Shown: positions 1 through 64,000 of the stretch, in pieces
Layout: each line of letters opens with the position of its first letter
How positions within the stretch are numbered: position 1 is the first letter of the stretch
DNA from: Clostridia bacterium
GTDB lineage: Bacteria > Bacillota > Clostridia > Oscillospirales > Acutalibacteraceae
DNA length: 64,000 nt
Direction of reading: 5' to 3'
NCBI GenBank assembly: GCA_017623235.1
Contig: JAGAPN010000033.1
Location: 13,725-77,724, forward strand
Position numbers and translations under genes: made by a program
The notes under the pieces: generated by a model
The model's input: only the letters and a program-made list of their open reading frames with translations
Database searches by the model: none
What the model was told of the DNA's origin: nothing

Positions 1-957
1 CGTTTTCATAGTCAATGGTGCCCAGGCGCTTGGCCATTTCAAGGTATCCGTCCTCGTGAGGAGCAATACCCTCGCGGTCGTGAATGTTAAGCATAGTACG
101 AAGACCGTGCTCGTGAAGCCAGGTGAGGAATTCCTTATGGTCGGGGAAGCATTCCTTATCCCAGGTGTAGCCCGACCAGCCCGTGCCGTATTTTTTGTCA
201 ATTTTGGTGATGTGCCAGTCCATATCCAGGCAGGCTACCGAGAAGGGGATACCCTTTTCCTCAAACTTTTCCATTAAAGCCTTGAATTCGGTATCGGTGT
301 AGCGGTAGTAGCGGCTCCACCAGTTGCCCAGAGCATAACGGGGCAGGAAGGGCAGCTTGCCCGACAGGGTAAGGAAATCCCTCAGACATTCAACGTGGTG
401 GGCGCGGTAGGCAAAGAGGTAGGTATCGACAACGCCCTCGGGGCGTTCTTCAACCCAGCCGTCCTCGCAGATAATCATAGATTTACTGTCGTCCCAATCG
501 GTGTAGTGGGCCGACATCAGTCCCTTTTCCAGAGGCACGGGACCACGGAAGTCGTCCAGCTGGTTTATGGTTCCCCAATAATTCTGAACAACGCCGCCAT
601 AGGGAATGGTGGTGTTCTCAAAACGCCAGGTGGTGGTATTGTCACCCCACTCGCCGTAAAAGCGGGCGGTAAGGCTGGAAGGGGAGAAGGGGTGCTGGGT
701 GTGATAGGTCAGCTCAAGATGGTCGGTGTAGATTTTCATCATATCACCCGTCATCTTAACGGTGAACTTAGGCACCTCAAAGTTACGGTTTATCGCAACC
801 TTAGTGGCCCTGTCCTCAAAAATTCCCTCCTCGCTGTACTCCATACGGATAAGTGAAGGGGTAAGGATTGTGAAACGATACTTTTCACCCTTAACAATGG
901 CTTCGGGCTTTGCCAGGGGAGAAATCTCGTAGCGGTATCTTTCGTTTATTCTGCCCA
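1..957 (-). CDS. Glycoside hydrolase family 31-like (alpha-xylosidase/alpha-glucosidase type). N-terminal ~319 aa only; the C-terminus lies beyond the window start.
   Basis: Absent from the supplied ORF track because it runs off the window edge. Manual reverse translation from the ATG at 955-957 (GGAGG RBS at ~967-971) gives MGRINERYRYEISPLAKPEAIVKGEKYRFTILTPSLIRMEY...LPFLPRYALGNWWSRYYRYTDTEFKALMEKFEEKGIPFSVACLDMDWH... This matches the N-terminal sandwich and barrel-start pattern of GH31. The + strand ORFs 56..277 and 395..856 are antisense artefacts. Confidence 0.75.
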
Positions 958-1154
958 TAAAATTGACCTCCTCATAATAAGTCAATTTTATTGTAACGGA
1001 AGCGGCGCAGGATAACAAGTTACAAAATAATCATTTTATATAAGTATTTAATTCTTAAAGGGCTTATAGAGAGCAATATTCTTATATTTTTGGACAGTAT
1101 TGTTACTCGACAGGGGGTGTGAAAAGAAATATAATAATTATATAATATTTATTA

Positions 1155-2012
1155 GTGAAAGGTGCAGGCATTTTGGAACTTTTGAACAAGAAATACAAAA
1201 CGATAGTTGCTGAAGGACCGCTGTGGGATGATCGCGAGCAGAAATTGCTTTACGTTGACATTCTCGGTTGCTGTATTTTTAAATATGACCTTACTACCGA
1301 TGAAATAGAGAAAATTGACGTGGGTCAGCAGATAGGCTGTATGGCCCTATGCGAAAACGGTGACCTGCTGCTTGCTATGCAGGACGGTATCTACCGTATG
1401 GATAAGCAGGGCAACAAAACCCTTGCCCACCAGCCTATACCCATTAAGGGCCGTCGCTTTAACGACGGAAAAATCGGCCCCGACGGCTGCTTCTACCTTG
1501 GCACCACCGATGCCGACGGCGAGGGCGCCTTCTACCGCCTGCGTGACGGCGAGCTTGTTGAGCTGTTTGATAAATGCAACTGCTCCAACGGCCTTGACTG
1601 GACGGTAGACGAAACCAAGATGTATTACTGCGATACACCTCTTCGTAAAATTGAGTTGTTCGATTTCAACAGTGAGAAAAACGAACTGACAAACCGCCGC
1701 ACCTTTATTGATATCCCGGCCGAGCTTGGAAATCCCGACGGCTTCTCAATGGATGCCGATGATAATATCTGGTTGGGCCTGTGGGACGGTTCGGCGGTGG
1801 TCAAGATTGACACTGCTGAAAAGAAAATAGTTGAAACCATTCCCGTACCTGCCAGAAAGGCCTCCTGCACCGCCTTCGCAGGTAAGGGGCTGGATATCCT
1901 GGTGGTTACCACCGCGTCTAAGGGTGATGAGGAAACCCACCCCGAGGCCGGCTACGTCTTCTCCCATAAAACAAATGTAACGGGCAAAGCACCCTACAGA
2001 TACAAATACTGA
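1155..2012 (+). CDS. SMP-30/gluconolactonase/LRE-family beta-propeller protein (sugar lactonase-like)
   Basis: EGPLWDDREQKLLYVDI, NDGKIGPDGCFYLGT, SNGLDWTVDETKMYYCDT and PDGFSMDADDNIWLGLWDG are typical SMP-30/regucalcin blade motifs. The start is ambiguous: GTG at 1155, or in-frame TTG at 1173 after AAAGGTG. Confidence 0.8.
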   Translation: MKGAGILELLNKKYKTIVAEGPLWDDREQKLLYVDILGCCIFKYDLTTDEIEKIDVGQQIGCMALCENGDLLLAMQDGIYRMDKQGNKTLAHQPIPIKGRRFNDGKIGPDGCFYLGTTDADGEGAFYRLRDGELVELFDKCNCSNGLDWTVDETKMYYCDTPLRKIELFDFNSEKNELTNRRTFIDIPAELGNPDGFSMDADDNIWLGLWDGSAVVKIDTAEKKIVETIPVPARKASCTAFAGKGLDILVVTTASKGDEETHPEAGYVFSHKTNVTGKAPYRYKY

Positions 2013-2023
2013 TAAAGGAGCAA

Positions 2024-3052
2024 ATGATTATGAAAACAGTTGTAGGTTTTGGTGATTTTATTCTTCGGCTTAACCCCGAAGGTTATCTTAAATTTATCCA
2101 GGCAGACAGATTTGTTGTGAACTACACAGGCGCCGAGGCAAACGTGTGTACCGCCCTGGCATATATGGGTATGGATACCCGTTTCGTTACCAAATTGCCC
2201 GAAAACGCTATTGCCGATTGTGCGGTGGCAAATCTCCGTAAATTCGGCGTAGGCACACAGAACATCGTAAGGGGCGGCGAGCGCATCGGCCTTTTCTATG
2301 CTGAAAAGGGTGCTTCACAGCGTCCCTCCAAAATTGTTTATGACCGTAAAAATTCTGCATTTGCTACCTGCTCTGCAGAGGACTTTGATTGGGATACCGT
2401 TTTTGACGGGGTATCCCACTTCCATTTCACAGGCATTACCCCCGCCCTGGGCGAAAACGTTGCCGCCGCTACCGAAGCGGCCTGTAAGGCGGCCAAGGCC
2501 CGTGGTATTACGGTAAGCTGTGATCTTAACTACCGTAAAAATCTCTGGACCAGGGACCAGGCAAAGGAAACTATGTCCAAGCTGCTTTATTACGTAGACG
2601 TTCTTATTGCTAACGAAGAGGATGCATCCGACGTGCTGGGCATCAACGCCAAGGATACCGATATTATCTCGGGCAAGCTCAGCCGTGAGGGATATATAGA
2701 CGTTGCCAAGCAGATTAGCGAAACCTTTAGTATTCCCTCGGTTGCAATTACCCTGAGAAAGAGCATCTCGGCCTCCGATAACGATTGGTCGGCCCTGCTT
2801 TATAAGGACGGCGTTCCCCACTTCTCAAAGGAATATCACATTCACCTGGTTGACCGTGTAGGCGGTGGCGATTCCTTCGGCGCAGGACTTATCTATGCAA
2901 TGTTGAACGGCCTGGACGACCAGCAGATTATTGAGTTTGCGGCGGCAGCCTCCTGCCTTAAGCAGACTATTGAGCTTGACGTTAACCTTTCTACCCCCGC
3001 CGACGTTTACGCCCTTATGGGTGGCGACGGCTCGGGCCGAGTTCAGAGATAA
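2024..3052 (+). CDS. kdgK: PfkB-family sugar kinase, 2-keto-3-deoxygluconate kinase-like
   Basis: N-terminal GDFILRLNP...YTGAEANVCTALAYMG and C-terminal DRVGGGDSFGAGLIYAML (PfkB ATP/anion-hole motif). AAAGGAG RBS upstream. Operon context with a UxuA-like gene. Confidence 0.7.
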   Translation: MIMKTVVGFGDFILRLNPEGYLKFIQADRFVVNYTGAEANVCTALAYMGMDTRFVTKLPENAIADCAVANLRKFGVGTQNIVRGGERIGLFYAEKGASQRPSKIVYDRKNSAFATCSAEDFDWDTVFDGVSHFHFTGITPALGENVAAATEAACKAAKARGITVSCDLNYRKNLWTRDQAKETMSKLLYYVDVLIANEEDASDVLGINAKDTDIISGKLSREGYIDVAKQISETFSIPSVAITLRKSISASDNDWSALLYKDGVPHFSKEYHIHLVDRVGGGDSFGAGLIYAMLNGLDDQQIIEFAAAASCLKQTIELDVNLSTPADVYALMGGDGSGRVQR

Positions 3053-3064
3053 AGGAGAAAAATT

Positions 3065-3847
3065 ATGGCAAACATTAAATGTGCATTAGTTACAGGCGCC
3101 GTTAGAAATTCGGGCCTGGGTATAGCAAGAAAGTTCCTGGCAGAGGGTGTTCCCACCTTTATCACCAGCCGTGTTGAAGAGGATGCCGTAAAGGTTGCCG
3201 AGGAGCTTACAAAGGAATTCGGCGTTCCCTGCTTCGGCCTCGGCTTTTCACCCAGAAACGCAAAGGCTGAAACCGACCCTATGTTTGAAAGAATTGAAAA
3301 GCTGGGCTACTACGTAGACTCCCTGGTTTGTAACGCCGCCGACCTGGGCCGCTGGATGGACCCCCTTACCGTTGAGGCCGATGCCTGGGAGGACGTTATT
3401 ATCACTAATATAATGGGCTATTTCCTTCCTGCCCGTGCCGCCGCCCGTCAGATGATTGCAAACGGCGACCCCAAAAGCGGCACCATCGTTTTCATCGGCT
3501 CTATAAATTATAAGGACGCCCTGCCCGAGCGCAGCGCATACATAGCCACCAAGGGCGCTATCCGTTCTATGACCAAGGGCCTCGCCCTTGACTTTGCCCC
3601 CTATGGTATTCGCATCAACTGCATAGCTCCCGGCCCCATCTGGACCACACGCTATGAGGAGTGGACACCCGAGCAGACGGTGGCCCGTACCGCCAAGGTG
3701 CCCCTTAACAGTATCACCACCAAGGAGCAGATGGGTAACGTGGCCTGGTTCCTTTCTACCGAGCCCTCCCAGAATATGACCGGTTCTGTACTGACCATAG
3801 ACGGCGGTATGGACTGTGTATCTCCCGATATGTTTAAGAATACCTAA
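3065..3847 (+). CDS. Short-chain dehydrogenase/reductase (SDR) family oxidoreductase
   Basis: TGAVRNSGLG cofactor motif, catalytic YIATK (YxxxK), PGPI segment. AAAGGAG RBS. Confidence 0.8.
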   Translation: MANIKCALVTGAVRNSGLGIARKFLAEGVPTFITSRVEEDAVKVAEELTKEFGVPCFGLGFSPRNAKAETDPMFERIEKLGYYVDSLVCNAADLGRWMDPLTVEADAWEDVIITNIMGYFLPARAAARQMIANGDPKSGTIVFIGSINYKDALPERSAYIATKGAIRSMTKGLALDFAPYGIRINCIAPGPIWTTRYEEWTPEQTVARTAKVPLNSITTKEQMGNVAWFLSTEPSQNMTGSVLTIDGGMDCVSPDMFKNT

Positions 3848-3858
3848 GGAGAATAGAA

Positions 3859-4860
3859 ATGAAGGTTATTTTAGGCGCAATTAAAGAATTTAACGACGAT
3901 GCCCTTATTATGGCCCGTCAGCTTGGCTCCGAGGGTTTCCATTTCAACACCCCTCCTATTGCCACAAGCGATGAAAATTATTGGACGGTTACCGCCCTTA
4001 AGTGGTTGCGTGAGTATACCGAAAAGTTTGAGCTTAAGCTTGAAATGATAGAAAACGTGCCCATCCGCTTTTACGATAAGATTTTGCTGGGTCTTCCCGG
4101 CAGGGATGAGCAGATTGAAAATTATATTAAAACCATCCACAATATGGGTGAGGTGGGTATCCCCATTTTAGGTCACCATTTCTGCCCCACCTGGGCCTGG
4201 CGTACCTCTATAACCCACCCTTATAGATTGGGTGCCACCGTTTCGGCCTATAATCACGCCCTTCACGATGATATTCCTAATGCCTATACCCAGAGTAAGG
4301 ACCATATGGTTCGCCAGAATCCCGACCTGGTACCTCCCACACAGGAGGATTTGTGGAACAATTTCACCTATTTTATAAAGGCCGTTCTACCCGAGGCCGA
4401 AAGGGCAGGGGTTAAGCTTATCACCCACCCCTCCGACCCGCCGATAGCCAAGGTAGCAGGGGTTTCCCGCATTTTTATCTGTCCCGACGATTACCGCAAG
4501 GCAGATAAAATTACAAACAGCGACGCCTGGGGCATCAATTTCTGTATGGGTACCTTCTCCCAGCTCGGCGGCGAGGAAACCGTTATGGAAATGATAGAGG
4601 AATTTGCACCCAAGGGTAAAATTCATATGGTACATTTCCGTGACGTACAGGGCACTGTTGAAAACTTCAGCGAATGCTTCGTAGGCGAAGGCCGTTACGA
4701 CCCCGCCCGAATTATGAAGGCCCTTATGGATAACGGTTATGACGGCATTATGCTGGACGACCACGTTCCCTTTATAACAGGTGATACCCGTTGGGGTCAC
4801 ACCGCCAGGGCGTATACATTTGGCTACCTCAGGGGTCTGGTTCGTGCCCTGGAAAAGTAA
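3859..4860 (+). CDS. uxuA: Mannonate dehydratase (UxuA)-family TIM-barrel dehydratase, short form
   Basis: The segment FIKAVLPEAERAGVKLITHPSDPPIAKVAGVSRIF...HMVHFRDV...DDHVP parallels the UxuA core (AVHPDDPP...LPRIV...HLR). AAGGAG RBS. Confidence 0.65.
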   Translation: MKVILGAIKEFNDDALIMARQLGSEGFHFNTPPIATSDENYWTVTALKWLREYTEKFELKLEMIENVPIRFYDKILLGLPGRDEQIENYIKTIHNMGEVGIPILGHHFCPTWAWRTSITHPYRLGATVSAYNHALHDDIPNAYTQSKDHMVRQNPDLVPPTQEDLWNNFTYFIKAVLPEAERAGVKLITHPSDPPIAKVAGVSRIFICPDDYRKADKITNSDAWGINFCMGTFSQLGGEETVMEMIEEFAPKGKIHMVHFRDVQGTVENFSECFVGEGRYDPARIMKALMDNGYDGIMLDDHVPFITGDTRWGHTARAYTFGYLRGLVRALEK

Positions 4861-4904
4861 AAACGCTAAATATTTAAAGAAAATACTAAAATATTCCAAT
4901 ATTT

Positions 4905-4933
4905 TTGACGAAACAGAACATTATTATTATATA
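4905..4933 (+). promoter_or_regulatory. Candidate sigma-A type promoter for the downstream ABC/glycan operon
   Basis: TTGACG (4905-4910), 17-nt spacer, TATATA (4928-4933), in the AT-rich 176-bp gap before the 5037 CDS. Sequence inspection only. Confidence 0.3.
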
Positions 4934-5036
4934 AATGGATGTTATTGTCAATTGATGAGTTTAGTAATTTTGTGTAAAATATAATGGTGACTTTTAAAAC
5001 ATTTGTCAAAATGCCATAAACACGGAGGATGAGATA

Positions 5037-7853
5037 ATGATACGAAAGCTAACGGCAGTAATAACCGCCTCGGTAATAATGCTGGCAAGCCTTGCCGTAT
5101 TACCGGTGGCCGCCGCACCCGATGAGGTGCAGCAGCCTTCGGCTACCACAGCAAAGGATAAGGGCGGAAATTATGAAGAATATTTAGCTGCTTTCGAAAA
5201 TATCGCCGAAAGGGCTTCTGGTTCGGCTACCGCAGAGGTTAATGCCGAAATAAAGGATACACCTGTTTCGGTTAATATAAGCGCTCCCTCCGCAGGCCTT
5301 TACAGGTTAGGCTTTACGTATATGGCAGTAGGTGAGGGCACGTCTGACCTGGTTTTCGGCCTTAAAGTAGACGGTGACTACCCCTATTCCGAGGCTACCG
5401 AGCTGGAGCTTCCCCGTATGTGGACCTTAAGCGATGAAAAGCGTGTGGACGGTATCGGTAATGAGTTTTCTCCCGAGGTGCTGGCCTACGACGACTACGC
5501 CACCAACTATCTCATTGATACTACGGGCTGGTCGGTAGATCCCTACCTTGTATACCTTACCGCAGGGGACCATTCCTTTGAAATAATTCCCGGTGACGGC
5601 AGCTTCTCTCTTAAAAGCCTTGCTATAGCTCCTGCTCCCGAGGTAGAGGAATACAAGGCTCCTGCCGACAGCGGCAAAAACTATAAGGGTAAACCCATCG
5701 TTATCGAGGGCGAGGACGCAAACCTTCTCAGTACATATTGGCTTATCTCCCGTTCGGATAATTCCAGCGCATCGGTACATCCCGCCAGCAACACCTCTAA
5801 CCGCATCAATTATATAGGCGGCTCTACCTGGAAATCGGCAGGAGAGGAAATTATCTGGAAGGTAGAGGTCCCCGAGGACGGCTACTACCAGGTAGGCTTT
5901 TACTATCAGCAGTCGGTGGTTATAAACGGTAATACCTACCGTATGCTCACCGTTGACGGTAAGACACCCTTTAAGGAGGCAGGAGAAATCTCCTTCGGCT
6001 ACACCACAGGCTGGGAGGATACGACCCTCTCCGACAGTGAGGGCAAGCCTTACCTTATCTGGCTGGAAAAGGGTACCCATCAGCTGGGTCTTACCGCCAC
6101 CCCCGGTCCCATAAGCGGGGTCAGCCTTCTCCTGAAGGACGTTGTTGCCAATCTGGGCGACCTTTATATGCAGATAACCAAAATTACAGGCGATACTCCC
6201 GATAACTACCGTGACTATGTGCTTTTTGAGTCCCTCCCCGAGATGGAGCAGGCCGTTACCAAGGGAATTGCCGACCTGCAGGAGGCCTCCCGTCAGCTTA
6301 AAGCCCTGGGCGGCGAGGAAAGCAGCTCCTACGACTCCACCATTAAGGCTATGGAGCAGGTGCTTACCAAAATGCTGGAAAATAAGTATACTGCCCACCG
6401 TTACGTCACCGACTATTATTCAAAGTATTGCTCTTTGGCATCGGTGCTTAACGAAATGAGGGAAATGCCCCTTAATATCGACCGTATAGTTCTGGCATCT
6501 CCCGATGAGATTATTGATTTTGAAGAGGCAGGCTTTTTCCGTCAGTTCCTTTTCTCCACAGTAAAATTCTTCACCTCCTTTGTAGGTGATTACAACAATA
6601 TTTCGGGCATCGAGGCAGGGGAAGAGCATCTTACCATCTGGGTAAACTGGGGTCGTGACCAGGCTCAGATTCTTAACTTCCTCATTCAGTCCTCCTTTAC
6701 CGAGGAAACGGGTGTTCCCGTTGACGTTAAGGTGGTTAACGCCACTATCGTTCAGGCGGTGCTTTCGGGCAATGAGCCCGACGTTATCCTTCAGCAGCCC
6801 CGAAGCGAGCCGGTTAACCTGGCCATACGCGGCGTCCTTCACGACCTTACAAAGTTTGATGACTGCGATAAGGTGCTTTCTCGATTCCAGGAAGGCGCAG
6901 AAAGCCCCTACAGATATAAGGACGGTCTTTACGCCTTACCCGATACACAGACCTTCTTCCTTATGTTCTACCGCACCGATATATTCGACAGCCTTGGTAT
7001 GACACCGCCCAAAACCTGGGATGAGTTCATATCCGCCGCAAAGCTGCTGGCAAGAAACAATATGGACGTGTGGCTTCCCTATACCCAGATTACCGCTGTA
7101 AACCAGGTAAATACAGGTATCGGCAGCCTTAACCTATTCTCCAGCCTGCTGCTGCAGAACAACCTGTCACTTTATACCGAGGACGGCAGGGCTACCACCC
7201 TTACCGATACCGAGGTTATAAAGACCTTTGAGCGCTGGACCGATTTTTATACCAAGCTCAAGGTACCCGTTACCATGAGCTTCTATAACCGTTTCCGTGT
7301 GGGCACCTGCCCCCTGGGAATCGAGCAGTATACCAACTATACCACCCTTAAGGCCGCCGCACCTGAAATTGACGGTCTTTGGGCGGTATCCGAGATGCCG
7401 GGCACCGCAGATGCCAACGGTAATATTAACCACAGCACCTCCGGCGGCGGTACGGGCTGCTGCATACTGAAGGCCAGCGAAAACAAGGATGCCGCTTGGG
7501 ATTTCCTTAAGTGGTGGACCCGTGACGACATCCAGCTTTCCTACACCAATAACCTTGAGTCGGTTTTAGGCTCTACAGGCCGTGTGGCCGTATCCAACGT
7601 TGAGGCCTTTGAGAAAATGTCCTGGGACAACGATATGAAGCAGGATATCGTTAAGGCCTGGATGAACGTTGAAGAAATACCCGAAGTACCGGGCAGCTAC
7701 TACGTTACCCGCTCGGTAGATTTAAGCTTCTGGAACGTTGTTAACCAGAACGAAAACCCCAAGGACGTTCTCCTTAAGTGGGGTGCCGAGGTTGATGACG
7801 AAATTGAAAGAAAATGGACACAGTATGAGAACAGGGGGGATATAAATGACTAA
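5037..7853 (+). CDS. Oversized (938 aa) extracellular ABC substrate-binding protein with an N-terminal carbohydrate-binding-module-like extension
   Basis: Signal peptide MIRKLTAVITASVIMLASLAVLPVAAAP. Two sandwich-like segments (e.g. KPIVIEGEDANLL...GYYQVGFYYQQS). The C-terminal ~420 aa look like a family-1 solute-binding protein (LTIWVNWGRDQAQILN...DVILQQP...YALPDTQTFFLMFYRTDIF). Two permease genes follow. Confidence 0.7.
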   Translation: MIRKLTAVITASVIMLASLAVLPVAAAPDEVQQPSATTAKDKGGNYEEYLAAFENIAERASGSATAEVNAEIKDTPVSVNISAPSAGLYRLGFTYMAVGEGTSDLVFGLKVDGDYPYSEATELELPRMWTLSDEKRVDGIGNEFSPEVLAYDDYATNYLIDTTGWSVDPYLVYLTAGDHSFEIIPGDGSFSLKSLAIAPAPEVEEYKAPADSGKNYKGKPIVIEGEDANLLSTYWLISRSDNSSASVHPASNTSNRINYIGGSTWKSAGEEIIWKVEVPEDGYYQVGFYYQQSVVINGNTYRMLTVDGKTPFKEAGEISFGYTTGWEDTTLSDSEGKPYLIWLEKGTHQLGLTATPGPISGVSLLLKDVVANLGDLYMQITKITGDTPDNYRDYVLFESLPEMEQAVTKGIADLQEASRQLKALGGEESSSYDSTIKAMEQVLTKMLENKYTAHRYVTDYYSKYCSLASVLNEMREMPLNIDRIVLASPDEIIDFEEAGFFRQFLFSTVKFFTSFVGDYNNISGIEAGEEHLTIWVNWGRDQAQILNFLIQSSFTEETGVPVDVKVVNATIVQAVLSGNEPDVILQQPRSEPVNLAIRGVLHDLTKFDDCDKVLSRFQEGAESPYRYKDGLYALPDTQTFFLMFYRTDIFDSLGMTPPKTWDEFISAAKLLARNNMDVWLPYTQITAVNQVNTGIGSLNLFSSLLLQNNLSLYTEDGRATTLTDTEVIKTFERWTDFYTKLKVPVTMSFYNRFRVGTCPLGIEQYTNYTTLKAAAPEIDGLWAVSEMPGTADANGNINHSTSGGGTGCCILKASENKDAAWDFLKWWTRDDIQLSYTNNLESVLGSTGRVAVSNVEAFEKMSWDNDMKQDIVKAWMNVEEIPEVPGSYYVTRSVDLSFWNVVNQNENPKDVLLKWGAEVDDEIERKWTQYENRGDIND

Positions 7854-8775
7854 GGCTGTAAAACCCGCAAGACCTAAAATCAGACGGGAGATGAGCGAAA
7901 ACACAGCCTACGGCATCATCCTTATCCCTTTCCTGGCGCTGTTTTTTCTCTTTACGGTGCTTCCCGTACTGTCCTCTGTGGTATTAAGCTTTTTTGACTA
8001 TGATATGGTATCTTCTCCCATATTTATAGGACTTGACAACTATTCCCGTCTTTTCACAGGTGATACCACCTTTATGACGGTATTTGCCAATACCCTGAAG
8101 TTTGCCGTTATCACAGGCCCCCTGGGCTTTTTGCTCTCCTTCGTGCTGGCCTGGATGATAAACGAGTTCCACCCCGTAGTGCGTACCATTCTTTCCTTCC
8201 TTTTCTACGCACCTGCTCTGGTGGGTAACGCCTACTTTATCTGGCAGATACTCTTTTCCGGCGACAGCTTCGGCTACGCCAACAATTTCCTTATCAGCTT
8301 CGGCCTTGCTACAGAGCCTATTCAGTGGTTTAAAAACCCCGAATACAATATGACTATCATTATGATAATCCAGCTTTGGATGGGTATGGGTGTTTCCTTC
8401 CTCTCCAACATAGCAGGTCTGCAGAATGTTAACGGCGAGCTTTACGAGGCAGGCGCCATCGACGGTATTAAATCCCGTTGGCACGAGCTGTGGTATATCA
8501 CCCTTCCCTCTATGAAGGATATACTTTTCTTCAGCGCCATTATGCAGATTCAGGCCGTTTTCTCCATCGGTACCGTTATAACCCAGCTGGCAGGCTACCC
8601 CAGTGTTAACAACTCGGTAGATACTATAGTATCATACATCAGCGACGTCGGTACCACCCGATATGAAATGGGCTACGCCTCCACCATATCGGTAATTCTT
8701 TTCTCAGTAATACTGCTTTTCCGTTACGTAGTAATTGCCTTGCTGAAGCTTATAGGCAAGTCGGATTCTAAATAG
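7846..8775 (+). CDS. Carbohydrate ABC transporter permease (MalF/CUT1 type)
   Basis: Six predicted TM segments. EAA-loop-like ELYEAGAIDGIKSRWHELWYITLPSMK. 8-nt overlap with the upstream SBP gene. Confidence 0.85.
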   Translation: MTKAVKPARPKIRREMSENTAYGIILIPFLALFFLFTVLPVLSSVVLSFFDYDMVSSPIFIGLDNYSRLFTGDTTFMTVFANTLKFAVITGPLGFLLSFVLAWMINEFHPVVRTILSFLFYAPALVGNAYFIWQILFSGDSFGYANNFLISFGLATEPIQWFKNPEYNMTIIMIIQLWMGMGVSFLSNIAGLQNVNGELYEAGAIDGIKSRWHELWYITLPSMKDILFFSAIMQIQAVFSIGTVITQLAGYPSVNNSVDTIVSYISDVGTTRYEMGYASTISVILFSVILLFRYVVIALLKLIGKSDSK

Positions 8776-8792
8776 ATTAAGGGGTGATATGT

Positions 8793-9659
8793 ATGTCTAA
8801 ATCGCGTTCTCAGTACCGTCGGTTTACCCGTTCCAAGGCAGGTAACGTTATGTACTTTACCATCCTTATTTTAGCGGGTGCTTTTTCGGTGCTGCCTCTT
8901 ATCTACTGCGTGGTGACCTCATTTAAGCCTCTTGATGAGCTGCTTATTTTCCCACCCCAGTTCTTTGTCCGCCGTCCTACCCTCAGCAACTACCTGATAC
9001 TGCCCTCTTTGCTGGGTAAGCTTCAGGTACCTATGTCCAGATACATATTCAACAGCCTTTTCGTGGCCCTGGTTTCCACCTTCTGCCACATCATAGCTGC
9101 CTCACTTGCCGCTTTTGCTTTCTCAAAGTCAAAGCTCAAGTTCAAAAAGCTGCTGTTCCTTCTGGTACAGGTAATGCTGCTTTACAATTCCTACACCCTG
9201 GCAGTTCCCCAGTATCTTATATTCGGTAAACTTAATATAATAGATACCTATTTAGTATATATACTGCCTGCCATTCCCTCGGCTATGGGTTGCTTCCTTA
9301 TGAAGCAGTTTATAGACGTGGGCGTTCCCGATGCCCTGCTTGAAGCCGCCCGCATTGACGGCGCCTCGATTTTCAGGGTATATTGGCAGATAATTATGCC
9401 TATGGTAAAGCCCGCCTGGATGACCCTTTTGCTCTTCTCTTTCAGAGATATGTGGTCTATAGTTCCCGCAGGTACCATCTTCAGCGAAGAGCTTAAAACC
9501 CTGCCCCAGGTAATGTCAACCGTTACGGCAGGCGGCCTGGCCAGAACGGGAAGCTCCATGGCCCTTACGGTTTTACTTATGATACCGCCTATAGTTGTTT
9601 ATATGTTTACACAGGGTAACGTTATTGAAACAATGAGCAGCTCGGGCATTAAAGAATAA
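8793..9659 (+). CDS. Carbohydrate ABC transporter permease (MalG/CUT1 type)
   Basis: EAA loop LLEAARIDGASIFRVYWQIIMPMVKP. I prefer the ATG at 8793 (AAGGGG RBS ~9 nt upstream) over the track's GTG at 8784. Confidence 0.85.
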   Translation: MSKSRSQYRRFTRSKAGNVMYFTILILAGAFSVLPLIYCVVTSFKPLDELLIFPPQFFVRRPTLSNYLILPSLLGKLQVPMSRYIFNSLFVALVSTFCHIIAASLAAFAFSKSKLKFKKLLFLLVQVMLLYNSYTLAVPQYLIFGKLNIIDTYLVYILPAIPSAMGCFLMKQFIDVGVPDALLEAARIDGASIFRVYWQIIMPMVKPAWMTLLLFSFRDMWSIVPAGTIFSEELKTLPQVMSTVTAGGLARTGSSMALTVLLMIPPIVVYMFTQGNVIETMSSSGIKE

Positions 9660-9675
9660 TTACGGGAGGATAGCT

Positions 9676-11796
9676 GTGAAAATACTAAAAAGAACAGTTG
9701 TAATATTGCTTGCGGCGCTGTTGATAGCAAGCTCGGCGCTCACAGCAGGTGCCCGTAGTTTTACCCACATCAGCGAAGCCGACGGCACCACCTCAAACAC
9801 CTATTCCAGAGAAGCCTATAAGGTAGTAACCAAGCTGCAGGCCTCCGATTTCGGGCTGGATTACAGCTTTGAAGGACTCAGCGACGTATACCGTGCGCAA
9901 AACGGCGAGATATATCTGCTCAGCACCGAGGATTCTATGATAACCGTCCTCAACTCCGATTACACCCTTAACCGCTCGGTCACCGTTACCGATGAAAATG
10001 GTGAGAAAATAGAGTTTAAGGACGCCAGGGGAGTATCGGTTATATATGATAACATCTATCTTTGTGATACCGTAAACGCCCGCATCCTCGTTCTGGATAT
10101 GCAGGGAAAGCTTTTAAGAGTATGGGGCGCACCTCAATCCAGCCTCATACCCGAGGGCTTTGTTTATCAGCCCACAAGGGTTGAAAAGGATGCCGACGGT
10201 TATTTCTACGTGCTTTCCTTCGGTTGCTATTACGGTGCGCTTACCTTCTCACCGGAGGGTGAGTTTATCGGCTTTTATGGCTCTAACCGAGTAAAGGCCA
10301 CCGCCCTCGACACCTTATCATATATATGGGACGTCATTACCTCCAACGATGAGAAGAAATCAATGCAGGTAAAGGTACTGCCTTACTCCTTTGTAGATTT
10401 CTGTTTTGATAAAGAGGGATATATGGTTACCTGCACCGGCGCCACCACCTCAGGCTCCAACAACGGCACCGGCCAGCTGGCTAAAATCAGCCCCGGCGGC
10501 GCCGTAATCCTCTTCCAGCGTACCAAGGACGGAAAGTTCGTTACCTCAAACTCGGTAAACTTCCTTGAACGCAGGGCAGTAATCCGCTTTAACAAATGGC
10601 GTGTTCAAAACCTCTCGGCGGTAGACGTTGACGATAATGGCTATATGTATATCCTTGATAATACCTACGGCCTTGTCTACGTTTACGATGAAGAGTGTAA
10701 TATCATTACCGCCTTCGGCGGCGGTATAGGCGGCGGCGAACAGCACGGCCTTTTCACCTCGGCCACCTCCCTGGCCCTGAACGGTGACCACATTATGGTG
10801 TCCGATGGTAAAAGCGGCTCCCTCACCGTATTCGCTCCCACAGATTTCGGTAATCTTATAAAGCAGGCCCAGTCCCTTTATATCGCAGGCGACTACGACG
10901 TTGCCAAGCCCCTCTTCCAGCAGGTTTTATCATCCGACCGTGGTAACCAGCTGGCCTATAAGGGCCTTGCAATGGCCGCCTATAACGAGGGAGATATAAA
11001 GCTTGCCTTAGAGTATGCAAAAACAGGTCTTGACTATAACGTATACGACCTGGCCTATCAGCAGCTCTTTAAAAACTTTATTTCCGATAACTTTGTGTGG
11101 TTCTTTATTGCCGCAATTCTTATTATTGCAGGGGGCATATTCCTGGCAATTAAGCTTAGCCGTCGTAAGACTCCCCTTATAAAGAACGTGAAGCTTAAAA
11201 CCGCCCTTAATACGGTGGCCCATCCCTTCAGAGCCTTCGATGATATAAAGCAGAAGGGCCAGGGCTCCTGGATAATAGCCATAGTTATCACCCTGCTGTT
11301 TTATATAGGAAAGGTGCTTGAATCTACGGCGGCAGGCTTCCTTTATACAAACGTTTCCCAGCGCAACTACAACACCCTTATCACCCTGGCACAAACTATA
11401 GGCCTTGTAGTTCTCTGGTCGGTAACCAACTGGCTGGTTTGCACCCTCTTTGAGGGCAAGGGCCGTTTCGGTGAGGTTTATATCTCCACCTCCTACGCCC
11501 TTATTCCTATGGTGCTGTTCAGCTTTATAAAGGTAATTGCCTCCCATTTCCTGCCCCTTTCGGGTATTGGTTTCTTGGAGGCGGTAGGGGTATTCATTCT
11601 TATATATACCTTCTACCTGCTCAGCGTGGCTATGATGACCGTCCACGAATTTACCTTTACAAAATTCCTTCTTACATCTGCAGTCACCGTGTTCGGTATG
11701 CTGCTGGTGGTCTTCATAGGATTTATGATAATCGTACTGCTTCAGCAGTTCTGGAACTTTATTTACGCAATTTATATGGAAGTAGCATTCAGATAA
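9676..11796 (+). CDS. Secreted NHL-repeat beta-propeller plus TPR-like region, fused to a C-terminal Yip1-type multi-pass membrane domain
   Basis: Signal peptide. NHL-like blades (YLCDTVNARILVLDMQGKLL, YMYILDNTYGLVYVYDEE, HIMVSDGKSGSLTVF). TPR-like AQSLYIAGDYDVAKPLFQQVL...AYNEGDIKLALEYAKTGL. About 5 TM helices in the last ~230 aa. The domain names are inferred. Confidence 0.55.
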   Translation: MKILKRTVVILLAALLIASSALTAGARSFTHISEADGTTSNTYSREAYKVVTKLQASDFGLDYSFEGLSDVYRAQNGEIYLLSTEDSMITVLNSDYTLNRSVTVTDENGEKIEFKDARGVSVIYDNIYLCDTVNARILVLDMQGKLLRVWGAPQSSLIPEGFVYQPTRVEKDADGYFYVLSFGCYYGALTFSPEGEFIGFYGSNRVKATALDTLSYIWDVITSNDEKKSMQVKVLPYSFVDFCFDKEGYMVTCTGATTSGSNNGTGQLAKISPGGAVILFQRTKDGKFVTSNSVNFLERRAVIRFNKWRVQNLSAVDVDDNGYMYILDNTYGLVYVYDEECNIITAFGGGIGGGEQHGLFTSATSLALNGDHIMVSDGKSGSLTVFAPTDFGNLIKQAQSLYIAGDYDVAKPLFQQVLSSDRGNQLAYKGLAMAAYNEGDIKLALEYAKTGLDYNVYDLAYQQLFKNFISDNFVWFFIAAILIIAGGIFLAIKLSRRKTPLIKNVKLKTALNTVAHPFRAFDDIKQKGQGSWIIAIVITLLFYIGKVLESTAAGFLYTNVSQRNYNTLITLAQTIGLVVLWSVTNWLVCTLFEGKGRFGEVYISTSYALIPMVLFSFIKVIASHFLPLSGIGFLEAVGVFILIYTFYLLSVAMMTVHEFTFTKFLLTSAVTVFGMLLVVFIGFMIIVLLQQFWNFIYAIYMEVAFR

Positions 11797-11811
11797 AGGA
11801 GGTGACCGATT

Positions 11812-14010
11812 ATGCTGCGAAAAACAGCAGCCCTGTTGCTATCCATCCTGCTCCTGCTCAGCTTTGCAGGTTGCGGTGAGGATAAGGTAACGGTTCAGTA
11901 TGACAAAGAGGCGACGGTTGAGAAGCTGTCAGCATCCACTATATGCTCAAATGAAAATTATGAGCTTATCTGGGATGATTCGGTCGCCAACGTTATGCTG
12001 AAAAGCCTTAAAAACGGCAAAATATGGTCCACCGTGCCCTACGGGTATGACGGTACCAGCTCGGCCGTTCGCTCAACCATAAATATTTCTATTATGGATA
12101 CCGCAAGTATGAAATGGGACTCGGTAAGAGGCTATAACGAGGCCCTGGGAAGCGGTAGAGTGGCCAGCGAGAAAATAGAAAACGGCTTAAAGGTTACCTA
12201 TTATTTCGATAACTATCAGATAGCCGTTCCCGTTGAGTACACGCTTAGAAAGGATTCTCTGGCGGTAAGCGTTAAGACCTCGGAGATTATCGAGGGCGGA
12301 AACTACGTGGCCGCCGCCGTATCCCTTTCTCCCTATCTCTGCTCCTCTGAAAATAAGGATGCAGGTGCATATCTTTTCGTTCCCACAGGCTCGGGCGCAG
12401 TTATGAGCGTTGCCTCAAACGCAGACCCCACCCGTAAATATTCGGGTACCGTCTACGGACTTGACGCTTCAAAAATTCAGCCCGAAATTACCATTGACCC
12501 CGAGCAGATTTATCTTCCCGTTTTCGGCGTTGCAAAATCTGACGGTAACGCCCTGCTGGGAATTATCGAGTCGGGCAGCGAGCTTGCAGGCATAGATGCC
12601 GAGGCAGGCAACACCCGAACCGACCACTCCTGTGTTTACCCCACCTTCACCCTCCGTGGCTCGGATTCCTTCCCCACAACCCAGTGGATCTGGAGTTACC
12701 AGGATTTAAGCTACGTGTCTGAGGAAAGGGTAGACGAAACCATCACCGTAGGCTATTACCCCCTCTATGATGAGGAGGCCGACTATAACGGTATGGCAAA
12801 AAGATACCGCAAGTATCTTACCGATGAAGGTAAGCTTTATACTAATGACAAGGACAGCGCCCTATACGCCTTAAGTGTTTTGGGCGGCGCACAGAAAAAG
12901 GTTGCCACAGGCGGCATACCTCATAAGATTACCTCGGTGCTTACCACCTTCGGTGAAGCCCAAAGCCTGGTAGAAAGGGTTTCGGCTCTTACAGGCTCCG
13001 CCCCCATGGTTCAGCTTATCGGCTACGGCAACAACGGCCTCGACGTAGGCAAGATTGCAGGAGGCTATAAGTTTATTTCCAAGTTTGGCGGCGAAAAACA
13101 GCGCAAGGCGCTGGAGGCCTACTGTAAGGATAAGGGCATTTCCCTTTATACCGACTTTGACCTTATAAGGTTTAAAGGCTCGGGCGGCGGATTCTCATAT
13201 CTTAGTGATGCCGCTAAAAGCGCCACCCTCCACGTGGCAGAGGGACACCTGATAAATACCCCCTTAAGGGATTACGATACCGAATCTACCTATCGTTTCC
13301 TTAAAAAGGCCCAAATAGAAAAGGCGGTAACCAAGCTTATCACCTTCGCCGATAAAAAGGGAATATCGGGCGTCAGCCTTAACTCTATGGGCAATATAGC
13401 CTATTCCGACTTTACCGATATTAAATACGGTGTTAAGGGCTCCACCGCCGCAGATACTTTGGCCTATATAAATGCCCTTCGTGATGCAGGACATCCCGTG
13501 GCGGTAACCTCGGCAAACGATTATGCCGCCCTTGGGGCCGACGCTATCTACGGCGCACCCCTTACCAACGGCAATTATGACGTGTTTGACGGCTTCGTGC
13601 CCTTCTATCAAATGGTATTCTCCGGTACAAAGCCCCTCTATTCTACCTATATAAATCTTGCCGAAGACGAGCAGGGCGCCCTGCTTAAGGCAGTAGCCAC
13701 AGGTACACGCCCCGCCTTTGCGGTGGCCGCAAACTACGATATTGACCTGTCGGTAAGCAGTACCTTCCCTCTCTACGGCACCCTTTATGAGGACAACGAA
13801 AAGCTTATAGAAGCCGCCGTTAAGGACTACGCCGATTTCTATAAAGCAATAGAAGGCGCCGCAATAGAGAGCTTTGAAACCCTGCCCTCCGGCGTTACCG
13901 TTACCGAGTTTGAGGGCGGAATTACAGTATACGTAAACCACGGCGATACCGCTGCCGACTCTCCTGTAGGTGAGCTGGCCGCCCGTACCGCCGCCTGGCA
14001 GAAAAATTAG
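11812..14010 (+). CDS. Lipoprotein of unassigned family, probably a glycan-active TIM-barrel-like protein. Extracellular paralog of the CDS at 33570..35276.
   Basis: Lipobox LLSFAGCGEDK. Shares blocks with the 568-aa protein: FGVAKSDGNALLGIIESG vs YGMKKAEGGIFGIITGC; YNGMAKRYRKYL vs YNEMAAVYRKNQL; VQLIGYGNNGLD...FGGEKQRKAL vs CLVGWNRMGHDG...LGGEEKLRRL. It may match a DUF-type family often seen next to Yip1/ABC genes. Unverified. Confidence 0.5.
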   Translation: MLRKTAALLLSILLLLSFAGCGEDKVTVQYDKEATVEKLSASTICSNENYELIWDDSVANVMLKSLKNGKIWSTVPYGYDGTSSAVRSTINISIMDTASMKWDSVRGYNEALGSGRVASEKIENGLKVTYYFDNYQIAVPVEYTLRKDSLAVSVKTSEIIEGGNYVAAAVSLSPYLCSSENKDAGAYLFVPTGSGAVMSVASNADPTRKYSGTVYGLDASKIQPEITIDPEQIYLPVFGVAKSDGNALLGIIESGSELAGIDAEAGNTRTDHSCVYPTFTLRGSDSFPTTQWIWSYQDLSYVSEERVDETITVGYYPLYDEEADYNGMAKRYRKYLTDEGKLYTNDKDSALYALSVLGGAQKKVATGGIPHKITSVLTTFGEAQSLVERVSALTGSAPMVQLIGYGNNGLDVGKIAGGYKFISKFGGEKQRKALEAYCKDKGISLYTDFDLIRFKGSGGGFSYLSDAAKSATLHVAEGHLINTPLRDYDTESTYRFLKKAQIEKAVTKLITFADKKGISGVSLNSMGNIAYSDFTDIKYGVKGSTAADTLAYINALRDAGHPVAVTSANDYAALGADAIYGAPLTNGNYDVFDGFVPFYQMVFSGTKPLYSTYINLAEDEQGALLKAVATGTRPAFAVAANYDIDLSVSSTFPLYGTLYEDNEKLIEAAVKDYADFYKAIEGAAIESFETLPSGVTVTEFEGGITVYVNHGDTAADSPVGELAARTAAWQKN

Positions 14011-14026
14011 GGGAGGGGAGAGCTAA

Positions 14027-14938
14027 ATGAAACTTGCAAAACGCAAAAAGCGCGGGCTTGAGGCAATGCAGCAGCGCTACGGCTATATGTTTGTAGGCCA
14101 TTGGGTTTTCGGCCTTATCGTATTCTTCCTGGTACCCCTTATCAGCTCGATATGGTATTCCTTCAGTGATATTACCATCAGCTCCTCCGGCGTACTTACC
14201 GACTTTGTCTGGATAAAAAACTTTGACCAGATAATATCGGAAGACCCTAACTATTTAAACAATCTTCGTGATGCCCTGGGCTCTATCTTCTATTCCCTTC
14301 CTATTATAGTATCCCTGAGTCTTATACTTGCGGTAATACTTAATCAGGAATTTCTGGGCAGAACGGTAGCCCGTGCCATCTTCTTCCTGCCGGTTATCAT
14401 TGCCTCCAGCGTGGTAATGGTACATATGGCAGGCCCCCACGTTAACGCTCCGCTGTTTACCGTATCCAGCGGTGATACCGACACCTACGGAAGCCTTATA
14501 GATTTTAACGCAATCCTGGCCGATTTAGAGCTTCCAAATCAGATAAACGATATGCTGTCGGACCTTTTGGGCAACGTTTTCGGCCTTATCTGGAGCTGCG
14601 GTGTCCAGACAATTCTCTTCCTGGCAGGCCTTCAGAGTATACAGAAATCTCTTTATGAGGTATCTAAAATTGAGGGCGCCAACAAGTGGGAGGAATTTTG
14701 GTTTATTACGGTACCAATGCTCCGCCACGTAATGACTCTGGTAATCATTTACACAATGATTGAGCTGTTTACCGCTGTAGACAGTCCCGTAATGAGTCAG
14801 GCCTACACCCTTATGCAGGAAAAGCAGATTTACGATAAATCTTCTGCGATGCTCTGGCTGTACTTCCTTATAGTATGCGCAGTTATGGGCCTTGTGCTTT
14901 TCCTTTACAACCGTTTCTGCCTAAAGAAATGGGAATAA
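14027..14938 (+). CDS. Carbohydrate ABC transporter permease (MalF-like)
   Basis: Multi-TM protein. EAA-like SLYEVSKIEGANKWEEFWFITVPMLR. GGGGAGGGGAG RBS. Confidence 0.8.
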   Translation: MKLAKRKKRGLEAMQQRYGYMFVGHWVFGLIVFFLVPLISSIWYSFSDITISSSGVLTDFVWIKNFDQIISEDPNYLNNLRDALGSIFYSLPIIVSLSLILAVILNQEFLGRTVARAIFFLPVIIASSVVMVHMAGPHVNAPLFTVSSGDTDTYGSLIDFNAILADLELPNQINDMLSDLLGNVFGLIWSCGVQTILFLAGLQSIQKSLYEVSKIEGANKWEEFWFITVPMLRHVMTLVIIYTMIELFTAVDSPVMSQAYTLMQEKQIYDKSSAMLWLYFLIVCAVMGLVLFLYNRFCLKKWE

Positions 14939-15008
14939 AATCGGCGTTGCCGCACGCTAATAACGCGGTAAAACAGATGTGGTAATCACACAAGAAAGGA
15001 ATGGTTTT

Positions 15009-18000
15009 ATGCAAAAAATAATTTCCCGCTTGCACCTTTCCGCCCGCAAGGGTCTGTCCCTGTTACTTGCAGTACTGGTCTGCTTCTCCACCCTGGCAGG
15101 AGCCCTCGTTTTCGAGAACTCCATTAACGTCAAGGCAGAGGACAGCGAAACTGCAGTAAACGCTGCGCCTAATACCAAGGTGTTCAGCACCACCAATTTC
15201 ACCCAGGCTGATTTTAATGCCAATTTCACTAAGTGGAAGAATGATGGTGCAGTAGTAAATTCCAACGGAACTATTACGCTGACGGCAAATTGTTCAAACA
15301 CCCGTGATTATGCCTATATGCATAACACAAAGTCGTTAAACCAGTCGGCTCGTCTTACCGTTGGGATGAATGCCACCCAAGCAGGTTCGCTTGTTCTTTG
15401 GCTTCGTGCTAACCCCTTTACCCGTAGTAATAATGAGGTTGCACCTATCGGTTATTACGTTCAGGTGAACTTTAACGGTCTGGGCGGAATTTCAAAAACA
15501 GTTGTAAATAAGGCTTATACCAGTGCCACTACCAACTACGGCATATCGGCCATCGGTGAGCAGGCAACCTATATTGACAGTAAGTCAGGCAGCGAATATA
15601 AGGATATAACTGTTGAAGCCACCATTACCTATGATACTACAGCCGAAACCAATGTTATCAATGTTAAGATGTATAAAGGCACAACCCTTATGCATTCATA
15701 TTCTGTAGAAGATAATGATCCGGCTCTTATGGCTGCAGGTACACCGGGCTTTGCCCTTAACAGTAACGGCAGCCAAAGGTCGGTTACCATTAAAGGTTTT
15801 GCTTATCATACCACCGATGCAAACGTTAATAAAACCGTTATTTCCAAAAATAGCTTTGTAACGTCCGACCTTACAAACGATTTTACCTACATAACAAACA
15901 ACACCAATATTTCTGTTGCTGACGGTGTATTAGTTGCCAATGGTGTAGGTAAAAGTAATGTACGAGATGCCTCTATCTTCACTAAGAGTGAGTATTTAAA
16001 CGGTACCGTTAAATCTGCCGCAATTACGCCTCACATTTTATCAGGCGGCACCGTTACTACCCGTTATAAGCAGGCCAGCGTTATCTGGCTCAGAGCATCT
16101 TCCTTTACCCGCCCCAATAATGAAATAGTTCCTATTGGATATTTTGTTCAGGTGTATTTTAATGAAAACACCAACTTTGCAGAGGTTAAGCTTATGAAGC
16201 AGGGCCTCAATGCGGAAGGAACAAACATTGTAGGCGCCACAGCAATAGGAGATGTTAGCGTTAATAAGGATATGCTTGCCAGCAACGGTTCTAAATTCTG
16301 GGATGTTGGTATTGAGGCCGATATAGCTACAGAAAATGGTGAAACTTCTATTACGGTTAGGGTTTATAAGTCTACTAACCTGCTGGGCACCATTACCGCT
16401 ACCGACGATGAAGCCGTTCTTCAGAAACAAGGTAAGGCAGGCTTTGCAGGTCAGAACGCTACCGCCGCCAGCAAGTTCAGCTATCTTACCGTAACCTCGG
16501 CTGAAAAGGTAGCAGGCGCCTATGTTCTTGAAGACTCGGCTAAGGTTGGCGCAATGTTCGGTCAAGCTCTCCTTCTTGAAAAGGATGCTACATATCAGTT
16601 CTCTGTAATGGCTGACGGCAACTTTGATACCGAGCCTCTGGCAGTTATTTACCAGACTGCAAGCGGTAACAATAGGGTTGAGTTTGGCCCCTCTAAAACA
16701 GGAGTTGTAGCCGATACCACCTATAAAAAGTATACCTATACCTTTACAATGCCCAGCGATGCTAAGGAACTTAACAGCTACCGTGTATATGCCTTTGTGG
16801 GCTCCTATATGAACGATGCCACCAAGAACGGCATTAAGTTTACTAATTTCGAGCTTCGCAAGGTTGAGGGCACCAGTGTCGGCGGTAACCTTATTGTCAA
16901 CGGTGACTTTAAGTACGGCGGATATGCTTGGAGCGACAATATATTTGACCAGGCTAATATTTGGAATCTTGCCACTTCTGATTATGACGCCCATACCTTT
17001 GTAAAAGGTAGATATAAGTATTATAAGGACACAAATTCTGATAATTTCTGGAATATGTTTATGTATGATACCGCACCTCCTGTAATCCTTCCCGACCTTG
17101 ATAACACCTATTATAAATTAAACGTTGAGAAGAAGCTTAACGTTACCTTTACAGGCGGTTCTGAAACCACAGGTCACGGCGCCTCCGACCCCGAGACCAC
17201 ATCCTGGCGCGGACTTATTACCCAGTGGCTTAAGGATACCTATCCCCAGGCTACCATCAGCGCAGAAAACGCTGCTATCGGCTCCACCGGTACCCAGCTT
17301 ACCCTTTATAACTACGATAAGATAGGACACGCTACCGACCTTCTGCTCTTAGGTGTTTCCTCTAATGACTGGTCACTTTACGGTCAGGCTCAGAACGGTA
17401 GTGAGAACCCCGATAAGGACAGCATCTACGATTTTGCTCTCCGCCACGGTGAGTCCCTTATCCGTTACGCTATTACCAAGAACCCCAACGTAGATATCGC
17501 TCTGGTATACTTCTTCGATTTCTGGAGAATTGAAGACCAGACCTACTTAAAGGCATATTCCGAGCTGGCAGAGAAGTATAATCTCCCCGTTATTGATATG
17601 CGTGTTCCCCTTAAGGCCCACGTTCTGGCCGACGGTGGCACCTGGTCGGCTGATGGCCTTAAGCTGTACAGCGAGGCTTACAACAGCACCAAGGCTGTCT
17701 ATATGGATACCGTTCATCCTAACGATGCAGGCTATGCTCTCTTTGCAAACTATGCAAAGACCCAGCTTCAGGGCTGGCTTAACCCCGCAACCGCACCCAC
17801 AGCCCTTAAGAACCATACTTTACCCAATGATACCCTTGCAACCAAGCTGGTAACCACCCCCAAGCTGGCTACTGCCAATAACATAGCCACCGCCGAGGGC
17901 TGGTCACTTGAAAACGTTGGCTTCTCCACCATCGGCTCCACCAAGTTCAGCGGCAGCTACGGCCCCTCTACAGGCCGTCTGGTAAGCACCACCGTTGGCG

Positions 18001-21000
18001 CAACCCTGTCCTACACCTTTACAGGTACCGACTTTGGTATGTTCCTCCAGACAGGACCCAGCTACGGTAAGCTTTACGTTGAAATAGACGGCGTTCCCTA
18101 TAAGCAGGGCGCAAACGCCGCAGGTGACGGTATAATCGACCTTAAGCGTGGCGGCGACAGCCACCTTACCAAGGTTGTTATGTACAAGGCTGAAAATAAG
18201 GAGCATAAGATTACCATTAAGCTACAGGAAGGCAAGGCCATTATCGGCGCATTCTTCCTGAATGCAGAAGACCTTCCCGCTGCAGGCGGCGGTACCCTTA
18301 ATTTCACCCGTCCTACCGTAAACGAGGTTTCCTCTAACCTTAACTATCAGTTAAAGCCCAACTATTCTGACCTTGCTTCTAACAATAAGTGGCAGGCCTC
18401 CAATAAGATTACCGTGGGCGCCGATAAGCTCACCCTTAAGGCCTACGGCAACACCTATGAGAATATCTCCCTCTACGGCGAGGCTCATACCGACCAGGTA
18501 GTTTCCCTTGATTTCAAGCATGAGTCCACAGCCATTACGCCTATCGTCTGGGCAAGAGCCCTCCAGGGTACTGCAGGCGCAGGCGCTACCACATCGGGCT
18601 ACTATGCAGCCTTCTGTGGCTACGGTACAGGCGGCATCGCTCTCTATAAGAGGGTAGACGGCGTTGATACTCTCATCGGCGCAATGGGCGCTCATACCGA
18701 TTCCCGTACCTTCCGTGTGGAAATTGCTGTAGAGGGCACCAACCCCACCAAGATTACCGTTTCTACCTATAAGTTAGCCTCCGGTCTTACCGAGGGTGAC
18801 TGGAATATGATGACCACCCGCACGGTATATGATAATACTACCGAGCTGCAGAATGCAGGTTATGCAGGCTTCAGCGTAAAGGATAGCGCTACCACCGATA
18901 ACAAGGATACCGCTACCGTTTACCGCTTTAACTATGCATCTACCGACGGCACAGCCGACAGCCTCACCTATATTGAGAAGCCCGCTACCGTTAACAAGAA
19001 CGTTCTTGCAGGTCAGAAGGTTATCCTTGACCCCGCCAAGACCTACACCCTCTCTGCCAGAGTGAGCGAGGACAATGCCCGCTTTGCTATGAGATACCAG
19101 GCTTCCAGCGGTCTTATCAACGTTTCCGACTGTGTTGGTGAGATTTCCGTAGTAGACGGTTACCGCACCGTATCCTACACCTTCTGTCTTAACGATTGGG
19201 CAGAGGAAAACAACCAGGCTCTGCCTGCCAAGCCCTGGGATTACGGCAACTTTGCCGAGGTACTTATCGGCTTTATTCCCTCCAGCGGTAACACCTTTAG
19301 ATACAGCAACCTTACCCTTACCGAGGCTGGCTCTACCAATAACCTTATTGCTAATGACCAGTATAAGATGGGTACCCTTATCTGGGCAGACTCCATCACA
19401 GGAAAATGGGCATTCAAGACCACCGAGTTCGGCGCTACAGATACCTTCTATAAGTATCTTACTGTTAAGACAGGTGTTTCCCAGACCGATTATGACGCTA
19501 TATTCAAGTCTGCAGGCGAGCAGGCCGATATTGATTACTCCAAGATTGATAAGCTTATGCTTCACCTCACAGGCAAATCCAGCGAGAAGTTCGGTAAGTT
19601 CGGTCAGATGTTTGACCTCAAGCCCGGTGATACCTTCGTTTACTCTGTAGACTTCGGTTATGTTGCAAGAAATTCTGCAGAGCCTATAGCCTTCTACCAC
19701 CTTGAGAAGGACATCACCGCCAGCGATAAGACCAGAAAGACCATTACCTGGCTTACCAAGCGTGAAGGCTCCAAGATGACCTATACCTTCACCATTCCCG
19801 AAGGCGCCTACGTTGATGAAACTACAGGTCTTGCAAAAATCTTCGTCGGACTTACCACAGGTGACTTAGGCGCAGATTGCTACTTTGCAAACTTCAATCT
19901 CTACAACACCGCCGATAAGGCAAAGACCAACCTCTTTGAGAACGCCGACTTTAAGGACGGCGGCTTTAAGAGCTGGATAATCAACTACAACTACTATCTT
20001 ACCTCTAACAACAAGGCCCTTGAGCAGGACCGTGTTGCCGCAGAGCAGTGGATTCGTCCCGGTAAGGACTTCGAGCTGCTGGCCTACGATGCTTCCAAGC
20101 TCTCTCAGGACGACGGCACCTTAAAGCTGCCCGACGTTCCCGATGGCGTTGATTACAGCACCTATAAGGGCAAGTTTATGCTTCACATCCCCGAGACAGT
20201 AACCTCTACCTACGGTAAGATAGGTCAGGTAGTAAATCTTAAGAAGAATACTACCTACAACTTCACAATGCTGTACAAGTATCTCCGTCAGAACACCGTA
20301 CAGCCCACCGTTCTTTACTTCCTTGACGACCCCTATGCATCCGACCAGTACATTAAGGATAAGGGCTTCGTTACCGCCACAGGTAATGCCGACCGAACCA
20401 AGTACATTACCGAGATTCGTAAGGTTGCCTCCTTCGACCTGGTATATGATACCGACAACTGTATGGCTAACGTAACCTTCAAGGTTCCCTCTAACGCTCA
20501 CTTCTATGCCGACGGCACCTCTCCCGTATTCGTGGCTATCTCCTCCGGTGAGTACGAGCCTATCGTATACTATGCGGACATCTGCCTGGCAGAAGAGGGA
20601 AGCGATAAGAACCTGCTTACCAATGCAGACTTCAAGGACGGCTTCTACAAGTGGATTGTAACCTTCGGTTACGGACTCGACCCCGTTGCTGAAAAGGGCA
20701 TATTCTGGACCAACGGCTTCACTATTGCCCAGCTCCTGCCCTTCGATGAAAGCATCTTCGTAAACGATACTAACGACCGTCTCTGGAATGACGGCGACTG
20801 GGCAGCTGCCTTCGGTGCTGACGATAAGGCTAATTCCGATAAGGATGACGACAATGCCGTTTCTGCCGATAAGGAAAAGGTTATCATCCCCGGTAAGCTC
20901 AACGTTGGTGCTACAGTAGCTCTCTTCGGTGGTATTGCCCTGGCAGTTGCCGCCGGCGCAGTGGTACTTGTTATCCTGCTTAAAAAGAAAAAGAACGCGC

Positions 21001-21005
21001 AGTAA
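15009..21005 (+). CDS. Giant (~1998 aa) cell-surface modular protein: signal peptide, three LamG/concanavalin-like modules, an SGNH esterase domain, several jelly-roll (CBM4_9-like) modules and a C-terminal TM anchor
   Basis: I prefer the ATG at 15009 (MQKIISRLHL...LLLAVLVCFSTLAGA, RBS AAAGGAA) over the GTG at 14979. Repeated WLRA..F.R....P.GYYVQ modules. SGNH blocks at ~17120-17790 (FTGGSETTG, GVSSNDW, DTVHPNDAG). Repeated NL(I/L)xN(G/A)DFKxG..W module starts. TM anchor VGATVALFGGIALAVAAGAVVLVILLKKKKN at ~20917-20995. Confidence 0.75.
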   Translation: MQKIISRLHLSARKGLSLLLAVLVCFSTLAGALVFENSINVKAEDSETAVNAAPNTKVFSTTNFTQADFNANFTKWKNDGAVVNSNGTITLTANCSNTRDYAYMHNTKSLNQSARLTVGMNATQAGSLVLWLRANPFTRSNNEVAPIGYYVQVNFNGLGGISKTVVNKAYTSATTNYGISAIGEQATYIDSKSGSEYKDITVEATITYDTTAETNVINVKMYKGTTLMHSYSVEDNDPALMAAGTPGFALNSNGSQRSVTIKGFAYHTTDANVNKTVISKNSFVTSDLTNDFTYITNNTNISVADGVLVANGVGKSNVRDASIFTKSEYLNGTVKSAAITPHILSGGTVTTRYKQASVIWLRASSFTRPNNEIVPIGYFVQVYFNENTNFAEVKLMKQGLNAEGTNIVGATAIGDVSVNKDMLASNGSKFWDVGIEADIATENGETSITVRVYKSTNLLGTITATDDEAVLQKQGKAGFAGQNATAASKFSYLTVTSAEKVAGAYVLEDSAKVGAMFGQALLLEKDATYQFSVMADGNFDTEPLAVIYQTASGNNRVEFGPSKTGVVADTTYKKYTYTFTMPSDAKELNSYRVYAFVGSYMNDATKNGIKFTNFELRKVEGTSVGGNLIVNGDFKYGGYAWSDNIFDQANIWNLATSDYDAHTFVKGRYKYYKDTNSDNFWNMFMYDTAPPVILPDLDNTYYKLNVEKKLNVTFTGGSETTGHGASDPETTSWRGLITQWLKDTYPQATISAENAAIGSTGTQLTLYNYDKIGHATDLLLLGVSSNDWSLYGQAQNGSENPDKDSIYDFALRHGESLIRYAITKNPNVDIALVYFFDFWRIEDQTYLKAYSELAEKYNLPVIDMRVPLKAHVLADGGTWSADGLKLYSEAYNSTKAVYMDTVHPNDAGYALFANYAKTQLQGWLNPATAPTALKNHTLPNDTLATKLVTTPKLATANNIATAEGWSLENVGFSTIGSTKFSGSYGPSTGRLVSTTVGATLSYTFTGTDFGMFLQTGPSYGKLYVEIDGVPYKQGANAAGDGIIDLKRGGDSHLTKVVMYKAENKEHKITIKLQEGKAIIGAFFLNAEDLPAAGGGTLNFTRPTVNEVSSNLNYQLKPNYSDLASNNKWQASNKITVGADKLTLKAYGNTYENISLYGEAHTDQVVSLDFKHESTAITPIVWARALQGTAGAGATTSGYYAAFCGYGTGGIALYKRVDGVDTLIGAMGAHTDSRTFRVEIAVEGTNPTKITVSTYKLASGLTEGDWNMMTTRTVYDNTTELQNAGYAGFSVKDSATTDNKDTATVYRFNYASTDGTADSLTYIEKPATVNKNVLAGQKVILDPAKTYTLSARVSEDNARFAMRYQASSGLINVSDCVGEISVVDGYRTVSYTFCLNDWAEENNQALPAKPWDYGNFAEVLIGFIPSSGNTFRYSNLTLTEAGSTNNLIANDQYKMGTLIWADSITGKWAFKTTEFGATDTFYKYLTVKTGVSQTDYDAIFKSAGEQADIDYSKIDKLMLHLTGKSSEKFGKFGQMFDLKPGDTFVYSVDFGYVARNSAEPIAFYHLEKDITASDKTRKTITWLTKREGSKMTYTFTIPEGAYVDETTGLAKIFVGLTTGDLGADCYFANFNLYNTADKAKTNLFENADFKDGGFKSWIINYNYYLTSNNKALEQDRVAAEQWIRPGKDFELLAYDASKLSQDDGTLKLPDVPDGVDYSTYKGKFMLHIPETVTSTYGKIGQVVNLKKNTTYNFTMLYKYLRQNTVQPTVLYFLDDPYASDQYIKDKGFVTATGNADRTKYITEIRKVASFDLVYDTDNCMANVTFKVPSNAHFYADGTSPVFVAISSGEYEPIVYYADICLAEEGSDKNLLTNADFKDGFYKWIVTFGYGLDPVAEKGIFWTNGFTIAQLLPFDESIFVNDTNDRLWNDGDWAAAFGADDKANSDKDDDNAVSADKEKVIIPGKLNVGATVALFGGIALAVAAGAVVLVILLKKKKNAQ

Positions 21006-21019
21006 AGCAAGCTGAATGA

Positions 21020-21044
21020 CCTGCGGCAGGTCTCCTGCCGCAGG
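21020..21044 (+). promoter_or_regulatory. Intercistronic stem-loop: perfect 11-bp stem with a 3-nt loop
   Basis: CCTGCGGCAGG tct CCTGCCGCAGG, 15 nt after the stop of the giant gene and 24 nt before the next permease start. No U-tract follows, so it is more likely an mRNA processing or stability element than a full terminator. Confidence 0.4.
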
Positions 21045-21067
21045 ATAAAAAGAAAGGAGGACTCGGT

Positions 21068-22009
21068 TTGAAAAATGCAAAAAGCCGCGCAGCAAGTATT
21101 TTAGGTAATATCGCGCGGTATGTGTTCCTTTTGGCGTTCAGCTATATACTGCTGTATCCGCTTATCTTTATGATTTCCAACTCTCTTAAGAGCCCTGCGG
21201 ATTTCTACGACCCCACCGTCGAGTGGGTGCCTAAAAATGCAGTAACAACAAATCTGCAGCTTGCCATTCAGGCTATGGATTTCGGCGGTGCTATAAAAAA
21301 TACCTTCCTTTATGAAATGGTAGCCGCCCTTTTGGAAATCGTTTCCTGTGCCGTTGCGGCATACGGCCTTGCCCGTTTTAAATTCAAGGGCAAAAACCTG
21401 CTTAATGCGGTTATGCTGCTGACCATTCTGGTCCCCACAACCATGATAATTATCCCCAGCTATATTAACTTCCGTTATCTTGATATTTTCGGTATTCTGG
21501 GTCTTATAGGTAAGCTTACAGGCTCCGAACTGCGACTTAACGTGCTTAATACAGGCTGGGTAATGTGGTTACCCTCACTCTTCGCAGTAGGTCTTAAGGG
21601 CGGTCTGTTTATATACATATATAAGCAGTTCTTCCAGGGACTGCCCAAGGAGTTTGAGGAAGCCGCCTGGATAGACGGCGCAGGCCCCATAAAAACCTTC
21701 TTAAAGGTTATAGTGCCTGCCTCCACCGTTCCCATTATCACCGTTACTATGTTTGCGGTGGTGTGGCATTGGAACGACTATTATCTGGCACAGATGTATC
21801 TGTCCAGCAACTTCCCCGTAAGCGTACAGCTTGCAAATATCGAGTCACTACTGGGCAGCGCGCTTCACGGTACAGAAATGACCCAGACTGTTACGGCTCC
21901 CGTAATAATGGCGGGATGCTTGCTTACAGTAACACCCCTTATAATTTTCTATATAGTTTTACAACGCCGTTTTATCGCATCTATTGCCAACAGCGGTATT
22001 GTAGGCTAG
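21068..22009 (+). CDS. Carbohydrate ABC transporter permease (MalG-like)
   Basis: TTG start 7 nt after AAAGGAGG. EAA loop EFEEAAWIDGAGPIKTFLKVIVPAS. Six TM segments. Confidence 0.85.
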   Translation: MKNAKSRAASILGNIARYVFLLAFSYILLYPLIFMISNSLKSPADFYDPTVEWVPKNAVTTNLQLAIQAMDFGGAIKNTFLYEMVAALLEIVSCAVAAYGLARFKFKGKNLLNAVMLLTILVPTTMIIIPSYINFRYLDIFGILGLIGKLTGSELRLNVLNTGWVMWLPSLFAVGLKGGLFIYIYKQFFQGLPKEFEEAAWIDGAGPIKTFLKVIVPASTVPIITVTMFAVVWHWNDYYLAQMYLSSNFPVSVQLANIESLLGSALHGTEMTQTVTAPVIMAGCLLTVTPLIIFYIVLQRRFIASIANSGIVG

Positions 22010-22285
22010 AGCCAAAGCAATTAAACCCGAACCCGCCCCAAAGGGTGGAATTTAGGCGCTTTTTGGCTTTTCGTCTTTGTAAGGCGACAGCCTTACTGCA
22101 TCCTCAGCACCAAAAAATCTCACAAAATTCCGCTCCTTTGGGGTCAAAGAATTTTGTAGCTGACGAATTTTTAGGCGCTTGAGGCAAAAACGCAGCAAAT
22201 ACTTTGTGTATTTGCGAGTATTTTAAACTTACAAAGCAGAAAAATTCGTGCTCCAAAATCGGGCACGGGTCTGAATGCTTTGGCT
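22010..22285 (+). repeat. Highly structured ~276-nt intergenic element made of nested inverted repeats (REP/MITE-like, or a structured mRNA segment)
   Basis: Outer perfect 10-bp pairing AGCCAAAGCA (22010-22019) with TGCTTTGGCT (22276-22285). Inner pairings are 22036-22044/22135-22143 (9 bp), 22079-22085/22090-22096 (7 bp), 22164-22172/22240-22248 (9 bp) and 22195-22202/22208-22215 (8 bp). An 11-nt direct repeat TTTAGGCGCTT occurs at 22051 and 22170. Confidence 0.55.
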
Positions 22286-22300
22286 AAAGGAGGATAATTT

Positions 22301-23665
22301 ATGAAAACCAAAGCTATTAAGCTTCTCGCACTCCTTGCAGCAGCCGTAATGGTATTCACCCTGGCAGGCTGTGGCGGTGGCGGCAGCAGCTCTACCCCCG
22401 ATTCTTCCGATACCGGAAATGCGGGTGGAGAAAAGGGCGGCTACAAGACCTGGGAAGAAATTAAAGCCACCATTCCTGCCGATGCCAAGGGCAAAACTAT
22501 TGAGTTTTTCACCTGGAACTACGTTACCGACGTAACCGGCGCTCCCGAGGTTGTTGAAAACTTCGAAAAAGAAACAGGAATAAAAATCAACTTTAACGCC
22601 ACGGGCGGTACAGTTGATGATTATATGACCAAAATTGTAGCCCGTGTGGCTTCACAGGATTCTCCTGACATCGTTCGTCTTCGTGGCGCAGAGCTTAGCG
22701 TTCTCCAGGTACTACAGGACCTTAACTCTATGGATTACGATTTCTCCGATGAGGCCTGGGATACCCGCATCAGTGGTGTTTACACCTACGGCGGCAAAAC
22801 CTATGCTACTACAATGCGTAATACCCTTCTCCACCAGCCCCGTGTAATGATCTATAACAAGAACCTCATCAGTAAGTATGACCTTGAAGATCCCTACACC
22901 CTCTGGAAGCAGGGTAAATGGACCTGGGATAAGTTTAAGGAAATCTGCCAGATTTATAACGACGAAACCGAGGATTCCTGCTATGCCTGGACCTCCTACC
23001 GTTGGGCAGAATGTCCCGATGCCTTAGGCTCTGCTATGATTAAGCGTGAGGGAGATACCTTCGTATCCAACGTTAACGATGCTAATCTCTTAAGAGGCTG
23101 GCAGTATATGACCGAGCTTCGTGTTGAGGGAATCACCAATAACATTCGTTTCGACCGCACAAACTTCGAAAACAATAAGGTGCTCTTCTTCACAGAATCT
23201 CCCATCGGAGTACGCCGTACCCATTACTACTTCAAGAACCTCAAGGCTGCAGGCGCCGTTGCAATGGTTCCCGTTCCCACCTTTGAGGGCGGACTCGACG
23301 ACGATACCGTAATCCTCAGTGAGGTTGAAGCCTACGGTATTCCCCAGGGCGCACCCTCCGGCTCTTTAGCGCCCTACTTTATGCGTTATTATCTTGACGC
23401 AGAAAATTACGATGAAAAGACCTTCTTTGCTGACCCCACAATGCTTGACGTATACAAGACCATAATGGCCTGTGAAAAGGTATTCGTAAACTATGATACA
23501 GCCCTCATTACCGAGGACGTCGGAAAGGGCGGTATCCACGTAAATGCAGCTATTGTTAATGCAATGCCTGCAAACGTTAAGACTAAGCTGGACGAAAATG
23601 CAAACCTCGTTGAGGCCGCTGTTAAAAATGCAAACGGTATCATCGAAGGCAAGCTGGGCAAATAA
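22301..23665 (+). CDS. ABC transporter substrate-binding lipoprotein (family 1, sugar type)
   Basis: Lipobox FTLAGCGGGGSSS. AAAGGAGG RBS. A close paralog lies at 57627..58967, sharing blocks such as IPADAKGKTIE, KIVARVASQDSPDIVRL and EAYGIPQGAPSGSLAP. Confidence 0.8.
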   Translation: MKTKAIKLLALLAAAVMVFTLAGCGGGGSSSTPDSSDTGNAGGEKGGYKTWEEIKATIPADAKGKTIEFFTWNYVTDVTGAPEVVENFEKETGIKINFNATGGTVDDYMTKIVARVASQDSPDIVRLRGAELSVLQVLQDLNSMDYDFSDEAWDTRISGVYTYGGKTYATTMRNTLLHQPRVMIYNKNLISKYDLEDPYTLWKQGKWTWDKFKEICQIYNDETEDSCYAWTSYRWAECPDALGSAMIKREGDTFVSNVNDANLLRGWQYMTELRVEGITNNIRFDRTNFENNKVLFFTESPIGVRRTHYYFKNLKAAGAVAMVPVPTFEGGLDDDTVILSEVEAYGIPQGAPSGSLAPYFMRYYLDAENYDEKTFFADPTMLDVYKTIMACEKVFVNYDTALITEDVGKGGIHVNAAIVNAMPANVKTKLDENANLVEAAVKNANGIIEGKLGK

Positions 23666-23679
23666 AAGGAGGAAATAAT

Positions 23680-25215
23680 ATGCGTAAATTAGCTTTTACC
23701 CTTATAGCAGCCCTTCTTTGTATGAATATGCTCTGCTCCTGTTACTACCCCGATACCGAAAGCTGGGTAGATAAAACCGATGACGGTGACGGCAAAAAGC
23801 CTGCTGTAGATATTATGGCAGGGGAGATAATTCCCGAGGGCAACACCGCCATTATTATGGATGACGTTAAAGGTAAATCCGATCCCGAGGCCGAGGCTAT
23901 GCGTAAGGATATTCTTGAGGCCAAGGATGAGTTGGAAATAAAGGGCAAGACCTACTACGTTTCGGCTAAAAACGGTAACGATGAAAACAACGGTACCTCA
24001 CCCGAAACTGCGTGGCAGACCTTAGATGCCCTTGCCACCAACGCCTGGCAGTTTACCCCCGGCGATGCCGTGCTTTTAGAGCGTGGCAGTATCTTCCGCC
24101 CCACCTCACAGGTATTCTGTAAGGAGGGCGTAACCTACGGTGCTTACGGCGAAGGCAACAAGCCTGTTATCTACGGCTCGGTTGAAAACTATGCAAAGCC
24201 CGGTTATTGGGAGCCCTCCTCCAAGAAGAACGTATGGAAGCTGGACCTTCCCCTTGAGGACGCAGGTATAATCGTCTTCAACCACGGCGAGGCCGTTGGT
24301 GTTAAGCAGGGCGGACTTATGTCTGTTACAAAGAACTTTGATTTTTATCACAATACCGCTGATAATATCCTGTACCTCTATCTTGATACGGGTCGTCCTA
24401 ATCAGGTTTATGATGATATCGAAATCGGCGTTAAGCGTGCTATCTTCACCCTTAATACCGGTATCGACGACATTACCATCGATAACATTTGTATGAAGTA
24501 CACAGGTACCTTCGGCGTGCAGGCTATTGGTTTCCACGACAATATAAAGGTTACCAACTGTGAAATCGGCTGGATCGGCGGCTCCTATCAGACCGAGGGT
24601 CTGACCGGCCGTTACGGCAACGGCATCCAGTTCTGGGATGATGCCTCCAACACCATAGTTGATAAGTGCTGGATCTACCAGGTTTACGATACAGGCATTA
24701 CCTGGCAGGGAAGCTACTATGCTAACTACGATAACGTTCAGTTTACCAATAACCTTATTGAGTACTGCACAATGAGCATCGAGTTCTGGGATCAGGCCGT
24801 TCCCCTTAATGCAAGCAAGCCCCAGGGTGAGATAAAGAACATTCTTATCTCGGGCAACATTTGCCGCTTCGCAGGCTACGGCTGGGGCAAACAGCGTTAC
24901 AACCCCTCTCAGACCGCCCACATTCAGGGTAGCTCTGAATACAGATATGACGTAGACAGCCTCGAAATTTCAAATAATATCTTTGATAAAACCACCCATT
25001 CTATAATTTACTGGGGTCCCTTAAACGGCGACGCCAAGTATAAGGATAACGACATTGTTGTTAAGAATAATACCTACTACCAGGGTAAATCCTTGGCTGA
25101 CGGTATTATGTCCCTGCCCGGCTATGGCTGGCAGAAGGCGGCCAATGCATCCGAGCTTAACGCCGCAATCAAGGTTATTGATAAGTCACCCAAGGCTATC
25201 GAGTGGGTAGATTAA
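23680..25215 (+). CDS. Right-handed parallel beta-helix lipoprotein (pectate-lyase-fold; candidate polysaccharide lyase or hydrolase)
   Basis: Lipobox-like LCMNMLCSCYY. YYVSAKNGNDENNGTSPETAWQTLDAL entry motif. Repeated beta-helix rungs (NCEIGWIGG, KCWIYQVYDTGITWQ, NNLIEYCTMSIEF). Paralogous to 27667..29112 and 29235..30725. Confidence 0.7.
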   Translation: MRKLAFTLIAALLCMNMLCSCYYPDTESWVDKTDDGDGKKPAVDIMAGEIIPEGNTAIIMDDVKGKSDPEAEAMRKDILEAKDELEIKGKTYYVSAKNGNDENNGTSPETAWQTLDALATNAWQFTPGDAVLLERGSIFRPTSQVFCKEGVTYGAYGEGNKPVIYGSVENYAKPGYWEPSSKKNVWKLDLPLEDAGIIVFNHGEAVGVKQGGLMSVTKNFDFYHNTADNILYLYLDTGRPNQVYDDIEIGVKRAIFTLNTGIDDITIDNICMKYTGTFGVQAIGFHDNIKVTNCEIGWIGGSYQTEGLTGRYGNGIQFWDDASNTIVDKCWIYQVYDTGITWQGSYYANYDNVQFTNNLIEYCTMSIEFWDQAVPLNASKPQGEIKNILISGNICRFAGYGWGKQRYNPSQTAHIQGSSEYRYDVDSLEISNNIFDKTTHSIIYWGPLNGDAKYKDNDIVVKNNTYYQGKSLADGIMSLPGYGWQKAANASELNAAIKVIDKSPKAIEWVD

Positions 25216-25226
25216 AAATTAAATAA

Positions 25227-25248
25227 GGCTGACCCCTCGGGGTCAGCC
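25227..25248 (+). terminator. Stem-loop terminator candidate after the beta-helix lipoprotein gene
   Basis: GGCTGACCCC tc GGGGTCAGCC, a 10-bp GC-rich inverted repeat 12 nt after the stop. Followed by an A/T-rich stretch but no clean U-run. Confidence 0.5.
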
Positions 25249-25279
25249 TGCAAATAAAATAATAATGGAGGCAAATAAA

Positions 25280-27583
25280 ATGAAACTATCATTTTCAAAA
25301 GGCAAAAAGCTCATAGCACTTGCGCTTGTCTCAGCACTTCTCCTGTCAGCCCTCCCGCTGACCCTCTTCGCCTCGGCAGCCGGCTCTGATACAGCTGTTA
25401 CTACGGCACCTAATACCCAGGTGTTTGGAACGGATTCCTTTAATGATGTGCATTTTAAAGAGAATTTTACCGCTTGGTCTAATAACACCAAATCAAGCAT
25501 AGCAGACGGCGTGTTAACAATAACTGCGGCTTCTGGAGATAATGCCAGAAATTCTGCTCAATTCTCCAATGTAAAATCATTAAATCAAGGTATTAGAGCA
25601 TCCTTTAAAAGCACCAAGAGCGACGGTGTTACTGCTGAAACAGATAACGCCATTATTTGGTTGAGATCAAATACCTTTGATCGTGGTGAATCTTTCTCGG
25701 AAAGATATGTTCCTTCGGGATATTATGTACAGGCAAATATGTCGGCCAGTGGATGTGCTGTTACAATAAAAAAAGCCTGGACAAACGAATCAGGCCAATA
25801 CAGTATTACCACCATAGCACAGGTTGGAAATGTGACCTTTGTTGCCGGCCAGGATTACACAATTGATGCATCGGCTATTGAGGATGCAAAAACAGGAAAA
25901 ACCGTTATAAATGTAATGGTTTATCGTAACGCATTACTGCTCAACAGCATTTCAATAGAAGATGATGTTGAAGGACTTCAGGTGGCAGGTTCTGTTGGTG
26001 TTTCTGCAGGATATGATGGTACTACTGCAGGCAGTGGTGTCTGCTTTACAGAACTTAAATATCACACCACAGACAATGATATAGCAAAGGTTGCTTTTGA
26101 AACCAACAATTTTGCAGATAGCGACTTTTCACAGTATTGGACCACAATAAACGGTAATACAGGAAAGGTATCTGTTGCTGATGGTGAAGCAACAATTGTG
26201 GGTGCCAACAATACTCGTGCAAACGCTCAGTTTTTGCAGAAAACCAGCCTTAATCAAGAAATAAGTACACTTATTAAAAATCCTCACATTTATACTCCCG
26301 CTGACGGTGAAACGGCTGCAACTAAAACCCTGAAGAATGCGGATGCTGTAATCTGGCTCAGAGCAAGCAGTTATACACGTACTGTTGGTTCTACCGAAAA
26401 AGTTCCTTTGGGATATTATGTGCTTGTGGATTTTAGTGATGGAAGTTCTAGCGTGCAGATAAAAGTTTACAAGCTTACCAGATTATACGACAGTACAACT
26501 GCTTGTATACAAACAGTAACGCTTACTTCAGAAGTTGCAGGCCAGGCAGATAAGTCTATAAGTTTTGATTCCTGGAGCAATACAGCCAATTACTGCGATG
26601 TGAAGATTGATGCAAGTATTAAGGAAACATCTGAGGGTACCGTTATTGAGGTTAAGCCTTGGAAGGTGCCTTCTACTGGCTCTCCATACAATCCCGGTAC
26701 CATAGTTTGTGTTGATAATGATGCAGACCTTAAGAAAACTGGTGCAGCTGGCTTATCTGCTCAATCGGGAGATATAACATTTAAGTCTTTCAAGGTTGCC
26801 ACCGAGAACGAAGCTAGTCTTGGTTATGTTACCGAGAAGACCGCTAAGAGTGACGGTACATTCTTCGGTCAGGCACTGGCCGTAGAAAATGGAGCTACTT
26901 ATCAGCTTTCAGTAATTTCCGATACAGGCTTTGCTAATGAACCTTTGGCCGTAGCATACGGCAGTAAGAGACTTGAGTTTACCGAGAATACCGAGGGTGT
27001 TATTGTAGACAGTAAGTACAAAAAGTATACCTTTACCTTTAGCATTACTGATGGTACTACCGTTAACACAATGTATGATAAGGTTTCGGGAACACAGGTG
27101 AATCTTGTACCCGTAATGGTTGGTTATACTATGATAAATAGTGCTGTAAATAATCATACCTATACTCATTTTGAACTCAGAAAAATTACCGACGGCGTAG
27201 CGGGTGCTAACCTTATCTTTAACGGTGATTTCAAGATGGGTCTTTGGGGCTGGACAGACGGAGCAAAGGATCCCAGTGTAACAGTTGGTAAAGGCTCCTT
27301 CAAGGCTCCCGATAGTGTAGATGTTGCAGCAAACTATAATCGTTTGGCCTTCCATCGTGATGAAAACCAGTACAACTACTGGAGCAACTTTGTTGCTGAT
27401 GATTTCACCGCAGGTGACGTAAACACCGCCGAGGGTGTTGATATTTGTGACCTCGTATATCTCACAAATATGTCAGCCTATGATATTTATGCAGATATGA
27501 ACTGTGACGGTGATATAACCGTAGATGACGAAACTCTGCTCAGAACGACCGTTCTTAATGCTGTTGTAGATCAGGGAAACTGA
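25280..27583 (+). CDS. Secreted modular protein: two LamG-like modules, a jelly-roll module and a C-terminal dockerin
   Basis: I prefer the ATG at 25280 (MKLSFSKGKKLIALALVSALLL..., RBS GGAGG) over 25265. Paralogous to the N-terminal third of the giant protein (IIWLRSNTFDRG...SGYYVQ, VIWLRASSYTRT...LGYYVLV, ANLIFNGDFKMGLWGWTD). Dockerin Ca-loops DVNTAEGVDICD and DMNCDGDITVDD at ~27400-27560. Confidence 0.75.
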   Translation: MKLSFSKGKKLIALALVSALLLSALPLTLFASAAGSDTAVTTAPNTQVFGTDSFNDVHFKENFTAWSNNTKSSIADGVLTITAASGDNARNSAQFSNVKSLNQGIRASFKSTKSDGVTAETDNAIIWLRSNTFDRGESFSERYVPSGYYVQANMSASGCAVTIKKAWTNESGQYSITTIAQVGNVTFVAGQDYTIDASAIEDAKTGKTVINVMVYRNALLLNSISIEDDVEGLQVAGSVGVSAGYDGTTAGSGVCFTELKYHTTDNDIAKVAFETNNFADSDFSQYWTTINGNTGKVSVADGEATIVGANNTRANAQFLQKTSLNQEISTLIKNPHIYTPADGETAATKTLKNADAVIWLRASSYTRTVGSTEKVPLGYYVLVDFSDGSSSVQIKVYKLTRLYDSTTACIQTVTLTSEVAGQADKSISFDSWSNTANYCDVKIDASIKETSEGTVIEVKPWKVPSTGSPYNPGTIVCVDNDADLKKTGAAGLSAQSGDITFKSFKVATENEASLGYVTEKTAKSDGTFFGQALAVENGATYQLSVISDTGFANEPLAVAYGSKRLEFTENTEGVIVDSKYKKYTFTFSITDGTTVNTMYDKVSGTQVNLVPVMVGYTMINSAVNNHTYTHFELRKITDGVAGANLIFNGDFKMGLWGWTDGAKDPSVTVGKGSFKAPDSVDVAANYNRLAFHRDENQYNYWSNFVADDFTAGDVNTAEGVDICDLVYLTNMSAYDIYADMNCDGDITVDDETLLRTTVLNAVVDQGN

Positions 27584-27666
27584 TAAAGCTGGGAACTGAA
27601 AAGGTTGCCGAGATAGATACCCTTGCCCTATCTAAGAGGGATAACATCCTGGCAACCTCTTCTGAG

Positions 27667-29112
27667 GTGAACACCTCGGGAGCGACTGTTTATTACGTTT
27701 CGGGCGACGGAAACGATGATAACGACGGAAGTGAGTCAAGTCCCTGGCAGACTATAGCCAAGGTGAATGAGGTTGTTGCCGCCAAGGCCGAGGACACTAA
27801 AATGGTCTTCTGCTTTAATCGTGGCGACACCTTCCGTGGTCAGCTCTCAGCAAAAAGTAACGTTACATATACCGCCTACGGTACAGGCGCCAAGCCCCTA
27901 ATTACCGTATCTCCGGAAAATGCGGCAAAGTCTTATCGCTGGCAACAGGTAGATGACGGTATATATATGTACGGCTTTAAAATTATGGACGTAGGCTCGG
28001 TATTCTTTAATGACGGACAGTCCTACGCCGCCAAGCGTTGCCCAGATATTACGGTAAACGGTGGAGTTTACTCGGCCGAATACGGTTACGAGGCCCTTGA
28101 GGATATGCAGTTTATCTGGATACCCGAAAGCCTTTCCACCGCTATAGGCCTTACCAATGCCAACGCCGAAAATATAAAAGGCTATCTTTATCTCCGCTGT
28201 GATAAGGGGAATCCGGGCGAAATTTTTGATAATATTGAGCTATCATTAAGACAATACGTTATTGCTCTTTCCTCTAACAGCTCAAATATTACCGTTGATA
28301 ACCTCGCCGTTAAATACGGTGGCGCCCACGGAATAGGCGGCTCTCATCAGTCTGACCTTTTGGTGCAAAACTGTGAGGTTGCTTACATTGGTGGCGGTAT
28401 TCAGCAATATAAGGCTTCCGAATTGACGGAAGACACATATATTCCTTGCCGCTATGGTAACGGCGTAGAGGTCAATGCTTCCTGTGACGGTTATACTGTG
28501 CAGAACTGCTGGGTACACGACGTATTTGATGCAGGCGTAACCCACCAGACAGGCACTAATCACGATGTACAGTATACCTTTAAGGATGTTACCTATAAAA
28601 ACAACCTTATTGAAAACTGTACCTATTCAGTTGAATATTTTGCCTATCGCGGCGCTACTACCAACGCCGATATGCTGCTGGACAATATTCTTATTGACGG
28701 TAATATTATGCGTAATGCCGGTGACGGCTTCGGTGTAACCCGCACCCTGCAGCCCTCTATGTGGAATATGGCTACCCATATTATGGGCTGGTACAGATCG
28801 CCTAACCTTTTGGTAGAGGGTAGCAGCTTTGTTATAAGCAACAACGTTTTCGACAGGGTAATATATACTCAGCCCTATTCAAGCGGCCCCAGAATAAACA
28901 GCTCTCTTATGATAATTGCCGCCGAGGATAAGGCCGACCTGCCCGAGCTAAAAGGTAATACCTACATTAACTATATAGGCAATGCCTTTGCCTATTACGG
29001 CGAAAATCTTGAGCTTATGACCGCCGCTGATATCAAGGCTTACACCGTAAGCAATTCTGCGGCGAAGCTTCTCGGTGATAGTGACGGCGAGATGTATTAT
29101 CTTAATAAATAA
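27667..29112 (+). CDS. Right-handed parallel beta-helix protein with no signal peptide (cytoplasmic paralog)
   Basis: VYYVSGDGNDDNDGSESSPWQTIAKV, NCEVAYIGGG, NCWVHDVFDAGVTHQ, NNLIENCTYSVEYF. GTG start with a poor RBS, so the start is uncertain. Confidence 0.65.
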   Translation: MNTSGATVYYVSGDGNDDNDGSESSPWQTIAKVNEVVAAKAEDTKMVFCFNRGDTFRGQLSAKSNVTYTAYGTGAKPLITVSPENAAKSYRWQQVDDGIYMYGFKIMDVGSVFFNDGQSYAAKRCPDITVNGGVYSAEYGYEALEDMQFIWIPESLSTAIGLTNANAENIKGYLYLRCDKGNPGEIFDNIELSLRQYVIALSSNSSNITVDNLAVKYGGAHGIGGSHQSDLLVQNCEVAYIGGGIQQYKASELTEDTYIPCRYGNGVEVNASCDGYTVQNCWVHDVFDAGVTHQTGTNHDVQYTFKDVTYKNNLIENCTYSVEYFAYRGATTNADMLLDNILIDGNIMRNAGDGFGVTRTLQPSMWNMATHIMGWYRSPNLLVEGSSFVISNNVFDRVIYTQPYSSGPRINSSLMIIAAEDKADLPELKGNTYINYIGNAFAYYGENLELMTAADIKAYTVSNSAAKLLGDSDGEMYYLNK

Positions 29113-29117
29113 AGTTT

Positions 29118-29170
29118 ATGCGCCCTTGCTCTTATTTACAGATAAGGGCGGGGCGCATTCCGCTTTTTTA
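29118..29170 (+). terminator. Rho-independent terminator candidate
   Basis: ATGCGCCC (29118-29125) pairs with GGGCGCAT (29151-29158). An alternative inner stem is GCGCCCTT/AAGGGCG. A TTCCGCTTTTTT run follows. Confidence 0.5.
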
Positions 29171-29234
29171 GAAATGCGGCATAAGTCCATAAAAGATATG
29201 CGCTTATGCTACCTTTTTAGAGGAGGAAATTATT

Positions 29235-30725
29235 ATGGATATCTTAAAAACAGTTGATATAAAGGCAGAGGAGCTGAAAGCCAGGGTGCTTTCCGCCCCT
29301 GACCTTACCCCAAAGAAGGGCGCCAGGGTCTACTACTTTGCCGCAGCAGGTGACGATAGTAATGACGGTCTTACCCCTGCGACACCCTTTAAAACCCTGG
29401 AAAAGGCAAGCTCTCTTGCTGATAAGGACAATACCGAGCTTACCTATTTCCTCTTTAATAGGGGAGATATTTTCCGCGGTCAACTTAATTGTGGCTCAAA
29501 TTGCGTTTATGCGGCCTGGGGAGAGGGAGATAAGCCCGTAATCACCGCTTCTCCCGAAAACGGCGCAGGGGCCGAAAAATGGAGCCTTGTGGAAGGCTCT
29601 GATAACATCTGGGTCTACTATAAGGATATGATGGATGCGGGCGCCCTCTTCTTTGAGAATGGCGGCTATGCCGTAAAGCGTATTCCCAATATTGAAAACG
29701 GCAAATATGAGTTTGGTATGGAAATCCTTGAGGACGGCCAGTTTATGAACGGCTATACCGAGGAGCAGGCCCTGCGTCTTAATAACTCCACCGCAAAGGA
29801 AATTACGGGTCCCTTTTATTTCCGCTGTGACAGGGGCAACCCCGGTGAGATTTATTCCTCTATTGAGTTTGCCGACCGTATATACTGTGTCAATTTGCCT
29901 TACCACGGTGAGCATATTACCATAGATAATCTTTGTGTAAGGAACGTTGGCGCCCACGGTGTGGGTGGCGGCTTTATCACCGACCTTTTGGTGCAGAACT
30001 GTGAAATCGGCAATATTGGCGGCGGTATCCAGTCCTATCATAAGTGTTCAGTAGATGGACTTATGATATACGGCCGCTACGGTAACGGTGTAGAGCTGCA
30101 CTCCTGCTGCAACGGCTACGTGGTAAGAAATTGCTGGGTACATGACGTTTATGATGCGGGTCTTACCTGGCAACAGGGCCACAACCACTCAGAAGAGCTG
30201 GTTATGGGTAACATTGAATTTTCCGATAACCTCATCGAGCGCTGTATTTATTCTATAGAATATTTTGCCCGCCGCTCGGCCAGCACCAACGTGCCCGCTG
30301 TCAATGAAAACATAAGGCTCAGCGGCAATATTGTGCGTTATGCAGGTCATGGTTTTGGAACCCAGCGCACCCTTTCCTATTATGAGTGGAATATGGCCAC
30401 CTCGATTATGGGCTGGCATTGGTCGCATAACGTAAGAAGGGGATATTTCGTTATCGAAAACAATATTTTAAGCCACTCTACCCCCTCATCTCCCGACCGC
30501 CCCTTAAGGCAGAATACCTCAACCCTCCTTATTACCGCAGAGGATAAAAAATATCTCCCCGAAATGAAGGGCAACACCTATATAGGCCTTAAGGATAACC
30601 AGTTTGCCTACTACGGCAAAAACATCAAAAGCGGTCCCATTCCCTTTGTAAAGGCTGAAGACGGTCTCTCTGCCGAGGAGCTTTTCGGGGACAAAACAGG
30701 TAAGATTTTTATGGTTGAGAAATAA
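29235..30725 (+). CDS. Right-handed parallel beta-helix protein with no signal peptide (cytoplasmic paralog)
   Basis: Strong RBS AGAGGAGG. VYYFAAAGDDSNDGLTPATPFKTLEKA, NCEIGNIGGG, NCWVHDVYDAGLTWQ, DNLIERCIYSIEYF. Collinear with the 27667 paralog. Confidence 0.7.
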   Translation: MDILKTVDIKAEELKARVLSAPDLTPKKGARVYYFAAAGDDSNDGLTPATPFKTLEKASSLADKDNTELTYFLFNRGDIFRGQLNCGSNCVYAAWGEGDKPVITASPENGAGAEKWSLVEGSDNIWVYYKDMMDAGALFFENGGYAVKRIPNIENGKYEFGMEILEDGQFMNGYTEEQALRLNNSTAKEITGPFYFRCDRGNPGEIYSSIEFADRIYCVNLPYHGEHITIDNLCVRNVGAHGVGGGFITDLLVQNCEIGNIGGGIQSYHKCSVDGLMIYGRYGNGVELHSCCNGYVVRNCWVHDVYDAGLTWQQGHNHSEELVMGNIEFSDNLIERCIYSIEYFARRSASTNVPAVNENIRLSGNIVRYAGHGFGTQRTLSYYEWNMATSIMGWHWSHNVRRGYFVIENNILSHSTPSSPDRPLRQNTSTLLITAEDKKYLPEMKGNTYIGLKDNQFAYYGKNIKSGPIPFVKAEDGLSAEELFGDKTGKIFMVEK

Positions 30726-30728
30726 TCG

Positions 30729-30757
30729 TTGACAGAAAAAAAGAAAAGTCTTATCAT
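30729..30757 (+). promoter_or_regulatory. Candidate sigma-A promoter in front of the GRE1 operon
   Basis: TTGACA (30729-30734), exactly 17 nt of spacer, TATCAT (30752-30757). This lies ~55 nt upstream of the GRE1 ATG. Confidence 0.5.
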
Positions 30758-30812
30758 AAAAACACTAAAAACCTTGTTGAATGGCATCAAATAGTTATCC
30801 GGAGGTAAGAAA

Positions 30813-32795
30813 ATGACAAAAACCTATAACTTCATTCTTGAAAAAAAGCATCATCAGTTCCGCCACTCGGTAGACTGGAATCTGGCCGAGGAATATGCCG
30901 AAAAGGGACTTTCTCCCATACAGCGTATGGCCGACCGCTTTGAGAGGCTGTGTAAGGAGGAAAAGGCGGTTATTTTAGAGGGCGAGCAGATAGTTTTTCT
31001 TCGTACAGTTTCCAACCTGCCTGCCATTTTCACCGATGCCGAGTGGGAGGAGATAAAGGCAGGCCACCATATTCACGAGCTGGGCTTTCTTTCAAATCTT
31101 TCTCCCAACTATTACGATACCATAGCTACAGGACTTCTTAAAAAGAGGGAAACCGCCGATGAGTATGGAAAACAGGCTATAGATAATATAATCGCCCTTT
31201 CGGATAAATACCTGGCCGAGGCCAGGGCTCAGGGCAGGGAAGACCTTGTGGAGGTGCTCACACAGGTACCCCGCTATCCTGCAAGGAATTTCCGCGAGGC
31301 CCTGCAGTTCTTCCGTATTCTGCACTTTGCTCTGTGGCTTGAGGGCAATTATCATAATACGGTAGGCCGTTTTGACCGCTACATATATCCTTACCTTAAA
31401 GCCGATATGGATAAGGGTATTTACACCTATGACAGCGCCCTTGCCCTTTTAGAGGATTTCTTTCTCTCCTTCAATAAGGACAGCGATATTTACGTAGGCG
31501 TTCAGCAGGGTGATAACGGTCAAAGTATGATGCTGGGCGGCATTGATGAGGAGGGCAACGACGTTTACAACCTGCTTTCCGAGCTTTGCCTTAAGGCCTC
31601 CTGCAATAATAAGATGATAGACCCCAAAATTAATTTGAGGGTTTCTAAAAGCACGCCCGCCGACCGCTATACCGAGGCCACTAAGCTTACCAAGGCAGGT
31701 CTGGGCTTCCCCCAGTACTCCAACGACGATGTGGTTATTCCCGCCCTTGAGGCTATGGGCTACGACCACGTCGATGCCACCAACTATACCGTTGCCGCCT
31801 GCTGGGAGTTTATCGTGCCCAACGTTGGCGCAGACGTGGCAAATATCAGCGCTATGTCCTACCCCAAGGCGGTAGATACCGCATTACATAAATCCCTTTC
31901 CACCGCCGAAACCTATGAGGATTTCTTTGCCGCCGTAGAGGGCGAGATAAAGGCCGAGTGCGACCGCATCTGTAGCGGTATAAAGGACCTTTGGTTTATT
32001 CCTTCTCCCTTTATGAATGTACTTATGGACTGCAACATTTATGAAGGCGGAAAATATAATAACTTTGGTATCCACGGCACAGGTATTGCCACCGCTGCCG
32101 ACAGCCTGGCGGCTATAAAGAAATACGTTTTCGAGGAAAAGAGCCTTACCGCCGCCGAACTTATTGCGGCAGTAGATTCAAACTTTGAAAACACCCCCGA
32201 GCTGCTGCACAAGCTTCGCTTTGAAACACCCAAGCTTGGTAATAACGATGACTTTGTTGACGGTATTGCCACCGCCCTGCTGGATGCATTTGGCGCCGCA
32301 CTTAAGGGCAGGGTAAACTGCCGAGGCGGCATATTCCGCGCAGGTACGGGCTCTGCTATGTACTATCTCTGGCACGCCAATGAAATAGGCGCATCCCCCG
32401 ACGGCAGAAGAGAAAAGGAGCCCTTCGGCACCAACTATTCGGTATCCCTTTTTGCCAAGGTAAAGGGTCCCGTTTCGGTAATTGCTTCTATGACCAAGCA
32501 GCATTTTGAGAACGCTATGAACGGCGGCCCCCTGACCCTGGAATTCCACCAGAGCGTGTTTGCCGATGAGGATGGCATCGAAAAGGTTGGCCTGCTGGTT
32601 AAAAACTTTATTGACCGTGGCGGTCATCAGCTTCAGCTTAATACCGTAAACCTGGAAAAAATGCTGGATGCCCAAAAGAATCCCGATGCATATAAGCAGC
32701 TTGTGGTACGAATCTGGGGCTGGAGCGCCTACTTCGTAGAGCTTGACCGTGAGTATCAGGACCACGTTATTGCCCGTCAGGCATATACCGTATAA
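30813..32795 (+). CDS. Glycyl radical enzyme (PFL-fold), unusually short at 660 aa, function unknown (GRE1)
   Basis: C-terminal glycyl motif QLVVRIWGWSAYFVELD (Gly636, codon 32718-32720). Thiyl loop NYTVAACWEFIVP (Cys330-x-Glu332, Cys codon 31800-31802). Other GRE blocks are NFREALQFFRILHFALWLE, NGQSMMLGG, GFPQYSNDDVVIPAL, GASPDGRR and GGHQLQLNTVNLEKMLDAQKNPDAYKQL. GGAGG RBS. Confidence 0.85.
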   Translation: MTKTYNFILEKKHHQFRHSVDWNLAEEYAEKGLSPIQRMADRFERLCKEEKAVILEGEQIVFLRTVSNLPAIFTDAEWEEIKAGHHIHELGFLSNLSPNYYDTIATGLLKKRETADEYGKQAIDNIIALSDKYLAEARAQGREDLVEVLTQVPRYPARNFREALQFFRILHFALWLEGNYHNTVGRFDRYIYPYLKADMDKGIYTYDSALALLEDFFLSFNKDSDIYVGVQQGDNGQSMMLGGIDEEGNDVYNLLSELCLKASCNNKMIDPKINLRVSKSTPADRYTEATKLTKAGLGFPQYSNDDVVIPALEAMGYDHVDATNYTVAACWEFIVPNVGADVANISAMSYPKAVDTALHKSLSTAETYEDFFAAVEGEIKAECDRICSGIKDLWFIPSPFMNVLMDCNIYEGGKYNNFGIHGTGIATAADSLAAIKKYVFEEKSLTAAELIAAVDSNFENTPELLHKLRFETPKLGNNDDFVDGIATALLDAFGAALKGRVNCRGGIFRAGTGSAMYYLWHANEIGASPDGRREKEPFGTNYSVSLFAKVKGPVSVIASMTKQHFENAMNGGPLTLEFHQSVFADEDGIEKVGLLVKNFIDRGGHQLQLNTVNLEKMLDAQKNPDAYKQLVVRIWGWSAYFVELDREYQDHVIARQAYTV

Positions 32796-32801
32796 TTTGT
32801 T

Positions 32802-33566
32802 ATGATAGGTACTATTTTTGACATTAAAGAAATGGCGGTACACGACGGACCGGGCATCCGCACCACGGTGTTTTTTAAGGGATGCCCCCTTCGGTGTATC
32901 TGGTGCCACAATCCCGAGGGGCTGGTTGCTCAGCCCCAGCTTATGTTTAAGGAAGCCCGCTGTACAGGCTGTAGGCGTTGTTTTGTCCAATGCAACCACC
33001 CCGACTGCAGGAAATTTGGCAGATGCATTCACGTCTGCCCCCAAAACTGCCTTGAGGTTGCAGGTCGCACCGTTGAGGCAGGGAAGCTGGCCTCGGAGCT
33101 TAAAGCCTCTGCCGATATTTTAGGTGATACCTTCGGCGGCTTTACCTTTTCGGGTGGAGAGCCCCTGGCCCAGCCCGAATTTCTTTTAAGTCTTATAGAG
33201 GAACTAAAACCCCATCACCTGTGTATCGAAACCTCGGGCTATACCGACCCCGATACCTTCGGTAGGGTAATAGAAAAGCTCGATTATATTATTATGGATA
33301 TAAAGCTGGCCGATTCCGAGAAGCATCAGAAATATACAGGGGTAGGAAACGAGCTTATCCTTAAGAATTTCAGCATACTGAAAAACAGCTCAAAGCCCTA
33401 CCTTATCCGCACCCCCTTAATACCCGATATTACCGATACCGAGGAAAATCTGGCGGCTATAAAGGAAATTATAGGGGGCAGCCCCTGGGAAAAGCTGCCC
33501 TATAACGTCGCCGCAGGGGCAAAGTACAAAATGCTGGGTATGAAATTTAAAATGGAAGGAAAATAA
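32802..33566 (+). CDS. Glycyl-radical-enzyme activating enzyme (radical SAM), AE1
   Basis: HDGPGIRTTVFFKGCPLRCIWCHNPE (CxxxCxxC). An 8-Cys insert CTGCRRCFVQC...C.....C...C...C is consistent with two auxiliary Fe-S clusters. GGEPL SAM motif. Starts 6 nt after GRE1. Confidence 0.85.
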   Translation: MIGTIFDIKEMAVHDGPGIRTTVFFKGCPLRCIWCHNPEGLVAQPQLMFKEARCTGCRRCFVQCNHPDCRKFGRCIHVCPQNCLEVAGRTVEAGKLASELKASADILGDTFGGFTFSGGEPLAQPEFLLSLIEELKPHHLCIETSGYTDPDTFGRVIEKLDYIIMDIKLADSEKHQKYTGVGNELILKNFSILKNSSKPYLIRTPLIPDITDTEENLAAIKEIIGGSPWEKLPYNVAAGAKYKMLGMKFKMEGK

Positions 33567-33569
33567 AAG

Positions 33570-35276
33570 ATGAAGGTCCGTGCAATAAGAGCCGACGGCA
33601 GTATAGATATTTTAGAACCCGCCGTAGAAACCAAGGGAAATATCACTACCGTTTCCATAAAAAAGGAAGAGGTGGGCGCCGCCGAGTACGTAGATTTTCT
33701 CTACGATTATCTCACCGCAAGGGAAGGGGACGAGGGATATTTCGTCCTGCCCTTTGACTGTCAGAACGGCGTTACCGCTTGCTATTTTAACCACAAAGAG
33801 GATACCGAGTTTGTTTCCGACTTTTCCCATATTTATTGCTACGGAATGAAGAAGGCCGAGGGTGGTATTTTCGGCATTATTACAGGCTGTAAATACGACT
33901 ACGCCCTGGTAGCAGGGGTAAAGGACGGAAGCTATTACGCTTATCCCCGTTTTAAAACCGAGGGTGAGATTCCCGAGGACGATATAGAGGTACAGTATTA
34001 TTACCTTGAAAATGGCGACTATAACGAAATGGCCGCTGTTTACCGTAAAAACCAGTTGGAAAAAGAAGGCTGTGAGCCTCTGGAGGTCAGGGTAAAGAGG
34101 GATCCACGCCTTGCCCGTGCCGCTGACAGTATTGCGGTGCGTGTGCGCCAGGGCTGGAAGCCTGTTCCAAGCCCTGTAGAAAATCAGACTGCCGATACCG
34201 AGCCCGATATGGTGGTGGCCTGTGACTACGACCGTGTGGGTCAGCTTGTGGATGAGTTTGAGCGCCAGGGTATAGACAAGGCAGAATTTTGCCTTGTGGG
34301 CTGGAACCGTATGGGTCACGACGGCCGTTATCCCCAGATATTCCCGCCCGAGCCCAAGCTGGGTGGCGAAGAAAAGCTTCGCCGTCTTATTAAGAATACC
34401 AAGGCCATGGGCTATAACATTGTAGGCCACACCAATGCCTCCGATGCCTATACCGTATCGGAGCTGTGGGATGAAGAATACCTTCTCAAAACCCGTGACG
34501 GCAGTTTTTTTAAAATGGATTCCTGGTCCAGCGGCCGCGCACATAAGATTTGCCCTAAAAGAATGTACGAGCGTTTTGGTGAGGACCATAACGAAAGACT
34601 GGCCGAGCTGGGCTTTGAGGGCATCCACTACAGCGACGTTATAACCATTCTGGCCATAAAGCGCTGCTTTAACCCCGACCACCCCCTTACCCGTAAGGAG
34701 GGTGCTATGTGGTACAGAAAGCTTATGGAAAGGGCCAGGGTCAATTTCGGCGGCTTTTCTTCCGAATCGGGTTACGATTACGCCGCCTCATCCCTTGACT
34801 ATGCTATGTATATCAGCTTCCACCTTGATAACAAGGATATGCCTGATATCTGTGATGAGCAGATACCCTTTTGGGAAATTGTCTATCACGGCATAATTCT
34901 TTATAACCCAGGTACATATACCCTTAATTACACCGCCAAGAAAAAGGAAAACCGCCTTAAATTCTTCGAGTTTGGCGGCCGTCCTCTGGTGTGTGTTTAT
35001 GCCAACTTTGCGGCAGACCGCAACTGGATGGGTCTTGAGGATATCCGTATGGATACCGATGAGGAAATGCGGGAAAGCGTTTCTAAAATAAAGGTTATGG
35101 CCGATGATTACAAGTGGCTGGAGGAAGTGCGTTTTGCCTTTATGGACAGCCATAAAAGGGTTGCCGACGGAGTTTATGAAATCGCATATTCAAACGGCAT
35201 AACCTTGACTGTAGATTATAATCTTGCCAAGGTTACGATGCAGGGAGATGGAATATGGAAGGAATTGACTATATAA
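33570..35276 (+). CDS. Cytoplasmic paralog of the 11812..14010 lipoprotein (unassigned family, TIM-barrel glycosidase-like)
   Basis: No signal peptide. Shares blocks with the lipoprotein (listed at that feature). The core CLVGWNRMGHDGRYPQIFP...MGYNIVGHTNASD...FEGIHYSDV resembles a (b/a)8 glycan-active fold. Inference only. Confidence 0.45.
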   Translation: MKVRAIRADGSIDILEPAVETKGNITTVSIKKEEVGAAEYVDFLYDYLTAREGDEGYFVLPFDCQNGVTACYFNHKEDTEFVSDFSHIYCYGMKKAEGGIFGIITGCKYDYALVAGVKDGSYYAYPRFKTEGEIPEDDIEVQYYYLENGDYNEMAAVYRKNQLEKEGCEPLEVRVKRDPRLARAADSIAVRVRQGWKPVPSPVENQTADTEPDMVVACDYDRVGQLVDEFERQGIDKAEFCLVGWNRMGHDGRYPQIFPPEPKLGGEEKLRRLIKNTKAMGYNIVGHTNASDAYTVSELWDEEYLLKTRDGSFFKMDSWSSGRAHKICPKRMYERFGEDHNERLAELGFEGIHYSDVITILAIKRCFNPDHPLTRKEGAMWYRKLMERARVNFGGFSSESGYDYAASSLDYAMYISFHLDNKDMPDICDEQIPFWEIVYHGIILYNPGTYTLNYTAKKKENRLKFFEFGGRPLVCVYANFAADRNWMGLEDIRMDTDEEMRESVSKIKVMADDYKWLEEVRFAFMDSHKRVADGVYEIAYSNGITLTVDYNLAKVTMQGDGIWKELTI

Positions 35277-35788
35277 AGGTTATTGCCGAGATTATTGGCT
35301 ATGTTGCGGTGTTTTTTGCCTTTGTAATGTTCCAGCAGACCCATAGAAAAAGGCTTATACTGTGTAAGCTGATTATTGACCTGCTCTGGATAACCCATTT
35401 TGTTATGCTTGGGGGTTACACCATAGTTTGCACCACCTCAATCTCGGTTTTCAGGGAATTGGTGTTTATAAACCGTGATAAGCGGTTCTTTAGCAGCAAA
35501 TTCTGGCTTTTTGCCTTTATTCTGTTTTATGCAGCTTCTCCAATTTTTACCTGGGAAGGAATACATAGTATTTTTCCTGCCCTAAGCTCGGTTGCCGCCA
35601 CTATCAGTCTGTGGGTACGGTCGGTAAAGCGTACCAAGCAGATTTCTCTTGCGGTGAGCGTAAGCCAGCTTATTTATGAGGCTGTTGTGTGCTCCTATGC
35701 GGCCATGACAGGAGAGATTGTGACCATTGTATCAATAATAATTTATTTCATAAGGACGAGGATGAAAAATGGAAAAAGTCTTCTTTAA
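35255..35788 (+). CDS. Small polytopic membrane protein, YgjV-family-like
   Basis: 177 aa, about 5-6 TM segments. The N-terminal pattern IIGYVAVFFAFVMFQQTHRKRLILCKLIIDLLWITHFVMLGGY resembles E. coli YgjV. Overlaps the upstream gene by 22 nt and the downstream gene by 20 nt. Confidence 0.45.
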   Translation: MEGIDYIKVIAEIIGYVAVFFAFVMFQQTHRKRLILCKLIIDLLWITHFVMLGGYTIVCTTSISVFRELVFINRDKRFFSSKFWLFAFILFYAASPIFTWEGIHSIFPALSSVAATISLWVRSVKRTKQISLAVSVSQLIYEAVVCSYAAMTGEIVTIVSIIIYFIRTRMKNGKSLL

Positions 35789-37853
35789 AGCAAGACCCGT
35801 TTGGGCAAAAGACAAGGAACAGGAAAGCAACTGCCGCCTGCAGTTTAAGGCTACGGTGCCCGATGGAAAGCAGGCAGAGCTTCGCCTTGCCACCAGCGGC
35901 GTTTACCAGGCCTGGATAAATGGAAAATTTGTGGCCTACGGCCCGGCCCGTGCAGGTAAAAATCATTTCCGTGTGGAGCGTCTGGACGTTTCCTCATACC
36001 TGGATTCACCCCTTAATACCGTAATAATTGAGGTTGCAGGCTATTACTGCGCCAATTTCTATATTATGAAGCAGGATTCCTTCCTGCAGGCCGAGCTTAT
36101 CCTTGACGGAGAGGTAGCGGCGGCCACGGGCTATGATTTTTCTGCCAGGGTAAACCCCTATTATTATCAGAAAATTCAGCGCTTCAGCTACCAGCGTACC
36201 TTTGCTGAAAGCTATAAGCCTATGGACCCTGCCGATACCTTTTATACCGACGATAGGGCAGGGGAAGAGGAGCTGGCCGTTACCGCCGATAAAACGATTA
36301 TCGAAAGAACGGTGCCATATCCTCAGTTTGAACACCTGGCCCCCACCGCCCTGTTTTCGGGCAGAGTAGAGCATATAATACCCGATGAATATAATTTTGA
36401 CCGCTATTTCTGGCAGGTAGGTTTCCGTGAGGGTGAGCCTACAGGCTGGAAGGCTAACGAAATAGAAACCTCCCCCGAAAAGGAGTGGCAGGAAATTTCC
36501 TTCACCCCCACCGAGGATGCTCCGTCGGGCCTGCTGAAGGCAGATACCTATACAATGTATTCCTTCCCCTTTAACGCTACGGGTATGCTGTCCCTTACCC
36601 TTACCTGTAAGGAGCCTGCCACGGTTTATCTTGCAGGTGACGAGATAATCGACGGTAAAAAGATAGACCCCAAGCGTGTGCGCTGCTGTAATATCGTTCC
36701 CTTCAGGCTTAAGGCAGGCCGCCACCATATTCAGACCTTTGAGGTCTATACAATGAAATACCTGCAGATAACTGCGGTAGGCGCCGACCTTGAAATTGAG
36801 GATATTTCTATGATAGAGTACAAGGCGCCCTATATTCCCGTGCCGCAGTTTTCTGATGAAAGACTGCAGGCAATATCGGCCGCCGCTGTAGAATCCTACC
36901 GTCAGAACGCCGTTGACCTCTTTACCGACTGCCCCTCCCGAGAGAGGGCTGGCTGGCTTTGCGACAGCTTCTTTTTGGCCCGTGCCGAGTATATTCTCAC
37001 AGGTAAAAATATCGTTGAAGAGGCCTTTTTAGAAAACTTCCTTCACGAGGAGGTTTACGGCAAGGTGCCTGTGGGTATGTTCCCAATGTGCTATCCTGCC
37101 GACCACAATTACGGCCGCCATATTCCCAACTGGGCAATGTGGCTGGTTGTAGAGCTGCTGGATTATAAAAAGCGTACAGGCAAAACCCAGCTTATTGACC
37201 GCTTTAAGGATAAGGTTTACGGCCTTATAAAGCATTTTGAGGACTTTGAGAATGAGGACGGCCTCCTTGAGGACCTTCGCAGTTGGGTGTTTGTTGAATG
37301 GTCCCGCGCCAACGATACCGATATGGTGCAAGGTGTAAATTATCCCAGCAATATGATGTATTACGCCACCTTAAAGGCGGCGGCAGAGCTTTACGGCGAT
37401 GCCAATCTGGAGGTCAAGGCCGAGAATATAAAGGAAAAAATCCTTCAGCAGTCCTTTGACGGTGAATTTTTCGTAGACCGAGGCGCACGCACCTCTATCG
37501 GCGTATTCCCCGTGCCCGAATCCACCGAGGTCTGCCAGTATTACGCCTTTTTCAGCGGCGTGGCTACTCCCGAAAGCCACCCCGACCTCTTTAAAACCCT
37601 TATAAATGATTTCGGTCCCCACCGTGACCTTACCACAACCTATCCCCAGGTGCATAAGGCGGCCCCCTTTATAGGCAACTATATGCGCCTTGATATACTT
37701 AAAAACAACGGCTACGATGACGTCGTTGAGGAAAATATAAAGGGCTATTTCTACGGTATGGCCCAGCGCACAGGCACCCTTTGGGAAAAGGCCGAGCCTA
37801 CTAACAGCTGCAACCACGGCTTTGCAAGCTGTGTGCTTTACTGGCTTGCCTGA
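35769..37853 (+). CDS. GH78-like (alpha-L-rhamnosidase-type) six-hairpin glycoside hydrolase, cytoplasmic
   Basis: N-terminal ARPVWAKD...LATSGVYQAWINGKFV..GPARA pattern. FTDCPSRERAGWLCDSFF matches the DCP.RER.GW.GD signature of rhamnosidase-type (a/a)6 enzymes. Confidence 0.65.
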   Translation: MEKVFFKARPVWAKDKEQESNCRLQFKATVPDGKQAELRLATSGVYQAWINGKFVAYGPARAGKNHFRVERLDVSSYLDSPLNTVIIEVAGYYCANFYIMKQDSFLQAELILDGEVAAATGYDFSARVNPYYYQKIQRFSYQRTFAESYKPMDPADTFYTDDRAGEEELAVTADKTIIERTVPYPQFEHLAPTALFSGRVEHIIPDEYNFDRYFWQVGFREGEPTGWKANEIETSPEKEWQEISFTPTEDAPSGLLKADTYTMYSFPFNATGMLSLTLTCKEPATVYLAGDEIIDGKKIDPKRVRCCNIVPFRLKAGRHHIQTFEVYTMKYLQITAVGADLEIEDISMIEYKAPYIPVPQFSDERLQAISAAAVESYRQNAVDLFTDCPSRERAGWLCDSFFLARAEYILTGKNIVEEAFLENFLHEEVYGKVPVGMFPMCYPADHNYGRHIPNWAMWLVVELLDYKKRTGKTQLIDRFKDKVYGLIKHFEDFENEDGLLEDLRSWVFVEWSRANDTDMVQGVNYPSNMMYYATLKAAAELYGDANLEVKAENIKEKILQQSFDGEFFVDRGARTSIGVFPVPESTEVCQYYAFFSGVATPESHPDLFKTLINDFGPHRDLTTTYPQVHKAAPFIGNYMRLDILKNNGYDDVVEENIKGYFYGMAQRTGTLWEKAEPTNSCNHGFASCVLYWLA

Positions 37854-37865
37854 TAAGGAGCATTT

Positions 37866-39947
37866 ATGAAGATAATAAATAGCTTTGATTTCTCTGATAT
37901 TACCCTTTATTATATCTTAAACGATTCGGACAGGGCGGTTATGACCCTGCTGCCAAAGGGTACAGAGTGTGATTTTTTCAGTAAAAAGAACACTGCCGTT
38001 TTCAGCAACAGGGCATCCCTTGCCCACCTGCATTTGAGCCACCACAACGTGGGTATGCTCTCCAATAGCTTTAAATGCGGCGAAAGCCTTTACGGCCTTA
38101 AGTTTAAGGAGCAGACCGTAAGGGAAGAGGAAAACAGCGTCACCGTTATCACCACCGAGGAAGCGGACGAGGGCTACGGCATTCGTCACTACCTTAAATG
38201 GTATAGGGGTGAGGCAGGCTTTGAGGTGTCCACCGAATTTTACAACAGCAGTAAAACCGATATGACCCTTGAGCTGCTTACCAGCGTTTCCCTTGACGCC
38301 CTCTCCCCCTGCCTTGATAACGAGGGCAGTAAGGATTTACTTTTCCACCGCTTTAAGGCGGGCTGGTGTATGGAGGGCCTGCATCAGGTTAGCAATCTCA
38401 CTTCTCTTGGGTTAGAGCGGGCCTGGGCCACCTCTGCCGAAAGCATTAAGCTGGGGGCTACAGGTAGCCGAGCCGTAAGGGAATACCACCCCTACGCCGC
38501 CCTTGAGGATACTAAAAACGGCATAATCTGGGGCGTCTACCTTGCCCACAATGCCTCCTGGCAGCTGGAGCTTACCCGTATGGTAGACGGTGTTTCGCTG
38601 TCCATCGGTCTTGCCGACAGCACCTTCGGCCTTTGGAGTAAAAATATTAAAAGCGGCGAAAGCTTTTTATCTCCCACCGCTTTTGTTTCGGTGGCCAAGG
38701 GCTCTATTGCAGAGCTTTCCAACCGACTGCTTTCAATGCGCCACAGGGCTATTGATGCCTACGGCGAAGAGGGCCTTCCCATAATCTATAACGATTTCGT
38801 CACCACCTGGGGCAAGCCTACAGAAAAGGCCCTGCTTAATATGGCCGATATTCTTTCCCACGGCAAAACCAAATATTTGGTAATGGATGCAGGCTGGTAC
38901 GATGATAAAAAGGCTATAGGTGACTGGGTAGTTAAAACCGAGGCTTTTCCCTCGGGTATGAGGGCCTATGCCGATAAAATCCGAGAGAAGGGTATGGTGC
39001 CCGGTATCTGGATGGAGTTTGAATGTGCCGACTCCAAAGCCGAGGCCTTTGGCCCCCACCTTGACCACTTAAAACTTACAAAAAACGGTAGGGTAATAGT
39101 GGGCGAGGTTATTAACGGCCGCCGTGAAAATTTCTTTGATTTCAGGAAACCCGAGGTTATAGAGTACCTGGATGAAAAGGTTATTAAATTCCTTAAGGAA
39201 AACGGAATCGGCTACATAAAGGTGGATTATAACACCATTCCCGGTGTGGGAGTGGACGGTGAGGATTCCCCCGGCGAGAATCTTCGTCAGCACAACGCCG
39301 CCGTCAGAGATTTCTTTATAAAAATGAAGCGGGAAATACCCGACCTCATTATTGAAAACTGCGCCTCGGGCGGTTGCCGCCTGGAGCCCTCTATGATGGA
39401 TATTACGGCTATGAGCTCGGCCAGCGATACCCACGAGGGCTATGAGTGCGCCGTGGTTGCGGCTAATCTCCACTATCTTACTCCGCCAAGACAAAATCAG
39501 ATATGGTGTACCTTAAAGCCTGAATATTCGGCGGAAAGATTTTCTTACATTATTTCCCAGGGCTTTTTGGGCCGACTTTGCTGGTCGGGCCTTATTGCCG
39601 AGCTTGATGAAGCCAGACTAAGGGAGATGTTCCTGGCTGAGGAGCTTTATGAAAGGGTTTCCCACATCATAAAGCGGGGCAACAGCTATATTTACCGCAC
39701 CGCCCCTGTCAGCTTTTACACCCCCGAGGGCACCCAGGCCGTTGTTCGCTACAGCGAGGACGGAAGCGAGGCCCTGGTGGTGGCCCATAGCTTTAACGCC
39801 GCCACTTCTCTGGAAATTGAGCTTGAGGGTAGCTTTAAGCTTAAGGAGAGCCTATATAGCGGCGGTATGACCCTTGATGGCACTCGCCTGACCATTACCC
39901 CAACTGCAGATTTTTCGGGTAACGTTTTCTACCTTTTAAAGGAGTGA
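37866..39947 (+). CDS. GH36 alpha-galactosidase-like
   Basis: YLVMDAGWYDD, PGIWMEFE, GIGYIKVDYN and ENCASGGCRLEPSMM (GH36 nucleophile and CxxGGxR blocks). AAGGAG RBS. Confidence 0.8.
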   Translation: MKIINSFDFSDITLYYILNDSDRAVMTLLPKGTECDFFSKKNTAVFSNRASLAHLHLSHHNVGMLSNSFKCGESLYGLKFKEQTVREEENSVTVITTEEADEGYGIRHYLKWYRGEAGFEVSTEFYNSSKTDMTLELLTSVSLDALSPCLDNEGSKDLLFHRFKAGWCMEGLHQVSNLTSLGLERAWATSAESIKLGATGSRAVREYHPYAALEDTKNGIIWGVYLAHNASWQLELTRMVDGVSLSIGLADSTFGLWSKNIKSGESFLSPTAFVSVAKGSIAELSNRLLSMRHRAIDAYGEEGLPIIYNDFVTTWGKPTEKALLNMADILSHGKTKYLVMDAGWYDDKKAIGDWVVKTEAFPSGMRAYADKIREKGMVPGIWMEFECADSKAEAFGPHLDHLKLTKNGRVIVGEVINGRRENFFDFRKPEVIEYLDEKVIKFLKENGIGYIKVDYNTIPGVGVDGEDSPGENLRQHNAAVRDFFIKMKREIPDLIIENCASGGCRLEPSMMDITAMSSASDTHEGYECAVVAANLHYLTPPRQNQIWCTLKPEYSAERFSYIISQGFLGRLCWSGLIAELDEARLREMFLAEELYERVSHIIKRGNSYIYRTAPVSFYTPEGTQAVVRYSEDGSEALVVAHSFNAATSLEIELEGSFKLKESLYSGGMTLDGTRLTITPTADFSGNVFYLLKE

Positions 39948-39951
39948 TAAT

Positions 39952-40944
39952 ATGAAGCTTAATCCTATTTTTACAAATCATATTATTTTTCAGGCTGAAA
40001 AGCCCATCCGATTTTACGGTGAGGGAAGCGGCACAGTTACCGTCACCTTAAACGGCGCCACAAAAACCGAAGCCTTTTCGGGAGATAGCTGGCTTATCGA
40101 GCTACCTCCTATGGCCTACGGCGGACCCTATACCGCCGAAATCGAGCTGAACGGTGAGAAAACTCTGCTCTCTGACGTCTTTGTGGGCGAGGTGTTATTG
40201 CTGGCAGGTCAGTCTAATATCGAGCTGACCCTGGGTGGCACCAATTACCCTGTAGATAAGTATGAGAGCAATTCTATGCTTCGCTGTTTTGCCCTTGAAA
40301 GATTTAATAAAAACGGCAGTATAACCCCTGCCGACGGCTGGTTTGCCTGCGATAAGGACGACCGCCTGGGCTCCTGGTCGGCAATAGGCTATCATTTAGG
40401 TCAGCTTTTAACCAAAAAACGGGGGATTGCCGTTGGCCTTATCTTCTGTTATCAGGGGGCCTCGGTAATTGAGAGCTGGATGCCCGCCGAGCTGGCGGCC
40501 CAGGAAAAATTCTATCTTCCTAAAGAGGAAAAGTACGATTCTCCCTTCGTTCACACCGAGCATAACGAAAACGGAGCGCTGTATAACGCCGTTTTCCGCC
40601 AGACAATACCTTATAGCGTAGGCAACGTTATCTGGTACCAGGGCTGCTCAAATACAGGCCCCTCGGAGTATAAGATTTATACCGACCTGCTTTGCACCCT
40701 TATTGACCGCTGGCGTCAGGACCTTATGGACGAGGTACTGCCCTTTACCGTTGTTCAGATAGCCGATTGGGACCAGAGAGATGATGCCGCCTGGAAGGGT
40801 ATTCAGCAGGCACAGCTTAAGATTACAGAGGTTCGCGGTAACGTCAAAACCGTAATTTCCGCCGACCTTTGCGAGGTGGATGATATTCATCCCCCCACAA
40901 AGCATCTTCTTGCCCGCCGAATTTATAAAACTATATTTGAGTAA
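39952..40944 (+). CDS. Sialate/carbohydrate O-acetylesterase-like SGNH protein (GQSN type)
   Basis: VGEVLLLAGQSNIE (GQSN nucleophile block), YQGASVIESW, VIWYQGCSN, DDIHPPTK. Confidence 0.7.
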   Translation: MKLNPIFTNHIIFQAEKPIRFYGEGSGTVTVTLNGATKTEAFSGDSWLIELPPMAYGGPYTAEIELNGEKTLLSDVFVGEVLLLAGQSNIELTLGGTNYPVDKYESNSMLRCFALERFNKNGSITPADGWFACDKDDRLGSWSAIGYHLGQLLTKKRGIAVGLIFCYQGASVIESWMPAELAAQEKFYLPKEEKYDSPFVHTEHNENGALYNAVFRQTIPYSVGNVIWYQGCSNTGPSEYKIYTDLLCTLIDRWRQDLMDEVLPFTVVQIADWDQRDDAAWKGIQQAQLKITEVRGNVKTVISADLCEVDDIHPPTKHLLARRIYKTIFE

Positions 40945-40980
40945 AAAAGACCTATGAAGCGTTTGCTTCATAGGTCTTTT
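40945..40980. terminator. Bidirectional rho-independent terminator between convergent genes
   Basis: AAAAGACCTATGAAGC gttt GCTTCATAGGTCTTTT, a perfect 16-bp inverted repeat with A-run and T-run arms. It lies between the stop at 40944 (+) and the stop at 40982 (-). Confidence 0.85.
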
Positions 40981-40981
40981 A

Positions 40982-41713
40982 CTATTTCAGCTCCTTTGTG
41001 TGGAGGCCCGAGGTAGAAATAGGCTCGCCCCCTGCAAAAAGGTGGGAGGTATCACCTATACCTGCGAAAATTCCGTGGGCAATGGGGCGGTCGGCAATAT
41101 GCTTTTCCATATACAGGGTGGTCACCGAGGAGGGGGAGAGGTATATAGAATTCCACACCGCAATAAGGGGCATATTCATAACGTGGGCTATAAGTGAGGT
41201 GCCAAGACCAAAGTGACAGAAAAATGCAATTGTGTGGTCTTCCTCTTTACCGGGGGTTATCTCGTAAATATTACCTTTACGGTTATAGCCTCTGTCAGCA
41301 AGCAGTTTGTCAAACTCCCTGCAGTTGGACTGATAGGTTTCTACAATTCTGCTACCCTCTAAAAGCTTACTCCGATTCCAGCGTTCAATACTGAAAACGT
41401 CGGGGTCATCGGTCCAAAGCTCGGGGGGCATATTCCAGGGACTTTTCATATTTTTAAAATAGTCGGTGTCGTATTCCCAGTCCAGCATTGCGGGGAATTC
41501 CCTCAGCCAGTCCAGCACGGTGGGGGTGATGCCCAGAGCATCAGCGGTGGGCTTTGCAGTAAGTCGGGCCCTGCCATGGGGAGATACGAATATTTCGTCT
41601 ATCTTTTCGTTTCTTAGCTTTTCACCCAGCAAAAAGGCCTCGCGCTGACCCTTTTCGGTCAGGGAATCGGTAGGATAGTAGGGGTCGCCGTGGCGGATTA
41701 TAAGTATTCTCAT
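40982..41713 (-). CDS. Histidine phosphatase superfamily protein (phosphoglycerate-mutase-like branch)
   Basis: MRILIIRHGDPYY (RHG catalytic motif), GRARLTA, and a second His in FFCHFGLG. The start overlaps the upstream stop by 1 nt (TGATG). Confidence 0.8.
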   Translation of the reverse strand: MRILIIRHGDPYYPTDSLTEKGQREAFLLGEKLRNEKIDEIFVSPHGRARLTAKPTADALGITPTVLDWLREFPAMLDWEYDTDYFKNMKSPWNMPPELWTDDPDVFSIERWNRSKLLEGSRIVETYQSNCREFDKLLADRGYNRKGNIYEITPGKEEDHTIAFFCHFGLGTSLIAHVMNMPLIAVWNSIYLSPSSVTTLYMEKHIADRPIAHGIFAGIGDTSHLFAGGEPISTSGLHTKELK

Positions 41714-42666
41714 CAGTAGTCCTCTCCTTTATAAAAGGCTCTTGTCATAGCGTGGTTGCCTTCGCCGTCTACCACGTGCAGCAGTATGAATTTGCCTGTG
41801 CCGTCAATATCACAGCAGAGTTCACCTATCTCCTCCCCATCCGGAGCGTTTGCGGCGGCGGTGGCTCCGCTTTCGCTCAGCATAGCAATCTGCGCCGCAG
41901 GGGAGGTTTTGGCATAAAGTTTTCCGTCTTTTGTATAAGCCTCAAAAATCTGCGGTCCCGTAGAGCAGTATACGTCGCCCTTATCCATAGCGGCGATTAT
42001 CTCATCGTATTCCAGCCTGTCGGCCAAAATGTAGGTAAAGCCGCCGAAGGAATCGTTCTGCGGGTGGTCAAAGGGCAGGCAAAAGCTGTGGTTATCGTCT
42101 GCGCCAAAGGGGTAAAGTCTTTTTCCTCTGCGAAGCAGGTCAAGATAAATATCGGGTGTGAAGGAAAGGGCGCCGCCGAAATTGGCGGTAATGCAGTTAT
42201 AAAGCTCAAAACCGCTGACACCCTCTACCTGCATAAATTCGTCCTCGGTAAAAAGGGCCCAGTTGGGGTGGTTTATGGTAACGAAATAATTTTTTGCCCT
42301 GGCGTCGGCAATCATCTCGTTTATGTATTCCATACTGTAGTTTCTGGGGTTGCAGGGAACCTGCTGAAAATCGTCCGGATGACGGGAGATTATGTTAAAA
42401 TGAAAGGCCTTGCGTAGGTTAAAGGAGTTATCGCCCTGCTGGGCAACGTCCAGCTCGCAGGAGGTAAGGGGCAGAAAATCCTCATCGGCAAGGTCGCTGT
42501 GGCTTTGCACCTTAAGGTGGTCGGAAAAAGCAAATACCGAATAGCCTCTTGCCTTGTAGGCTTCTTTTAGCTCCTCCGGGGTCAGCCTGCCGTCAGAGCA
42601 GGTGCTGTGGGAGTGCATATTAGCCTTAAACTGCTTTTTTTTCGGAGAAATAAGGTAGTTTTTCAT
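41713..42666 (-). CDS. PHP-domain metal-dependent phosphoesterase
   Basis: KANMHSHSTCSDG (HxH), FAFSDH, TINHPNW, GADDNHSF. Confidence 0.75.
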   Translation of the reverse strand: MKNYLISPKKKQFKANMHSHSTCSDGRLTPEELKEAYKARGYSVFAFSDHLKVQSHSDLADEDFLPLTSCELDVAQQGDNSFNLRKAFHFNIISRHPDDFQQVPCNPRNYSMEYINEMIADARAKNYFVTINHPNWALFTEDEFMQVEGVSGFELYNCITANFGGALSFTPDIYLDLLRRGKRLYPFGADDNHSFCLPFDHPQNDSFGGFTYILADRLEYDEIIAAMDKGDVYCSTGPQIFEAYTKDGKLYAKTSPAAQIAMLSESGATAAANAPDGEEIGELCCDIDGTGKFILLHVVDGEGNHAMTRAFYKGEDY

Positions 42667-43553
42667 TACTTTGCACCCCCTGTTATATTTTCGGTAGAAA
42701 AGGCCACCGTATCGGCAAAACGGCCCTTTTCATCCCTTATATCCACCCTGATAAAGCTGCCGCAAAAGGCAGGGTCCAGGTCGAATACCGCCCGGGTTAT
42801 GGTTTCTCCCTTGGGGGCAATTGCTACGGGGGCATCACGGCCCTCGTTCAGCAGACGGATAGAGCGCACAGGGCTGCACTTTATGTGTATCTTGCCCTCG
42901 TCATAGTAAACCTCGTCAATAAGCGGACCTGTTGAGGCGTAAAATTCGCCGCCTTTAAGGGCAGAAAAAAGGTCCGATTTGGGGTTTATCATAGTAAAGG
43001 CCCCGAAGGAGTCGTTGTCGGGGTGAGAAAAATCCACGGCATTACGGTTACCGTCCACCGCTATGGGATAAAGAGGGGAGATGCCTTGGCGCAGCATACG
43101 GTCGTAAAGGTGATTGTTGTCTTCAATACATCCCGATTTTTGGGAGGAGTAATTTGTTATCTCAATAGCAAAAAGTCCGCGAAGGGCAGAATATTCACCG
43201 TAGGTCAGCATAGATTTTGCGGGGTGACACAGGCTTACCAGCCAGCCCGAAGCATTCGCACGGGCTATAAAAGCGTTGGGGTCCATTTCGTCCGAGGGGC
43301 TGACCTTCGGGGGTTCTGCCGCCTGCGCCTTATAAAGCATAAAGGTGAATTTGCCAATCTGCTGACGGTAGGCAAAAAGGGTAGAAAAGCCCTGGGGCGC
43401 CGCAATCTCGGCCTCTAACGCCAAAGCTCCGTAGCCCCTTTTATAATATTCCGCTATAGCCTCTTCGGGAGAAAGTCTGCCACCCGAGGATGCGGTAAGG
43501 CAGTTAAGATTAGCCTTTAAAAAACTGCGGCCGTTCTTTAACAGATATTTCAT
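42666..43553 (-). CDS. PHP-fold paralog with degenerate metal-binding motifs (probably non-catalytic, or with altered chemistry)
   Basis: Collinear with the neighbouring PHP protein, but HSH is replaced by NCL (KANLNCLTASSGG), SDH by EAE, and DDNH by DGNR. 1-nt stop/start overlap (TAATG) with the next gene. Confidence 0.6.
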   Translation of the reverse strand: MKYLLKNGRSFLKANLNCLTASSGGRLSPEEAIAEYYKRGYGALALEAEIAAPQGFSTLFAYRQQIGKFTFMLYKAQAAEPPKVSPSDEMDPNAFIARANASGWLVSLCHPAKSMLTYGEYSALRGLFAIEITNYSSQKSGCIEDNNHLYDRMLRQGISPLYPIAVDGNRNAVDFSHPDNDSFGAFTMINPKSDLFSALKGGEFYASTGPLIDEVYYDEGKIHIKCSPVRSIRLLNEGRDAPVAIAPKGETITRAVFDLDPAFCGSFIRVDIRDEKGRFADTVAFSTENITGGAK

Positions 43554-43724
43554 ATCCGCTCACTCCTTTTTTATAGAGCAATTATAACACCGAAACAATT
43601 ATATCACAAGTAATTATACCGCTTTATGTTTTAATAATATATCTCAATTTATAGGCAATATTGTGTATTCACTTTTTTGGAGAAATTTAGTATAATAAAG
43701 AAAAAATGACTTACGAGGTGCGTT

Positions 43725-46673
43725 ATGACCGAGAAGGAAATTATAAGAAATAAGGTTTTAGCCGAAAACGTTATCTATTATCAGAAGACCATAGCCGTCC
43801 TTTGTGATGAGCGCCCCGGCTTCGAAATTAAAGAGGCTCGCAGGGTTATAGCCCATTTAAGAGAGCAGGGCTACTACGTTCACGAAATAACGGTGGATGA
43901 TTTTTTAAAGGCCTTCAAGCATCATCTTGGCTTTTTGCTCATCATTCCCCACGCCTCGTCTTTGCCTGCCGTATGCTCGGGTAGACTGAATGATTTTGTG
44001 TCTACAGGCGGCTCTGTGCTGACCTTTGGCGGCGTACTTTTCGGTAAATACGTTGAAAAGGTTGACGGCAAGTGGACCGAAATTCCCCTGCCCGATAATA
44101 TATTTGATGCCGTTCATACAGGTGACGGCAGTAAGCCCAAGGCCGAGCCTATTGTTATCGAGGGAATAGTGCCTACCTATAAAACCTACCGCTGTAACGA
44201 TGCCGTAAAATTCACCTCTAACCCCTTATATACCTCTGCAAAGGTTGCTACCGATGAGGAGCTTCGTGTAGTTTGTCCCGTTGCCCGTCCCTACGGAGGC
44301 GGTTATAATATGGGCTATCGCAATCGTTATATCCCCATTACCACTATTGACGGCAAAAGTGACCGTGGTGACGGTAGCGAGGGCGCAGCCGCCTTTATGA
44401 TGCTCAGTGACACTGTGGGTCACGAGCCTACTACCAATATCGTATATGCAGGTACCGTAGGTCACACCAACCTGGGCTCGGTAGCCGCTAATATCGGCAT
44501 TATGCGCCAGGACCTTATGGATATTGAGGGTGTTCCACAGCTTATCACCGATATTGTTGATAGTTTCTGCCGCGGTCTGCACATCTTCTCGGCAGGTGCC
44601 GATAAGTTTACCTACTCCGATGGTGAGCGTGCCGTATTCGGCGCCTCGGTTCACAACTGTACCGTAGACTATAAGCCTGCCACAGTCACCATAACTGTCG
44701 AAAAGCAGGGCGAAGCGGTTTACTCCTACACCGAGGAACTGCTCTGCGCTCCCCTTGGCTATACCGACTGCACCTTTGCCTGCGAAGGCTTTAAGGCCGA
44801 TGAATATACCGTTCGCACAACCCTTTCCTTTGAGGGTGATATAATAGATACCACCGCCCAGGAAATACATAAAAAAGAGGTGGTAAAGGGTCACTTCCCC
44901 GAGGATTTCGTCAGGGTAGAGGGTGACAACTTTATGCTGGGCGACAAGGTCTGGTACCCCATCGGTATGAACTACTGGCCTCTTTATATGCCCGGCTTTG
45001 AGCGCTCTCATTACTGGCTCTGCTGGCTGGACAAGTCCAACTATATTCCCGAGGAGATAGAGAAGGACCTTGCTCTTATGGAAAAAATGGGCATCAACTG
45101 CCTGTATATGCGTATAGACGGTGACATCTTCCAGCGTCAGCGCTCCACCTTTGAGGATTTCCTTATCAGGTGCCGCCGCCACAATATGAAGCTCTGCTTC
45201 TCCTACTGCAATATTACCACCCCCAACCATTATAACGGTGCCGCCTTCAGAAAGCTGATGAAGGAATTTAACCTGCTGGATGACCCCATTATCTTCAGCC
45301 ACGATATTTCCTGGGAAACCGACGGCGGTTTTATGGCCACCCCTTATATTAAGAGGTATGATGAGGCTTGGCAGCAGTGGCTTATCGACCGTTACGGCTC
45401 GCTGGAGAACGCCGAGGCCGATTTTGGTATGAAGCTTGACCGCAGGGAGGACGGCGTTGTCACCTGCATTAACGAGTTCCTCTTCAAGGAGGAGGGGGAG
45501 TGGCGTGTTCAGGTAACCGCCTACCGCCGTTTTGAAGAAGACTATATGAGCAGGCTGTGGCGTGAGGCTATTGAGGATATCCGCCTGGTTGACCCCAAGC
45601 ACCTGGTTTCCTACCGCAGAGGTCCAATAGGCTCCTGGTGTAAGGACGTTAAGCCTGCCAGCAAGCACGTGGACTATAACAGCCACGAGGCCTATCATAT
45701 AACCCTGGGTGATGATGGCTACCACGAGGCCTGCGCCAATGCGGCCTACTTTGATATGATAAGCAAGAATAAGCCACTTATATGGTCGGAATACGGCCTT
45801 ACTCTTACGGGTATGAACCGCACTAACGACTTTGTGTGGGACCACGAAACCGAGCGTCCTATGGCCTTCCGTATGAAGATGACCGAGGATTATAATAAAC
45901 AGATGCAAAAGGCCTTTGCCCGTACAGGTGTCAAGGGTACCGCTCCCTGGTACTGGCCCGGCGGCCTTCGTATGGTGGAGATGAGCGACTGCGGCTACTG
46001 CGGTCCCGACGGCATTCTTCGACCATTTGGTAAGGATTACGCCAAGTTTATTTCCGAGTATTTCAGCAATCCCAATAAACCCACACCCGGAAAATATAGG
46101 GTTAAGGTAGATGTCGAGCAGGATGCCAGAGGTTACTTCAGTATGTTCCGTGAGCGTCTGGTTGAAGAGGACCGCAAGGCAGAGGAAATGGGCTGTATAT
46201 TGGAGCTTTATACCGACGGCACAGGCACCACCTCGGCAAACACCCCCCTTACCGCTGTGGGTAATATGCCCTATAACGGCAACAATCCTCCCAAGTTCTT
46301 AAACGGTGAGTTTAACCGCCTGACCCTCTTTGTAAACGGCACAGCTCAAAGGGTAGCCTACGGCTCCACAGTAAGGGTACCTGCAGGGGCCACCGTGGAG
46401 ATAGAGGCAAGCCTGGGCAACCTTAAGGATGCCACCTGGCTGAGCCCCTTAGGCTTTGAGGGTGACGGCGGCGTGTATATGGTATCTAACCCCGATTCCG
46501 ATATAGTGCTAAAGACCCCCATTTTAACCGACACCCCGTTCCTGGAGGATACCGTGACCCAAAAGACGGCAGTTTCCCTGCCCGCAGGGGAGAGCAAGGT
46601 AGCCCTTCGCCTCTCGGCTGAAAACCGTGCCGACTTCGGTGAGGTCTTCCGCTTTAATATCATAGCAGAATAA
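43725..46673 (+). CDS. Large (982 aa) cytoplasmic protein with a clan-GH-A-like (b/a)8 core, of unassigned family
   Basis: No signal peptide. FMLGDKVWYPIGMNYWP, EKDLALMEKMGINCLYMRI, FSHDISWETDG (candidate acid/base), KPLIWSEYGL (candidate nucleophile Glu). N- and C-terminal accessory domains. The family call is inference. Confidence 0.45.
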   Translation: MTEKEIIRNKVLAENVIYYQKTIAVLCDERPGFEIKEARRVIAHLREQGYYVHEITVDDFLKAFKHHLGFLLIIPHASSLPAVCSGRLNDFVSTGGSVLTFGGVLFGKYVEKVDGKWTEIPLPDNIFDAVHTGDGSKPKAEPIVIEGIVPTYKTYRCNDAVKFTSNPLYTSAKVATDEELRVVCPVARPYGGGYNMGYRNRYIPITTIDGKSDRGDGSEGAAAFMMLSDTVGHEPTTNIVYAGTVGHTNLGSVAANIGIMRQDLMDIEGVPQLITDIVDSFCRGLHIFSAGADKFTYSDGERAVFGASVHNCTVDYKPATVTITVEKQGEAVYSYTEELLCAPLGYTDCTFACEGFKADEYTVRTTLSFEGDIIDTTAQEIHKKEVVKGHFPEDFVRVEGDNFMLGDKVWYPIGMNYWPLYMPGFERSHYWLCWLDKSNYIPEEIEKDLALMEKMGINCLYMRIDGDIFQRQRSTFEDFLIRCRRHNMKLCFSYCNITTPNHYNGAAFRKLMKEFNLLDDPIIFSHDISWETDGGFMATPYIKRYDEAWQQWLIDRYGSLENAEADFGMKLDRREDGVVTCINEFLFKEEGEWRVQVTAYRRFEEDYMSRLWREAIEDIRLVDPKHLVSYRRGPIGSWCKDVKPASKHVDYNSHEAYHITLGDDGYHEACANAAYFDMISKNKPLIWSEYGLTLTGMNRTNDFVWDHETERPMAFRMKMTEDYNKQMQKAFARTGVKGTAPWYWPGGLRMVEMSDCGYCGPDGILRPFGKDYAKFISEYFSNPNKPTPGKYRVKVDVEQDARGYFSMFRERLVEEDRKAEEMGCILELYTDGTGTTSANTPLTAVGNMPYNGNNPPKFLNGEFNRLTLFVNGTAQRVAYGSTVRVPAGATVEIEASLGNLKDATWLSPLGFEGDGGVYMVSNPDSDIVLKTPILTDTPFLEDTVTQKTAVSLPAGESKVALRLSAENRADFGEVFRFNIIAE

Positions 46674-46674
46674 G

Positions 46675-46709
46675 AAAAGAGCAACAGATTTTAAATCTGT
46701 TGCTCTTTT
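46675..46709. terminator. Bidirectional rho-independent terminator between convergent genes
   Basis: AAAAGAGCAACAGATTT t AAATCTGTTGCTCTTTT followed by extra T residues. It exactly fills the gap between the stop at 46673 (+) and the stop at 46711 (-). Confidence 0.85.
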
Positions 46710-46710
46710 T

Positions 46711-48936
46711 TTATACGCCCTGTAAAAATCTTTCAACCACAAGCTGGCGGAAGCGCGGAGAAAGGGATGCAAAATATGCCGTAAAGCCGGTTACCCGTAC
46801 CACCAAATCGGGGTGCAGGGTGGGGTCCTTGTGGGCCTCCATCAGTTTTTCGGTATCCAGCACGTTTATGTTTATAAGGGTGCCGCCATTTTCAAAATGG
46901 CTCTTTATAAGGGTGGAAACTATCTCTACACCATTTTCATCCTCGGCAATTTGGGGGTCAAACTCCAGCTGCAGGGGAGCGGTGTTGCCCCAGCCGCACT
47001 GTACGGCGGCAATACCGTTGGATTGGGCGGTAACGGCGCCGTCATTTCTGAAATGGGGGTTGGGATTTGCGCCGTGGGATATGGGCTCTCCCGTTCTTCT
47101 GCCGTTAGGAGTAGCCCCTACGGCGGAGCCGTATTCGATGGTTCTCGCCCAGGAAAACCAACCGGGAATAAGCTGTCTGCCCTCGGGCATAGGTGTAGAT
47201 TTTATCTTTTCTACCCAGCAATCGGTAAGGCGCTTTGCCCAGCGGTCGGCAGGGGTGTTTCCGCCGCAGTATTTGGGGGCAGAATTCAGCATCAGCCTTA
47301 TTCTTTCTCCCATAACACCATCAAAATTATTATCAAGACAGGTGAAAACCTCATCCCAGGTCAGCGCCTTTTCGTCTTCAACCCTCTGCTCCAATGCGCC
47401 GAAGGAGTCGGCTACAACCGCCAGACCCGCCCCGTCAACGCCTACGGTATAGAGCTTGGCGCACCTTGAAATATCAAGGCCCTTTTCCAAGGTGTCCTCC
47501 ATCATCAGGTTCATAATAAGCTCGGGGGTAACCTCTGCCTGGTGGTCAATATGCAGGTTGATTCCTGCCGCAGTAACCTCTGCCGCCTTTTCAAGATGAC
47601 GGCCGAAAATATCAAATAGCCTCTCGGTAGAGGGCCGGCCGCCCTCTTGGCGCATTGTTTTGATAGATTGCTCCAGCACCTTGGCCACGTTTATCTTTAC
47701 GGTGTCGTTCATAGGAAACTCTATACCCGGCACGCACATCCAGTTACAGCCCACCGCTATTCGCCGCCTTGCAATTTCCTTGGTAACGCCAAGGTTTCGC
47801 ATATATCCCTCGGATAAATTTTTGTCCGAGCAAAATCTGGGCCAGGCATTTTTATTTTTAAGCAGATAATATACCGCTTTTCTGAAAAATTCCTTATCGC
47901 AGTTCTCGTGATACCGTACCGTGATATTGGCCGAAATGTTTATCTGGTCGCAGGCGTCAAGTATAAGGTAGGAAAGGTGATTGGTAAGGTCACGGTCCTC
48001 CGCATCAACACCCGATACCTGGTAGTAGTGGGGGTCAATAAGCAGTAGATTGGCTATAAGGAATTTGGCCTTCTCATCATCTAAAATACCTGCCTCAAGG
48101 TCCCTTTTATAGTAGGGATAAAGCAGGGTATCCAGCTGAAAGCCTGCGCCGTCACGGGTATATATTCGGGATGCAATATTAAAGTAGGCTACCCATTGGC
48201 AGGCCTCGTAAAAGGTTTTCGGCGCCGCAAGACGGATGCTGCGGTTTACCTCCAGCATTTCCTCAAGGCTTGCTTTAATTTCCGGTCTGGCTTCTGCCTT
48301 AATAAGCCGTTCTATTTCTTCAATATTTCGCTCTATAAAGCGGATTATTGCCTTAACGCACTTTTCTTCCGCATCATAGAAATCGGCCTTGTCGGGGTTA
48401 ATTTTGCGGTATTTTTCTATTTTTTCAAGAAAACCGCCAAAGCCCAACCCCAGGCCTATAGAATAGTCGCAGGCCAGGTGGGCGTCGCCGTCAATACCCG
48501 TCTGAATATTATAAAACTTCTGCAGGGGCTTTAGATGGTCGTAGGGGAAATTCTTCTCATCCCACCGCTTGCTCCATTGGTTGGTAACCCCCGTCAGGTC
48601 CTCGTCCTTTAGCTGGGCCTTGCGCCATTTTGGCATATAATGCAGGTCACCGCGGTAGTTTACCAGCATATCACGCCAGCGGCCGCACAGCAGCTCCATA
48701 GGGTCAACGTAAGGGGGGTGGGCATCCATAACTCGGCAGAAATTTTCACTCATACCGTCAAGACAGTAAAAGCTGCCGTTTTCCGAGTTAAACCAAGGCT
48801 CCACCCTGTAGCCCTCGGGCAGGGGAACGGTGCCGAAATCATCCAGGTCGGTATAACCGTTCTGCTCTAATTTATCCAGGGTGTGCTGTATTTTAGTTTT
48901 TCTTATGGCTGATATTCTGTCCTTATAGGTCAGCAT
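46711..48936 (-). CDS. Glycyl radical enzyme (PFL-fold), 741 aa, function unknown (GRE2)
   Basis: C-terminal DLVVRVTGFTAYFASL (Gly717, codon 46786-46788). Thiyl loop RRIAVGCNWMCVPG (Cys397 codon 47746-47748, Cys401, no Glu at +2). Other blocks are TFYEACQWVAYFNIASR, GATPNGRR and GGTLININVLDTEKLMEAHKDP. Confidence 0.85.
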   Translation of the reverse strand: MLTYKDRISAIRKTKIQHTLDKLEQNGYTDLDDFGTVPLPEGYRVEPWFNSENGSFYCLDGMSENFCRVMDAHPPYVDPMELLCGRWRDMLVNYRGDLHYMPKWRKAQLKDEDLTGVTNQWSKRWDEKNFPYDHLKPLQKFYNIQTGIDGDAHLACDYSIGLGLGFGGFLEKIEKYRKINPDKADFYDAEEKCVKAIIRFIERNIEEIERLIKAEARPEIKASLEEMLEVNRSIRLAAPKTFYEACQWVAYFNIASRIYTRDGAGFQLDTLLYPYYKRDLEAGILDDEKAKFLIANLLLIDPHYYQVSGVDAEDRDLTNHLSYLILDACDQINISANITVRYHENCDKEFFRKAVYYLLKNKNAWPRFCSDKNLSEGYMRNLGVTKEIARRRIAVGCNWMCVPGIEFPMNDTVKINVAKVLEQSIKTMRQEGGRPSTERLFDIFGRHLEKAAEVTAAGINLHIDHQAEVTPELIMNLMMEDTLEKGLDISRCAKLYTVGVDGAGLAVVADSFGALEQRVEDEKALTWDEVFTCLDNNFDGVMGERIRLMLNSAPKYCGGNTPADRWAKRLTDCWVEKIKSTPMPEGRQLIPGWFSWARTIEYGSAVGATPNGRRTGEPISHGANPNPHFRNDGAVTAQSNGIAAVQCGWGNTAPLQLEFDPQIAEDENGVEIVSTLIKSHFENGGTLININVLDTEKLMEAHKDPTLHPDLVVRVTGFTAYFASLSPRFRQLVVERFLQGV

Positions 48937-49702
48937 ATTTTTTCAGCTCCTCCATTTTTGCCCTGTTGGGTATCTTAAATTCGTTTAGGCTTAATCCAAG
49001 AGCCTCCCGCTTGCTCTCACCCAGGGGATGATAGGGTAGAAGCTCATAACCCAAAATATTCTTAAAATCCTTGATAAAATCCCTTATTTTGCTTATTTCT
49101 TCGGGGTTGTCGTTAATACCCGGGATAATGGGGGTCCTCACAATAAAGGGCACGCTGAGAAGGTCCAGCATAATAAAATGGGGCTTTATCTTGTCGTTAT
49201 AAACCCCGATATATTTGTGGTGCTTTTCTCTGTCCCAAAGCTTAAAATCGGCCATTACCAGGTCAACGCTGCCAAGGATTTCGGGATTATAGATAAATAA
49301 TGAGGTTTCTATTGCGGTATGAATACCTTCCTTTTTGCAAAGGGCGATAAGCTCTTTCAGTATTTCGGGGTATAGCAGAGGCTCCCCACCCGAAAAGGTG
49401 ACACCGCCGCCACCTGCGTAGCTGGCCTTATCGAGCAATATTTCATCAAAGATTTCCTCTGCGGTCATTTCCTTACCGCAGATAACCCTTGCCCCGGCGT
49501 AGCAGCCCTTTTCACAAAGACCGCAGCCGATGCATTTTTCGGGATAAAAAAGGGTCTGTGGCGCCTTTTCAATGCATTCGGGATTGTGACACCAGGCGCA
49601 GGAAAGGGGACAGCCCTTAAAAAATACGGTGGTACGTATTCCGGGACCGTCGTGTAGGGAGGCCCGCTGAATATCGGCTACGATAGCGGTGTTTTTATCC
49701 AT
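48923..49702 (-). CDS. Glycyl-radical-enzyme activating enzyme (radical SAM), AE2
   Basis: HDGPGIRTTVFFKGCPLSCAWCHNPE. A single CIGCGLCEKGC...C insert (5 Cys). GGEPLL. Overlaps GRE2 by 14 nt. Confidence 0.85.
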   Translation of the reverse strand: MDKNTAIVADIQRASLHDGPGIRTTVFFKGCPLSCAWCHNPECIEKAPQTLFYPEKCIGCGLCEKGCYAGARVICGKEMTAEEIFDEILLDKASYAGGGGVTFSGGEPLLYPEILKELIALCKKEGIHTAIETSLFIYNPEILGSVDLVMADFKLWDREKHHKYIGVYNDKIKPHFIMLDLLSVPFIVRTPIIPGINDNPEEISKIRDFIKDFKNILGYELLPYHPLGESKREALGLSLNEFKIPNRAKMEELKKYADL

Positions 49703-50792
49703 TTATCTCTTCCTTTTTACCGCTTTCTGCTGAACGCAGAGCGGCATCTATAAGAGCCATAAGCTGGATGTTGAAATCCAGGGTTACGGTTTTAATAAAG
49801 GGTGTGCCCTCTCTTTTACAGTAGGCGTAATGGTCGGGCAGATTTTTTATAGCAGGGTGAATTTCATAGTCGGGCAGGGGAATAACCTCGCCGTAGCTGT
49901 TCATAGCTACAACCCTTTTGTCGGCATCGCAGAAAAGCACACCGTCGGTGCAAAGGTAAACGGGGCCTGTAGGCAGAGAGGCCTGGGGTACCGTCCAGCT
50001 ACCCTCAACCACACCGTAGGAATCCTTATATTCGATAATTCCTGCCATATTGTCGGGGGCATTCATATAGGGGGTGCCGTAGTTGCCCGAAAAAGCCATA
50101 ACCGAAAGAGGCTTATCGGTGGCATTATCCCTTGCCCATTGGTTGAAGAAACAGCCGTAGCAGCCGATATCAAGGAATGCGCCGCCCCCCGTTTCATTCT
50201 TATACCACCAGGTGGATGACCTCTCTTCATCGGTCATTTCCTGGGCCTTTTCACTAACGCCTCGATGCTTGGCACCCTTGCCCAGGGGGCCTGTATGACC
50301 GTTTATGTAAAAGGCCTTAATCAGCTTTCCGACAACACCGCTCTCCAGAGCCGCCAGCTGCTGATGCAGGTAGGGCCGCCAGATAACGGGCCAGTTAACT
50401 ACGGCCTCAATGCCGTATTTTTCTACCGATGCCTTTATTTTAAGGGTATCGGCAAGGCTTACGGCCATAGGCTTTTCGATGCTGACGTTAACGCCTCTTT
50501 TTGCACACTCCTCAACTATAAGGGGCTTATTTGCGTTATCGCAGAGAATGAATGCCAAATCGGGCTTTATTTCATCCAGCATTACCCTGTAATCCTCGTA
50601 AGGAGTTATGCCGAATTTTTCGCTGTTGTTCTTAATATTCCAGGCTCTGGTATATCTGGCCTGGGTGTTTTCGGGGGTTTCGGGGGGTACGTCGGCCATG
50701 CCTGCCAGGGTAAAATCGGGGCACTCGTCAATATACTGTGCAATCTCGTTTACGTGCATGTGGGCAAAGCCGATTATAACTGCTTTAAACAT
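49695..50792 (-). CDS. Gfo/Idh/MocA-family oxidoreductase
   Basis: N-terminal Rossmann segment FKAVIIGFAHMHVNE, EKP motif (VSIEKPMA), 365 aa. 8-nt overlaps on both sides. Confidence 0.75.
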   Translation of the reverse strand: MFKAVIIGFAHMHVNEIAQYIDECPDFTLAGMADVPPETPENTQARYTRAWNIKNNSEKFGITPYEDYRVMLDEIKPDLAFILCDNANKPLIVEECAKRGVNVSIEKPMAVSLADTLKIKASVEKYGIEAVVNWPVIWRPYLHQQLAALESGVVGKLIKAFYINGHTGPLGKGAKHRGVSEKAQEMTDEERSSTWWYKNETGGGAFLDIGCYGCFFNQWARDNATDKPLSVMAFSGNYGTPYMNAPDNMAGIIEYKDSYGVVEGSWTVPQASLPTGPVYLCTDGVLFCDADKRVVAMNSYGEVIPLPDYEIHPAIKNLPDHYAYCKREGTPFIKTVTLDFNIQLMALIDAALRSAESGKKEEING

Positions 50793-51858
50793 TTATCTTC
50801 ACCTCTCGGCCTTCCTTTGCGGAAAGGTAGGCCGCCTCAAGTATTGCGGTAACGTTCAGGGTTTCCTCGGGCAGAACGGCAGGGGACGCCTTGCCGTTTA
50901 TTACCTCTGCCATATTCTTAACCAGGCAGAAATGTCCGTAGAAGGGGTCATCCTTAAAGCCATTGGGAGTAACCTCTAAATCTTTTATATCCTCGGCGCC
51001 GCTATAGACCTTTTTGGCCTCAATATCGACGCCGCAGTTTTTACCTGCAAGAATAATATTGTTTTCCTCTCTGAGGTTTGCCGCCCAGGCCACCTTAAAG
51101 GAGAGGGTTGCGCCGTTTTCAAAACGGACGCTGCCACCCGAGAAGGATTCAACGTTCATATCGTCGGGATTAAAGCCTGAGGTATCGACGTTGCCCTTAA
51201 GTGCCCCCGAGCTTTTGTCGGAGCCCAGCTCATCGGAATGTATTTTACTCATTGTGGCGGTAACCGAAACAGGCTTGGGGTTGCCCATAAGCCATATTGC
51301 GCTGTCGATACCGTGAACGCCAATGTCCACCAGGGCGCCGCCACCCGAAAATTCCTTAAGGTGGAACTTGCCCCAGGTGGGAATACCTCTTCTGCGAATA
51401 CGGGACAGCTCGGCATAATAAACCTCGCCTACAGCGCCGCTTTTAACCTGCTCAAAGGCAGCCTGGCGCTCGGGCAGAAAACGCAAGCTCTGGCAGGCCA
51501 TAAGGGTAAGACCTGCGTCTTTTGCGCAATTAAACATCTCCCTTGCATCGGCCAGGGTAAAGGCCAGGGGCTTTTCGCACAGCACGTTTGCGCCGTGGTT
51601 TAGGGCCAGCATAGTGTATTCTTTGTGAAGCATATTAGGGGCGCAGACCGATACCAGGTCGGGCTTTTCGGTTTTCAGCATCTCCTCGGCATCTGTGTAA
51701 ACCCTGGGTATACCGTGGGTAGCGGCAGCCTTTTCTGCCGCAGGGGAGTATATATCGAATATACCCGCTATCTCAAAATCCTCGGGATATGCTTTATATG
51801 CAGGGATGTGGGCGGAATTTGCTATCATTCCTGCGCCGATAATACAAACCTTAAGCAT
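50785..51858 (-). CDS. Gfo/Idh/MocA-family oxidoreductase
   Basis: MLKVCIIGAGMIANSAHIPAY, VLCEKPLAFT, GALVDIGVHGID. Confidence 0.8.
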   Translation of the reverse strand: MLKVCIIGAGMIANSAHIPAYKAYPEDFEIAGIFDIYSPAAEKAAATHGIPRVYTDAEEMLKTEKPDLVSVCAPNMLHKEYTMLALNHGANVLCEKPLAFTLADAREMFNCAKDAGLTLMACQSLRFLPERQAAFEQVKSGAVGEVYYAELSRIRRRGIPTWGKFHLKEFSGGGALVDIGVHGIDSAIWLMGNPKPVSVTATMSKIHSDELGSDKSSGALKGNVDTSGFNPDDMNVESFSGGSVRFENGATLSFKVAWAANLREENNIILAGKNCGVDIEAKKVYSGAEDIKDLEVTPNGFKDDPFYGHFCLVKNMAEVINGKASPAVLPEETLNVTAILEAAYLSAKEGREVKINV

Positions 51859-52621
51859 TTTCTATCTCCTTTAAAAAACCAAGGGTCTCGCTGTCGGGCA
51901 GGGTGGCCCTGTATTCAAGACCGATATGACCCTTATAGTCGGTTTTATTTATTGCCTTTATTATGGAAACGTAGTCAACCCCTCCCGTTCCGGGCTGATG
52001 TCTTCCCGGGCAATCTGCCACGTGGAAATGACCGATAAGGTGAATGTTATCCAGCACCTGCTTTAGGTCGAAATCACCCATCATATTCTGATGATAGATG
52101 TCGTAAAGCATCTTTACGTGGGGGCTGTTTATTTCATCCAGCAACTCGAAAACGGGGGTGGCCCAGGGCATAGAATATCCTATCCTGTCTTTATCGTTAA
52201 GGGGCTCTACCACCAGGTTGACGTCGTGCTCCTCCAGCAGGGGCAGGGCGGCGGTAAGGCAGGCCTTAACCTTGTCCTTGTTGTAGGGGGCGTTTTCACC
52301 AATCAGCACTATCATGGCAGAGGCGCCCAGCCTTTTGTATACGGGGATGCTCTCCTTCAGGGCGGCTATAAAATCCTCACACCTGCCGTCGTTAAGTATT
52401 CCACGGGAAAGGTCGTAGGAAAGCTGCTCATCGGTGCTGTCTATATTGAAGATAGAAAGCTTCATATCCTCACTTTTCAGAATGTTCTCCACTCGGTCTA
52501 CGTCCTTGTTGGTCCATTTCCAGAACTCGGCGGTGTCATACCCACAGCCCTTCACAAGGCCGAATTTATCGTAAAATTCGGCCGTTGAGAACATCATATC
52601 AATACAAAGGCTTACCTTCAT
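51851..52621 (-). CDS. Hydroxypyruvate-isomerase-like (Hyi/OtnI-type) xylose-isomerase-fold TIM-barrel protein
   Basis: NLVVEPLN...VKMLYDIYHQNMMGDF...IGHFHVADCPGRHQPGTGGVDY...YKGHIGLEY parallels E. coli Hyi (IEPIN...IQYDIYHMQRMEGEL...IGHLQIADNPHRGEPGTGEINY...GWVGCEY). I prefer the ATG at 52621 (MKVSLCIDMMF, GGAG RBS), because the track's longer start would overlap the upstream gene's stop at 52633. Confidence 0.7.
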   Translation of the reverse strand: MKVSLCIDMMFSTAEFYDKFGLVKGCGYDTAEFWKWTNKDVDRVENILKSEDMKLSIFNIDSTDEQLSYDLSRGILNDGRCEDFIAALKESIPVYKRLGASAMIVLIGENAPYNKDKVKACLTAALPLLEEHDVNLVVEPLNDKDRIGYSMPWATPVFELLDEINSPHVKMLYDIYHQNMMGDFDLKQVLDNIHLIGHFHVADCPGRHQPGTGGVDYVSIIKAINKTDYKGHIGLEYRATLPDSETLGFLKEIENA

Positions 52622-52632
52622 CGTTATCTCCT

Positions 52633-54969
52633 TTAATAATCCAGGTCGTATCTTGTGGCGGCATACTTGCAGTATTTCCACAGTCCCATAAGACGGAATG
52701 ATTTCAGCTCATCCTCGCTTCTTATTTCGGTATAGGCAATATCAATGCCCTTTTCCTTACATTTAAGATAATTTTCCTCGGTGATGTAGGACTCTCCGCC
52801 GTTGGAAACGTAGATGAATTTGGGGTTATTCTCTCCGTAGGTGGCTATCTGACTAATGAGGGTGTCTGTTATTTTCTGCACCCAGGTACCCATAGCCGCC
52901 TTGGGGAGCTTATCTGCCAGATATACAAGGTCCGCTGCCGTCTGTCCGTTTATCATAAGGTTATCCTTATGACCGTAGAGGTCAATGAGAGCCACCAGCT
53001 CATCCAGCTTATCCTCGGTAAGGTCAACCTTTAATTCCAGATGGGGTACGACCTCTAATTCTTTACAAAGGGCCAAGAATTCCTCAACACGCATAATTTT
53101 TGTGCCCTTATACTGCTGACCCTTATATACACCGAAATCGTAGGTGTCGGCCTGGGCCAGGGTGATGTCGGCAATATTTATGGCTTCGTCGTTGGTTATA
53201 CGTTTGCCCTCGCTGTTGGTGGCGTAGCTGTTAATGGTCTTGTCGTGCAGGGCAACAAAATGTCCGTCTGAGGTCAGCCTTACGTCGCACAGCAGAATTT
53301 TATATCCCTTTTCATAGGCCATTCTGTAGGAGGCCAGGGATTGCTGGGGCGGGGTGTTGCTGTCGTAGGGACGGTAGCCGATACGGGCTATCTTCTGTAC
53401 GGCACGCAGACCCTCGCCGATAGTATCGTTAAGCAAAGCGGTACGGAAGTTAGCGGCATCCTCAGCATCTACAGAGCCGTTTTTGTTGGTATCGGAAATA
53501 TAGTAATAATCCTTGCTGACGTTCATATATACCAGGTCCCTTATATCAAACAAAGTGTCACCGTTGGCATCATAGTCCAGGGCGATATATGCGGGATTTT
53601 TAAAATGCTCGTAATAGTCAAAATTGTTCTTATCGCTTAAAACTGTGCCGTATCCCCCTGCTGAAACGGTGGCAGAATCCTCCTTGCCCACCGTACCGCC
53701 AAAGAATTTGGGACCGTCGGCCCAGCCGTAAAGACCCATATCAAAATTGGGATTAACCAGCAGATTGGTTCGGGTGGTATCGCCCTTTTTATACAGGAAG
53801 AAATTAGAGTAATTGCCCACCAGGGCGGTAGAGCTGTTTATTCTGACACCTACAATATGTCTTACCCTGTAGCCGTTCTCTTCGATAGAGCAGGCGTCGT
53901 CACCGCCTGCAGTAAAGGTAACGTAGGAAAGGTTGTAGGGACCGTACTCAAGGTTAGCCTCCTTGCATTGGGCCTCGGTAAGGTCGCAGGTCTTTTGAAT
54001 ACTACCTCGCACAGAGGAAAGGCGGGTAGTGGTGTTTGAGGTCTTGGAAGAGCCGGTCTGGTACTCGACCCATAAGGGCTCGTTCTTGTATCCGGAGTTG
54101 TCCTTGGTATCCACCGTGCCGTAGGCGCCGAAAACATACTCTACACCCTTTTCCAGGGCAATAGTCTGTCCAAAGGTAACGTTGCTTACGGCATTGTTGT
54201 TGGCAAGGTATTTGGGATTGCCCGTTACCTTGTCGGTGGAGGTGTAGGTGAAGCTTTCTATATAAGCGTAATCCTCGGGACTGGTGGAGGAGCCGCTGAC
54301 ACCAATACCTGCCGTACCCTTTAAATAGGGAGCTTCGGTGTCAAGGTAGGTGCCGGTTACCACCAGCTTTTCGGTATCGCCGTCAAGGGTGTAAAGGTTT
54401 ACGGTAATGGCCGCGGCCTTATCTCCGCTTATCACCATCTCCAGACGATAGCTCATACCCTCCTGCTGTGCGCTGACGCCGCATTGAAGCAGAGGGTTAT
54501 TGTTATCGGCGGTGCCGTTTATCTTGTGAAGCATTACTTTGCCGTTTGAGGGGCGGTAAAGGGCATAATATCCTGCCATTGTGGTCCAGTCACCGGGCCT
54601 GCTTAATCGGCCGTAAACGTAGGCTGTGTTACCCTTGGCCAAATCCTCATCGCTGAACTCTACCGCTATACGCTGGTTTTCACGCTCCATTTCGGGCAGA
54701 TAAATACAACCTGCGTAGGCCGAGCGGGTTTGCTTTTGGGTGATGACCTTCAGCTTTCCGTTTTCTACTGTGGAGGTGTATGCCCTGCCGTCGGTGGTTA
54801 CATTTTCCTCGGCCATAAAGGCCCAACTGTTTGCCAGGGAATTGCCTGTAAATTCGTCGGAATACACCCCGTTAATAGAGGTGGCAGTACCCTGCACCGT
54901 CATACCTGTGGGGGTGCAAATGGTAAGGCAAATTATAAGGGATAAGACTAAAGCGGCTATTCTTTTCAT
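52633..54969 (-). CDS. Secreted modular protein: LamG-like module, jelly-roll module, internal dockerin and a C-terminal divergent GDPD-like (PLC-like phosphodiesterase TIM-barrel) domain
   Basis: Signal peptide MKRIAALVLSLIICLTICTP. Shared modules with 61990..63666. Dockerin loops DANGDTLFDIRD and DTNKNGSVDAEDAANF at ~53425-53585. GDPD-like IARIGYRPYD...LLCDVRLTSDGHFVALHDKTIN at ~52633-53400. Confidence 0.65.
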   Translation of the reverse strand: MKRIAALVLSLIICLTICTPTGMTVQGTATSINGVYSDEFTGNSLANSWAFMAEENVTTDGRAYTSTVENGKLKVITQKQTRSAYAGCIYLPEMERENQRIAVEFSDEDLAKGNTAYVYGRLSRPGDWTTMAGYYALYRPSNGKVMLHKINGTADNNNPLLQCGVSAQQEGMSYRLEMVISGDKAAAITVNLYTLDGDTEKLVVTGTYLDTEAPYLKGTAGIGVSGSSTSPEDYAYIESFTYTSTDKVTGNPKYLANNNAVSNVTFGQTIALEKGVEYVFGAYGTVDTKDNSGYKNEPLWVEYQTGSSKTSNTTTRLSSVRGSIQKTCDLTEAQCKEANLEYGPYNLSYVTFTAGGDDACSIEENGYRVRHIVGVRINSSTALVGNYSNFFLYKKGDTTRTNLLVNPNFDMGLYGWADGPKFFGGTVGKEDSATVSAGGYGTVLSDKNNFDYYEHFKNPAYIALDYDANGDTLFDIRDLVYMNVSKDYYYISDTNKNGSVDAEDAANFRTALLNDTIGEGLRAVQKIARIGYRPYDSNTPPQQSLASYRMAYEKGYKILLCDVRLTSDGHFVALHDKTINSYATNSEGKRITNDEAINIADITLAQADTYDFGVYKGQQYKGTKIMRVEEFLALCKELEVVPHLELKVDLTEDKLDELVALIDLYGHKDNLMINGQTAADLVYLADKLPKAAMGTWVQKITDTLISQIATYGENNPKFIYVSNGGESYITEENYLKCKEKGIDIAYTEIRSEDELKSFRLMGLWKYCKYAATRYDLDY

Positions 54970-54986
54970 AAACCCTGTCTCCGTTT

Positions 54987-56267
54987 TTATTTTTCTTCGT
55001 AGTAATCCTTCTTTTCAAAGGTAAGTCTTTCAAGATTTTTTGGGGCATCGCCGAAATCGGGAACCTCAATGGGCAGTCCGTCCTTCATAGCCGACTCGTG
55101 GGCTATAATTCCGGGGATGATGTATCTTGCCGAATCCCAGGCGTTATTGGGGGGCAGCTTGTTTGCTACCACCGCTCTCATAAAGTCGTCCACCAGGAAG
55201 GGGTGAGAGTTGTAGTGAACGGTATCGGGGCAGCTTCTGAATGCCAGGGGCAGACGGTCAACGTCGTGAATAGGGGCGAAGCCTCTGTGAGCAGGCTCCG
55301 AAATGGGGTAGGTGTTTATCGCAAAATCGGGAGCCTTGGAGGTCTTTGTATAGGTGTTGGTGTTCAGCAGGTCGCTGACGTAATCAATTCTTGTATCGTC
55401 CACACCTGCTGCGGTACCCTTTATAAGCACGTGCTGGGTAACCGAGCCCTCGTAGCCACCCTTGTCGCCGTAAAGGCAGGTTATGTAGGAGGAGGGCTTG
55501 TGGGGGATACCTGCGCGGCGGAACTCATTAATTCTGGCCACACCGCCGCCCGACATCTGCATAAGGGCGGTTTCATTACTGAAGGGGTTATCCCAATTAT
55601 TTTTACCCTTGCCGAAAACACCGTCCTCGTGGTTATCTCGGTAGCCCATACAGCTTACCTTGGTAACGTGCTCGTCTATAACCGAGGTAATCATAGAAAT
55701 AGAATGGGTGGAGTAGTACATAGGAGGAATACCTGCAACCCTCTTCCAATCCTTGCCGCCTGAGTGGGCAAAGGCGTAGTAGAAGGTGGCCATATCGTGG
55801 TAATACTGGCTTTCTCCGTAAACAAATTTACCGAGCAGTCCTTTGCGGTAAACATCACGGCAGAAGATAGCGCAGGGGAAGTAGTAGCAGGTTTCACCTG
55901 TCATATAAACCATACCCGTGCGCTTTACTGCTTCAATAATTTTCCCCATATCCTCAATATCCGAAGCCATAGGCACGGCGCTGAAAACGTGCTTGCCTGC
56001 ATTAAGGCAATCCACCGCCATACTGCCGTGGAGGTGACGCTGTGTAAATATTGCCACACAGTCAACGTCCTTGCCCTCACGCAGCACCTCTTCAAGGGAG
56101 TGGAATATTCGGCTTATACCGTGTTTCTTGGCGGCGGCATCGCACCTTTCGGGTACAATGTCGGCTACCGATACCTCAGCCACGTCGGGATGGCTTTTAA
56201 AAAGGGGAATAAAAAAGTCGGAAAACTCTCCTAAACCCACTATACAAACCTTATGCTGCTTTGACAT
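54987..56267 (-). CDS. Gfo/Idh/MocA-family oxidoreductase (426 aa form)
   Basis: MSKQHKVCIVGLGEFSDFF Rossmann start. I prefer the ATG at 56267 (RBS GAAAGAAGG) over the TTG at 56285. It is the first gene of the - strand operon that ends with GRE2. Confidence 0.65.
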   Translation of the reverse strand: MSKQHKVCIVGLGEFSDFFIPLFKSHPDVAEVSVADIVPERCDAAAKKHGISRIFHSLEEVLREGKDVDCVAIFTQRHLHGSMAVDCLNAGKHVFSAVPMASDIEDMGKIIEAVKRTGMVYMTGETCYYFPCAIFCRDVYRKGLLGKFVYGESQYYHDMATFYYAFAHSGGKDWKRVAGIPPMYYSTHSISMITSVIDEHVTKVSCMGYRDNHEDGVFGKGKNNWDNPFSNETALMQMSGGGVARINEFRRAGIPHKPSSYITCLYGDKGGYEGSVTQHVLIKGTAAGVDDTRIDYVSDLLNTNTYTKTSKAPDFAINTYPISEPAHRGFAPIHDVDRLPLAFRSCPDTVHYNSHPFLVDDFMRAVVANKLPPNNAWDSARYIIPGIIAHESAMKDGLPIEVPDFGDAPKNLERLTFEKKDYYEEK

Positions 56268-56333
56268 ATAAAAACCTTCTTTCAAAGAATAAATCTTTCC
56301 AAATATAATATATCATATAAGGAGCGATTGTTA

Positions 56334-56370
56334 AATGGACAAAACGGTATTTTTTGCATATAAAACGGTA
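56334..56370 (-). promoter_or_regulatory. Two phased direct repeats (AAAACGGTA, 21-bp spacing) in the divergent promoter region between the oxidoreductase operon and the AraC gene. Candidate operator.
   Basis: AATGGACAAAACGGTA (56334-56349) and GCATATAAAACGGTA (56356-56370). Both longer strings recur identically at 63736-63751 and 63780-63794. On the - strand the proximal repeat abuts a TTGTCC -35-like hexamer. Confidence 0.6.
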
Positions 56371-56405
56371 GTAGCGGCGGCTCTGCTTGACAAAGGCAAA
56401 ATTAT

Positions 56406-57260
56406 ATGATAAAAATAAAATATAAAAAACGTCGGGAGGTGCCTGAAATAAATATCTATGACAGCATTTTCAGCCTGCCTGAAAATGAGTTTTTCGTGGG
56501 AGATTTTGCCGCCGTCCGCAAGGAGATTATTCCTCCCGCACATTTCAAATGCCATAAAAATCTGGTGCTTTATCAGCGGTTTGTATATGTAGTAAAAGGT
56601 ACTTTTATCTTTAACGATGAGGTGCATAAAAACGTAAGATTTGAGCCCGGGGATATCATTTATCTTCCCTCCGACGTGGTTTATGAATCCTATTGGGAGA
56701 AGGACGAGATAGGGGAGTTTATTTCACTTAATTTCTGCCTTTACGACCCCTTGCATAATAATATAAATCTTTTTGACGACTTGGTGCTGGCCTGTAAAGA
56801 CCCCGACCGAAAGCTTTTCTCGGTGTTTGACGAGGTCCAGGAAATCTGGAATAAATCTGCCAGAGGCCATAAGCTGCAGTGTATATCCCATCTTTATGCT
56901 CTGCTTTACCGTATAGGCAAATATTCCTTACGACTTGAAGAAGGCAGTAAAAACGCCATATCAAAGGCGGTTATATACCTGGAAAATCACTTTTTAAACG
57001 ACGTCACCGTGGAGGACCTGGTAAAGCTTACCAACGTGGGAGAGTGTCAGTTTAGGCGAAGCTTTAAGGCCCTTAAGGGAATGTCACCCATAAAGTACCG
57101 CAATATGCTTAGGATGACCAAGGCCATAGACCTGCTTAAAACGGGGGAGTATTCGGTTGTGGAGGCCTCTATGATAGTAGGCTTTGATGACCCTTCATAT
57201 TTTTCCAAGCTTTTTAAAAAACAGTTTGGCCAGAGTCCTTCGAGTTATATACCGCAATAA
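56406..57260 (+). CDS. AraC/XylS-family transcriptional regulator
   Basis: N-terminal cupin-like sensor region. C-terminal double HTH VEDLVKLTNVGECQFRRSFKALKGMSPIKYRNMLRMTKAIDLL...VVEASMIVGFDDPSYFSKLFKKQFGQSPSSY. Confidence 0.85.
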   Translation: MIKIKYKKRREVPEINIYDSIFSLPENEFFVGDFAAVRKEIIPPAHFKCHKNLVLYQRFVYVVKGTFIFNDEVHKNVRFEPGDIIYLPSDVVYESYWEKDEIGEFISLNFCLYDPLHNNINLFDDLVLACKDPDRKLFSVFDEVQEIWNKSARGHKLQCISHLYALLYRIGKYSLRLEEGSKNAISKAVIYLENHFLNDVTVEDLVKLTNVGECQFRRSFKALKGMSPIKYRNMLRMTKAIDLLKTGEYSVVEASMIVGFDDPSYFSKLFKKQFGQSPSSYIPQ

Positions 57261-57295
57261 AAAAGGGAGAAGATTCACCGAATCTTCTCCCTTTT
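57261..57295. terminator. Bidirectional rho-independent terminator
   Basis: AAAA GGGAGAAGATT caccg AATCTTCTCCC TTTT, between the AraC stop (57260) and the rhaM stop (57300). Confidence 0.85.
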
Positions 57296-57299
57296 AGTT

Positions 57300-57617
57300 T
57301 TATCTGAAACTGAATACCTGCCGCATTAAAGGCTGGGCACCCGTTTCGGGGTCAAGCTCCATTACCATAATGTCGGCCATATATTCATTCCAGCGGTCAA
57401 CCACAGCGCTTTCACGTTGAACCCGTGCGGCGTGGTCGACCCCTTTTTCACATTCGTAGTATCCGAAAAGGTCGTTACCTGAGTTCCAAATACTATAGTT
57501 TACTATACCGGCCTCGGTAAGCACCGCCTTCATTTCATCCCACAGGGCATCGTGACGGCGTATGTATTCATCCAGACAGCCTTCCTTTACGGTTGCCTTC
57601 CAAGCATATTTTTCCAT
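57300..57617 (-). CDS. rhaM: L-rhamnose mutarotase
   Basis: 105 aa. YAWKATVKEGCLDEYIRRHDALWDEMKAVLTEAGIVNYSIW...LFGYYE...RWNEYM matches the RhaM/YiiL family pattern. Confidence 0.8.
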   Translation of the reverse strand: MEKYAWKATVKEGCLDEYIRRHDALWDEMKAVLTEAGIVNYSIWNSGNDLFGYYECEKGVDHAARVQRESAVVDRWNEYMADIMVMELDPETGAQPLMRQVFSFR

Positions 57618-57626
57618 AAATATACC

Positions 57627-58967
57627 TTATTTCAGCTTATCAAGCACGTCGTTGGTGCTCTTAACGGCGGCATCTACCAGGTTAGAATACTCGTTAAGCT
57701 TGGTGGATGCATTGGCGGGCTTTGCATTGATGATGCTGGCGTTGATGTGAATACCACCCTTACCGATATCGTCGGTGATAAGGCCGCAATCATAATTTAC
57801 GTACATATTTTCGGCCTTCATAAGAGCCTCGTGAACGTCCAGCATAGTGGGGTCACAGAAGAAGGTGTTCTTATCATAGTTTTCAGAGTCGAGGTAGTAG
57901 CGGAGGAAGAAGGGTGCAAGGCTTCCACAGGGAGCGCCCTGGGGAATAGCGTAAGCCTCTACCTCGGACCAAACTGTTGCATTGGTACCGCCGTCAATGG
58001 TGGGGAAGGGAACAGCAGCAAGAGCGCCCTGTGCCTTTAAGGACTTCCAATAGAAATGAGTACGGCGAACGCTGATAAGCGACTCTGTGAAGAAGAGAAT
58101 TTTGCCGTTTTCAAAGTTGTTGATATCGAAACGGATGTTGTTGGTGATGCCGTCCTCTCTGAGCTGGCACATCTTCTGCCAACCCTTTAAGAGGTTGGGG
58201 TCGCTCATATTGGAAACGAAGCGGTCACCCTCACGCTTAATCATAGCAGAACCGTAAGCATCGCCTGCGTCGGCCCACTGGTAAGAGGTCCAGGGCAGGT
58301 AGGTGTCGTCATCAACCTCTTCCTTGAAGGTCTTGCAGATTTCCTCAAACTTTTCCCAGTTCCAGTTGCCTTGCTTCCAGAGAGAGTAGGGGTCTTCAAG
58401 GTCAAAACGGTTTATAAGATTTTTGTTGTAAAGAAGTGCGCGGGGCTGCTGAAGCAGGGTGTTGCGCATATTGGTGCCGTAGGTTTTACCGTCAAAGGTG
58501 TAGAAATCCATAATACGGGTATCCCAGGCCTCGTCGGTGAAATCAAAATCAATGTTCTGCAGGGGCTCAAGCACACGGATAAGACCTGTGTCGATGCGCA
58601 TAAGTCTTACGATGTCAGGGGAGTCCTGAGAAGCAACACGGGCGGCAATTTTGGTAGAATATTCGTTGTAGCTGCCCTTTACCCATTCGATTTTAATGCC
58701 TGTTTCGTTCTCAAACTGCTCAACAACGTCTACTGCGCCTGTAACGTCGGTAAGGTCGTTCCAAGAGAATACCTCAATGGTCTTGCCCTTGGCATCTGCA
58801 GGAATTTTGGCCTTGATTTCCTGCCAGCCTGCATTATTGGCAGAGTTGCCGGTATTGTTGCCCGAGCTTCCGGTGTCGGAGCTGTCGCCGTTTCCGCCAC
58901 AGCCAGCAACGGTGAATACCATAGCTAAAGCCAGAAGAAGACAGATAAGTTTAGATGCGATTTTCAT
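57627..58967 (-). CDS. ABC transporter substrate-binding lipoprotein, orphan paralog of 22301..23665
   Basis: Lipobox FTVAGCGGNGDSS. Extensive shared blocks with the 454-aa SBP. No permease genes adjacent. Confidence 0.8.
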   Translation of the reverse strand: MKIASKLICLLLALAMVFTVAGCGGNGDSSDTGSSGNNTGNSANNAGWQEIKAKIPADAKGKTIEVFSWNDLTDVTGAVDVVEQFENETGIKIEWVKGSYNEYSTKIAARVASQDSPDIVRLMRIDTGLIRVLEPLQNIDFDFTDEAWDTRIMDFYTFDGKTYGTNMRNTLLQQPRALLYNKNLINRFDLEDPYSLWKQGNWNWEKFEEICKTFKEEVDDDTYLPWTSYQWADAGDAYGSAMIKREGDRFVSNMSDPNLLKGWQKMCQLREDGITNNIRFDINNFENGKILFFTESLISVRRTHFYWKSLKAQGALAAVPFPTIDGGTNATVWSEVEAYAIPQGAPCGSLAPFFLRYYLDSENYDKNTFFCDPTMLDVHEALMKAENMYVNYDCGLITDDIGKGGIHINASIINAKPANASTKLNEYSNLVDAAVKSTNDVLDKLK

Positions 58968-59068
58968 TTGTGTTCCTCCTTGAAATTTATATTATAATGA
59001 TAAAACATTTAAGGACCCTGTTCAAGTTATAATAATGCTGAATTATATAACAAAATCATTCTAAAATA

Positions 59069-61975
59069 TTAATATACGCTTATTTTCAGCACGCTGGCGC
59101 CTGCTACACCGCCCATATAAGAGCCGCCTACTATGTATTGGGGAATGGTAAGAGGGGTAACCCCGTCTTCGGCGTACTTTGTAACGTATTTCTTGGCGGA
59201 GGCATCATAGGTGGTGGCCAGAATCTCGGAATAGAAGTTGTTGTGAACGTGACCGCAGAAGATGCCCTTTATAACCTCGGGGTTAGAGGCGATAAGGTCA
59301 AATACCTTGGCGGTATAGTTTTCCGAGGGACCCTTTGCATCGGAGCCACGCTTAATATAATAGTTATTTTCACCCATAGCGCCTGCCTCACTATCGGGCA
59401 TTGCAGCGCCGTAGCCGGTGTTGAAGGGCACAAATTTGGGGTAGGCCTCGTTATAGGTGTTCATAGGAACGTGCTGGAAAATAAGTATGGGCACGCCGCT
59501 TTGCTTGCAGTCTGCAATATCGGCGCTGAGCCTGTTATAAATGTTGCTGTTATCCTGGTATTTTACCGCCTGGTTATCCATAACAACAATCTTTACCTGC
59601 TTGTCACCCTTGGTGATAACCTCGCTGTGGTAGTAGATGTCGTTGGGCCAGAAATCGCTGTTCAGCTTCTGATATTTATAGTTCTGGGTAAACATTTCTC
59701 TGAAGCCGTTTGCCTTGGATACCTTGGCAAAAAGCTCGGCGGTTTCGTGGTTGCCCAGGGCAATCAGCAGATTATTATTAATGGAGCGGTCTATCAGCAA
59801 CTTTTTAGAAAGCTCAGCAGTACCGTAGGAGAAGTAGTCCATAATATCGCCGATAACAACGGTTTTGTCATAAAAACTACCGAATTCCATCAGCTTTGCG
59901 GAGTTGGCAACACTGCCGAAGCCCTTGTCAACACGGCCCATATCACGGGACACAACAGAGGTTTTACCATCCTTGTCGGTAACCTCCACGCCGAACCATT
60001 GAGCGTTTACGGATGGGTTGTTAAGAAGGGTATCCATCTTATTATAATAGTTAAAGTGAATGTCCGAGAAGGCAGCGATTTCAATAGGTGTGCCGCCCTG
60101 TGAGCTGTCACCGATAACGATATCCCTTACCAGCATATTATTCTTAAGCAGATAAGCGGCGTGGTTGGGGTCACGGTCGGTTTGGCTGTCGGGGGCGTTG
60201 GGGCCGGTAAGCCAGGCAGAAAAGGCGAACCCGCCGTTACCTGTGGTCTTGTCGATAATGCGCTGGCCCTCAACGTAGGTGATAATGGTGTTGCAAAGCG
60301 CACCGGCCTCGTCACCCAGAGCCTCTTTTTCGGCAAGAGCCGTCTTGTAAAGGCTGGTGGTGAGGTAATCGGTGTAAAGAACTCTGGCCACACCGTTTAT
60401 GTCGGTGTACTCGGCATAGCCCTTTACGGTATAGAATTTATAATACTTATCCTTTGTAAGCTGTTCGATAGAATCGGTGATACAAAGGGTGTACTGCTCG
60501 GCTGTAGAGGAGCGGGCGTAGATGTTGGCGGCCGCTACCTTTTTGGGGGAATAGGAGGGGGTGATACTACGGTCTACCACGTGGGCAGAGGATATTTCCA
60601 TATCGGTGCCGCCCGAATAATTGGTAGGCATATAAATTGCGCCGAAGCTCACGCTTCCTACCGCTGATTTTAAAGCGGCTTCAAATTTGCGGTTCTTTTC
60701 GAAGATGATGCGCAGGCCCTGCTTATCGACGCTGTCGGAAACAGCTCGAAGCTCGGTGCCCTTTATGCAGAAATCACTCTCGGCAAAATCCACGTACTTG
60801 GCGTAAAGGATATCTCCTGTCTTGAATTCGCCCGAGCTTACGGCCTTGCCGTTTTTATCGGTCCAGCCTACAAAAAGCTTGCCCTCGGGGTCAAAATAGG
60901 TAAGCTCTGCAAAATTAAGGTTGGTATCCTTCTTTACCTTAATTTCCTTGCCGCCGTTTAAATATTCAATATCGGAATCGGGGAAGGTAACGCTGTATTT
61001 ACCATAGCTGTTAAGGGCAAGCTCCTTGGAAACCGATTCCAGCATTTCGCCTACCGAGGATACGGCCACAGCCTCGTTGTCACCGACCACCTTAAATACA
61101 CCTCTGGTGTCGGTAATCTCCAGATAAGATGCGCCTTTTTCACAGCTCATTACATAAACTCCTTCCTTTGCAGTAAGGGTTTCGGAAATTTCATACAATC
61201 TGTACATTCCGTTGTTGTACAGCAGGGTAACAGCTCCCTCAAACACAGGGGTCTTACCCTTGGTGGTGTAATACATATTGCCAACCTCGGCGCCGATGGT
61301 AAGGTTAAGGTCACCTGTAAAGGTAACGCCGCCGCTGGCGTTGGCGCCTAAAATAAGGTTGGAAAGAGCCGCATTACCCGAAATATTTATGTTGGCGTTG
61401 CGGACCGTAATATCGCTCGCAGAGGTGGAGCCTACGTATATCGAGCCGTAGCTGCCGCCCAGTAGGGTAAGGTTAATATCCTTGCCGCTGACGTCGGCGC
61501 CTGCGTCTATGTTAAGGGAATAGGAGGCAGAACTCTTGGTAACCCCCTCGCCGCAGGTAAGGGGATAGCCTGCAGTGCCAAGAAATACCCAGGTATTGCC
61601 TGCAACACCTGCGCAAAGGCTGATGTCCTCAAATACGGTGGGTCCGCCCAGCAGTATGTTTTTTGTGTAGTGGAAGGTAGCACCCTCACCGGTAAAGGTT
61701 ATTTCCTTGGTGTGGGAGGGAATATTTTCCGATACCGTCAGGGTACCTGCAACCACTATACAGCCCTTATCGTCGGTAGAGCCATCTATGGCGGTTACGG
61801 CCGAGGCAAGGCTGTTAAAAGGTGAGGCAGAGCTGCCGTCACCATCGGTAGCGGCCGAGGTATCAAGATAGACGGTTAGGCAGGTTTTTGTTGTATCATT
61901 GGCAAAGGCAGAGGTGGAAAATACCGATACGATAAGGCAAAGGGTCAGTATTACTGCTATAATTATTTGTTTCAT
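59069..61975 (-). CDS. Secreted 968-aa protein: N-terminal beta-helix/adhesin-like repeats and a C-terminal calcineurin-like metallophosphoesterase domain
   Basis: Signal peptide MKQIIIAVILTLCLIVSVFSTSAFA. Metallophosphatase motifs occur in order at ~59200-60090: AAFSDIHF (DxH), VIGDIMDY (GD), ALGNHE, IFQHVP, CGHVHNN (GHxH). Confidence 0.75.
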   Translation of the reverse strand: MKQIIIAVILTLCLIVSVFSTSAFANDTTKTCLTVYLDTSAATDGDGSSASPFNSLASAVTAIDGSTDDKGCIVVAGTLTVSENIPSHTKEITFTGEGATFHYTKNILLGGPTVFEDISLCAGVAGNTWVFLGTAGYPLTCGEGVTKSSASYSLNIDAGADVSGKDINLTLLGGSYGSIYVGSTSASDITVRNANINISGNAALSNLILGANASGGVTFTGDLNLTIGAEVGNMYYTTKGKTPVFEGAVTLLYNNGMYRLYEISETLTAKEGVYVMSCEKGASYLEITDTRGVFKVVGDNEAVAVSSVGEMLESVSKELALNSYGKYSVTFPDSDIEYLNGGKEIKVKKDTNLNFAELTYFDPEGKLFVGWTDKNGKAVSSGEFKTGDILYAKYVDFAESDFCIKGTELRAVSDSVDKQGLRIIFEKNRKFEAALKSAVGSVSFGAIYMPTNYSGGTDMEISSAHVVDRSITPSYSPKKVAAANIYARSSTAEQYTLCITDSIEQLTKDKYYKFYTVKGYAEYTDINGVARVLYTDYLTTSLYKTALAEKEALGDEAGALCNTIITYVEGQRIIDKTTGNGGFAFSAWLTGPNAPDSQTDRDPNHAAYLLKNNMLVRDIVIGDSSQGGTPIEIAAFSDIHFNYYNKMDTLLNNPSVNAQWFGVEVTDKDGKTSVVSRDMGRVDKGFGSVANSAKLMEFGSFYDKTVVIGDIMDYFSYGTAELSKKLLIDRSINNNLLIALGNHETAELFAKVSKANGFREMFTQNYKYQKLNSDFWPNDIYYHSEVITKGDKQVKIVVMDNQAVKYQDNSNIYNRLSADIADCKQSGVPILIFQHVPMNTYNEAYPKFVPFNTGYGAAMPDSEAGAMGENNYYIKRGSDAKGPSENYTAKVFDLIASNPEVIKGIFCGHVHNNFYSEILATTYDASAKKYVTKYAEDGVTPLTIPQYIVGGSYMGGVAGASVLKISVY

Positions 61976-61989
61976 ATCATCCGCCTCCT

Positions 61990-63666
61990 TTAGTTAAATT
62001 TATCATCGTCGACCGAGTCGTTATCAAGGCCGAGAATATCAAAGGTTTCTTCTATAGTATCCAGCAGAGCAACCCGCAATACTGCGGTGTCCTCGCCGTC
62101 AAAAAGACCGTTTTTATTGCTGTCTACAAGGAAATAATAATCCGTCGATTTTGCGGTATAAACTATATCGCAGATATTGAATTTCTTATCTCTGTTGGCA
62201 TCGTTTGCCAGGCCCTCGTAGGCAGGATTTTTGAAAGTATCATAATATTCATATTTATTTTTATCCTGCAGCAGGGAAACGTAGCCCTGTGACGAGGTCA
62301 GCTTGCTGTCTTCGTCGGTATTGGCAAAACCGTAGTAATTGGGGGCGTCGGTCCAGCCGTAAAGTCCCATTTTAAAATCGGGGTTTACCAGCAGATTGGT
62401 GCGATACGGGTCGTCCTTGCGGTAAAGGGTAAAGTAGGAATAATTACCCAAAAGTACGTCATCGGTGGTAAGTCTTATACCAACGATGTGTCTTACCTTG
62501 CCCTCTATGGTAGAGTCAACGTAGGCCACTCCCGTGCTGCCCGACTGGCTGCTGACGGGATTACTGCCTGCCGTAAAGGTGACATAGGAGAAATTATATT
62601 CGCTGTAGGGCAGATTGGCCTCGACGCATTGTGCCTTTGTAAGGTCGCAGGTTTTTTGTATGTACTTACGATTGTCGTATATTCTGGACCATACATTATC
62701 GGAGTAGGTGGAGCCCGAATGATATTCTACCCATAAAGGCTCGTTGGCGTAGCTGCTGCCGTAAAATGAATCAACGGTACCGACGGCGCCGAATACGTAT
62801 TCAACGTTAGGCTCCAGAGCTACCGTCTGACCGAAGGTTTTCGAGCTCACAGAACGAAGATGGCTTAAATATCTCTCGCCGCCCGAATAGTTATCGGTAG
62901 AGGTATAGCTGAAGTTGTCGACACAGGCATACTGGGAAATGCCCGATTTGCCGCCTACACCAACGCCTGCAGTACCCGAGGTAAAGGGGGTCTTGTCAAC
63001 AAAGGTGTTGTTAACCACCACCAACTGAGCGGAGGAGGTTATTTTAATAAGACGGACATTTATTACGGCATACTGCTGTCCCGTTACCGTCATTTCAAGG
63101 CGGTAGCTGCAGCCGCTCTCATAAGCACGGCTTCCGCAGGTGTTGTATTGCAAATTTGTATCTGTAACTGCCGTCTGCTTGCTTGCGGTATCTGCCCTGT
63201 AAAGCAGAACTCTGCCGTCAGAGGTGCTGTATCTGGCATAGTAGCCTGCAAAGCTTCTCCAGTTGCTGTCATCCTTTTTGGTAAGACGGGCGTAAACGGA
63301 TACGGTGTTACCCTGGGGCAGGTCGGTCATATTAAATTCAACCGCAACCCTCTGGTCGCAGGTTTCCTTGCCCGGCAGATAAAGGGCGCCGGCAAATCTT
63401 GAACGGTCCTGATTCTGGGTGTCTACCTTTAGCTTACCATCTGCCACCGAAGAGGTGTAGGTGTAGCCGTCAATGGTTTCGCCCTTGCCCATAAGTACCC
63501 ATTTGTCTGACAGGCTATTTTCCGAAAAATCATCGGAATACACCAGGTTTATGGGTGTGCTGTCCTCGGCCGAAGCCATAAAGGCCGAAACAAAGCAGGC
63601 GGTAAGGCACAAAACGGTAGCTAAAATAATAGCCAAGCCACGCTTAAAGACTGTTTTAACCGTCAT
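61990..63666 (-). CDS. Secreted modular protein: LamG-like module, jelly-roll module and a C-terminal dockerin. No enzymatic domain is recognisable.
   Basis: I prefer the ATG at 63666 (MTVKTVFKRGLAIILATVLCL..., RBS AAAGGAG) over 63699. Collinear with the N-terminal 470 aa of the 778-aa protein (e.g. NEPLWVEYH/Q.GS, IQKTCDLT.AQC.EANL.Y, RTNLLVNPDFKMGLYGWTD). Dockerin loops DANRDKKFNICD and DSNKNGLFDGED at ~62050-62215. Confidence 0.7.
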   Translation of the reverse strand: MTVKTVFKRGLAIILATVLCLTACFVSAFMASAEDSTPINLVYSDDFSENSLSDKWVLMGKGETIDGYTYTSSVADGKLKVDTQNQDRSRFAGALYLPGKETCDQRVAVEFNMTDLPQGNTVSVYARLTKKDDSNWRSFAGYYARYSTSDGRVLLYRADTASKQTAVTDTNLQYNTCGSRAYESGCSYRLEMTVTGQQYAVINVRLIKITSSAQLVVVNNTFVDKTPFTSGTAGVGVGGKSGISQYACVDNFSYTSTDNYSGGERYLSHLRSVSSKTFGQTVALEPNVEYVFGAVGTVDSFYGSSYANEPLWVEYHSGSTYSDNVWSRIYDNRKYIQKTCDLTKAQCVEANLPYSEYNFSYVTFTAGSNPVSSQSGSTGVAYVDSTIEGKVRHIVGIRLTTDDVLLGNYSYFTLYRKDDPYRTNLLVNPDFKMGLYGWTDAPNYYGFANTDEDSKLTSSQGYVSLLQDKNKYEYYDTFKNPAYEGLANDANRDKKFNICDIVYTAKSTDYYFLVDSNKNGLFDGEDTAVLRVALLDTIEETFDILGLDNDSVDDDKFN

Positions 63667-63735
63667 AATATTTTCTCCTTTTTGAAGAAGTAATAACACA
63701 TCATTATAATTTTATCACATTAAAGCGTTTTCTTG

Positions 63736-63794
63736 AATGGACAAAACGGTACTATCTACCAATAAAACGGTACTAAACTGCATATAAAACGGTA
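63736..63794 (-). promoter_or_regulatory. Three phased direct repeats of AAAACGGTA (21- and 22-bp spacing) upstream of the 61990..63666 operon. Candidate operator of the same regulator as at 56334-56370.
   Basis: AAAACGGTA at 63743-63751, 63764-63772 and 63786-63794. The flanks reproduce the 16-mer AATGGACAAAACGGTA and the 15-mer GCATATAAAACGGTA from the AraC-adjacent region. The proximal repeat again abuts TTGTCC on the - strand. Confidence 0.6.
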
Positions 63795-63808
63795 TTTTTA
63801 ACCAAAAA

Positions 63809-64000
63809 TTATCTTGCCGTGGCGGTGATGGTTCCCTCCATATTATCAAATAGTCTTTGAGAGCGGGGATAAAAGGTTAGGGTCAGCTTATCCTCAAGGA
63901 AAGCGGCGGTAATAAACAGAGTGCCCATATAGGTATCGGTCACCCTGGCGGCTATGGACAGGGTGCGGTCATCCACCCAGGCGGCAGAGGCGTAGCAGTC
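63809..64000 (-). CDS. 3' end of an unidentified CDS; the N-terminus lies beyond the window end
   Basis: Not in the ORF track because it is open to the edge. Manual reverse translation gives ...DCYASAAWVDDRTLSIAARVTDTYMGTLFITAAFLEDKLTLTFYPRSQRLFDNMEGTITATAR* with the stop at 63809-63811. The fragment is too short to assign a family. Confidence 0.4.
   Translation of the reverse strand, partial: DCYASAAWVDDRTLSIAARVTDTYMGTLFITAAFLEDKLTLTFYPRSQRLFDNMEGTITATAR

Follow-up and report, generated by a model that had tools for sequence, protein, structure and literature searches.

A tightly packed minus-strand operon lies in the window, the 64,000-nt stretch of DNA analyzed here, in which a glycyl radical enzyme (GRE) gene and its activase gene adjoin genes for Gfo/Idh/MocA oxidoreductases and a xylose-isomerase-like TIM barrel. 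Together these genes very probably form a functionally coupled sugar cassette with a new type of GRE. The best overall explanation, to which we assign a probability of roughly 0.6, is that this is an AraC-controlled, catabolic cassette from uncultured gut Clostridia (Acutalibacteraceae/Oscillospirales) that would oxidize its substrate, cleave it by radical chemistry, and then isomerize or reduce the product. The cassette probably represents an anaerobic step in the breakdown of carbohydrates that has not been described before, and it is a real and promising lead for enzyme discovery. No paper linking a GRE to Gfo/TIM-barrel modules was found in the literature searched, including a 2026 review of GREs, in agreement with an earlier note on this DNA that knew of no such module wired to a GRE. 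The features of the region are as follows.

46675..46709, no strand assigned: hairpin terminator with a perfect 16-bp stem (sequence)
46711..48936, minus strand: GRE2, predicted glycyl radical enzyme from a new clade, 741 aa (Pfam PFL-like and Gly_radical)
48923..49702, minus strand: AE2, 259-aa radical-SAM GRE activase (TIGR02494; Pfam Radical_SAM, Fer4_12, Fer4)
49695..50792, minus strand: Gfo3, divergent Gfo/Idh/MocA oxidoreductase, 365 aa (Pfam)
50785..51858, minus strand: Gfo2, homolog of DgpA-type sugar/glycoside 3-dehydrogenases, 357 aa (PDB matches)
51851..52621, minus strand: xylose-isomerase-like TIM barrel of the Hyi/OtnI branch, 256 aa (Pfam AP_endonuc_2)
52633..54969, minus strand: secreted protein with a C-terminal GDPD domain, 778 aa (signal peptide, GDPD domain)
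54987..56267, minus strand: Gfo1, atypical Gfo/Idh/MocA-fold protein, 426 aa (Pfam, N-terminal domain only)
56307..56334, minus strand: promoter-like sequence ahead of the operon, TTAACA and TATATT with 16 nt between them and a TG upstream (sequence)
56341..56370, minus strand: operator, TACCGTTTT as two direct repeats with 21-nt spacing (repeat search)
56406..57260, plus strand: divergently oriented regulator of the AraC family (cupin sensor domain, HTH_18; Pfam)
63743..63794, minus strand: second operator cluster, three TACCGTTTT copies spaced 21/22 nt (repeat search)

The earlier note had described seven closely packed minus-strand ORFs within 46711-56267, and we found them where it had placed them, with overlaps of 14, 8, 8, and 8 nt and gaps of 11 and 17 nt. 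Apart from two labels on the secreted protein, taken up below, its domain calls were recovered with Pfam (PFL-like and Gly_radical, Radical_SAM, three GFO_IDH_MocA, AP_endonuc_2, and GDPD), and its first GRE/activase pair of the window was confirmed at 30813-33566. The ATG of Gfo1 is visible, with AAGAAGG ahead of the start codon. The start of the TIM barrel was assigned to the ATG at 52621 and not to the GTG at 52681, because its orthologs all begin MK.S.CIDMMF; the public gene call is the same.

The operon ends at the hairpin, which is shared with a convergent plus-strand gene (43725-46673). The phased repeats that had been noticed at the promoter consist of TACCGTTTT twice without mismatch, at 56341 and 56362, and lie directly against the -35 box. 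This 9-mer occurs nine times in the window vs. 0.73 expected. Locus L025, a 95 % relative, keeps both operator copies; in L020 and L021 it is the proximal copy that is conserved. An identical operator is found at the promoter of a minus-strand operon at 57300-63699, which encodes a secreted protein, a Metallophos protein, a solute-binding protein, and RhaM and has the 63743-63794 cluster upstream. This operon is probably co-regulated with the GRE2 cassette. A homolog of the AraC regulator adjoins the cassette in nine of the loci compared.

Conservation of gene order, which the earlier note had called for checking, was analyzed in 19 distinct loci, all from MAGs, in which GRE2 is 68-95 % identical and no less than 5 kb of upstream sequence is available. 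Gfo3 lies directly upstream of AE/GRE2 in 18 of the 19 loci, and no other partner is so tightly linked to them. A Gfo2-like gene adjoins in 18/19, the activase is adjacent to GRE2 in 17/19, and Gfo1 and the TIM barrel occur as a pair in 15/19. Judging from these comparisons, the conserved unit is a set of six genes (Gfo1, Hyi/OtnI-like TIM barrel, Gfo2, Gfo3, AE2, and GRE2), and its core is the quartet of Gfo2-like, Gfo3-like, activase, and GRE genes, the order of which is kept in a clade of 43 % identity. In three loci (L012, L013, and L029) no Gfo gene is adjacent to the GRE, which instead has a PF12831 FAD oxidoreductase and a DHDPS-type lyase beside it, and the flanks read of L030, L031, and L032 contain no oxidoreductase. 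Partnership with Gfo proteins is therefore a trait of particular clades and not obligatory.

GRE2 is predicted to be a true GRE, based on its RVTG loop (VVRVTGF, G717), its catalytic Cys in AVGC(397)NW(399)MCVPG, the adjacent activase, and an AF2 model (pLDDT 89.9) that matched solved GREs in Foldseek at TM ~0.8 and ~20 % identity. AE2 scored 264 bits against TIGR02494 (cutoff 174) and carries, besides a CX3CX2C motif, a short ferredoxin-like insert rich in Cys. According to the 2026 review, a CXE Cys-loop motif is retained in all GRE eliminases and isomerases. Its glutamate is the general base of all those known. Where GD, PflD, and A. fulgidus PFL2 have C-V-E in the alignment, GRE2 has C-N-W. 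In the clade the Glu is replaced by a near-invariant Trp; the Cys-loop motif is kept in 117 of 120 homologs. About a dozen full-length clusters (50 % clustering) at 35-53 % identity make up this CxW clade, all with GC[NH]W, and the GRE2 clade has invariant residues of its own (W365-P366-R367, F594-S595-W596, and E406). The best NCBIfam score of GRE2 was 269 bits vs. a cutoff of 678, other families scored lower, and all cutoffs were missed. By sequence, then, GRE2 is none of the known GRE types and belongs to a large, uncharacterized clade of these oxygen-sensitive enzymes. The earlier note had raised orthology to pyruvate formate-lyase or a known dehydratase, and GRE2 proved to be neither, given the missed curated cutoffs and the C-N-W in place of CXE or CC.

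Gfo2 matched DgpA1 and DgpA in the PDB over its full length (E ~1e-51; next-best entry, 89 bits). It has the motifs GAGMIA, EKP, and D..H and keeps DgpA residues K100, R159, W166, D182, and H186 (residue roles from PMC9939296), and its sequence thus marks it as a clear, full-length DgpA homolog with the predicted catalytic and sugar-binding residues of a glycoside 3-dehydrogenase. Gfo3 has invariant G8-x-x-H11-x-H13, D34, EKP Lys107, D208, and Y212, and weak PDB matches to KijD10 3-ketoreductase, DgpA, and GFOR. Gfo1 has SAVPM in place of the catalytic EKP lysine and an invariant PPM(Y/F)Y.THS motif; its profile matches were DgpA, YjhC/NanOx, and GH109. The TIM barrel matched Hyi best in NCBIfam (136 bits vs. 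a cutoff of 353), followed by OtnI (114 vs. 325), and its profile matches were 3ngf, YgbM/OtnI, TM0416, and YcjR. Acidic and His positions characteristic of xylose-isomerase-like barrels are invariant (E139, D174, H177, H200, D203, and E236). The previous placement in the Hyi/OtnI branch is thus correct at that level, by both family and structure matches, but scores far below the two cutoffs indicate that the protein is an ortholog of neither Hyi nor OtnI. It is predicted to be a keto-sugar or keto-acid isomerase/epimerase and probably acts on a larger keto-sugar.

The analogy drawn earlier with oxidation-dependent glycoside and C-glycoside cleavage is apt, Gfo2 being so clear a DgpA homolog. 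In the DgpA/DgpBC system of the gut Dorea-like strain PUE, which cleaves C- and O-glycosides, C3 of the pyranoside is oxidized first to labilize an otherwise inert bond, a logic that the cassette would share, and the gut Clostridia setting and a xylose-isomerase-fold protein in the same operon are also shared. The cassette differs in having no DgpB or DgpC homolog and a TIM barrel of the Hyi/OtnI branch, and a GRE and its activase take the place of the bond-cleaving enzyme. The oxidation-elimination-hydration-reduction pathways (levoglucosan Lgd, the Bacteroides BT2156-2160 3-keto-glycoside pathway, NanOx/YjhC, and GH109) likewise employ several Gfo/Idh/MocA and xylose-isomerase-fold proteins on keto-sugar intermediates, and NanOx/YjhC and GH109, both matched by the profile of Gfo1, use NAD transiently; unlike the cassette, none contains a radical enzyme, and the NCBIfam models for LGDH, BT_2158, and BT_2159 scored far below cutoff. 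GRE2 has the fold (TM ~0.8) and the RVxG glycyl loop of the known GRE eliminases and isomerases (glycerol/propanediol dehydratase, HypD, CutC, HplG, YbiW, and PflD), a catalytic Cys in the equivalent position, and, like them, a dedicated radical-SAM activase. GRE2 differs from them in its low identity (~20 %), scores below every curated cutoff, and C-N-W in place of CXE, and its partners are Gfo/Idh/MocA enzymes, whereas theirs are aldehyde dehydrogenases, kinases/aldolases, and microcompartments.

In the route that we favor, AE2 would activate GRE2 by forming a glycyl radical at G717, and C397 would then become the working thiyl radical. The substrate may be a pyranose-like sugar or derivative from plant or host glycans, of which Gfo2 would convert a ring hydroxyl (C3) to a ketone. 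GRE2 would then abstract the hydrogen next to that carbonyl to give a captodative, semidione-like radical, for which we propose that the missing glutamate is not needed, and would cleave a bond inaccessible to ordinary beta-elimination, either C-C or C-O (in the latter case the ring ether or an alpha-substituent). The product would be reduced by Gfo3, and the Hyi-like isomerase, together with the atypical Gfo1, would turn it into a form usable in central metabolism, either an ordinary aldose or a keto-deoxy acid. We advance this particular step order and chemistry only tentatively. The order in the earlier note (oxidation, isomerization, radical chemistry), like its view of the substrate, was pure inference.

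A reversed order, in which GRE2 acts first on an unoxidized sugar, anhydro-sugar, cyclitol, or polyol by radical 1,2-elimination or ring opening and the Gfo proteins and TIM barrel then reduce and isomerize a deoxy-keto product, seems unlikely, although known GRE eliminases and isomerases all use alcohols and yield carbonyls (2026 review). GRE2 retains equivalents of GD His164 and Asp447 in the alignment, which makes it conceivable that another base serves in an elimination like that of diol dehydratases; the only single-sequence PDB relatives of Gfo3 are sugar 3-ketoreductases, and aldose-processing genes lie downstream of the cassette. However, the CXE base is replaced by an invariant Trp, Gfo2 resembles an oxidizing 3-dehydrogenase, and the need for two to six Gfo paralogs would be left unexplained. 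It is quite improbable that GRE2 is a ring-opening isomerase of an unphosphorylated 1,5-anhydro-sugar (anhydroglucitol, anhydromannitol, or anhydrofructose) with the Gfo proteins as anhydrofructose reductases/dehydrogenases. YbiW and PflD, the precedent for sugar-ring opening by GREs, rank among the best matches of GRE2 in both sequence and fold; anhydrofructose reductases, which belong to Gfo/Idh/MocA, were found among the Gfo matches; and a mannose/lyxose isomerase and a mannose-6-phosphate isomerase (PMI) occur in L021 and L020, respectively. Yet YbiW and PflD require the absent CXE for deprotonation, the PflD model gave 200 bits vs. a cutoff of 1109, Foldseek placed them no closer than the dehydratases, and the six-gene core has no kinase. 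The chance is slighter still that GRE2 is a small-polyol dehydratase whose neighboring oxidoreductases serve unrelated sugars: glycerol/propanediol dehydratases are among the top PDB matches in sequence and fold, but the subfamily cutoff is missed (269 vs. 678 bits), CXE is absent, the cassette has no aldehyde/alcohol dehydrogenase or microcompartment genes, and translational coupling with Gfo3 and Gfo2 is tight and conserved. Fortuitous adjacency, or an ordinary pyruvate/ketoacid formate-lyase of fermentation as the public annotation 'formate acetyltransferase' suggests, is effectively refuted by family scores (TIGR01255, 70 bits vs. a cutoff of 994), the Cys-loop alignment, in which the Cys-Cys pair is absent, and synteny conserved across differing flanks down to 43 % identity.

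Genes flanking the cassette vary between loci but speak for a sugar context. Mutarotase genes adjoin it in the window and L017 (rhaM) and in L027 (Aldose_epim), and it is followed in L021 by a lyxose/mannose isomerase and PfkB kinase and in L027 by a lactonase, MR_MLE dehydratase, KDPG aldolase, and DgoK. The loci are surrounded by genes for glycoside hydrolases and carbohydrate esterases, and the hydrolases and catabolic genes are not the same in each (arabinose genes, GH38/GH43, GH94, GH65, De Ley-Doudoroff genes, and a sialidase-like BNR protein with DHDPS); the flanks do not single out a substrate.

The secreted protein had been described as LamG-like, dockerin, and GDPD-like. A signal peptide and a GDPD domain (about residues 527-675) were borne out and nothing else was detectable, leaving LamG-like and dockerin regions without support. 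Contrary to its inclusion in the unit, the gene was found only in L025 among the loci compared, and we therefore read it as a lineage-specific insertion outside the conserved cassette. Over the N-terminal 519 aa, the protein shares 48 % identity with the ORF of the window at 61990-63699, and we propose that it belongs with the extracellular machinery of the window.

An ORF listing combined with Pfam searches bore out the seven-gene operon with tightly packed junctions that had been read earlier from the nucleotide sequence, as well as its end at a perfect terminator. The seven genes run in the same direction on the minus strand (46711-56267), and the features are as follows:

46711-48936, minus strand: GRE2, a glycyl radical enzyme (GRE) of 741 aa with PFL-like and Gly_radical domains
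48923-49702, minus strand: AE2, a radical-SAM activase of 259 aa (Radical_SAM)
49695-50792, minus strand: Gfo3, 365 aa (GFO_IDH_MocA)
50785-51858, minus strand: Gfo2, 357 aa (GFO_IDH_MocA)
51851-52621, minus strand: TIM barrel, 256 aa (xylose-isomerase-like)
52633-54969, minus strand: secreted GDPD protein, 778 aa (GDPD)
54987-56267, minus strand: Gfo1, 426 aa (GFO_IDH_MocA, N-terminal domain)
46675-46709: hairpin terminator with a perfect 16-bp stem, common to the 3′ end of the operon and to the convergent gene at 43725-46673

Four junctions overlap, by 14 nt between AE2 and GRE2 and by 8 nt in each of the other three, whereas at the remaining two the genes stand 11 and 17 nt apart. The start of the TIM-barrel gene was placed at the ATG at 52621, since orthologs start with the same MK.S.CIDMMF, and the public gene call concurs. 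A protein from the MAG of an uncultured "Clostridia bacterium" matched GRE2 at 100% identity. With a probability of roughly 0.8, we consider these genes, the GDPD gene excepted, to be a conserved, co-regulated cassette made up of a GRE of a new clade with its activase, a DgpA-type dehydrogenase, two Gfo-fold proteins and a keto-isomerase-type TIM barrel. The cassette is compact, with six genes, a regulator and a candidate operator.

The secreted GDPD protein was rejected as a member of the pathway on account of its confinement to the window organism and a 95% relative (L025) and its paralogy to secreted neighbors. Its N-terminal 519 residues were 48% identical to the product of 61990-63699, the first gene of the neighboring operon, and we take it to be a lineage-specific insertion of an extracellular protein typical of the locus. 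The GC and GC3 of the gene were indistinguishable from those of neighboring genes, so composition speaks neither for nor against a horizontal insertion. The same 519 residues were paralogous to 25265-27583 (29%) and 14979-21005 (24-33%), and the alignments define a putative, unannotated extracellular module shared by these four large secreted proteins of the window. The features recognized in the GDPD protein were limited to its signal peptide and GDPD domain. The labels "LamG" and "dockerin" that the earlier note gave to this protein could not be borne out, as Pfam at E ≤ 1 returned GDPD only, with no Dockerin_1 or LamG/Laminin_G match, and the PDB search returned only GDPD enzymes. By eye, a DxNxDG-like pair can be made out near residues 466-510, and may be a degenerate dockerin. 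The window is rich in phosphoesterases (coordinates 52633-54969, 59069-61975 and 40982-42666): besides the secreted GDPD protein there are a Metallophos protein of 968 aa, a histidine phosphatase and a PHP-domain protein. This is a hint of phosphodiester or phosphate groups on the imported glycan.

The window proteins were placed on 18 genome loci and further contigs by tblastn and all-against-all clustering, all of the genomes compared being MAGs. The related loci belonged to gut members of the Acutalibacteraceae, Oscillospiraceae and Ruminococcaceae, with humans, goats, buffalo, roe deer and rabbits as hosts. Synteny was counted over 19 distinct loci in which GRE2 was 68-95% identical and the upstream flank spanned 5 kb or more. 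The gene order, which the earlier note had proposed to compare with other genomes, was kept: a Gfo3 ortholog immediately adjoined AE/GRE2 in 18 of the 19 loci, a Gfo2-like gene adjoined Gfo3 in 18/19, the activase adjoined GRE2 in 17/19, and the pair of Gfo1 and TIM barrel lay within the locus in 15/19. An AraC-family gene usually adjoined the cassette, which was always found in carbohydrate loci. Its surroundings differed wholly between loci: L020 had GH3, GH94 and PMI there, L021 a lyxose isomerase and PfkB, L023 GH43, GH38, SASA and arabinose genes, and L027 a mutarotase, a lactonase, an MR_MLE dehydratase, a KDPG aldolase and DgoK. This indicates that the cassette moves as a unit. In six loci (L010, L014, L017, L018, L021 and L026) the pair of Gfo2-like and Gfo3-like genes ahead of AE-GRE2 was doubled.

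DgpA is an NAD-dependent 3''-dehydrogenase that starts the cleavage of C- and O-glycosides in a gut Dorea-like strain. Gfo2 matched DgpA1/DgpA over its full length (residues 2-349; 178 bits; E about 1e-51 (4.5e-51)), and the next-best PDB entry scored 89 bits. The residues K100, R159, W166, D182 and H186 of DgpA, which are reported to make up the glucose pocket and the catalytic center (PMC9939296), were all five identical in the Gfo2 alignment. By this measure Gfo2 is a homolog of DgpA-type glycoside 3-dehydrogenases, and a candidate for such an enzyme as to C3 regiochemistry and substrate. The likeness to oxidation-dependent glycoside and C-glycoside cleavage, drawn earlier from the gene content, gains from this homolog and its retained residues. 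The cassette differs from the DgpBC/CGD system in that it has the DgpA homolog without a DgpB/DgpC-type deglycosidase; at the thresholds used, the cassette's only TIM barrel matched no DgpC or CGD entry. Its structural matches (3ngf, YgbM, TM0416 and YcjR) were to the Hyi/OtnI branch, and the acidic and histidine positions typical of the fold were invariant. The equivalog cutoffs of Hyi and OtnI were missed (135.8 against 353.45 on TIGR03234 and 114.4 against 325 on NF043033), so that the label "Hyi-like" holds for similarity at the level of the branch only, as judged from these matches.

Gfo3 was very divergent; in the single-sequence PDB search its top matches were KijD10 sugar 3-ketoreductases (E 1e-5). 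The EKP lysine, the NAD-ribose Asp and an Asp...Tyr dyad are all present in it, and its nucleotide loop is an unusual G-x-x-H-x-H. Gfo1 retained its Rossmann domain by Pfam; the EKP catalytic lysine and the Asp...His/Tyr dyad of canonical Gfo/Idh/MocA dehydrogenases were not found in it. Its family has SAVP[MI] at the EKP position, with S96, A97, V98 and P99 invariant in the family alignment (A1), and carries PPM(Y/F)Y.THS with an invariant His188. Many other His, Arg and Tyr residues are invariant in A1 (window 54987-56267), and the C-terminal extension of about 150 aa had no Pfam match. Profile matches of the family were to DgpA, followed by YjhC/NanOx and GH109. NanOx uses NAD transiently. 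Transient use of NAD is described for GH109 (PMC9939296). Gfo1 may thus be something other than a simple dehydrogenase, to judge from its motifs.

GRE2 bore all the sequence and fold hallmarks of the GRE superfamily. It matched PF02901 (E 6e-89) as well as PF01228 (E 2e-13), the glycyl loop VVRVTGF was present in 119/120 homologs, and C397, invariant in the GRE2 alignment (A4), aligned with the catalytic Cys at the position of glycerol dehydratase (GD) C433 (phmmer against 2f3o, 1r8w and 8yjo). The AF2 model (pLDDT 89.9, pTM 0.91) showed the ten-stranded barrel fold and superposed on solved GREs at a Foldseek TM of 0.75-0.84 among the 50 chains listed. AE2 scored 264 bits on TIGR02494, above the family cutoff of 174. 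On alignments and model, GRE2 is assigned to the PFL-like division of the superfamily. Its Cys loop, A-V-G-C-N-W-M-C-V-P-G, is of another kind. HMMER aligned its C-N-W with the C-V-E of GD, PflD and A. fulgidus PFL2, which places an invariant Trp in GRE2 where GRE eliminases and isomerases have the Glu of CXE. The CXE motif is kept in all GRE 1,2-eliminases and all three isomerases (Imrich et al., 2026; PMC13450708), and its glutamate hydrogen-bonds the substrate (PMC13450708). It was absent from GRE2, C397-N-W399 being invariant across clades of 40-100% identity. The C-N-W loop was found in 117/120 close homologs, and C397 and W399 were invariant in 53 sequences down to 40% identity, as were H153, D157, W365-P366-R367, R392, E406, D411 and F594-S595-W596.

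A pathway in which Gfo2 oxidation is followed by radical cleavage by GRE2 and processing by Gfo3, the TIM barrel and Gfo1 is our tentative first choice as to order and chemistry, held at well under even odds. Gfo2 would oxidize a ring hydroxyl of a pyranose-like substrate, and the thiyl radical of GRE2 would abstract a hydrogen adjacent to the new carbonyl. The resulting captodative, semidione-type radical would be acidic enough without the lost glutamate, and would expel a C-O substituent or the ring oxygen or break a C-C bond; none of these bonds would be beta to the carbonyl, and they would therefore be beyond the reach of E1cB lyases. Gfo3 would re-reduce the product, and the TIM barrel and Gfo1 would turn it into an ordinary sugar or a keto-deoxy acid. 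A putative Trp-rich pocket (W399, W566 and W596) would fit the stacking of a sugar. The main rival uses the same enzymes in reverse order, with GRE2 acting before the Gfo enzymes; in this order the radical would form without the carbonyl supplied by Gfo2. We judge the reverse order somewhat less probable than oxidation first.

The remaining alternatives concern what kind of GRE this is. The family models tested were TIGR01774, HypD, CutC, HpfG/HpsG, PflD and TIGR01255 (PFL); GRE2 was below the cutoff of every model, with a best NCBIfam score of 269 bits against a cutoff of 678 and scores of 150-200 bits on the GRE equivalog models, whose cutoffs are 1000-1109. Foldseek put the solved GREs at about 20% identity, all equally distant, with dehydratases, isomerases and CutC level with one another; being equidistant, they give no hint of the substrate. 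An anhydro-sugar lyase resembling YbiW/PflD is improbable with GRE2 at 200 bits on the PflD model (cutoff 1109). A small-polyol dehydratase has against it the Trp in place of the CXE glutamate, and we give it very little weight. GRE2 does keep the equivalents of GD His164 and Asp447. Least probable of all is that the adjacency is fortuitous or that GRE2 is a PFL: it scored 70.7 bits on TIGR01255 (cutoff 994), has G-C-N-W and no adjacent Cys-Cys pair of pyruvate/ketoacid formate-lyases in its loop, and keeps its Gfo neighbors. Orthology to a known GRE, including the ordinary PFL or known dehydratase that the earlier note named as what would overturn its proposal, was ruled out by the NCBIfam cutoffs, the Cys-loop motif and Foldseek.

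When 1.84 billion cluster representatives were searched exhaustively, about 12 full-length clusters had 35-53% identity to GRE2, all with GC[NH]W; further CxW clusters (GCQW, GCFW and GCGW) came next, beyond which scores fell to ordinary CxE GREs at 28-31% identity. More than 1800 proteins of the GRE2 clade were among the candidates at E ≤ 0.001, 120 clusters of GRE2 homologs were at least 73% identical, and the sister family held more than 3000 proteins at E ≤ 1e-100. The GRE2 clade derives from human and herbivore gut MAGs of fiber-degrading lineages. In the sister family, only 43% identical, one locus (L028) had the order Gfo2-like, Gfo3-like, AE, GRE; another (L029) read DHDPS-AE-GRE-FAD oxidoreductase, and in a third (L030) the GRE lay between glycoside hydrolases. 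The deeper GCHW clade (Chloroflexi, Bathyarchaeia and other phyla) had no Gfo genes in its loci, where the GRE sits among ABC-transporter genes, so the Gfo link is specific to the GCNW subclade and the Gfo association of GRE2 relatives is clade-specific. The CxW superclade as a whole (GCNW, GCHW, GCQW, GCFW and GCGW; P0121-P0173 and L028-L032) spans gut Clostridia, Chloroflexi, Brocadiia, Poribacteria and Bathyarchaeia, typically in ABC-transporter or glycoside-hydrolase loci, and no member appears to have been characterized. A PF12831 FAD oxidoreductase (about 390-400 aa) recurs beside CxW GREs, either as an alternative partner or as an added one, often with a DHDPS-family lyase (L012 8246-14330; L013 2127-3308; L029 8169-13398; L028 3880-5094). 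It replaced or supplemented the Gfo genes in L012, L013, L015a and L017, with a DHDPS-type lyase and a BNR_2 protein present or absent; the BNR_2 sialidase-like protein joins it in L012.

GREs are the main means by which strict anaerobes carry out chemically hard reactions, and newly assigned ones (CutC, HypD, IslA and YbiW/PflD) have each exposed a significant metabolic activity of the gut. In full-text literature drawn mostly from outside subscription journals, with its GRE papers of 2024-2026 included, and in the 2026 GRE review, we found no published GRE tied to Gfo/Idh/MocA or xylose-isomerase-fold enzymes and no GRE eliminase or isomerase without CXE. The GRE2 clade, lacking a glutamate held universal for eliminases and isomerases (2026 review), may be an eighth functional class, and the cassette a GRE-based catabolic cluster possibly built on such a class. 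The fixed coupling of a GRE to DgpA-like sugar dehydrogenases points to an unrecognized anaerobic fate of a dietary or host sugar derivative. That the "CxW" GREs, widespread in gut Clostridia and with relatives in Chloroflexi and Bathyarchaeia, are a new class performing radical C-O (ring-ether or alpha-substituent) or C-C cleavage of keto-sugars produced by DgpA-type dehydrogenases through a semidione-type radical and with no glutamate base is a speculative reading, a shade more doubtful than the pathway order proposed for the cassette. If true, it would give anaerobes a redox-neutral route for opening or stripping sugar derivatives that resist both hydrolysis and beta-elimination. Substrates weighed from the flanks were RG-II sugars, rhamnose, sialic-acid derivatives (from the BNR_2/DHDPS variant), mannose/N-glycan, methyl-ether sugars, cyclitols, C-glycosides and anhydro-sugars. 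No glycoside hydrolase or catabolic gene recurred consistently in the flanks of the loci compared; the only recurrent genes were carbohydrate esterases, mutarotases, the PF12831 FAD oxidoreductase and further GRE pairs.

Upstream of the operon, the phased repeats described earlier at a promoter beside an AraC gene were present as two perfect copies of TACCGTTTT, 21 nt apart (56341 and 56362), which abut the -35 box and lie between the operon and the AraC gene. The regulatory features are:

56334-56307, minus strand: promoter-like site TTAACA-16-TATATT
56406-57260, divergent from the operon: AraC-family gene with HTH_18, HTH_AraC and cupin domains
63743-63794, minus strand: second candidate operator cluster, three copies of TACCGTTTT at 21/22-nt spacing

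The window holds 9 copies of TACCGTTTT against 0.73 expected. The second cluster lies just upstream of the minus-strand operon 57300-63699, which encodes the GDPD-paralogous secreted protein, the Metallophos protein, a solute-binding protein and an L-rhamnose mutarotase (RhaM), and both promoters share the extended blocks TACCGTTTTATATGCA and TACCGTTTTGTCCATT, the latter abutting the -35 box. The repeats were kept in L025, and the proximal copy at the Gfo1 promoters of L020 and L021. The cassette has the predicted form of an AraC-regulated operon with a candidate operator of direct repeats at its -35 region, and the operator copies and blocks common to both promoters suggest that the AraC protein probably co-regulates it with the sugar-uptake/mutarotase operon 57300-63699. 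Between the RhaM gene (57300-57617, minus strand; PF05336, E 1e-24) and the 3′ end of the AraC gene, which converges on it, lies a second 16-bp hairpin (57261-57295), at which the RhaM gene ends. Mutarotases also follow or neighbor the cassette in L027 (Aldose_epim) and L017 (rhaM), which suggests that the substrate or product is a free aldopyranose.

The first GRE/activase pair of the window, implied when the earlier note called GRE2/AE2 the second, is real (30813-33566, plus strand, continuing to 35788). At 660 aa its GRE is unusually short; the Cys loop still reads C-W-E, and the scores were again below all NCBIfam cutoffs. After the GRE come its activase, a DUF5696 protein and a membrane protein of the YgjV type. 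In L001 and L002, a DUF5696 gene 65% identical to that of the window lies 3′ of the GRE2 cassette. A recurrent block 3′ of the cassette (L001 11921-17954; L002; L023 17745-22241) encodes an unannotated protein of 337 aa, three proteins with ferredoxin motifs (about 300-360 aa), a small cupin-like protein and a DUF5696 protein. Extra GRE/activase pairs were also seen in L018 and L027. Beside the cassette of L020 (12433-15554) lies another GRE, encoded as a PFL-like protein of 701 aa with an 80-aa Gly_radical ORF of its own behind it and then an activase, possibly a split GRE or a spare glycyl-radical cofactor.

Follow-up and report, generated by a model that had tools for sequence, protein, structure and literature searches.

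The window analysed here, a stretch of 64,000 nucleotides from a Clostridia bacterium, encodes a glycyl radical enzyme (GRE), GRE2, which is apparently a functional GRE from an uncharacterised clade of gut bacteria and whose invariant tryptophan, standing in place of the eliminase glutamate, points to undescribed chemistry on sugars. Sequence comparisons establish the clade itself, the register of its motif, the residues that covary with it, the operon and the dispensability of a second loop cysteine, C401. In gut microbiomes, GREs act in the formation of trimethylamine, p-cresol, skatole and H2S and in the use of hydroxyproline and anhydro-sugars. They are classified by their Cys-loop motif, with CC marking formate lyases and CXE marking eliminases and isomerases. 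A C-x-E motif with its Glu hydrogen-bonded to the substrate is defining for GRE 1,2-eliminases and isomerases (PMC13450708), and this Cys+2 Glu, which hydrogen-bonds to and deprotonates a substrate hydroxyl, is needed by every characterised member of both groups and is essential in CutC and IslA (PMC13450708).

Pfam assigns GRE2 a PFL-like domain (PF02901, 6.4e-89) and a Gly_radical domain (PF01228, 1.7e-13). The gene and the residues discussed below are listed here, with percentages given for the Cys-x-Trp (CxW) clade and for the C-x-E (CxE) set, and with GD standing for glycerol dehydratase:

46711-48936, minus strand: GRE2, a 741-residue glycyl radical enzyme of the Cys-x-Trp clade (Pfam, AF2, Foldseek)
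48478-48480, minus strand: H153, counterpart of GD H164 by alignment; His in 88% of the clade and 95% of the CxE set
47734-47751, minus strand: tip of the Cys loop, G396-C397-N398-W399-M400-C401 (codon map, alignments to PDB GREs, profile-profile alignment)
47746-47748 (TGT), minus strand: C397, the predicted thiyl-radical Cys, aligned with GD C433, the PflD Cys and GRE1 C330
47740-47742 (TGG), minus strand: W399 at Cys+2, where eliminases have Glu; 100% Trp in the clade, 0% in 60 CxE representatives
47734-47736 (TGC), minus strand: C401 at Cys+4, a lineage-specific second Cys by conservation counts
47719-47721, minus strand: E406 at Cys+9 (PGxE motif), a clade-enriched acid
47704-47706, minus strand: D411 at Cys+14, counterpart of GD D447 by alignment to GD
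47521-47523, minus strand: E472, a Glu invariant in the clade (26/26 versus 0/60 in the CxE set), aligned with GD L519
46771-46797, minus strand: Gly loop, R714-V-T-G717-F-T-A-Y-F722 (translation, conservation)

By codon mapping, G396, N398 and M400 occupy 47749-47751, 47743-47745 and 47737-47739, and the interval 47734-47748 is exactly C397 to C401. A phmmer search against PDB chains aligned the GRE2 loop (vGCnWmcvPG) without gaps to those of 2f3o (dGCvEiapfG), glycerol dehydratase 1r8w (iGCvEpqkPG, C433/E435) and PflD 8yjo (vGCvElsiPG), and a profile-profile alignment between the CxW clade and the CxE set returned the identical register at top confidence. Together with the alignment to GRE1, a second GRE in the window, these comparisons bear out the original prediction, which had placed the thiyl loop at C397; the structure-based alignment that it proposed, run as a fold search and a profile-profile alignment, sets W399 on the eliminase Glu. 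The C397 column is invariant in 96/96 representatives. The radical-site Gly lies in R714-V-T-G717-F, which fits RVxG[FYW], and family alignments show G717 to be invariant, with none of the Ala, Ser or Thr that occupies the radical site of aminoacyl radical enzymes (AAREs); T716 in the same loop is clade-typical (88% of the CxW clade versus 17% of the CxE set). We predict that C397 is the thiyl-radical Cys opposite G717, and on its domains, radical-site Gly, finger-loop Cys and cognate activase, GRE2 is a member of the GRE superfamily.

The accompanying claim that GRE2 fits neither the C-x-E nor the CC arrangement also holds, as none of its 16 Cys residues lies in either motif. Where GRE 1,2-eliminases and isomerases have C-x-E, GRE2 and its clade have Trp at Cys+2, and where formate lyases have CC, the loop reads C-N-W-M-C, with a TIGR01255 score of 70.7 bits versus 994. 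GRE2 falls below all NCBIfam equivalog cut-offs (TIGR01774 of the GD/PFL2 subfamily, 269 versus 678; HypD, 187 versus 1100; CutC, 150 versus 1050; HpfG, 190 versus 1000). The second GRE does have the C-x-E form, as had been read:

30813-32795, plus strand: GRE1, 660 residues, with the Cys loop A-C330-W-E332 (translation, alignment to GRE2)

Because GRE1 and GRE2 share only 24% identity, each has a separate activase (that of GRE1 lies at 32802-33566) and their neighbours differ, the two are different enzymes and not redundant copies, in agreement with the original prediction.

The tryptophan extends well beyond this gene. The C-x-W motif is shared by 120/120 close homologues of GRE2, by 79/79 genome orthologues and by 26/26 full-length representatives of the clade at 50% identity, and an NJ tree built with the Cys-loop columns removed recovered the clade split in 100/100 bootstraps. 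By these comparisons the Cys-x-Trp GREs are a monophyletic clade with the invariant Trp as its signature, which reaches down to 24-30% identity with no reversion of Cys+2 to Glu. The full signature, which GRE2 fits, consists of a G-C-x-W-x-x-[IV]-P-G-x-E loop, an Asp at Cys+14 and a Glu at the E472 position, where the 60 CxE representatives have T/S/D instead. W166 covaries with the clade (88% versus 0% of the CxE set), W596 is common in it, and F/Y at 594 is a further extra aromatic. Members are widespread in metagenome-assembled genomes (MAGs) from the guts of ruminants, humans (Hadza, Nepali), chickens and other animals; a metagenome scan for distant members gave about 30 CxW loci, with most contigs short, and its lower half contained many ordinary CxE GREs. 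Homologues of GRE2 carry the pipeline annotation 'formate acetyltransferase'. Among PDB chains we found no characterised homologue closer than about 22% identity, and in the literature on GREs tied to Gfo/Idh/MocA, inositol, monosaccharides, DgpA or C-glycosides we found no description of a GRE2-type enzyme. The informative change in the loop is the invariant Trp at Cys+2; the first reading had missed that this Trp marks out an entire clade with ties to sugar oxidoreductases.

The genomic context of GRE2 is carbohydrate-related, its neighbours being Gfo/Idh/MocA, TIM-barrel, AraC and glycoside hydrolase genes:

48923-49702, minus strand: GRE-activating radical SAM enzyme, 259 residues (TIGR02494 at 264 bits versus a cut-off of 174; CPLSCAWC and CIGCGLCEKGC motifs)
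49695-50792, minus strand: GfoA, a divergent Gfo/Idh/MocA protein, 365 residues (Pfam)
50785-51858, minus strand: GfoB, a DgpA-like sugar oxidoreductase, 357 residues (PDB matches to DgpA1 9m3d at 1.9e-51 and DgpA 7xr9 at 4.5e-51, both full length)
51851-52681, minus strand: xylose-isomerase-like TIM barrel, 276 residues (Pfam AP_endonuc_2)
54987-56285, minus strand: GfoC, a third Gfo/Idh/MocA oxidoreductase, 432 residues
56406-57260, plus strand: divergent AraC-family regulator (Pfam HTH_18/HTH_AraC and cupin)

In the window, adjoining genes of the operon share 8-14 nt, and the end of the activase gene, which encodes a complete CX3CX2C motif, overlaps the GRE2 start by 14 nt. As read from the DNA, GRE2 shares a transcript with the genes for its activase and for two Gfo/Idh/MocA proteins, of which one resembles DgpA, an oxidoreductase type that acts on C3 of glycosides. 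GfoA begins with IGFAHMH and not with GxGxxG, and it retains the EKP motif. Across 80 related loci, the activase adjoins the GRE in 68 and GfoA lies directly upstream of the activase in 58, and the module of DgpA-like Gfo, GfoA, activase and GRE recurs in 54-68 of the 80, which are almost all from gut Clostridia MAGs; the GfoB counterpart in locus L013 is likewise DgpA-like (4e-54). AraC-type genes border the module in many of these loci. The TIM barrel and GfoC are each present in 18/80, the former with weak matches to hydroxypyruvate and 2-oxo-tetronate isomerase models. The invariant G717 and C397, the complete activase overlapping the gene start and the strong family conservation are all consistent with the original view that GRE2 is probably active.

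Every clade member examined is housed in a carbohydrate locus. Some distant members adjoin MIPS-like genes and genes for a PfkB kinase, an SDR epimerase and a sugar ABC transporter, and others adjoin AGE-family and GH42-like genes. We found no Gfo linkage to the most distant CxW members, and the oxidoreductase partnership may therefore be a trait of one subfamily. Two other readings of the operon were set aside. An inositol or glycerophosphodiester role, suggested by a GDPD gene in the operon of the window, was dropped as GDPD is absent from 80/80 related loci, which marks the gene as a local insertion outside the module. Assignment of the TIM barrel as a DgpB/C-type lyase was likewise rejected, its best matches being other isomerases and epimerases and its occurrence being confined to 18/80 loci.

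The AF2 model of GRE2 (pLDDT 91.2, pTM 0.92) matches GD, 1,2-propanediol dehydratase (PD), PflD, 2f3o and HplG at TM 0.8-0.85 by Foldseek. The best fold matches are GD and PD (1r8w, 5i2a, 9rcq; TM 0.81-0.84), which are also among the best sequence matches (3e-51), yet at about 20% identity. They share with GRE2 the barrel, the Cys finger, the Gly finger and a dedicated radical SAM activase. In GD, His164 donates a proton to the leaving hydroxyl and Glu435 deprotonates a substrate hydroxyl (PMC13450708). The GD-type His/Asp pair is present in GRE2, where H153 and D411 align with H164 and D447 and are found in 88% and 100% of the clade; since H153 is kept across most GREs, it is weak evidence. 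GD Y339 corresponds to Y305 and GD H281/S282/Y640 to Y259/T260/F594, whereas Glu435 is replaced by Trp. GRE2 is also 45-100 residues shorter, and it lies in a sugar-oxidoreductase operon as opposed to the diol or microcompartment loci of GD and PD.

The 1,5-anhydrohexitol-6-phosphate isomerases PflD and YbiW (8yjo, 8id0, 8id7) likewise rank high by sequence and fold, and they are the sole characterised GREs that act on pyranose-type sugars (PMC13450708). Their keto-sugar product passes to downstream enzymes, a possible analogy for the Gfo partners of GRE2. However, PflD and YbiW keep CXE, with Glu433/Glu443 binding the C2-OH (PMC13450708), while GRE2, about 20-22% identical, has no such Glu, and downstream aldolases cleave the keto-sugar in their loci (PMC13450708), where the GRE2 locus has DgpA-like Gfo/Idh/MocA genes. 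A second parallel is the DgpA-DgpB-DgpC C-glycoside system of gut Dorea, in which DgpA oxidises C- and O-glycosides at C3 (PMC11239390). GfoB is DgpA-like over its full length, and both systems belong to anaerobic gut Firmicutes and to glycoside or sugar substrates, those of GRE2 being putative; the GRE2 module has no conserved DgpB/DgpC-type lyase pair, and the GRE and its activase take that place.

The explanation we favour, at somewhat better than even chances, is that GRE2 is a working Cys-x-Trp GRE directed at sugars, with W399 stacking on the substrate and with acid/base residues at other positions; what class of substrate it takes, what the Trp does and which residues act as acid and base are our inferences. 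A sugar, cyclitol or (keto)glycoside would be bound by stacking on W399 and other aromatics, the C397 thiyl radical would take a hydrogen from a ring C-H, and the substrate radical would undergo C-O (or C-C) beta-scission or rearrangement. Proton transfers would fall to D411 and H153, possibly with E472 or E406, or alternatively would be made needless by a carbonyl from the partner oxidoreductase, with the Gfo enzymes preparing the substrate or reducing a keto product. The altered proton-transfer arrangement suggested by the original prediction is plausible in view of the clade-specific conservation of E472 (100% versus 0% of the CxE set), D411 (100% versus 30%) and E406 (88% versus 13%). Chain topology places E472 at the foot of the Cys finger, in the segment leading into strand 7, and its role may be only to anchor the loop. 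The weight placed on the second Cys found no support. Of the loop residues proposed for conservation analysis, C397 and W399 proved invariant, whereas C401 is lineage-specific: Cys is found in 117/120 close homologues (Ala in 3/120) and 71/79 genome orthologues (Ala in 8/79), but its conservation is limited to the family of at least 56% identity, the wider clade having A/S/N/G/V/C. A mechanism in which C401 works with C397, the C-x-x-x-C spacing being the key innovation, as a PFL-like radical relay, an opposite-face hydrogen-atom donor of a radical epimerase or a redox/disulfide partner, could draw on this close-family conservation, on Cys recurring here in some distant members of the clade (P0128, P0160, P0161, P0187, P0193, P0211) and on the precedent of PFL, whose adjacent Cys418 and Cys419 are both essential and which with TdcE is the only GRE known to have two loop Cys. 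GRE2 belongs to the same superfamily and has more than one Cys on its loop, but in a C-x-x-x-C arrangement whose second Cys appears dispensable. Ala occupies the C401 position in about 10% of same-operon orthologues, including five with the identical GfoB-GfoA-activase-GRE operon (L043, L070, L076, L077, L080), A/S/N/G/V stands there in the majority of the clade, and 4/60 CxE enzymes also have Cys. In the AF2 model, residues 400-401 form the descending beta-strand of a hairpin, paired with 393-394, which by geometry would put the C401 side chain roughly two strand steps from C397. C401 is thus unlikely to be catalytic and lies outside the conserved mechanism as judged by its distribution; a conserved catalytic second Cys is rejected by this pattern, and we regard the two-Cys mechanism as improbable.

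A stronger competitor, though clearly behind the sugar-directed reading, is that loss of the Glu signals a change to another class of reaction, of which X-succinate synthases (XSS) and phenylacetate decarboxylase (PAD) give examples. This would be non-eliminase chemistry without a general base, for example the radical breaking or making of C-C bonds or the inversion of a stereocentre, on a sugar or keto-sugar, with the conserved acids only binding hydroxyls. Because the Cys+2 Glu is needed in every characterised eliminase and isomerase, the chemistry may indeed not be elimination. GREs of other classes differ in the Cys loop, as in the two Cys of PFL/TdcE and in PAD, whose essential Gln484 is at Cys+2 relative to the catalytic Cys482; the clade is deep without reversion to Glu, and the partner enzymes make or handle keto-sugars. 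PAD and XSS are non-elimination GREs that offer a precedent for altered active sites with altered chemistry, and GRE2 is weakly similar to the NCBIfam indoleacetate decarboxylase (4e-32) and HPAD large subunit (3e-31) models and to PDB BSS (1e-16). Their substrates, however, are aromatic compounds or hydrocarbons, Trp at Cys+2 occurs in none of them as far as the review describes, and XSS require small accessory subunits (beta, gamma). The neighbours of GRE2 give no hydrocarbon-degradation context, and clustering of ORFs of at least 120 residues revealed no conserved small ORF family. In both sequence and fold, GRE2 is nearest to dehydratases and isomerases, the GD-type H153 and D411 are kept, D411 more strictly than in CxE enzymes, and the gain of E472 alongside loss of the Cys+2 Glu looks like a relocated, and not a lost, acid/base function. 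That GRE2 is instead a degenerate, non-catalytic paralogue, either a spare glycyl-radical carrier or a decaying duplicate that lost its Glu with its function, would account for the missing residue that is essential in its closest characterised relatives. This is very hard to reconcile with the invariance of W399, C397 and G717 and clade-specific fixed residues down to 24% identity, a full-length ORF with a confident predicted fold, a dedicated activase kept in 68/80 loci and a family widespread in animal-gut MAGs, and we give it almost no credence.

We tentatively propose, as a possibility that on balance remains doubtful, that the Cys-x-Trp GREs form a new functional class that cleaves or rearranges bonds of a keto-sugar, cyclitol or glycoside by radical chemistry, in a reaction out of reach of polar beta-elimination, with DgpA-like partners here and MIPS-like or AGE-type partners elsewhere. 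The class would lack a Cys+2 base, whose role would pass to a substrate carbonyl or to E472/D411, and W399 would stack on the ring.

The Cys-x-Trp clade departs from the CXE rule by a conserved change, the clade is tied to glycoside and sugar oxidoreductases, and its four-gene module is a concrete target for a new GRE reaction in dietary glycan and glycoside metabolism. A second loop Cys is not evidence of a PFL-like enzyme unless its conservation is checked, and the signature G-C-x-W...P-G-x-E...D, with the Glu of P-E-L, could correct thousands of 'formate acetyltransferase' annotations. If the proposal is true, the 'oxidise-eliminate-reduce' routes by which carbohydrates and glycosides are degraded anaerobically in animal guts would gain a radical branch.

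GRE2, one of two glycyl radical enzymes (GREs) in the window, carries both domains of its superfamily, and residue-to-codon mapping placed C397-N398-W399-M400-C401 at exactly 47734-47748 with G396 just before, so that the G-C-N-W-M-C loop of the original prediction, with no Glu at +2, was read correctly to the base. The Gly loop reads VVRVTG717FTAYF.

46711..48936, minus strand: GRE2, a 741-aa ORF with a PFL-like domain (6.4e-89) and a glycine radical domain (1.7e-13)

Four independent alignments agree on the predicted position of the thiyl loop. In a phmmer search of PDB chains, 'arrriavGCnWmcvPG' aligned gap-free with three structures, its partners being 'GCvEiapfG' in A. fulgidus GRE 2f3o, 'GCvEpqkPG' (C433, E435) in glycerol dehydratase (GD) 1r8w and 'GCvElsiPG' in PflD 8yjo, while BLASTP between the two GREs paired C397 with C330 and W399 with E332 of GRE1. 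Profiles of GREs with Trp at Cys+2 (the Trp clade; 28 sequences) and with Glu there (20 sequences) matched in hhalign at probability 100, which set 'GC~W~~VPG~EY~~~D' on 'GCVEp~~pG~~~~~tDa' at top confidence. An AlphaFold2 model built from the clade alignment (pLDDT 91.2, pTM 0.92) matched GRE crystal structures at TM 0.8-0.85, led by glycerol/propanediol dehydratases, PflD, 2f3o and HplG. Because none of the 16 GRE2 cysteines lies in a C-x-E or CC motif, a canonical motif elsewhere in the protein, the finding named in advance as fatal to the original prediction, did not appear. With its predicted catalytic C397 and radical G717 in canonical positions, GRE2 is probably active as a GRE. Elsewhere, C557 (47266-47268, minus strand; PKYCGG), a Cys in GRE2 and its close family, occupies a column that is Gly (PKYGND) in 92% of the Trp clade and in all 60/60 CxE enzymes; this is a family-specific change that could come from a local one-residue shift.

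A 2026 superfamily review (PMC13450708) reports that CXE is retained in all C-O, C-N and C-S eliminases and in the three isomerases, that its Glu is substrate-bound and is essential in CutC and IslA, that only PFL and TdcE have two loop cysteines, and that whole GRE clades are still unannotated. GRE2 shows all superfamily sequence features but neither CXE nor CC, has Trp where eliminases and isomerases have Glu, and scores far under every curated equivalog threshold; it is a variant within the known superfamily with an uncharacterised reaction. In phenylacetate decarboxylase, Gln484, which we take to be the Cys+2 position, is essential.

Searching 1.84 billion 50%-identity representatives yielded 4303 GRE2 relatives, and we aligned the full-length sequences among the best 150. 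The 26 clusters closest to GRE2, reaching as low as about 25-30% identity, all carry G-C-[N/H/F/Q/G/P/Y]-W-x-x-[IV]-P-G-x-E; the remaining representatives comprise 60 with G-C-x-E (the CxE set) and 10 with other variants. Since the 26 share the Trp and form one split in 100/100 neighbour-joining bootstraps with the Cys-loop columns deleted, Trp at Cys+2 is the signature of a monophyletic clade.

Residues that covary with the Trp, Trp clade versus CxE set
E472: 26/26 versus 0/60 (T/S/D there)
D411 (Cys+14, equivalent to GD D447): 100% versus 30%
E406 (Cys+9): 88% versus 13%
Trp at position 166 (Phe in GRE2's own family): 88% versus 0%
T716, before the radical Gly: 88% versus 17%

F/Y594 and W596 are likewise typical of the clade, and GD His164 has a retained counterpart in H153, which is His in 88% of the clade. 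The active-site region has thus lost the Cys+2 carboxylate, while three further carboxylates and a number of aromatics have been gained or become fixed. By chain topology E472 falls in the segment leading into strand 7, at the barrel end where the Cys finger enters, and it may hold the loop or the Trp in place instead of contacting substrate. The ten clusters with neither Glu nor Trp at Cys+2 (P0189, P0194, P0197, P0201, P0208, P0222, P0250, P0251, P0261 and P0264; loops GCNNI, GCSTG, GCSIF, GCADP, GCNHI, GCVQT, GCAIV, GCVSL, GCWQL and GCVGV) retain the radical Gly in every case and are additional unexplored Cys-loop variants.

The comparator GRE1 has loops A-C-W-E and RIWGW and is followed by its own activase.

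30813-32795, plus strand: GRE1, 660 aa, unusually short
32802-33566: GRE1 activase
33570-35276: DUF5696 gene after GRE1

As its PFL-like match begins only at profile position 217, GRE1 appears to be missing a large part of the N-terminal region that is normally present, among it the GD-type His segment, whose alignment column holds Asn. Beta-helix proteins are encoded upstream of GRE1 and the DUF5696 protein downstream.

Position 401 of GRE2 is Cys in 117/120 close homologues and 71/79 reference-genome orthologues and Ala in the others; Ala-401 orthologues with an unchanged operon include those of related loci L043, L070, L076, L077 and L080. The rest of the Trp clade has A, S, N, G, V or C, and 4/60 CxE enzymes also have Cys. 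Residues 400-401 are modelled by AlphaFold2 as the descending strand of a hairpin, paired with 393-394. An analogy with PFL fails on the Ala in same-operon orthologues and the variability across the clade; unlike the paired cysteines of PFL and TdcE, C401 is dispensable and specific to its lineage, not a conserved catalytic residue. W399 is Trp in every clade representative. The original interpretation is partly supported: it was right that the Glu is absent, that GRE2 is likely to be active and that the two GREs are different enzymes, and its stress on the second Cys was misplaced.

GRE2 ends a run of genes overlapping by 8-14 nt that includes two Gfo/Idh/MocA genes, GfoA and GfoB.

51851-52681: TIM barrel
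50785-51858: GfoB
49695-50792, minus strand: GfoA
48923-49702: activase of GRE2

Upstream lie a third Gfo/Idh/MocA gene (GfoC), a secreted GDPD protein and a divergent AraC regulator. The activase scores above the threshold of the curated GRE-activase model, and its motifs are CPLSCAWC and a ferredoxin-like CX2CX2CX3C. The closest solved relatives of GfoB are, at full length, DgpA1 (1.9e-51) and DgpA (4.5e-51); PMC11239390 describes gut-bacterial DgpA as oxidising C- and O-glycosides at sugar C3. GfoA has IGFAHMH instead of the GxGxxG dinucleotide motif, keeps the EKP motif and has 'GCYG' at the usual catalytic-His site; as a partner for the DgpA-like protein it may thus be non-canonical, or have no catalytic role.

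A one-genome-per-species scan found at least 588 GRE2 relatives, of which the best 80 (56-80% identity) were analysed as loci; nearly all are animal or human gut Clostridia MAGs, from families including Acutalibacteraceae, Oscillospiraceae, Christensenellaceae and Lachnospiraceae. Among these 80, the activase adjoins the GRE in 68, GfoA, the most tightly linked partner, directly precedes the activase in 58, GfoB-type genes are present in 54, frequently as two Gfo pairs, and the TIM barrel and GfoC occur in 18. In another locus the Gfo gene adjoining GfoA is likewise DgpA-like (4e-54). The partnership of GRE2 with sugar oxidoreductases is fixed, and the literature searched yielded no GRE linked to DgpA-type or Gfo/Idh/MocA enzymes. 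In three relatives, L060 (7184-12214), L065 (7044-12214) and L067 (2-4333), the Gfo pair is swapped for a second, different GRE (G-C-G-E-Y, RVGGFSARF) directly upstream of the activase and GRE2 orthologue; with only one activase present, the arrangement suggests that the two GREs share it.

Distant Trp-clade members from environmental metagenomes have no Gfo pair, yet lie in carbohydrate loci, some beside myo-inositol-1-phosphate-synthase-like, PfkB kinase, SDR epimerase, sugar ABC transporter and beta-helix genes and others beside AGE-family (GlcNAc 2-epimerase-like) and GH42-like genes. L084 (776-1843) and L089 (1182-2285 and 3434-4507) have one or two myo-inositol-1-phosphate-synthase-like genes with a PfkB kinase and a sugar ABC transporter, an odd association for a catabolic-looking locus.

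Elsewhere the window forms a large region for glycan utilisation. A 2008-aa ORF (14979-21005, plus strand), in which only a GDSL esterase domain (residues 725-921) can be recognised, lies among ABC transporter genes and a pair of DUF5696 genes, and UxuA, a PfkB kinase, an SDR and a gluconolactonase-like protein of the uronate pathway are also present. The GDPD protein (52633-54969, minus strand; 778 aa, with a glycerophosphodiester phosphodiesterase domain) is encoded within the GRE2 operon in this genome only, being found in 0/80 of the best 80 of at least 588 related loci. The neighbourhood also has genes for a His-phosphatase, a PHP protein and a metallophosphoesterase, a hint at a phosphorylated glycan substrate for this locus.

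We hold the clade and loop conclusions with high confidence and the chemistry with modest confidence. On balance we lean toward a probably active GRE2 that has Trp in place of the base and performs sugar-directed radical chemistry with its Gfo partners. The substrate would be a sugar, cyclitol or (keto)glycoside, with W399 and other aromatics as a stacking platform; the thiyl radical would abstract a ring hydrogen, and D411/H153, possibly with E472/E406, would transfer a proton during later bond cleavage or rearrangement. Alternatively, a carbonyl already installed by the partner dehydrogenase would make a base unnecessary. The Gfo enzymes would make the substrate or reduce a keto product.

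The main competing explanation, which we consider possible but clearly weaker, is that loss of the Glu, kept by every C-O, C-N and C-S eliminase, reflects a change to a reaction other than elimination, for example C-C cleavage or stereoinversion; the three isomerases keep it too. A two-cysteine mechanism draws on the Cys at 401 in most close homologues and is unlikely given the Ala of same-operon orthologues, and a dead paralogue, for which the missing Glu could speak, is more improbable still with C397 and G717 where a working GRE has them. Collectively, these findings indicate that the Cys-x-Trp feature is real, conserved and uncharacterised, and offers a good lead to new GRE chemistry in gut carbohydrate metabolism.

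Follow-up and report, generated by a model that had tools for sequence, protein, structure and literature searches.

Gene content of the locus

The window analyzed here (the whole stretch of 64,000 nucleotides from an Oscillospirales genome) contains two operons on the minus strand, operon 1 (46711..56267) and operon 2 (57300..63666), and between them, on the plus strand and divergent from operon 1, the gene of a cupin-AraC regulator, P0001 (56406..57260). Operon 1, of the Gfo/Idh/MocA-isomerase-GRE type, encodes a Gfo/Idh/MocA protein (426 aa), a GDPD-like protein of 778 aa, a xylose-isomerase-like TIM barrel, two further Gfo/Idh/MocA proteins, a radical-SAM activase and a PFL-like glycyl radical enzyme (GRE). 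Operon 2 encodes a 558-aa lipoprotein with a dockerin-like C-terminus, a 968-aa metallophosphoesterase, an ABC solute-binding protein (SBP) and a RhaM-family mutarotase, and its gene order is the same in the two closest orthologous loci (L022 and L024). We infer that the SBP and rhaM genes are part of the operon-2 transcript; they share one strand and a conserved order with the other genes of the operon, with no terminator predicted between them, but the SBP gene is preceded by a 101-bp gap that holds a promoter-like match. The convergent AraC and rhaM genes are separated by an unstranded hairpin with a 16-bp stem (57261..57295), which is likely a bidirectional terminator. Upstream of operon 2, at no more than 6 kb, there are two other AraC genes, and direct repeats were looked for before both of them and not found.

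The C-terminal part of P0001 is a double helix-turn-helix AraC domain, with profile scores above the cut-offs in residues 207-282 (PF12833, 70.5 bits, cut-off 33.6; PF00165, 60.7 bits, cut-off 26.6). The N-terminal half, which the orthologues conserve well, scores 21.7 bits for Cupin_3 and 20.2 bits for Cupin_2, in each case under the cut-off. Compared with models of named regulators, P0001 scores 74.9 for Btr (cut-off 900), 62.9 for AraC (208), 59.1 for RhaS (288) and 37.6 for RhaR (525), and since the equivalog cut-offs are not reached, it is not an orthologue of AraC, RhaS, RhaR, Btr or PocR. The codon at 56448, at which the orthologues start, is ATA in the gene of P0001 (the other candidate start is the ATG at 56406), and the expression of the protein in this genome is therefore uncertain.

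Distribution of the repeats

The promoter regions of the two operons contain five plus-strand copies of the 9-mer AAAACGGTA (in its minus-strand form, TACCGTTTT), located at 56341 and 56362 and, at the other site, 7.4 kb away, at 63743, 63764 and 63786; these positions, with steps of 21, 21 and 22 bp, agree exactly with the first-pass annotation. The window holds nine copies in all, where 0.67 are expected from shuffles, and the remaining four (2395, 23969, 39082 and 63611) are singletons within long ORFs. The copy at 63611 (match 63604-63619) falls within the leading gene of operon 2; a role as downstream operator was weighed for it and rejected, since L022 and L024 do not conserve it.

Genome-wide, the 9-mer is found 73 times vs. 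approximately 14 copies expected from base composition, and a word this frequent proves nothing when taken alone. Exact same-strand pairs at 21–22 bp number three (73 copies would yield approximately 0.003 by chance), and every one of them falls in the promoter sites of the two operons. The longer words reported as common to both sites, the 16-mer AATGGACAAAACGGTA and the 15-mer GCATATAAAACGGTA, are indeed present, and each has exactly two occurrences in the 1.61-Mb assembly, only at the two operator sites. Additional sites may be missing, since the assembly, a MAG of 84 contigs, is 71% complete. When the genome was scanned with a weight matrix (its 15 training sites, all proximal, include the two of the window), the two window sites scored 27.7 bits, and the next-best match (20.8 bits) is located within coding sequence and is not kept in orthologues.

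The 9-mer pair by itself is unspecific in a contig collection of 596 Gb: it gives at least 119 matches, and those listed are all unrelated (coding repeats, other phyla), none of them with an AraC or Gfo orthologue and none with an RTCCAT extension. A metagenome scan of the motif with the RTC extension returned four matches, one of them orthologous, and this one, obtained in a motif-first and unbiased manner, carries both the AraC and the Gfo orthologues. In 60 relatives that lack an AraC orthologue, the paired motif turned up a single time, and there the context is unrelated. The matches listed by a literature search on the motif string looked unrelated, as judged by title and abstract.

Conservation across orthologous loci

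No orthologue was found when the 60 GTDB relatives were searched with P0001 (best identity, 35%), which makes footprinting in close kin impossible, and orthologues were therefore drawn from a large protein collection. The resulting footprint set comprises 12 other loci with P0001 orthologues of 43–89% identity. The first-pass annotation placed the first site in the divergent region shared with the AraC gene, and this layout is kept in 11 of the 12; in every one of these 11, the exact TACCGTTTT is found upstream of the Gfo/Idh/MocA-GRE cassette, within the short intergenic region (130–220 bp) common to the cassette and the AraC orthologue. The rearranged locus (L029) has a degenerate copy of the core, with one mismatch and inverted relative to the operon. 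Apart from TACCGTTTT, no 9-mer is present in every one of the 12 divergent intergenic regions (that of the window among them), and in shuffled controls none reaches more than 5 of the 12.

The core does not vary among the 15 aligned sites. Among seven diverged lineages, pairwise identity is 1.0 in the core, 0.74 in the B-box, 0.68 in the distal unit and 0.25–0.28 in the flanks of the operator, which is a random level; phylogenetic footprinting, which had been suggested as a way of checking the site, thus supports it, with an exact core in all the other divergent loci and flanks that are approximately 25% identical. The distal half-site of operon 1 is exact in seven loci of divergent layout (the window's own included) and becomes degenerate and T-rich in more distant ones, and the operon-2 site is kept in L022 and L024, the closest of the loci. 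In each of the 12 other loci, the AraC orthologue is accompanied by the operon-1 cassette (without the GDPD-like gene), complete or partial; several of the orthologous contigs end early. No other regulator is consistently found nearby in L025, L154, L155, L027, L028, L157 and L030. Operator and regulator gene are therefore conserved together, both in the 11 divergent loci and in the motif-first scan, which recovers the regulator locus.

Both recognition helices of P0001 are nearly invariant (E213, F216, R217, F220, K221; D262, Y265, F266, F270). In the single orthologue clade that combines K219 with N264, the box reads TGCT instead of TCCA, and this covariation between helix and box, being confined to one clade, amounts to one evolutionary event.

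Half-site architecture and promoters

The repeat unit extends beyond the 9 bp of the core: it is asymmetric and approximately 16 bp long, formed by TACCGTTTT and a further 7 bp. All the half-sites of the two operators are read on the minus strand, and their positions relative to the promoters, where given, were computed from a predicted -10 and not from a mapped transcription start. On this basis, the proximal half-site of operon 1, TACCGTTTT-GTCCATT (56334..56349), would lie at about -49 to -34, and the distal one, TACCGTTTT-ATATGCA (56355..56370), 21 bp upstream of it, at about -70 to -55. Operon 2 has three: a proximal half-site, TACCGTTTT-GTCCATT (63736..63751, predicted at about -49 to -34), kept in L022 and L024; a middle half-site, TACCGTTTT-ATTGGTA (63757..63772), after a 21-bp step and also present in L022; and a distal half-site, TACCGTTTT-ATATGCA (63779..63794, predicted at about -92/-77), after a 22-bp step and again present in L022. 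The operon-2 site of L024 has two half-site copies only.

These positions follow from the conservation of an extended -10, TRTGnTAnAnT, at a distance of 27–28 nt downstream of the core, which is seen in most aligned sites (L157 and L030 have no clear copy). In the window, the predicted extended -10 elements are TG-A-TATATT for operon 1 (56307..56315, minus strand) and TGTGATAAAAT for operon 2 (63709..63719, minus strand), the latter 28 nt after the proximal core, and the transcription starts predicted from them lie near 56300 and 63702 (minus strand). If TRTGnTAnAnT is the -10, the proximal half-site would occupy a class II position. The -35 hexamer is not conserved across the aligned sites, and 6 bp separate its position from the end of the 9-bp core. 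The hexamer TTGTCC, earlier described as -35-like, is part of the operator, within the conserved TACCGTTTT-GTCCAT unit, and not the -35; measured from the conserved extended -10, the -35 position of operon 1 falls on the next hexamer, TTAACA (56329-56334, minus strand). The AraC gene has a predicted promoter of its own (TTGACA, 17 bp, TATGATAAAAAT; 56387..56416, plus strand), which begins 16 bp past the distal half-site of operon 1 and which L022 and L024 also conserve. In operon 2, a match resembling a cre site lies between operator and -10; it was examined by eye and set aside, because L022 has lost its CG center.

Proposed regulation and alternative readings

The repeats are best explained as the operator of P0001 (56406-57260), which would act on both operons, and we place the probability of this reading at approximately 75%. 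An AraC-type operator common to two operons had been proposed from the window itself, and comparative genomics supports it, with a core that is kept together with the regulator and an operon-2 site that is found again in L022 and L024. Points that speak against it are the LytTR-like geometry of the repeats, the two further AraC genes near operon 2, the inverted site of L029 and the ATA codon of P0001. Each half-site would be composed of TACCGTTTT and, after it, a variable box (proximal copy, RTCCAT; distal copy, ATATGC), and each unit of approximately 16 bp would be read by a single regulator subunit through both of its helix-turn-helix motifs. [quoted passage not shown] The end of the proximal unit would coincide with the expected position of the -35 hexamer, and this arrangement, together with a conserved extended -10 and an unconserved -35, points to a class II activator; most likely, the regulator is ligand-dependent and recruits RNA polymerase. 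Operons 1 and 2 would then be switched on jointly in this genome and in its two closest relatives. It has been described that AraC-family operators are direct repeats with a 21-bp periodicity (PMC3870299) and that the I1 half-site of AraC has 17 bp and a 4-bp spacer (PMC2241862), a pattern that fits the layout found here (half-sites of approximately 16 bp in steps of 21, 21 and 22 bp), and AraC sites upstream of promoters are taken to imply activation (PMC8579813). The proposed switch is of a textbook, ordinary bacterial type, though conserved.

AraC is a dual regulator (PMC2241862) that shifts between O2-I1 and I1-I2, and the regulator studied here could likewise bind the sites and mainly repress, or act as a dual switch that moves among the operon-2 half-sites with and without ligand. 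This reading, which we consider improbable, agrees with the overlap of the proximal site with the RNA polymerase contact region and with the three operon-2 half-sites of the window and L022. However, the combination of an unconserved -35 with an extended -10 seen here is typical of promoters that depend on an activator, two half-sites suffice in L024, and there is no conserved remote half-site for looping, the match at 63604-63619 not being conserved.

A different AraC regulator from the neighborhood might read the repeats, at least at operon 2, and the candidates would be a 279-aa protein (L001:5150-5989) and a 292-aa protein (L001:1993-2871). A gene of the 279-aa type lies directly upstream of operon 2 in L022, where its product is 96% identical to the 279-aa protein, and a similar gene occupies that place in L024, so that gene and operon are co-located in three genomes. 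Against this, its DNA-binding domain is merely 26% identical to that of P0001, seven loci in which the site is retained lack the protein, an insertion of 4.6 kb lies between its gene and operon 2 in this genome, and the identical half-sites at both operons argue for one reader; a second AraC is accordingly quite unlikely.

Repeats of 9 bp with a 12-bp spacer, situated 4–11 bp before the -35, are also the binding sites of LytTR regulators such as AgrA, ComE and HdrR/BrsR (PMC6193735), and it could be argued that a protein of this family binds here and that the AraC gene is merely a neighbor. The 9-bp repeats with 12–13-bp spacers upstream of the -35 match that geometry, and the genome has one LytTR gene (C57:18102-18371). 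LytTR systems are usually autoregulated, yet no repeat pair is found near this gene. No LytTR gene is present at the locus or among the called genes of the orthologous loci listed (up to 10 kb of flank on each side), the site tracks the AraC orthologue, a 9-bp site leaves the RTCCAT extension of the conserved unit of approximately 16 bp unaccounted for, and the targets are catabolic rather than quorum-sensing or bacteriocin genes. The geometry agrees with a LytTR reader and the gene neighborhoods do not, and such a reader is very improbable. Finally, that the two sites are alike as a relic of a local promoter duplication without a regulatory role (7.4 kb apart, with common 15- and 16-mers and an equal distance from core to -10) is scarcely credible, given that the core is invariant where the flanks fall to random-level identity and that the sequence from the half-sites to the -10 differs between the two window promoters.

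Implications for the sugar-related operons

The switch that we infer from the operator would tie two sugar-related operons into one regulon, which diverged Clostridia of the gut and rumen conserve completely or partially. Its interest comes chiefly from this connection, given that operon 1 has an uncharacterized glycyl radical enzyme. It is possible, although doubtful, that the surface lipoprotein, large metallophosphoesterase, SBP and RhaM-type mutarotase of operon 2 form the release-and-uptake stage for the uncharacterized glycyl-radical-enzyme cassette, and that the ligand of the regulator is the sugar of that pathway, perhaps a (deoxy)hexose from a phosphodiester-linked glycan. If this is true, the regulator and its promoter would represent a ready sensor for the substrate of an orphan GRE clade. 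With a proposed regulator, its operator and putatively co-regulated uptake genes, the search for that substrate would be narrowed, and a regulator-plus-promoter reporter that can be screened against candidate sugars offers a practical handle. In addition, the AraC regulators of uncultured Oscillospirales, so far poorly charted, gain one well-footprinted motif.

Comparison with known systems

At the Pm promoter, XylS recognizes two direct-repeat sites at about -70/-56 and -49/-35, the proximal of which touches the -35, and activation of Pm depends on XylS. The half-site positions predicted at this locus are close to those of Pm, and activation would be regulator-dependent in both. XylS differs from the cupin-AraC regulator in its motif (TGCA-N6-GGNTA), in its proteobacterial host and in its ligand domain. 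The predicted RhaR groups, PecR and HemR, described in Firmicutes and Bacteroides by comparative genomics, are similarly local regulators of sugar-use operons, whereas here the motif (TACCGTTTT-RTCCAT), the regulator clade and the targets (GRE and Gfo/Idh/MocA genes instead of known rhamnose genes) are different, and the RhaS and RhaR model scores of P0001 are far under the cut-offs.

The AraC/araBAD system of E. coli (half-sites I1-I2) has in common with this locus a cupin sensor (putative and weakly matching here) joined to a dual helix-turn-helix domain, a regulator gene divergent from its target, and asymmetric half-sites of approximately 17 bp arranged as direct repeats with a 21-bp period; the proximal half-site reaches the -35 in araBAD and would do so here, as judged from the predicted -10. 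In contrast, P0001 is not an AraC orthologue (62.9 bits vs. a cut-off of 208 in the NCBIfam AraC model), it belongs to a Gram-positive anaerobe and has other target genes, a third half-site is present at one of the two targets, the two boxes are one base closer, and no remote O2-like half-site was found. At the level of the half-site itself, I1 of AraC, TAGCATTTTTATCCATA (PMC2241862), agrees with TACCGTTTT-ATCCATT of L022 and L024 at 13 of 17 positions when a one-base gap is allowed.

Two sets of phased repeats

The 9-mer AAAACGGTA starts on the plus strand at 56341 and 56362 (site 1, upstream of operon 1) and at 63743, 63764 and 63786 (site 2, upstream of operon 2), exactly the five copies listed in the first-pass annotation. 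The window contains nine copies in all, compared with 0.67 expected from shuffles, and the remaining four are singletons within long open reading frames. Across the 1.61-Mb assembly (84 contigs, 71% complete) there are 73 copies, compared with approximately 14 expected from composition; the 9-mer is a frequent word of this genome, and the signal therefore resides in the phasing and the flanks, not in the word itself. The genome-wide pattern search that the annotation had proposed bears this out: in this 71%-complete assembly, exact same-strand pairs at 21–22 bp occur three times, all at the two sites (approximately 0.003 expected by chance), and the 16-mer and the 15-mer common to both sites occur only there, twice each.

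Operon 1 extends from 56267 to 46711 on the minus strand and encodes a Gfo/Idh/MocA protein of 426 aa (Gfo426), a GDPD-like protein (778 aa), a xylose-isomerase-like TIM barrel, two more Gfo/Idh/MocA proteins, a radical-SAM activase and a PFL-like glycyl radical enzyme (GRE). The products of operon 2, also on the minus strand (63666 to 57300), are a lipoprotein (558 aa) whose tail is dockerin-like, a metallophosphoesterase (968 aa), an ABC solute-binding protein (SBP) and a RhaM-family mutarotase. The 101-bp gap between the metallophosphoesterase and SBP genes (58968–59068) holds a promoter-like TTGAAC-17-TATCAT on the minus strand, so that SBP and rhaM may be transcribed from a separate promoter that lacks the repeats.

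Between both operons lies the regulator gene P0001 (56406–57260, plus strand), which is transcribed divergently from operon 1 and convergently with operon 2. Its product matches a double-HTH AraC domain clearly and a cupin domain only weakly; a strong hairpin (57261–57295) stands at the end of the gene, toward operon 2. Orthologues of this regulator start with GTG (locus L022) or ATG (locus L024), 6–7 nt after a conserved GGAGGTG, and the window codon at the orthologous position is ATA (56448). In this region (56387–56450) the sole upstream in-frame ATG (56406) falls within TATGATAAAAAT, the conserved -10 of the regulator promoter, and for this reason is possibly untranscribed. The window regulator may be poorly translated or use a non-canonical start, or there may be an assembly error at this base.

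Anatomy of the half-site and predicted promoter geometry

Minus-strand reading suits the sites best, because that is the strand of both downstream operons; in this orientation each unit consists of the core TACCGTTTT followed by a variable 7-mer, the box. At both sites the box is GTCCATT in the proximal copy and ATATGCA in the most distal one, and the middle copy of operon 2 has ATTGGTA. An extended -10-like element, TRTGnTAnAnT, starts 27–28 nt after the core in most aligned sites, although no clear copy was found at that distance in loci L157 and L030; the putative elements in the window are TATGATATATT (site 1) and TGTGATAAAAT (site 2). Taking this element as the -10, and thus with predicted transcription starts, the core would occupy about -49 to -41, the following box about -40 to -34, the distal unit about -70 to -55 and the third unit of operon 2 about -92 to -77. 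The annotation had taken TTGTCC as a -35-like hexamer, but as such it would lie approximately 23 bp from the -10, and the -35 position is filled by another, unconserved hexamer (TTAACA in site 1, unrelated sequences in the other aligned sites); TTGTCC therefore belongs to the half-site. With starts so predicted, the promoters would have an extended -10, little or no -35 and a regulator site ending at -34, a combination typical of activator-dependent promoters.

This layout agrees with published AraC-family sites: predicted sugar regulators have direct repeats of 21-bp periodicity (PMC3870299), in the tightly bound I1-I1 construct of E. coli AraC two copies of the 17-bp half-site I1 are separated by 4 bp (PMC2241862), and AraC sites that precede promoter elements have been read as indicating activation (PMC8579813). 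The half-site TACCGTTTT-ATCCATT resembles I1, TAGCATTTTTATCCATA, a resemblance only, and the scores of the window regulator against AraC, RhaS and RhaR fall well short of their equivalog cut-offs. The predicted switch is of a well-known kind, and a new, well-footprinted member of it.

Conservation across loci

No regulator orthologue was found in 60 related species genomes (best match, 35% identical); a large protein collection yielded an orthologue family of 43–99% identity, and 12 other loci were compared. In 11 of these the regulator is divergent from the same cassette, made up of genes for Gfo426, a TIM barrel, two Gfo proteins, the activase and the GRE; several contigs end inside it. In the twelfth, L029, cassette and regulator share a strand, with the regulator coming last. 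Every divergent intergenic region contains exact TACCGTTTT, 70–95 nt before the start codon of Gfo426, and RTCCAT or a near variant of it comes next. A motif-blind count found TACCGTTTT to be the only 9-mer common to the 12 divergent regions, that of the window and those of the 11 other loci, and in 300 shuffled controls no 9-mer reached more than five regions. Among seven diverged lineages pairwise identity is 1.0 in the core, 0.74 in the following box, 0.68 in the distal unit and 0.25–0.28 in flanks and spacer; the footprinting in relatives suggested by the annotation supports its reading. The distal unit is exact in closer loci and degenerate, yet T-rich, in more distant ones. The two closest loci retain the operon-2 site, L022 (regulator 89% identical) in three copies and L024 (65%) in two; operon-2 genes were not found beside the regulator in other loci with enough flank recovered.

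A scan of JGI metagenome contigs for the motif with an RTC extension gave four matches, and the sole true look-alike carries regulator and Gfo426 orthologues. In the 60 relatives without the regulator, close Gfo426 orthologues were not found and the paired motif appeared once, in an unrelated context, which indicates that regulator, cassette and site travel together.

Which protein reads the repeats

Regulator and site occur together in every divergent locus, no other regulator is consistently nearby in seven loci, and both recognition helices of the orthologues are almost invariant, as is the core; these observations point to the divergent AraC regulator as the reader. In addition, a clade of three orthologues (P0021, P0017 and P0024) has K219 and N264 in the recognition helices and TGCT in the box where others have TCCA, a covariation that fits direct reading by the regulator but amounts to a single evolutionary event. 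The proposal that the repeats are an operator of the adjacent AraC regulator, common to two operons, is supported as a prediction by co-location and the invariant core; the observation behind it is confirmed, and only its -35 assignment is corrected. Its main use is that the predicted operator would tie an uptake-and-release module to an orphan GRE cassette, and the regulator with its promoter is a possible tool for finding the substrate of the GRE pathway.

The same regulator may also repress, or shift among the three operon-2 half-sites. Two further AraC genes lie upstream of operon 2, and one of them (279 aa) directly adjoins operon 2 in L022 and L024, which would make it a candidate reader; however, it shares only 26% identity with P0001 in the DNA-binding domain, and most of the loci that retain the site lack it. 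The notion of a LytTR regulator draws on geometry, given that 9-bp repeats spaced by 12 bp and lying a few bp upstream of the -35 are also the hallmark of LytTR sites (PMC6193735), and on the one LytTR gene of the genome. Against it, no LytTR gene is present in any of the orthologous loci with called genes listed, no repeat pair lies near the genome's own LytTR gene, and a 9-bp site leaves the conserved box unexplained. A functionless promoter duplication is excluded by the footprint.

Lineage-specific variation

Upstream of the L029 operon (L029:900–960) there is a degenerate pair, TATCTTTTT-N12-TACCTTTTTGTGCTTT, in inverted orientation and 8 bp from a TTGACG -35; this operon seems to occupy the place held elsewhere by the regulator's own promoter. 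The gene in or beside the cassette varies by lineage, being GDPD-like in the window (52633–54969) and L022, a GH3 glycosidase in L027 (6539–8551) and, adjoining the regulator, a GH2-like protein in L030 (6973–9468), which hints at the same core pathway being supplied by different glycan-cleaving enzymes. Compared with L022, this genome carries an insertion of approximately 4.6 kb (L001:534–5120, equal to G000:C53:77533–82119, just beyond the window end) that separates operon 2 from the conserved 279-aa AraC gene. The inserted DNA comprises a gene of the beta-lactamase family, a third AraC gene (292 aa), and a divergent Gfo/Idh/MocA paralogue together with an EamA transporter gene. The Gfo/Idh/MocA paralogue is 42% identical to Gfo426, and its tblastn match crosses one TAG.
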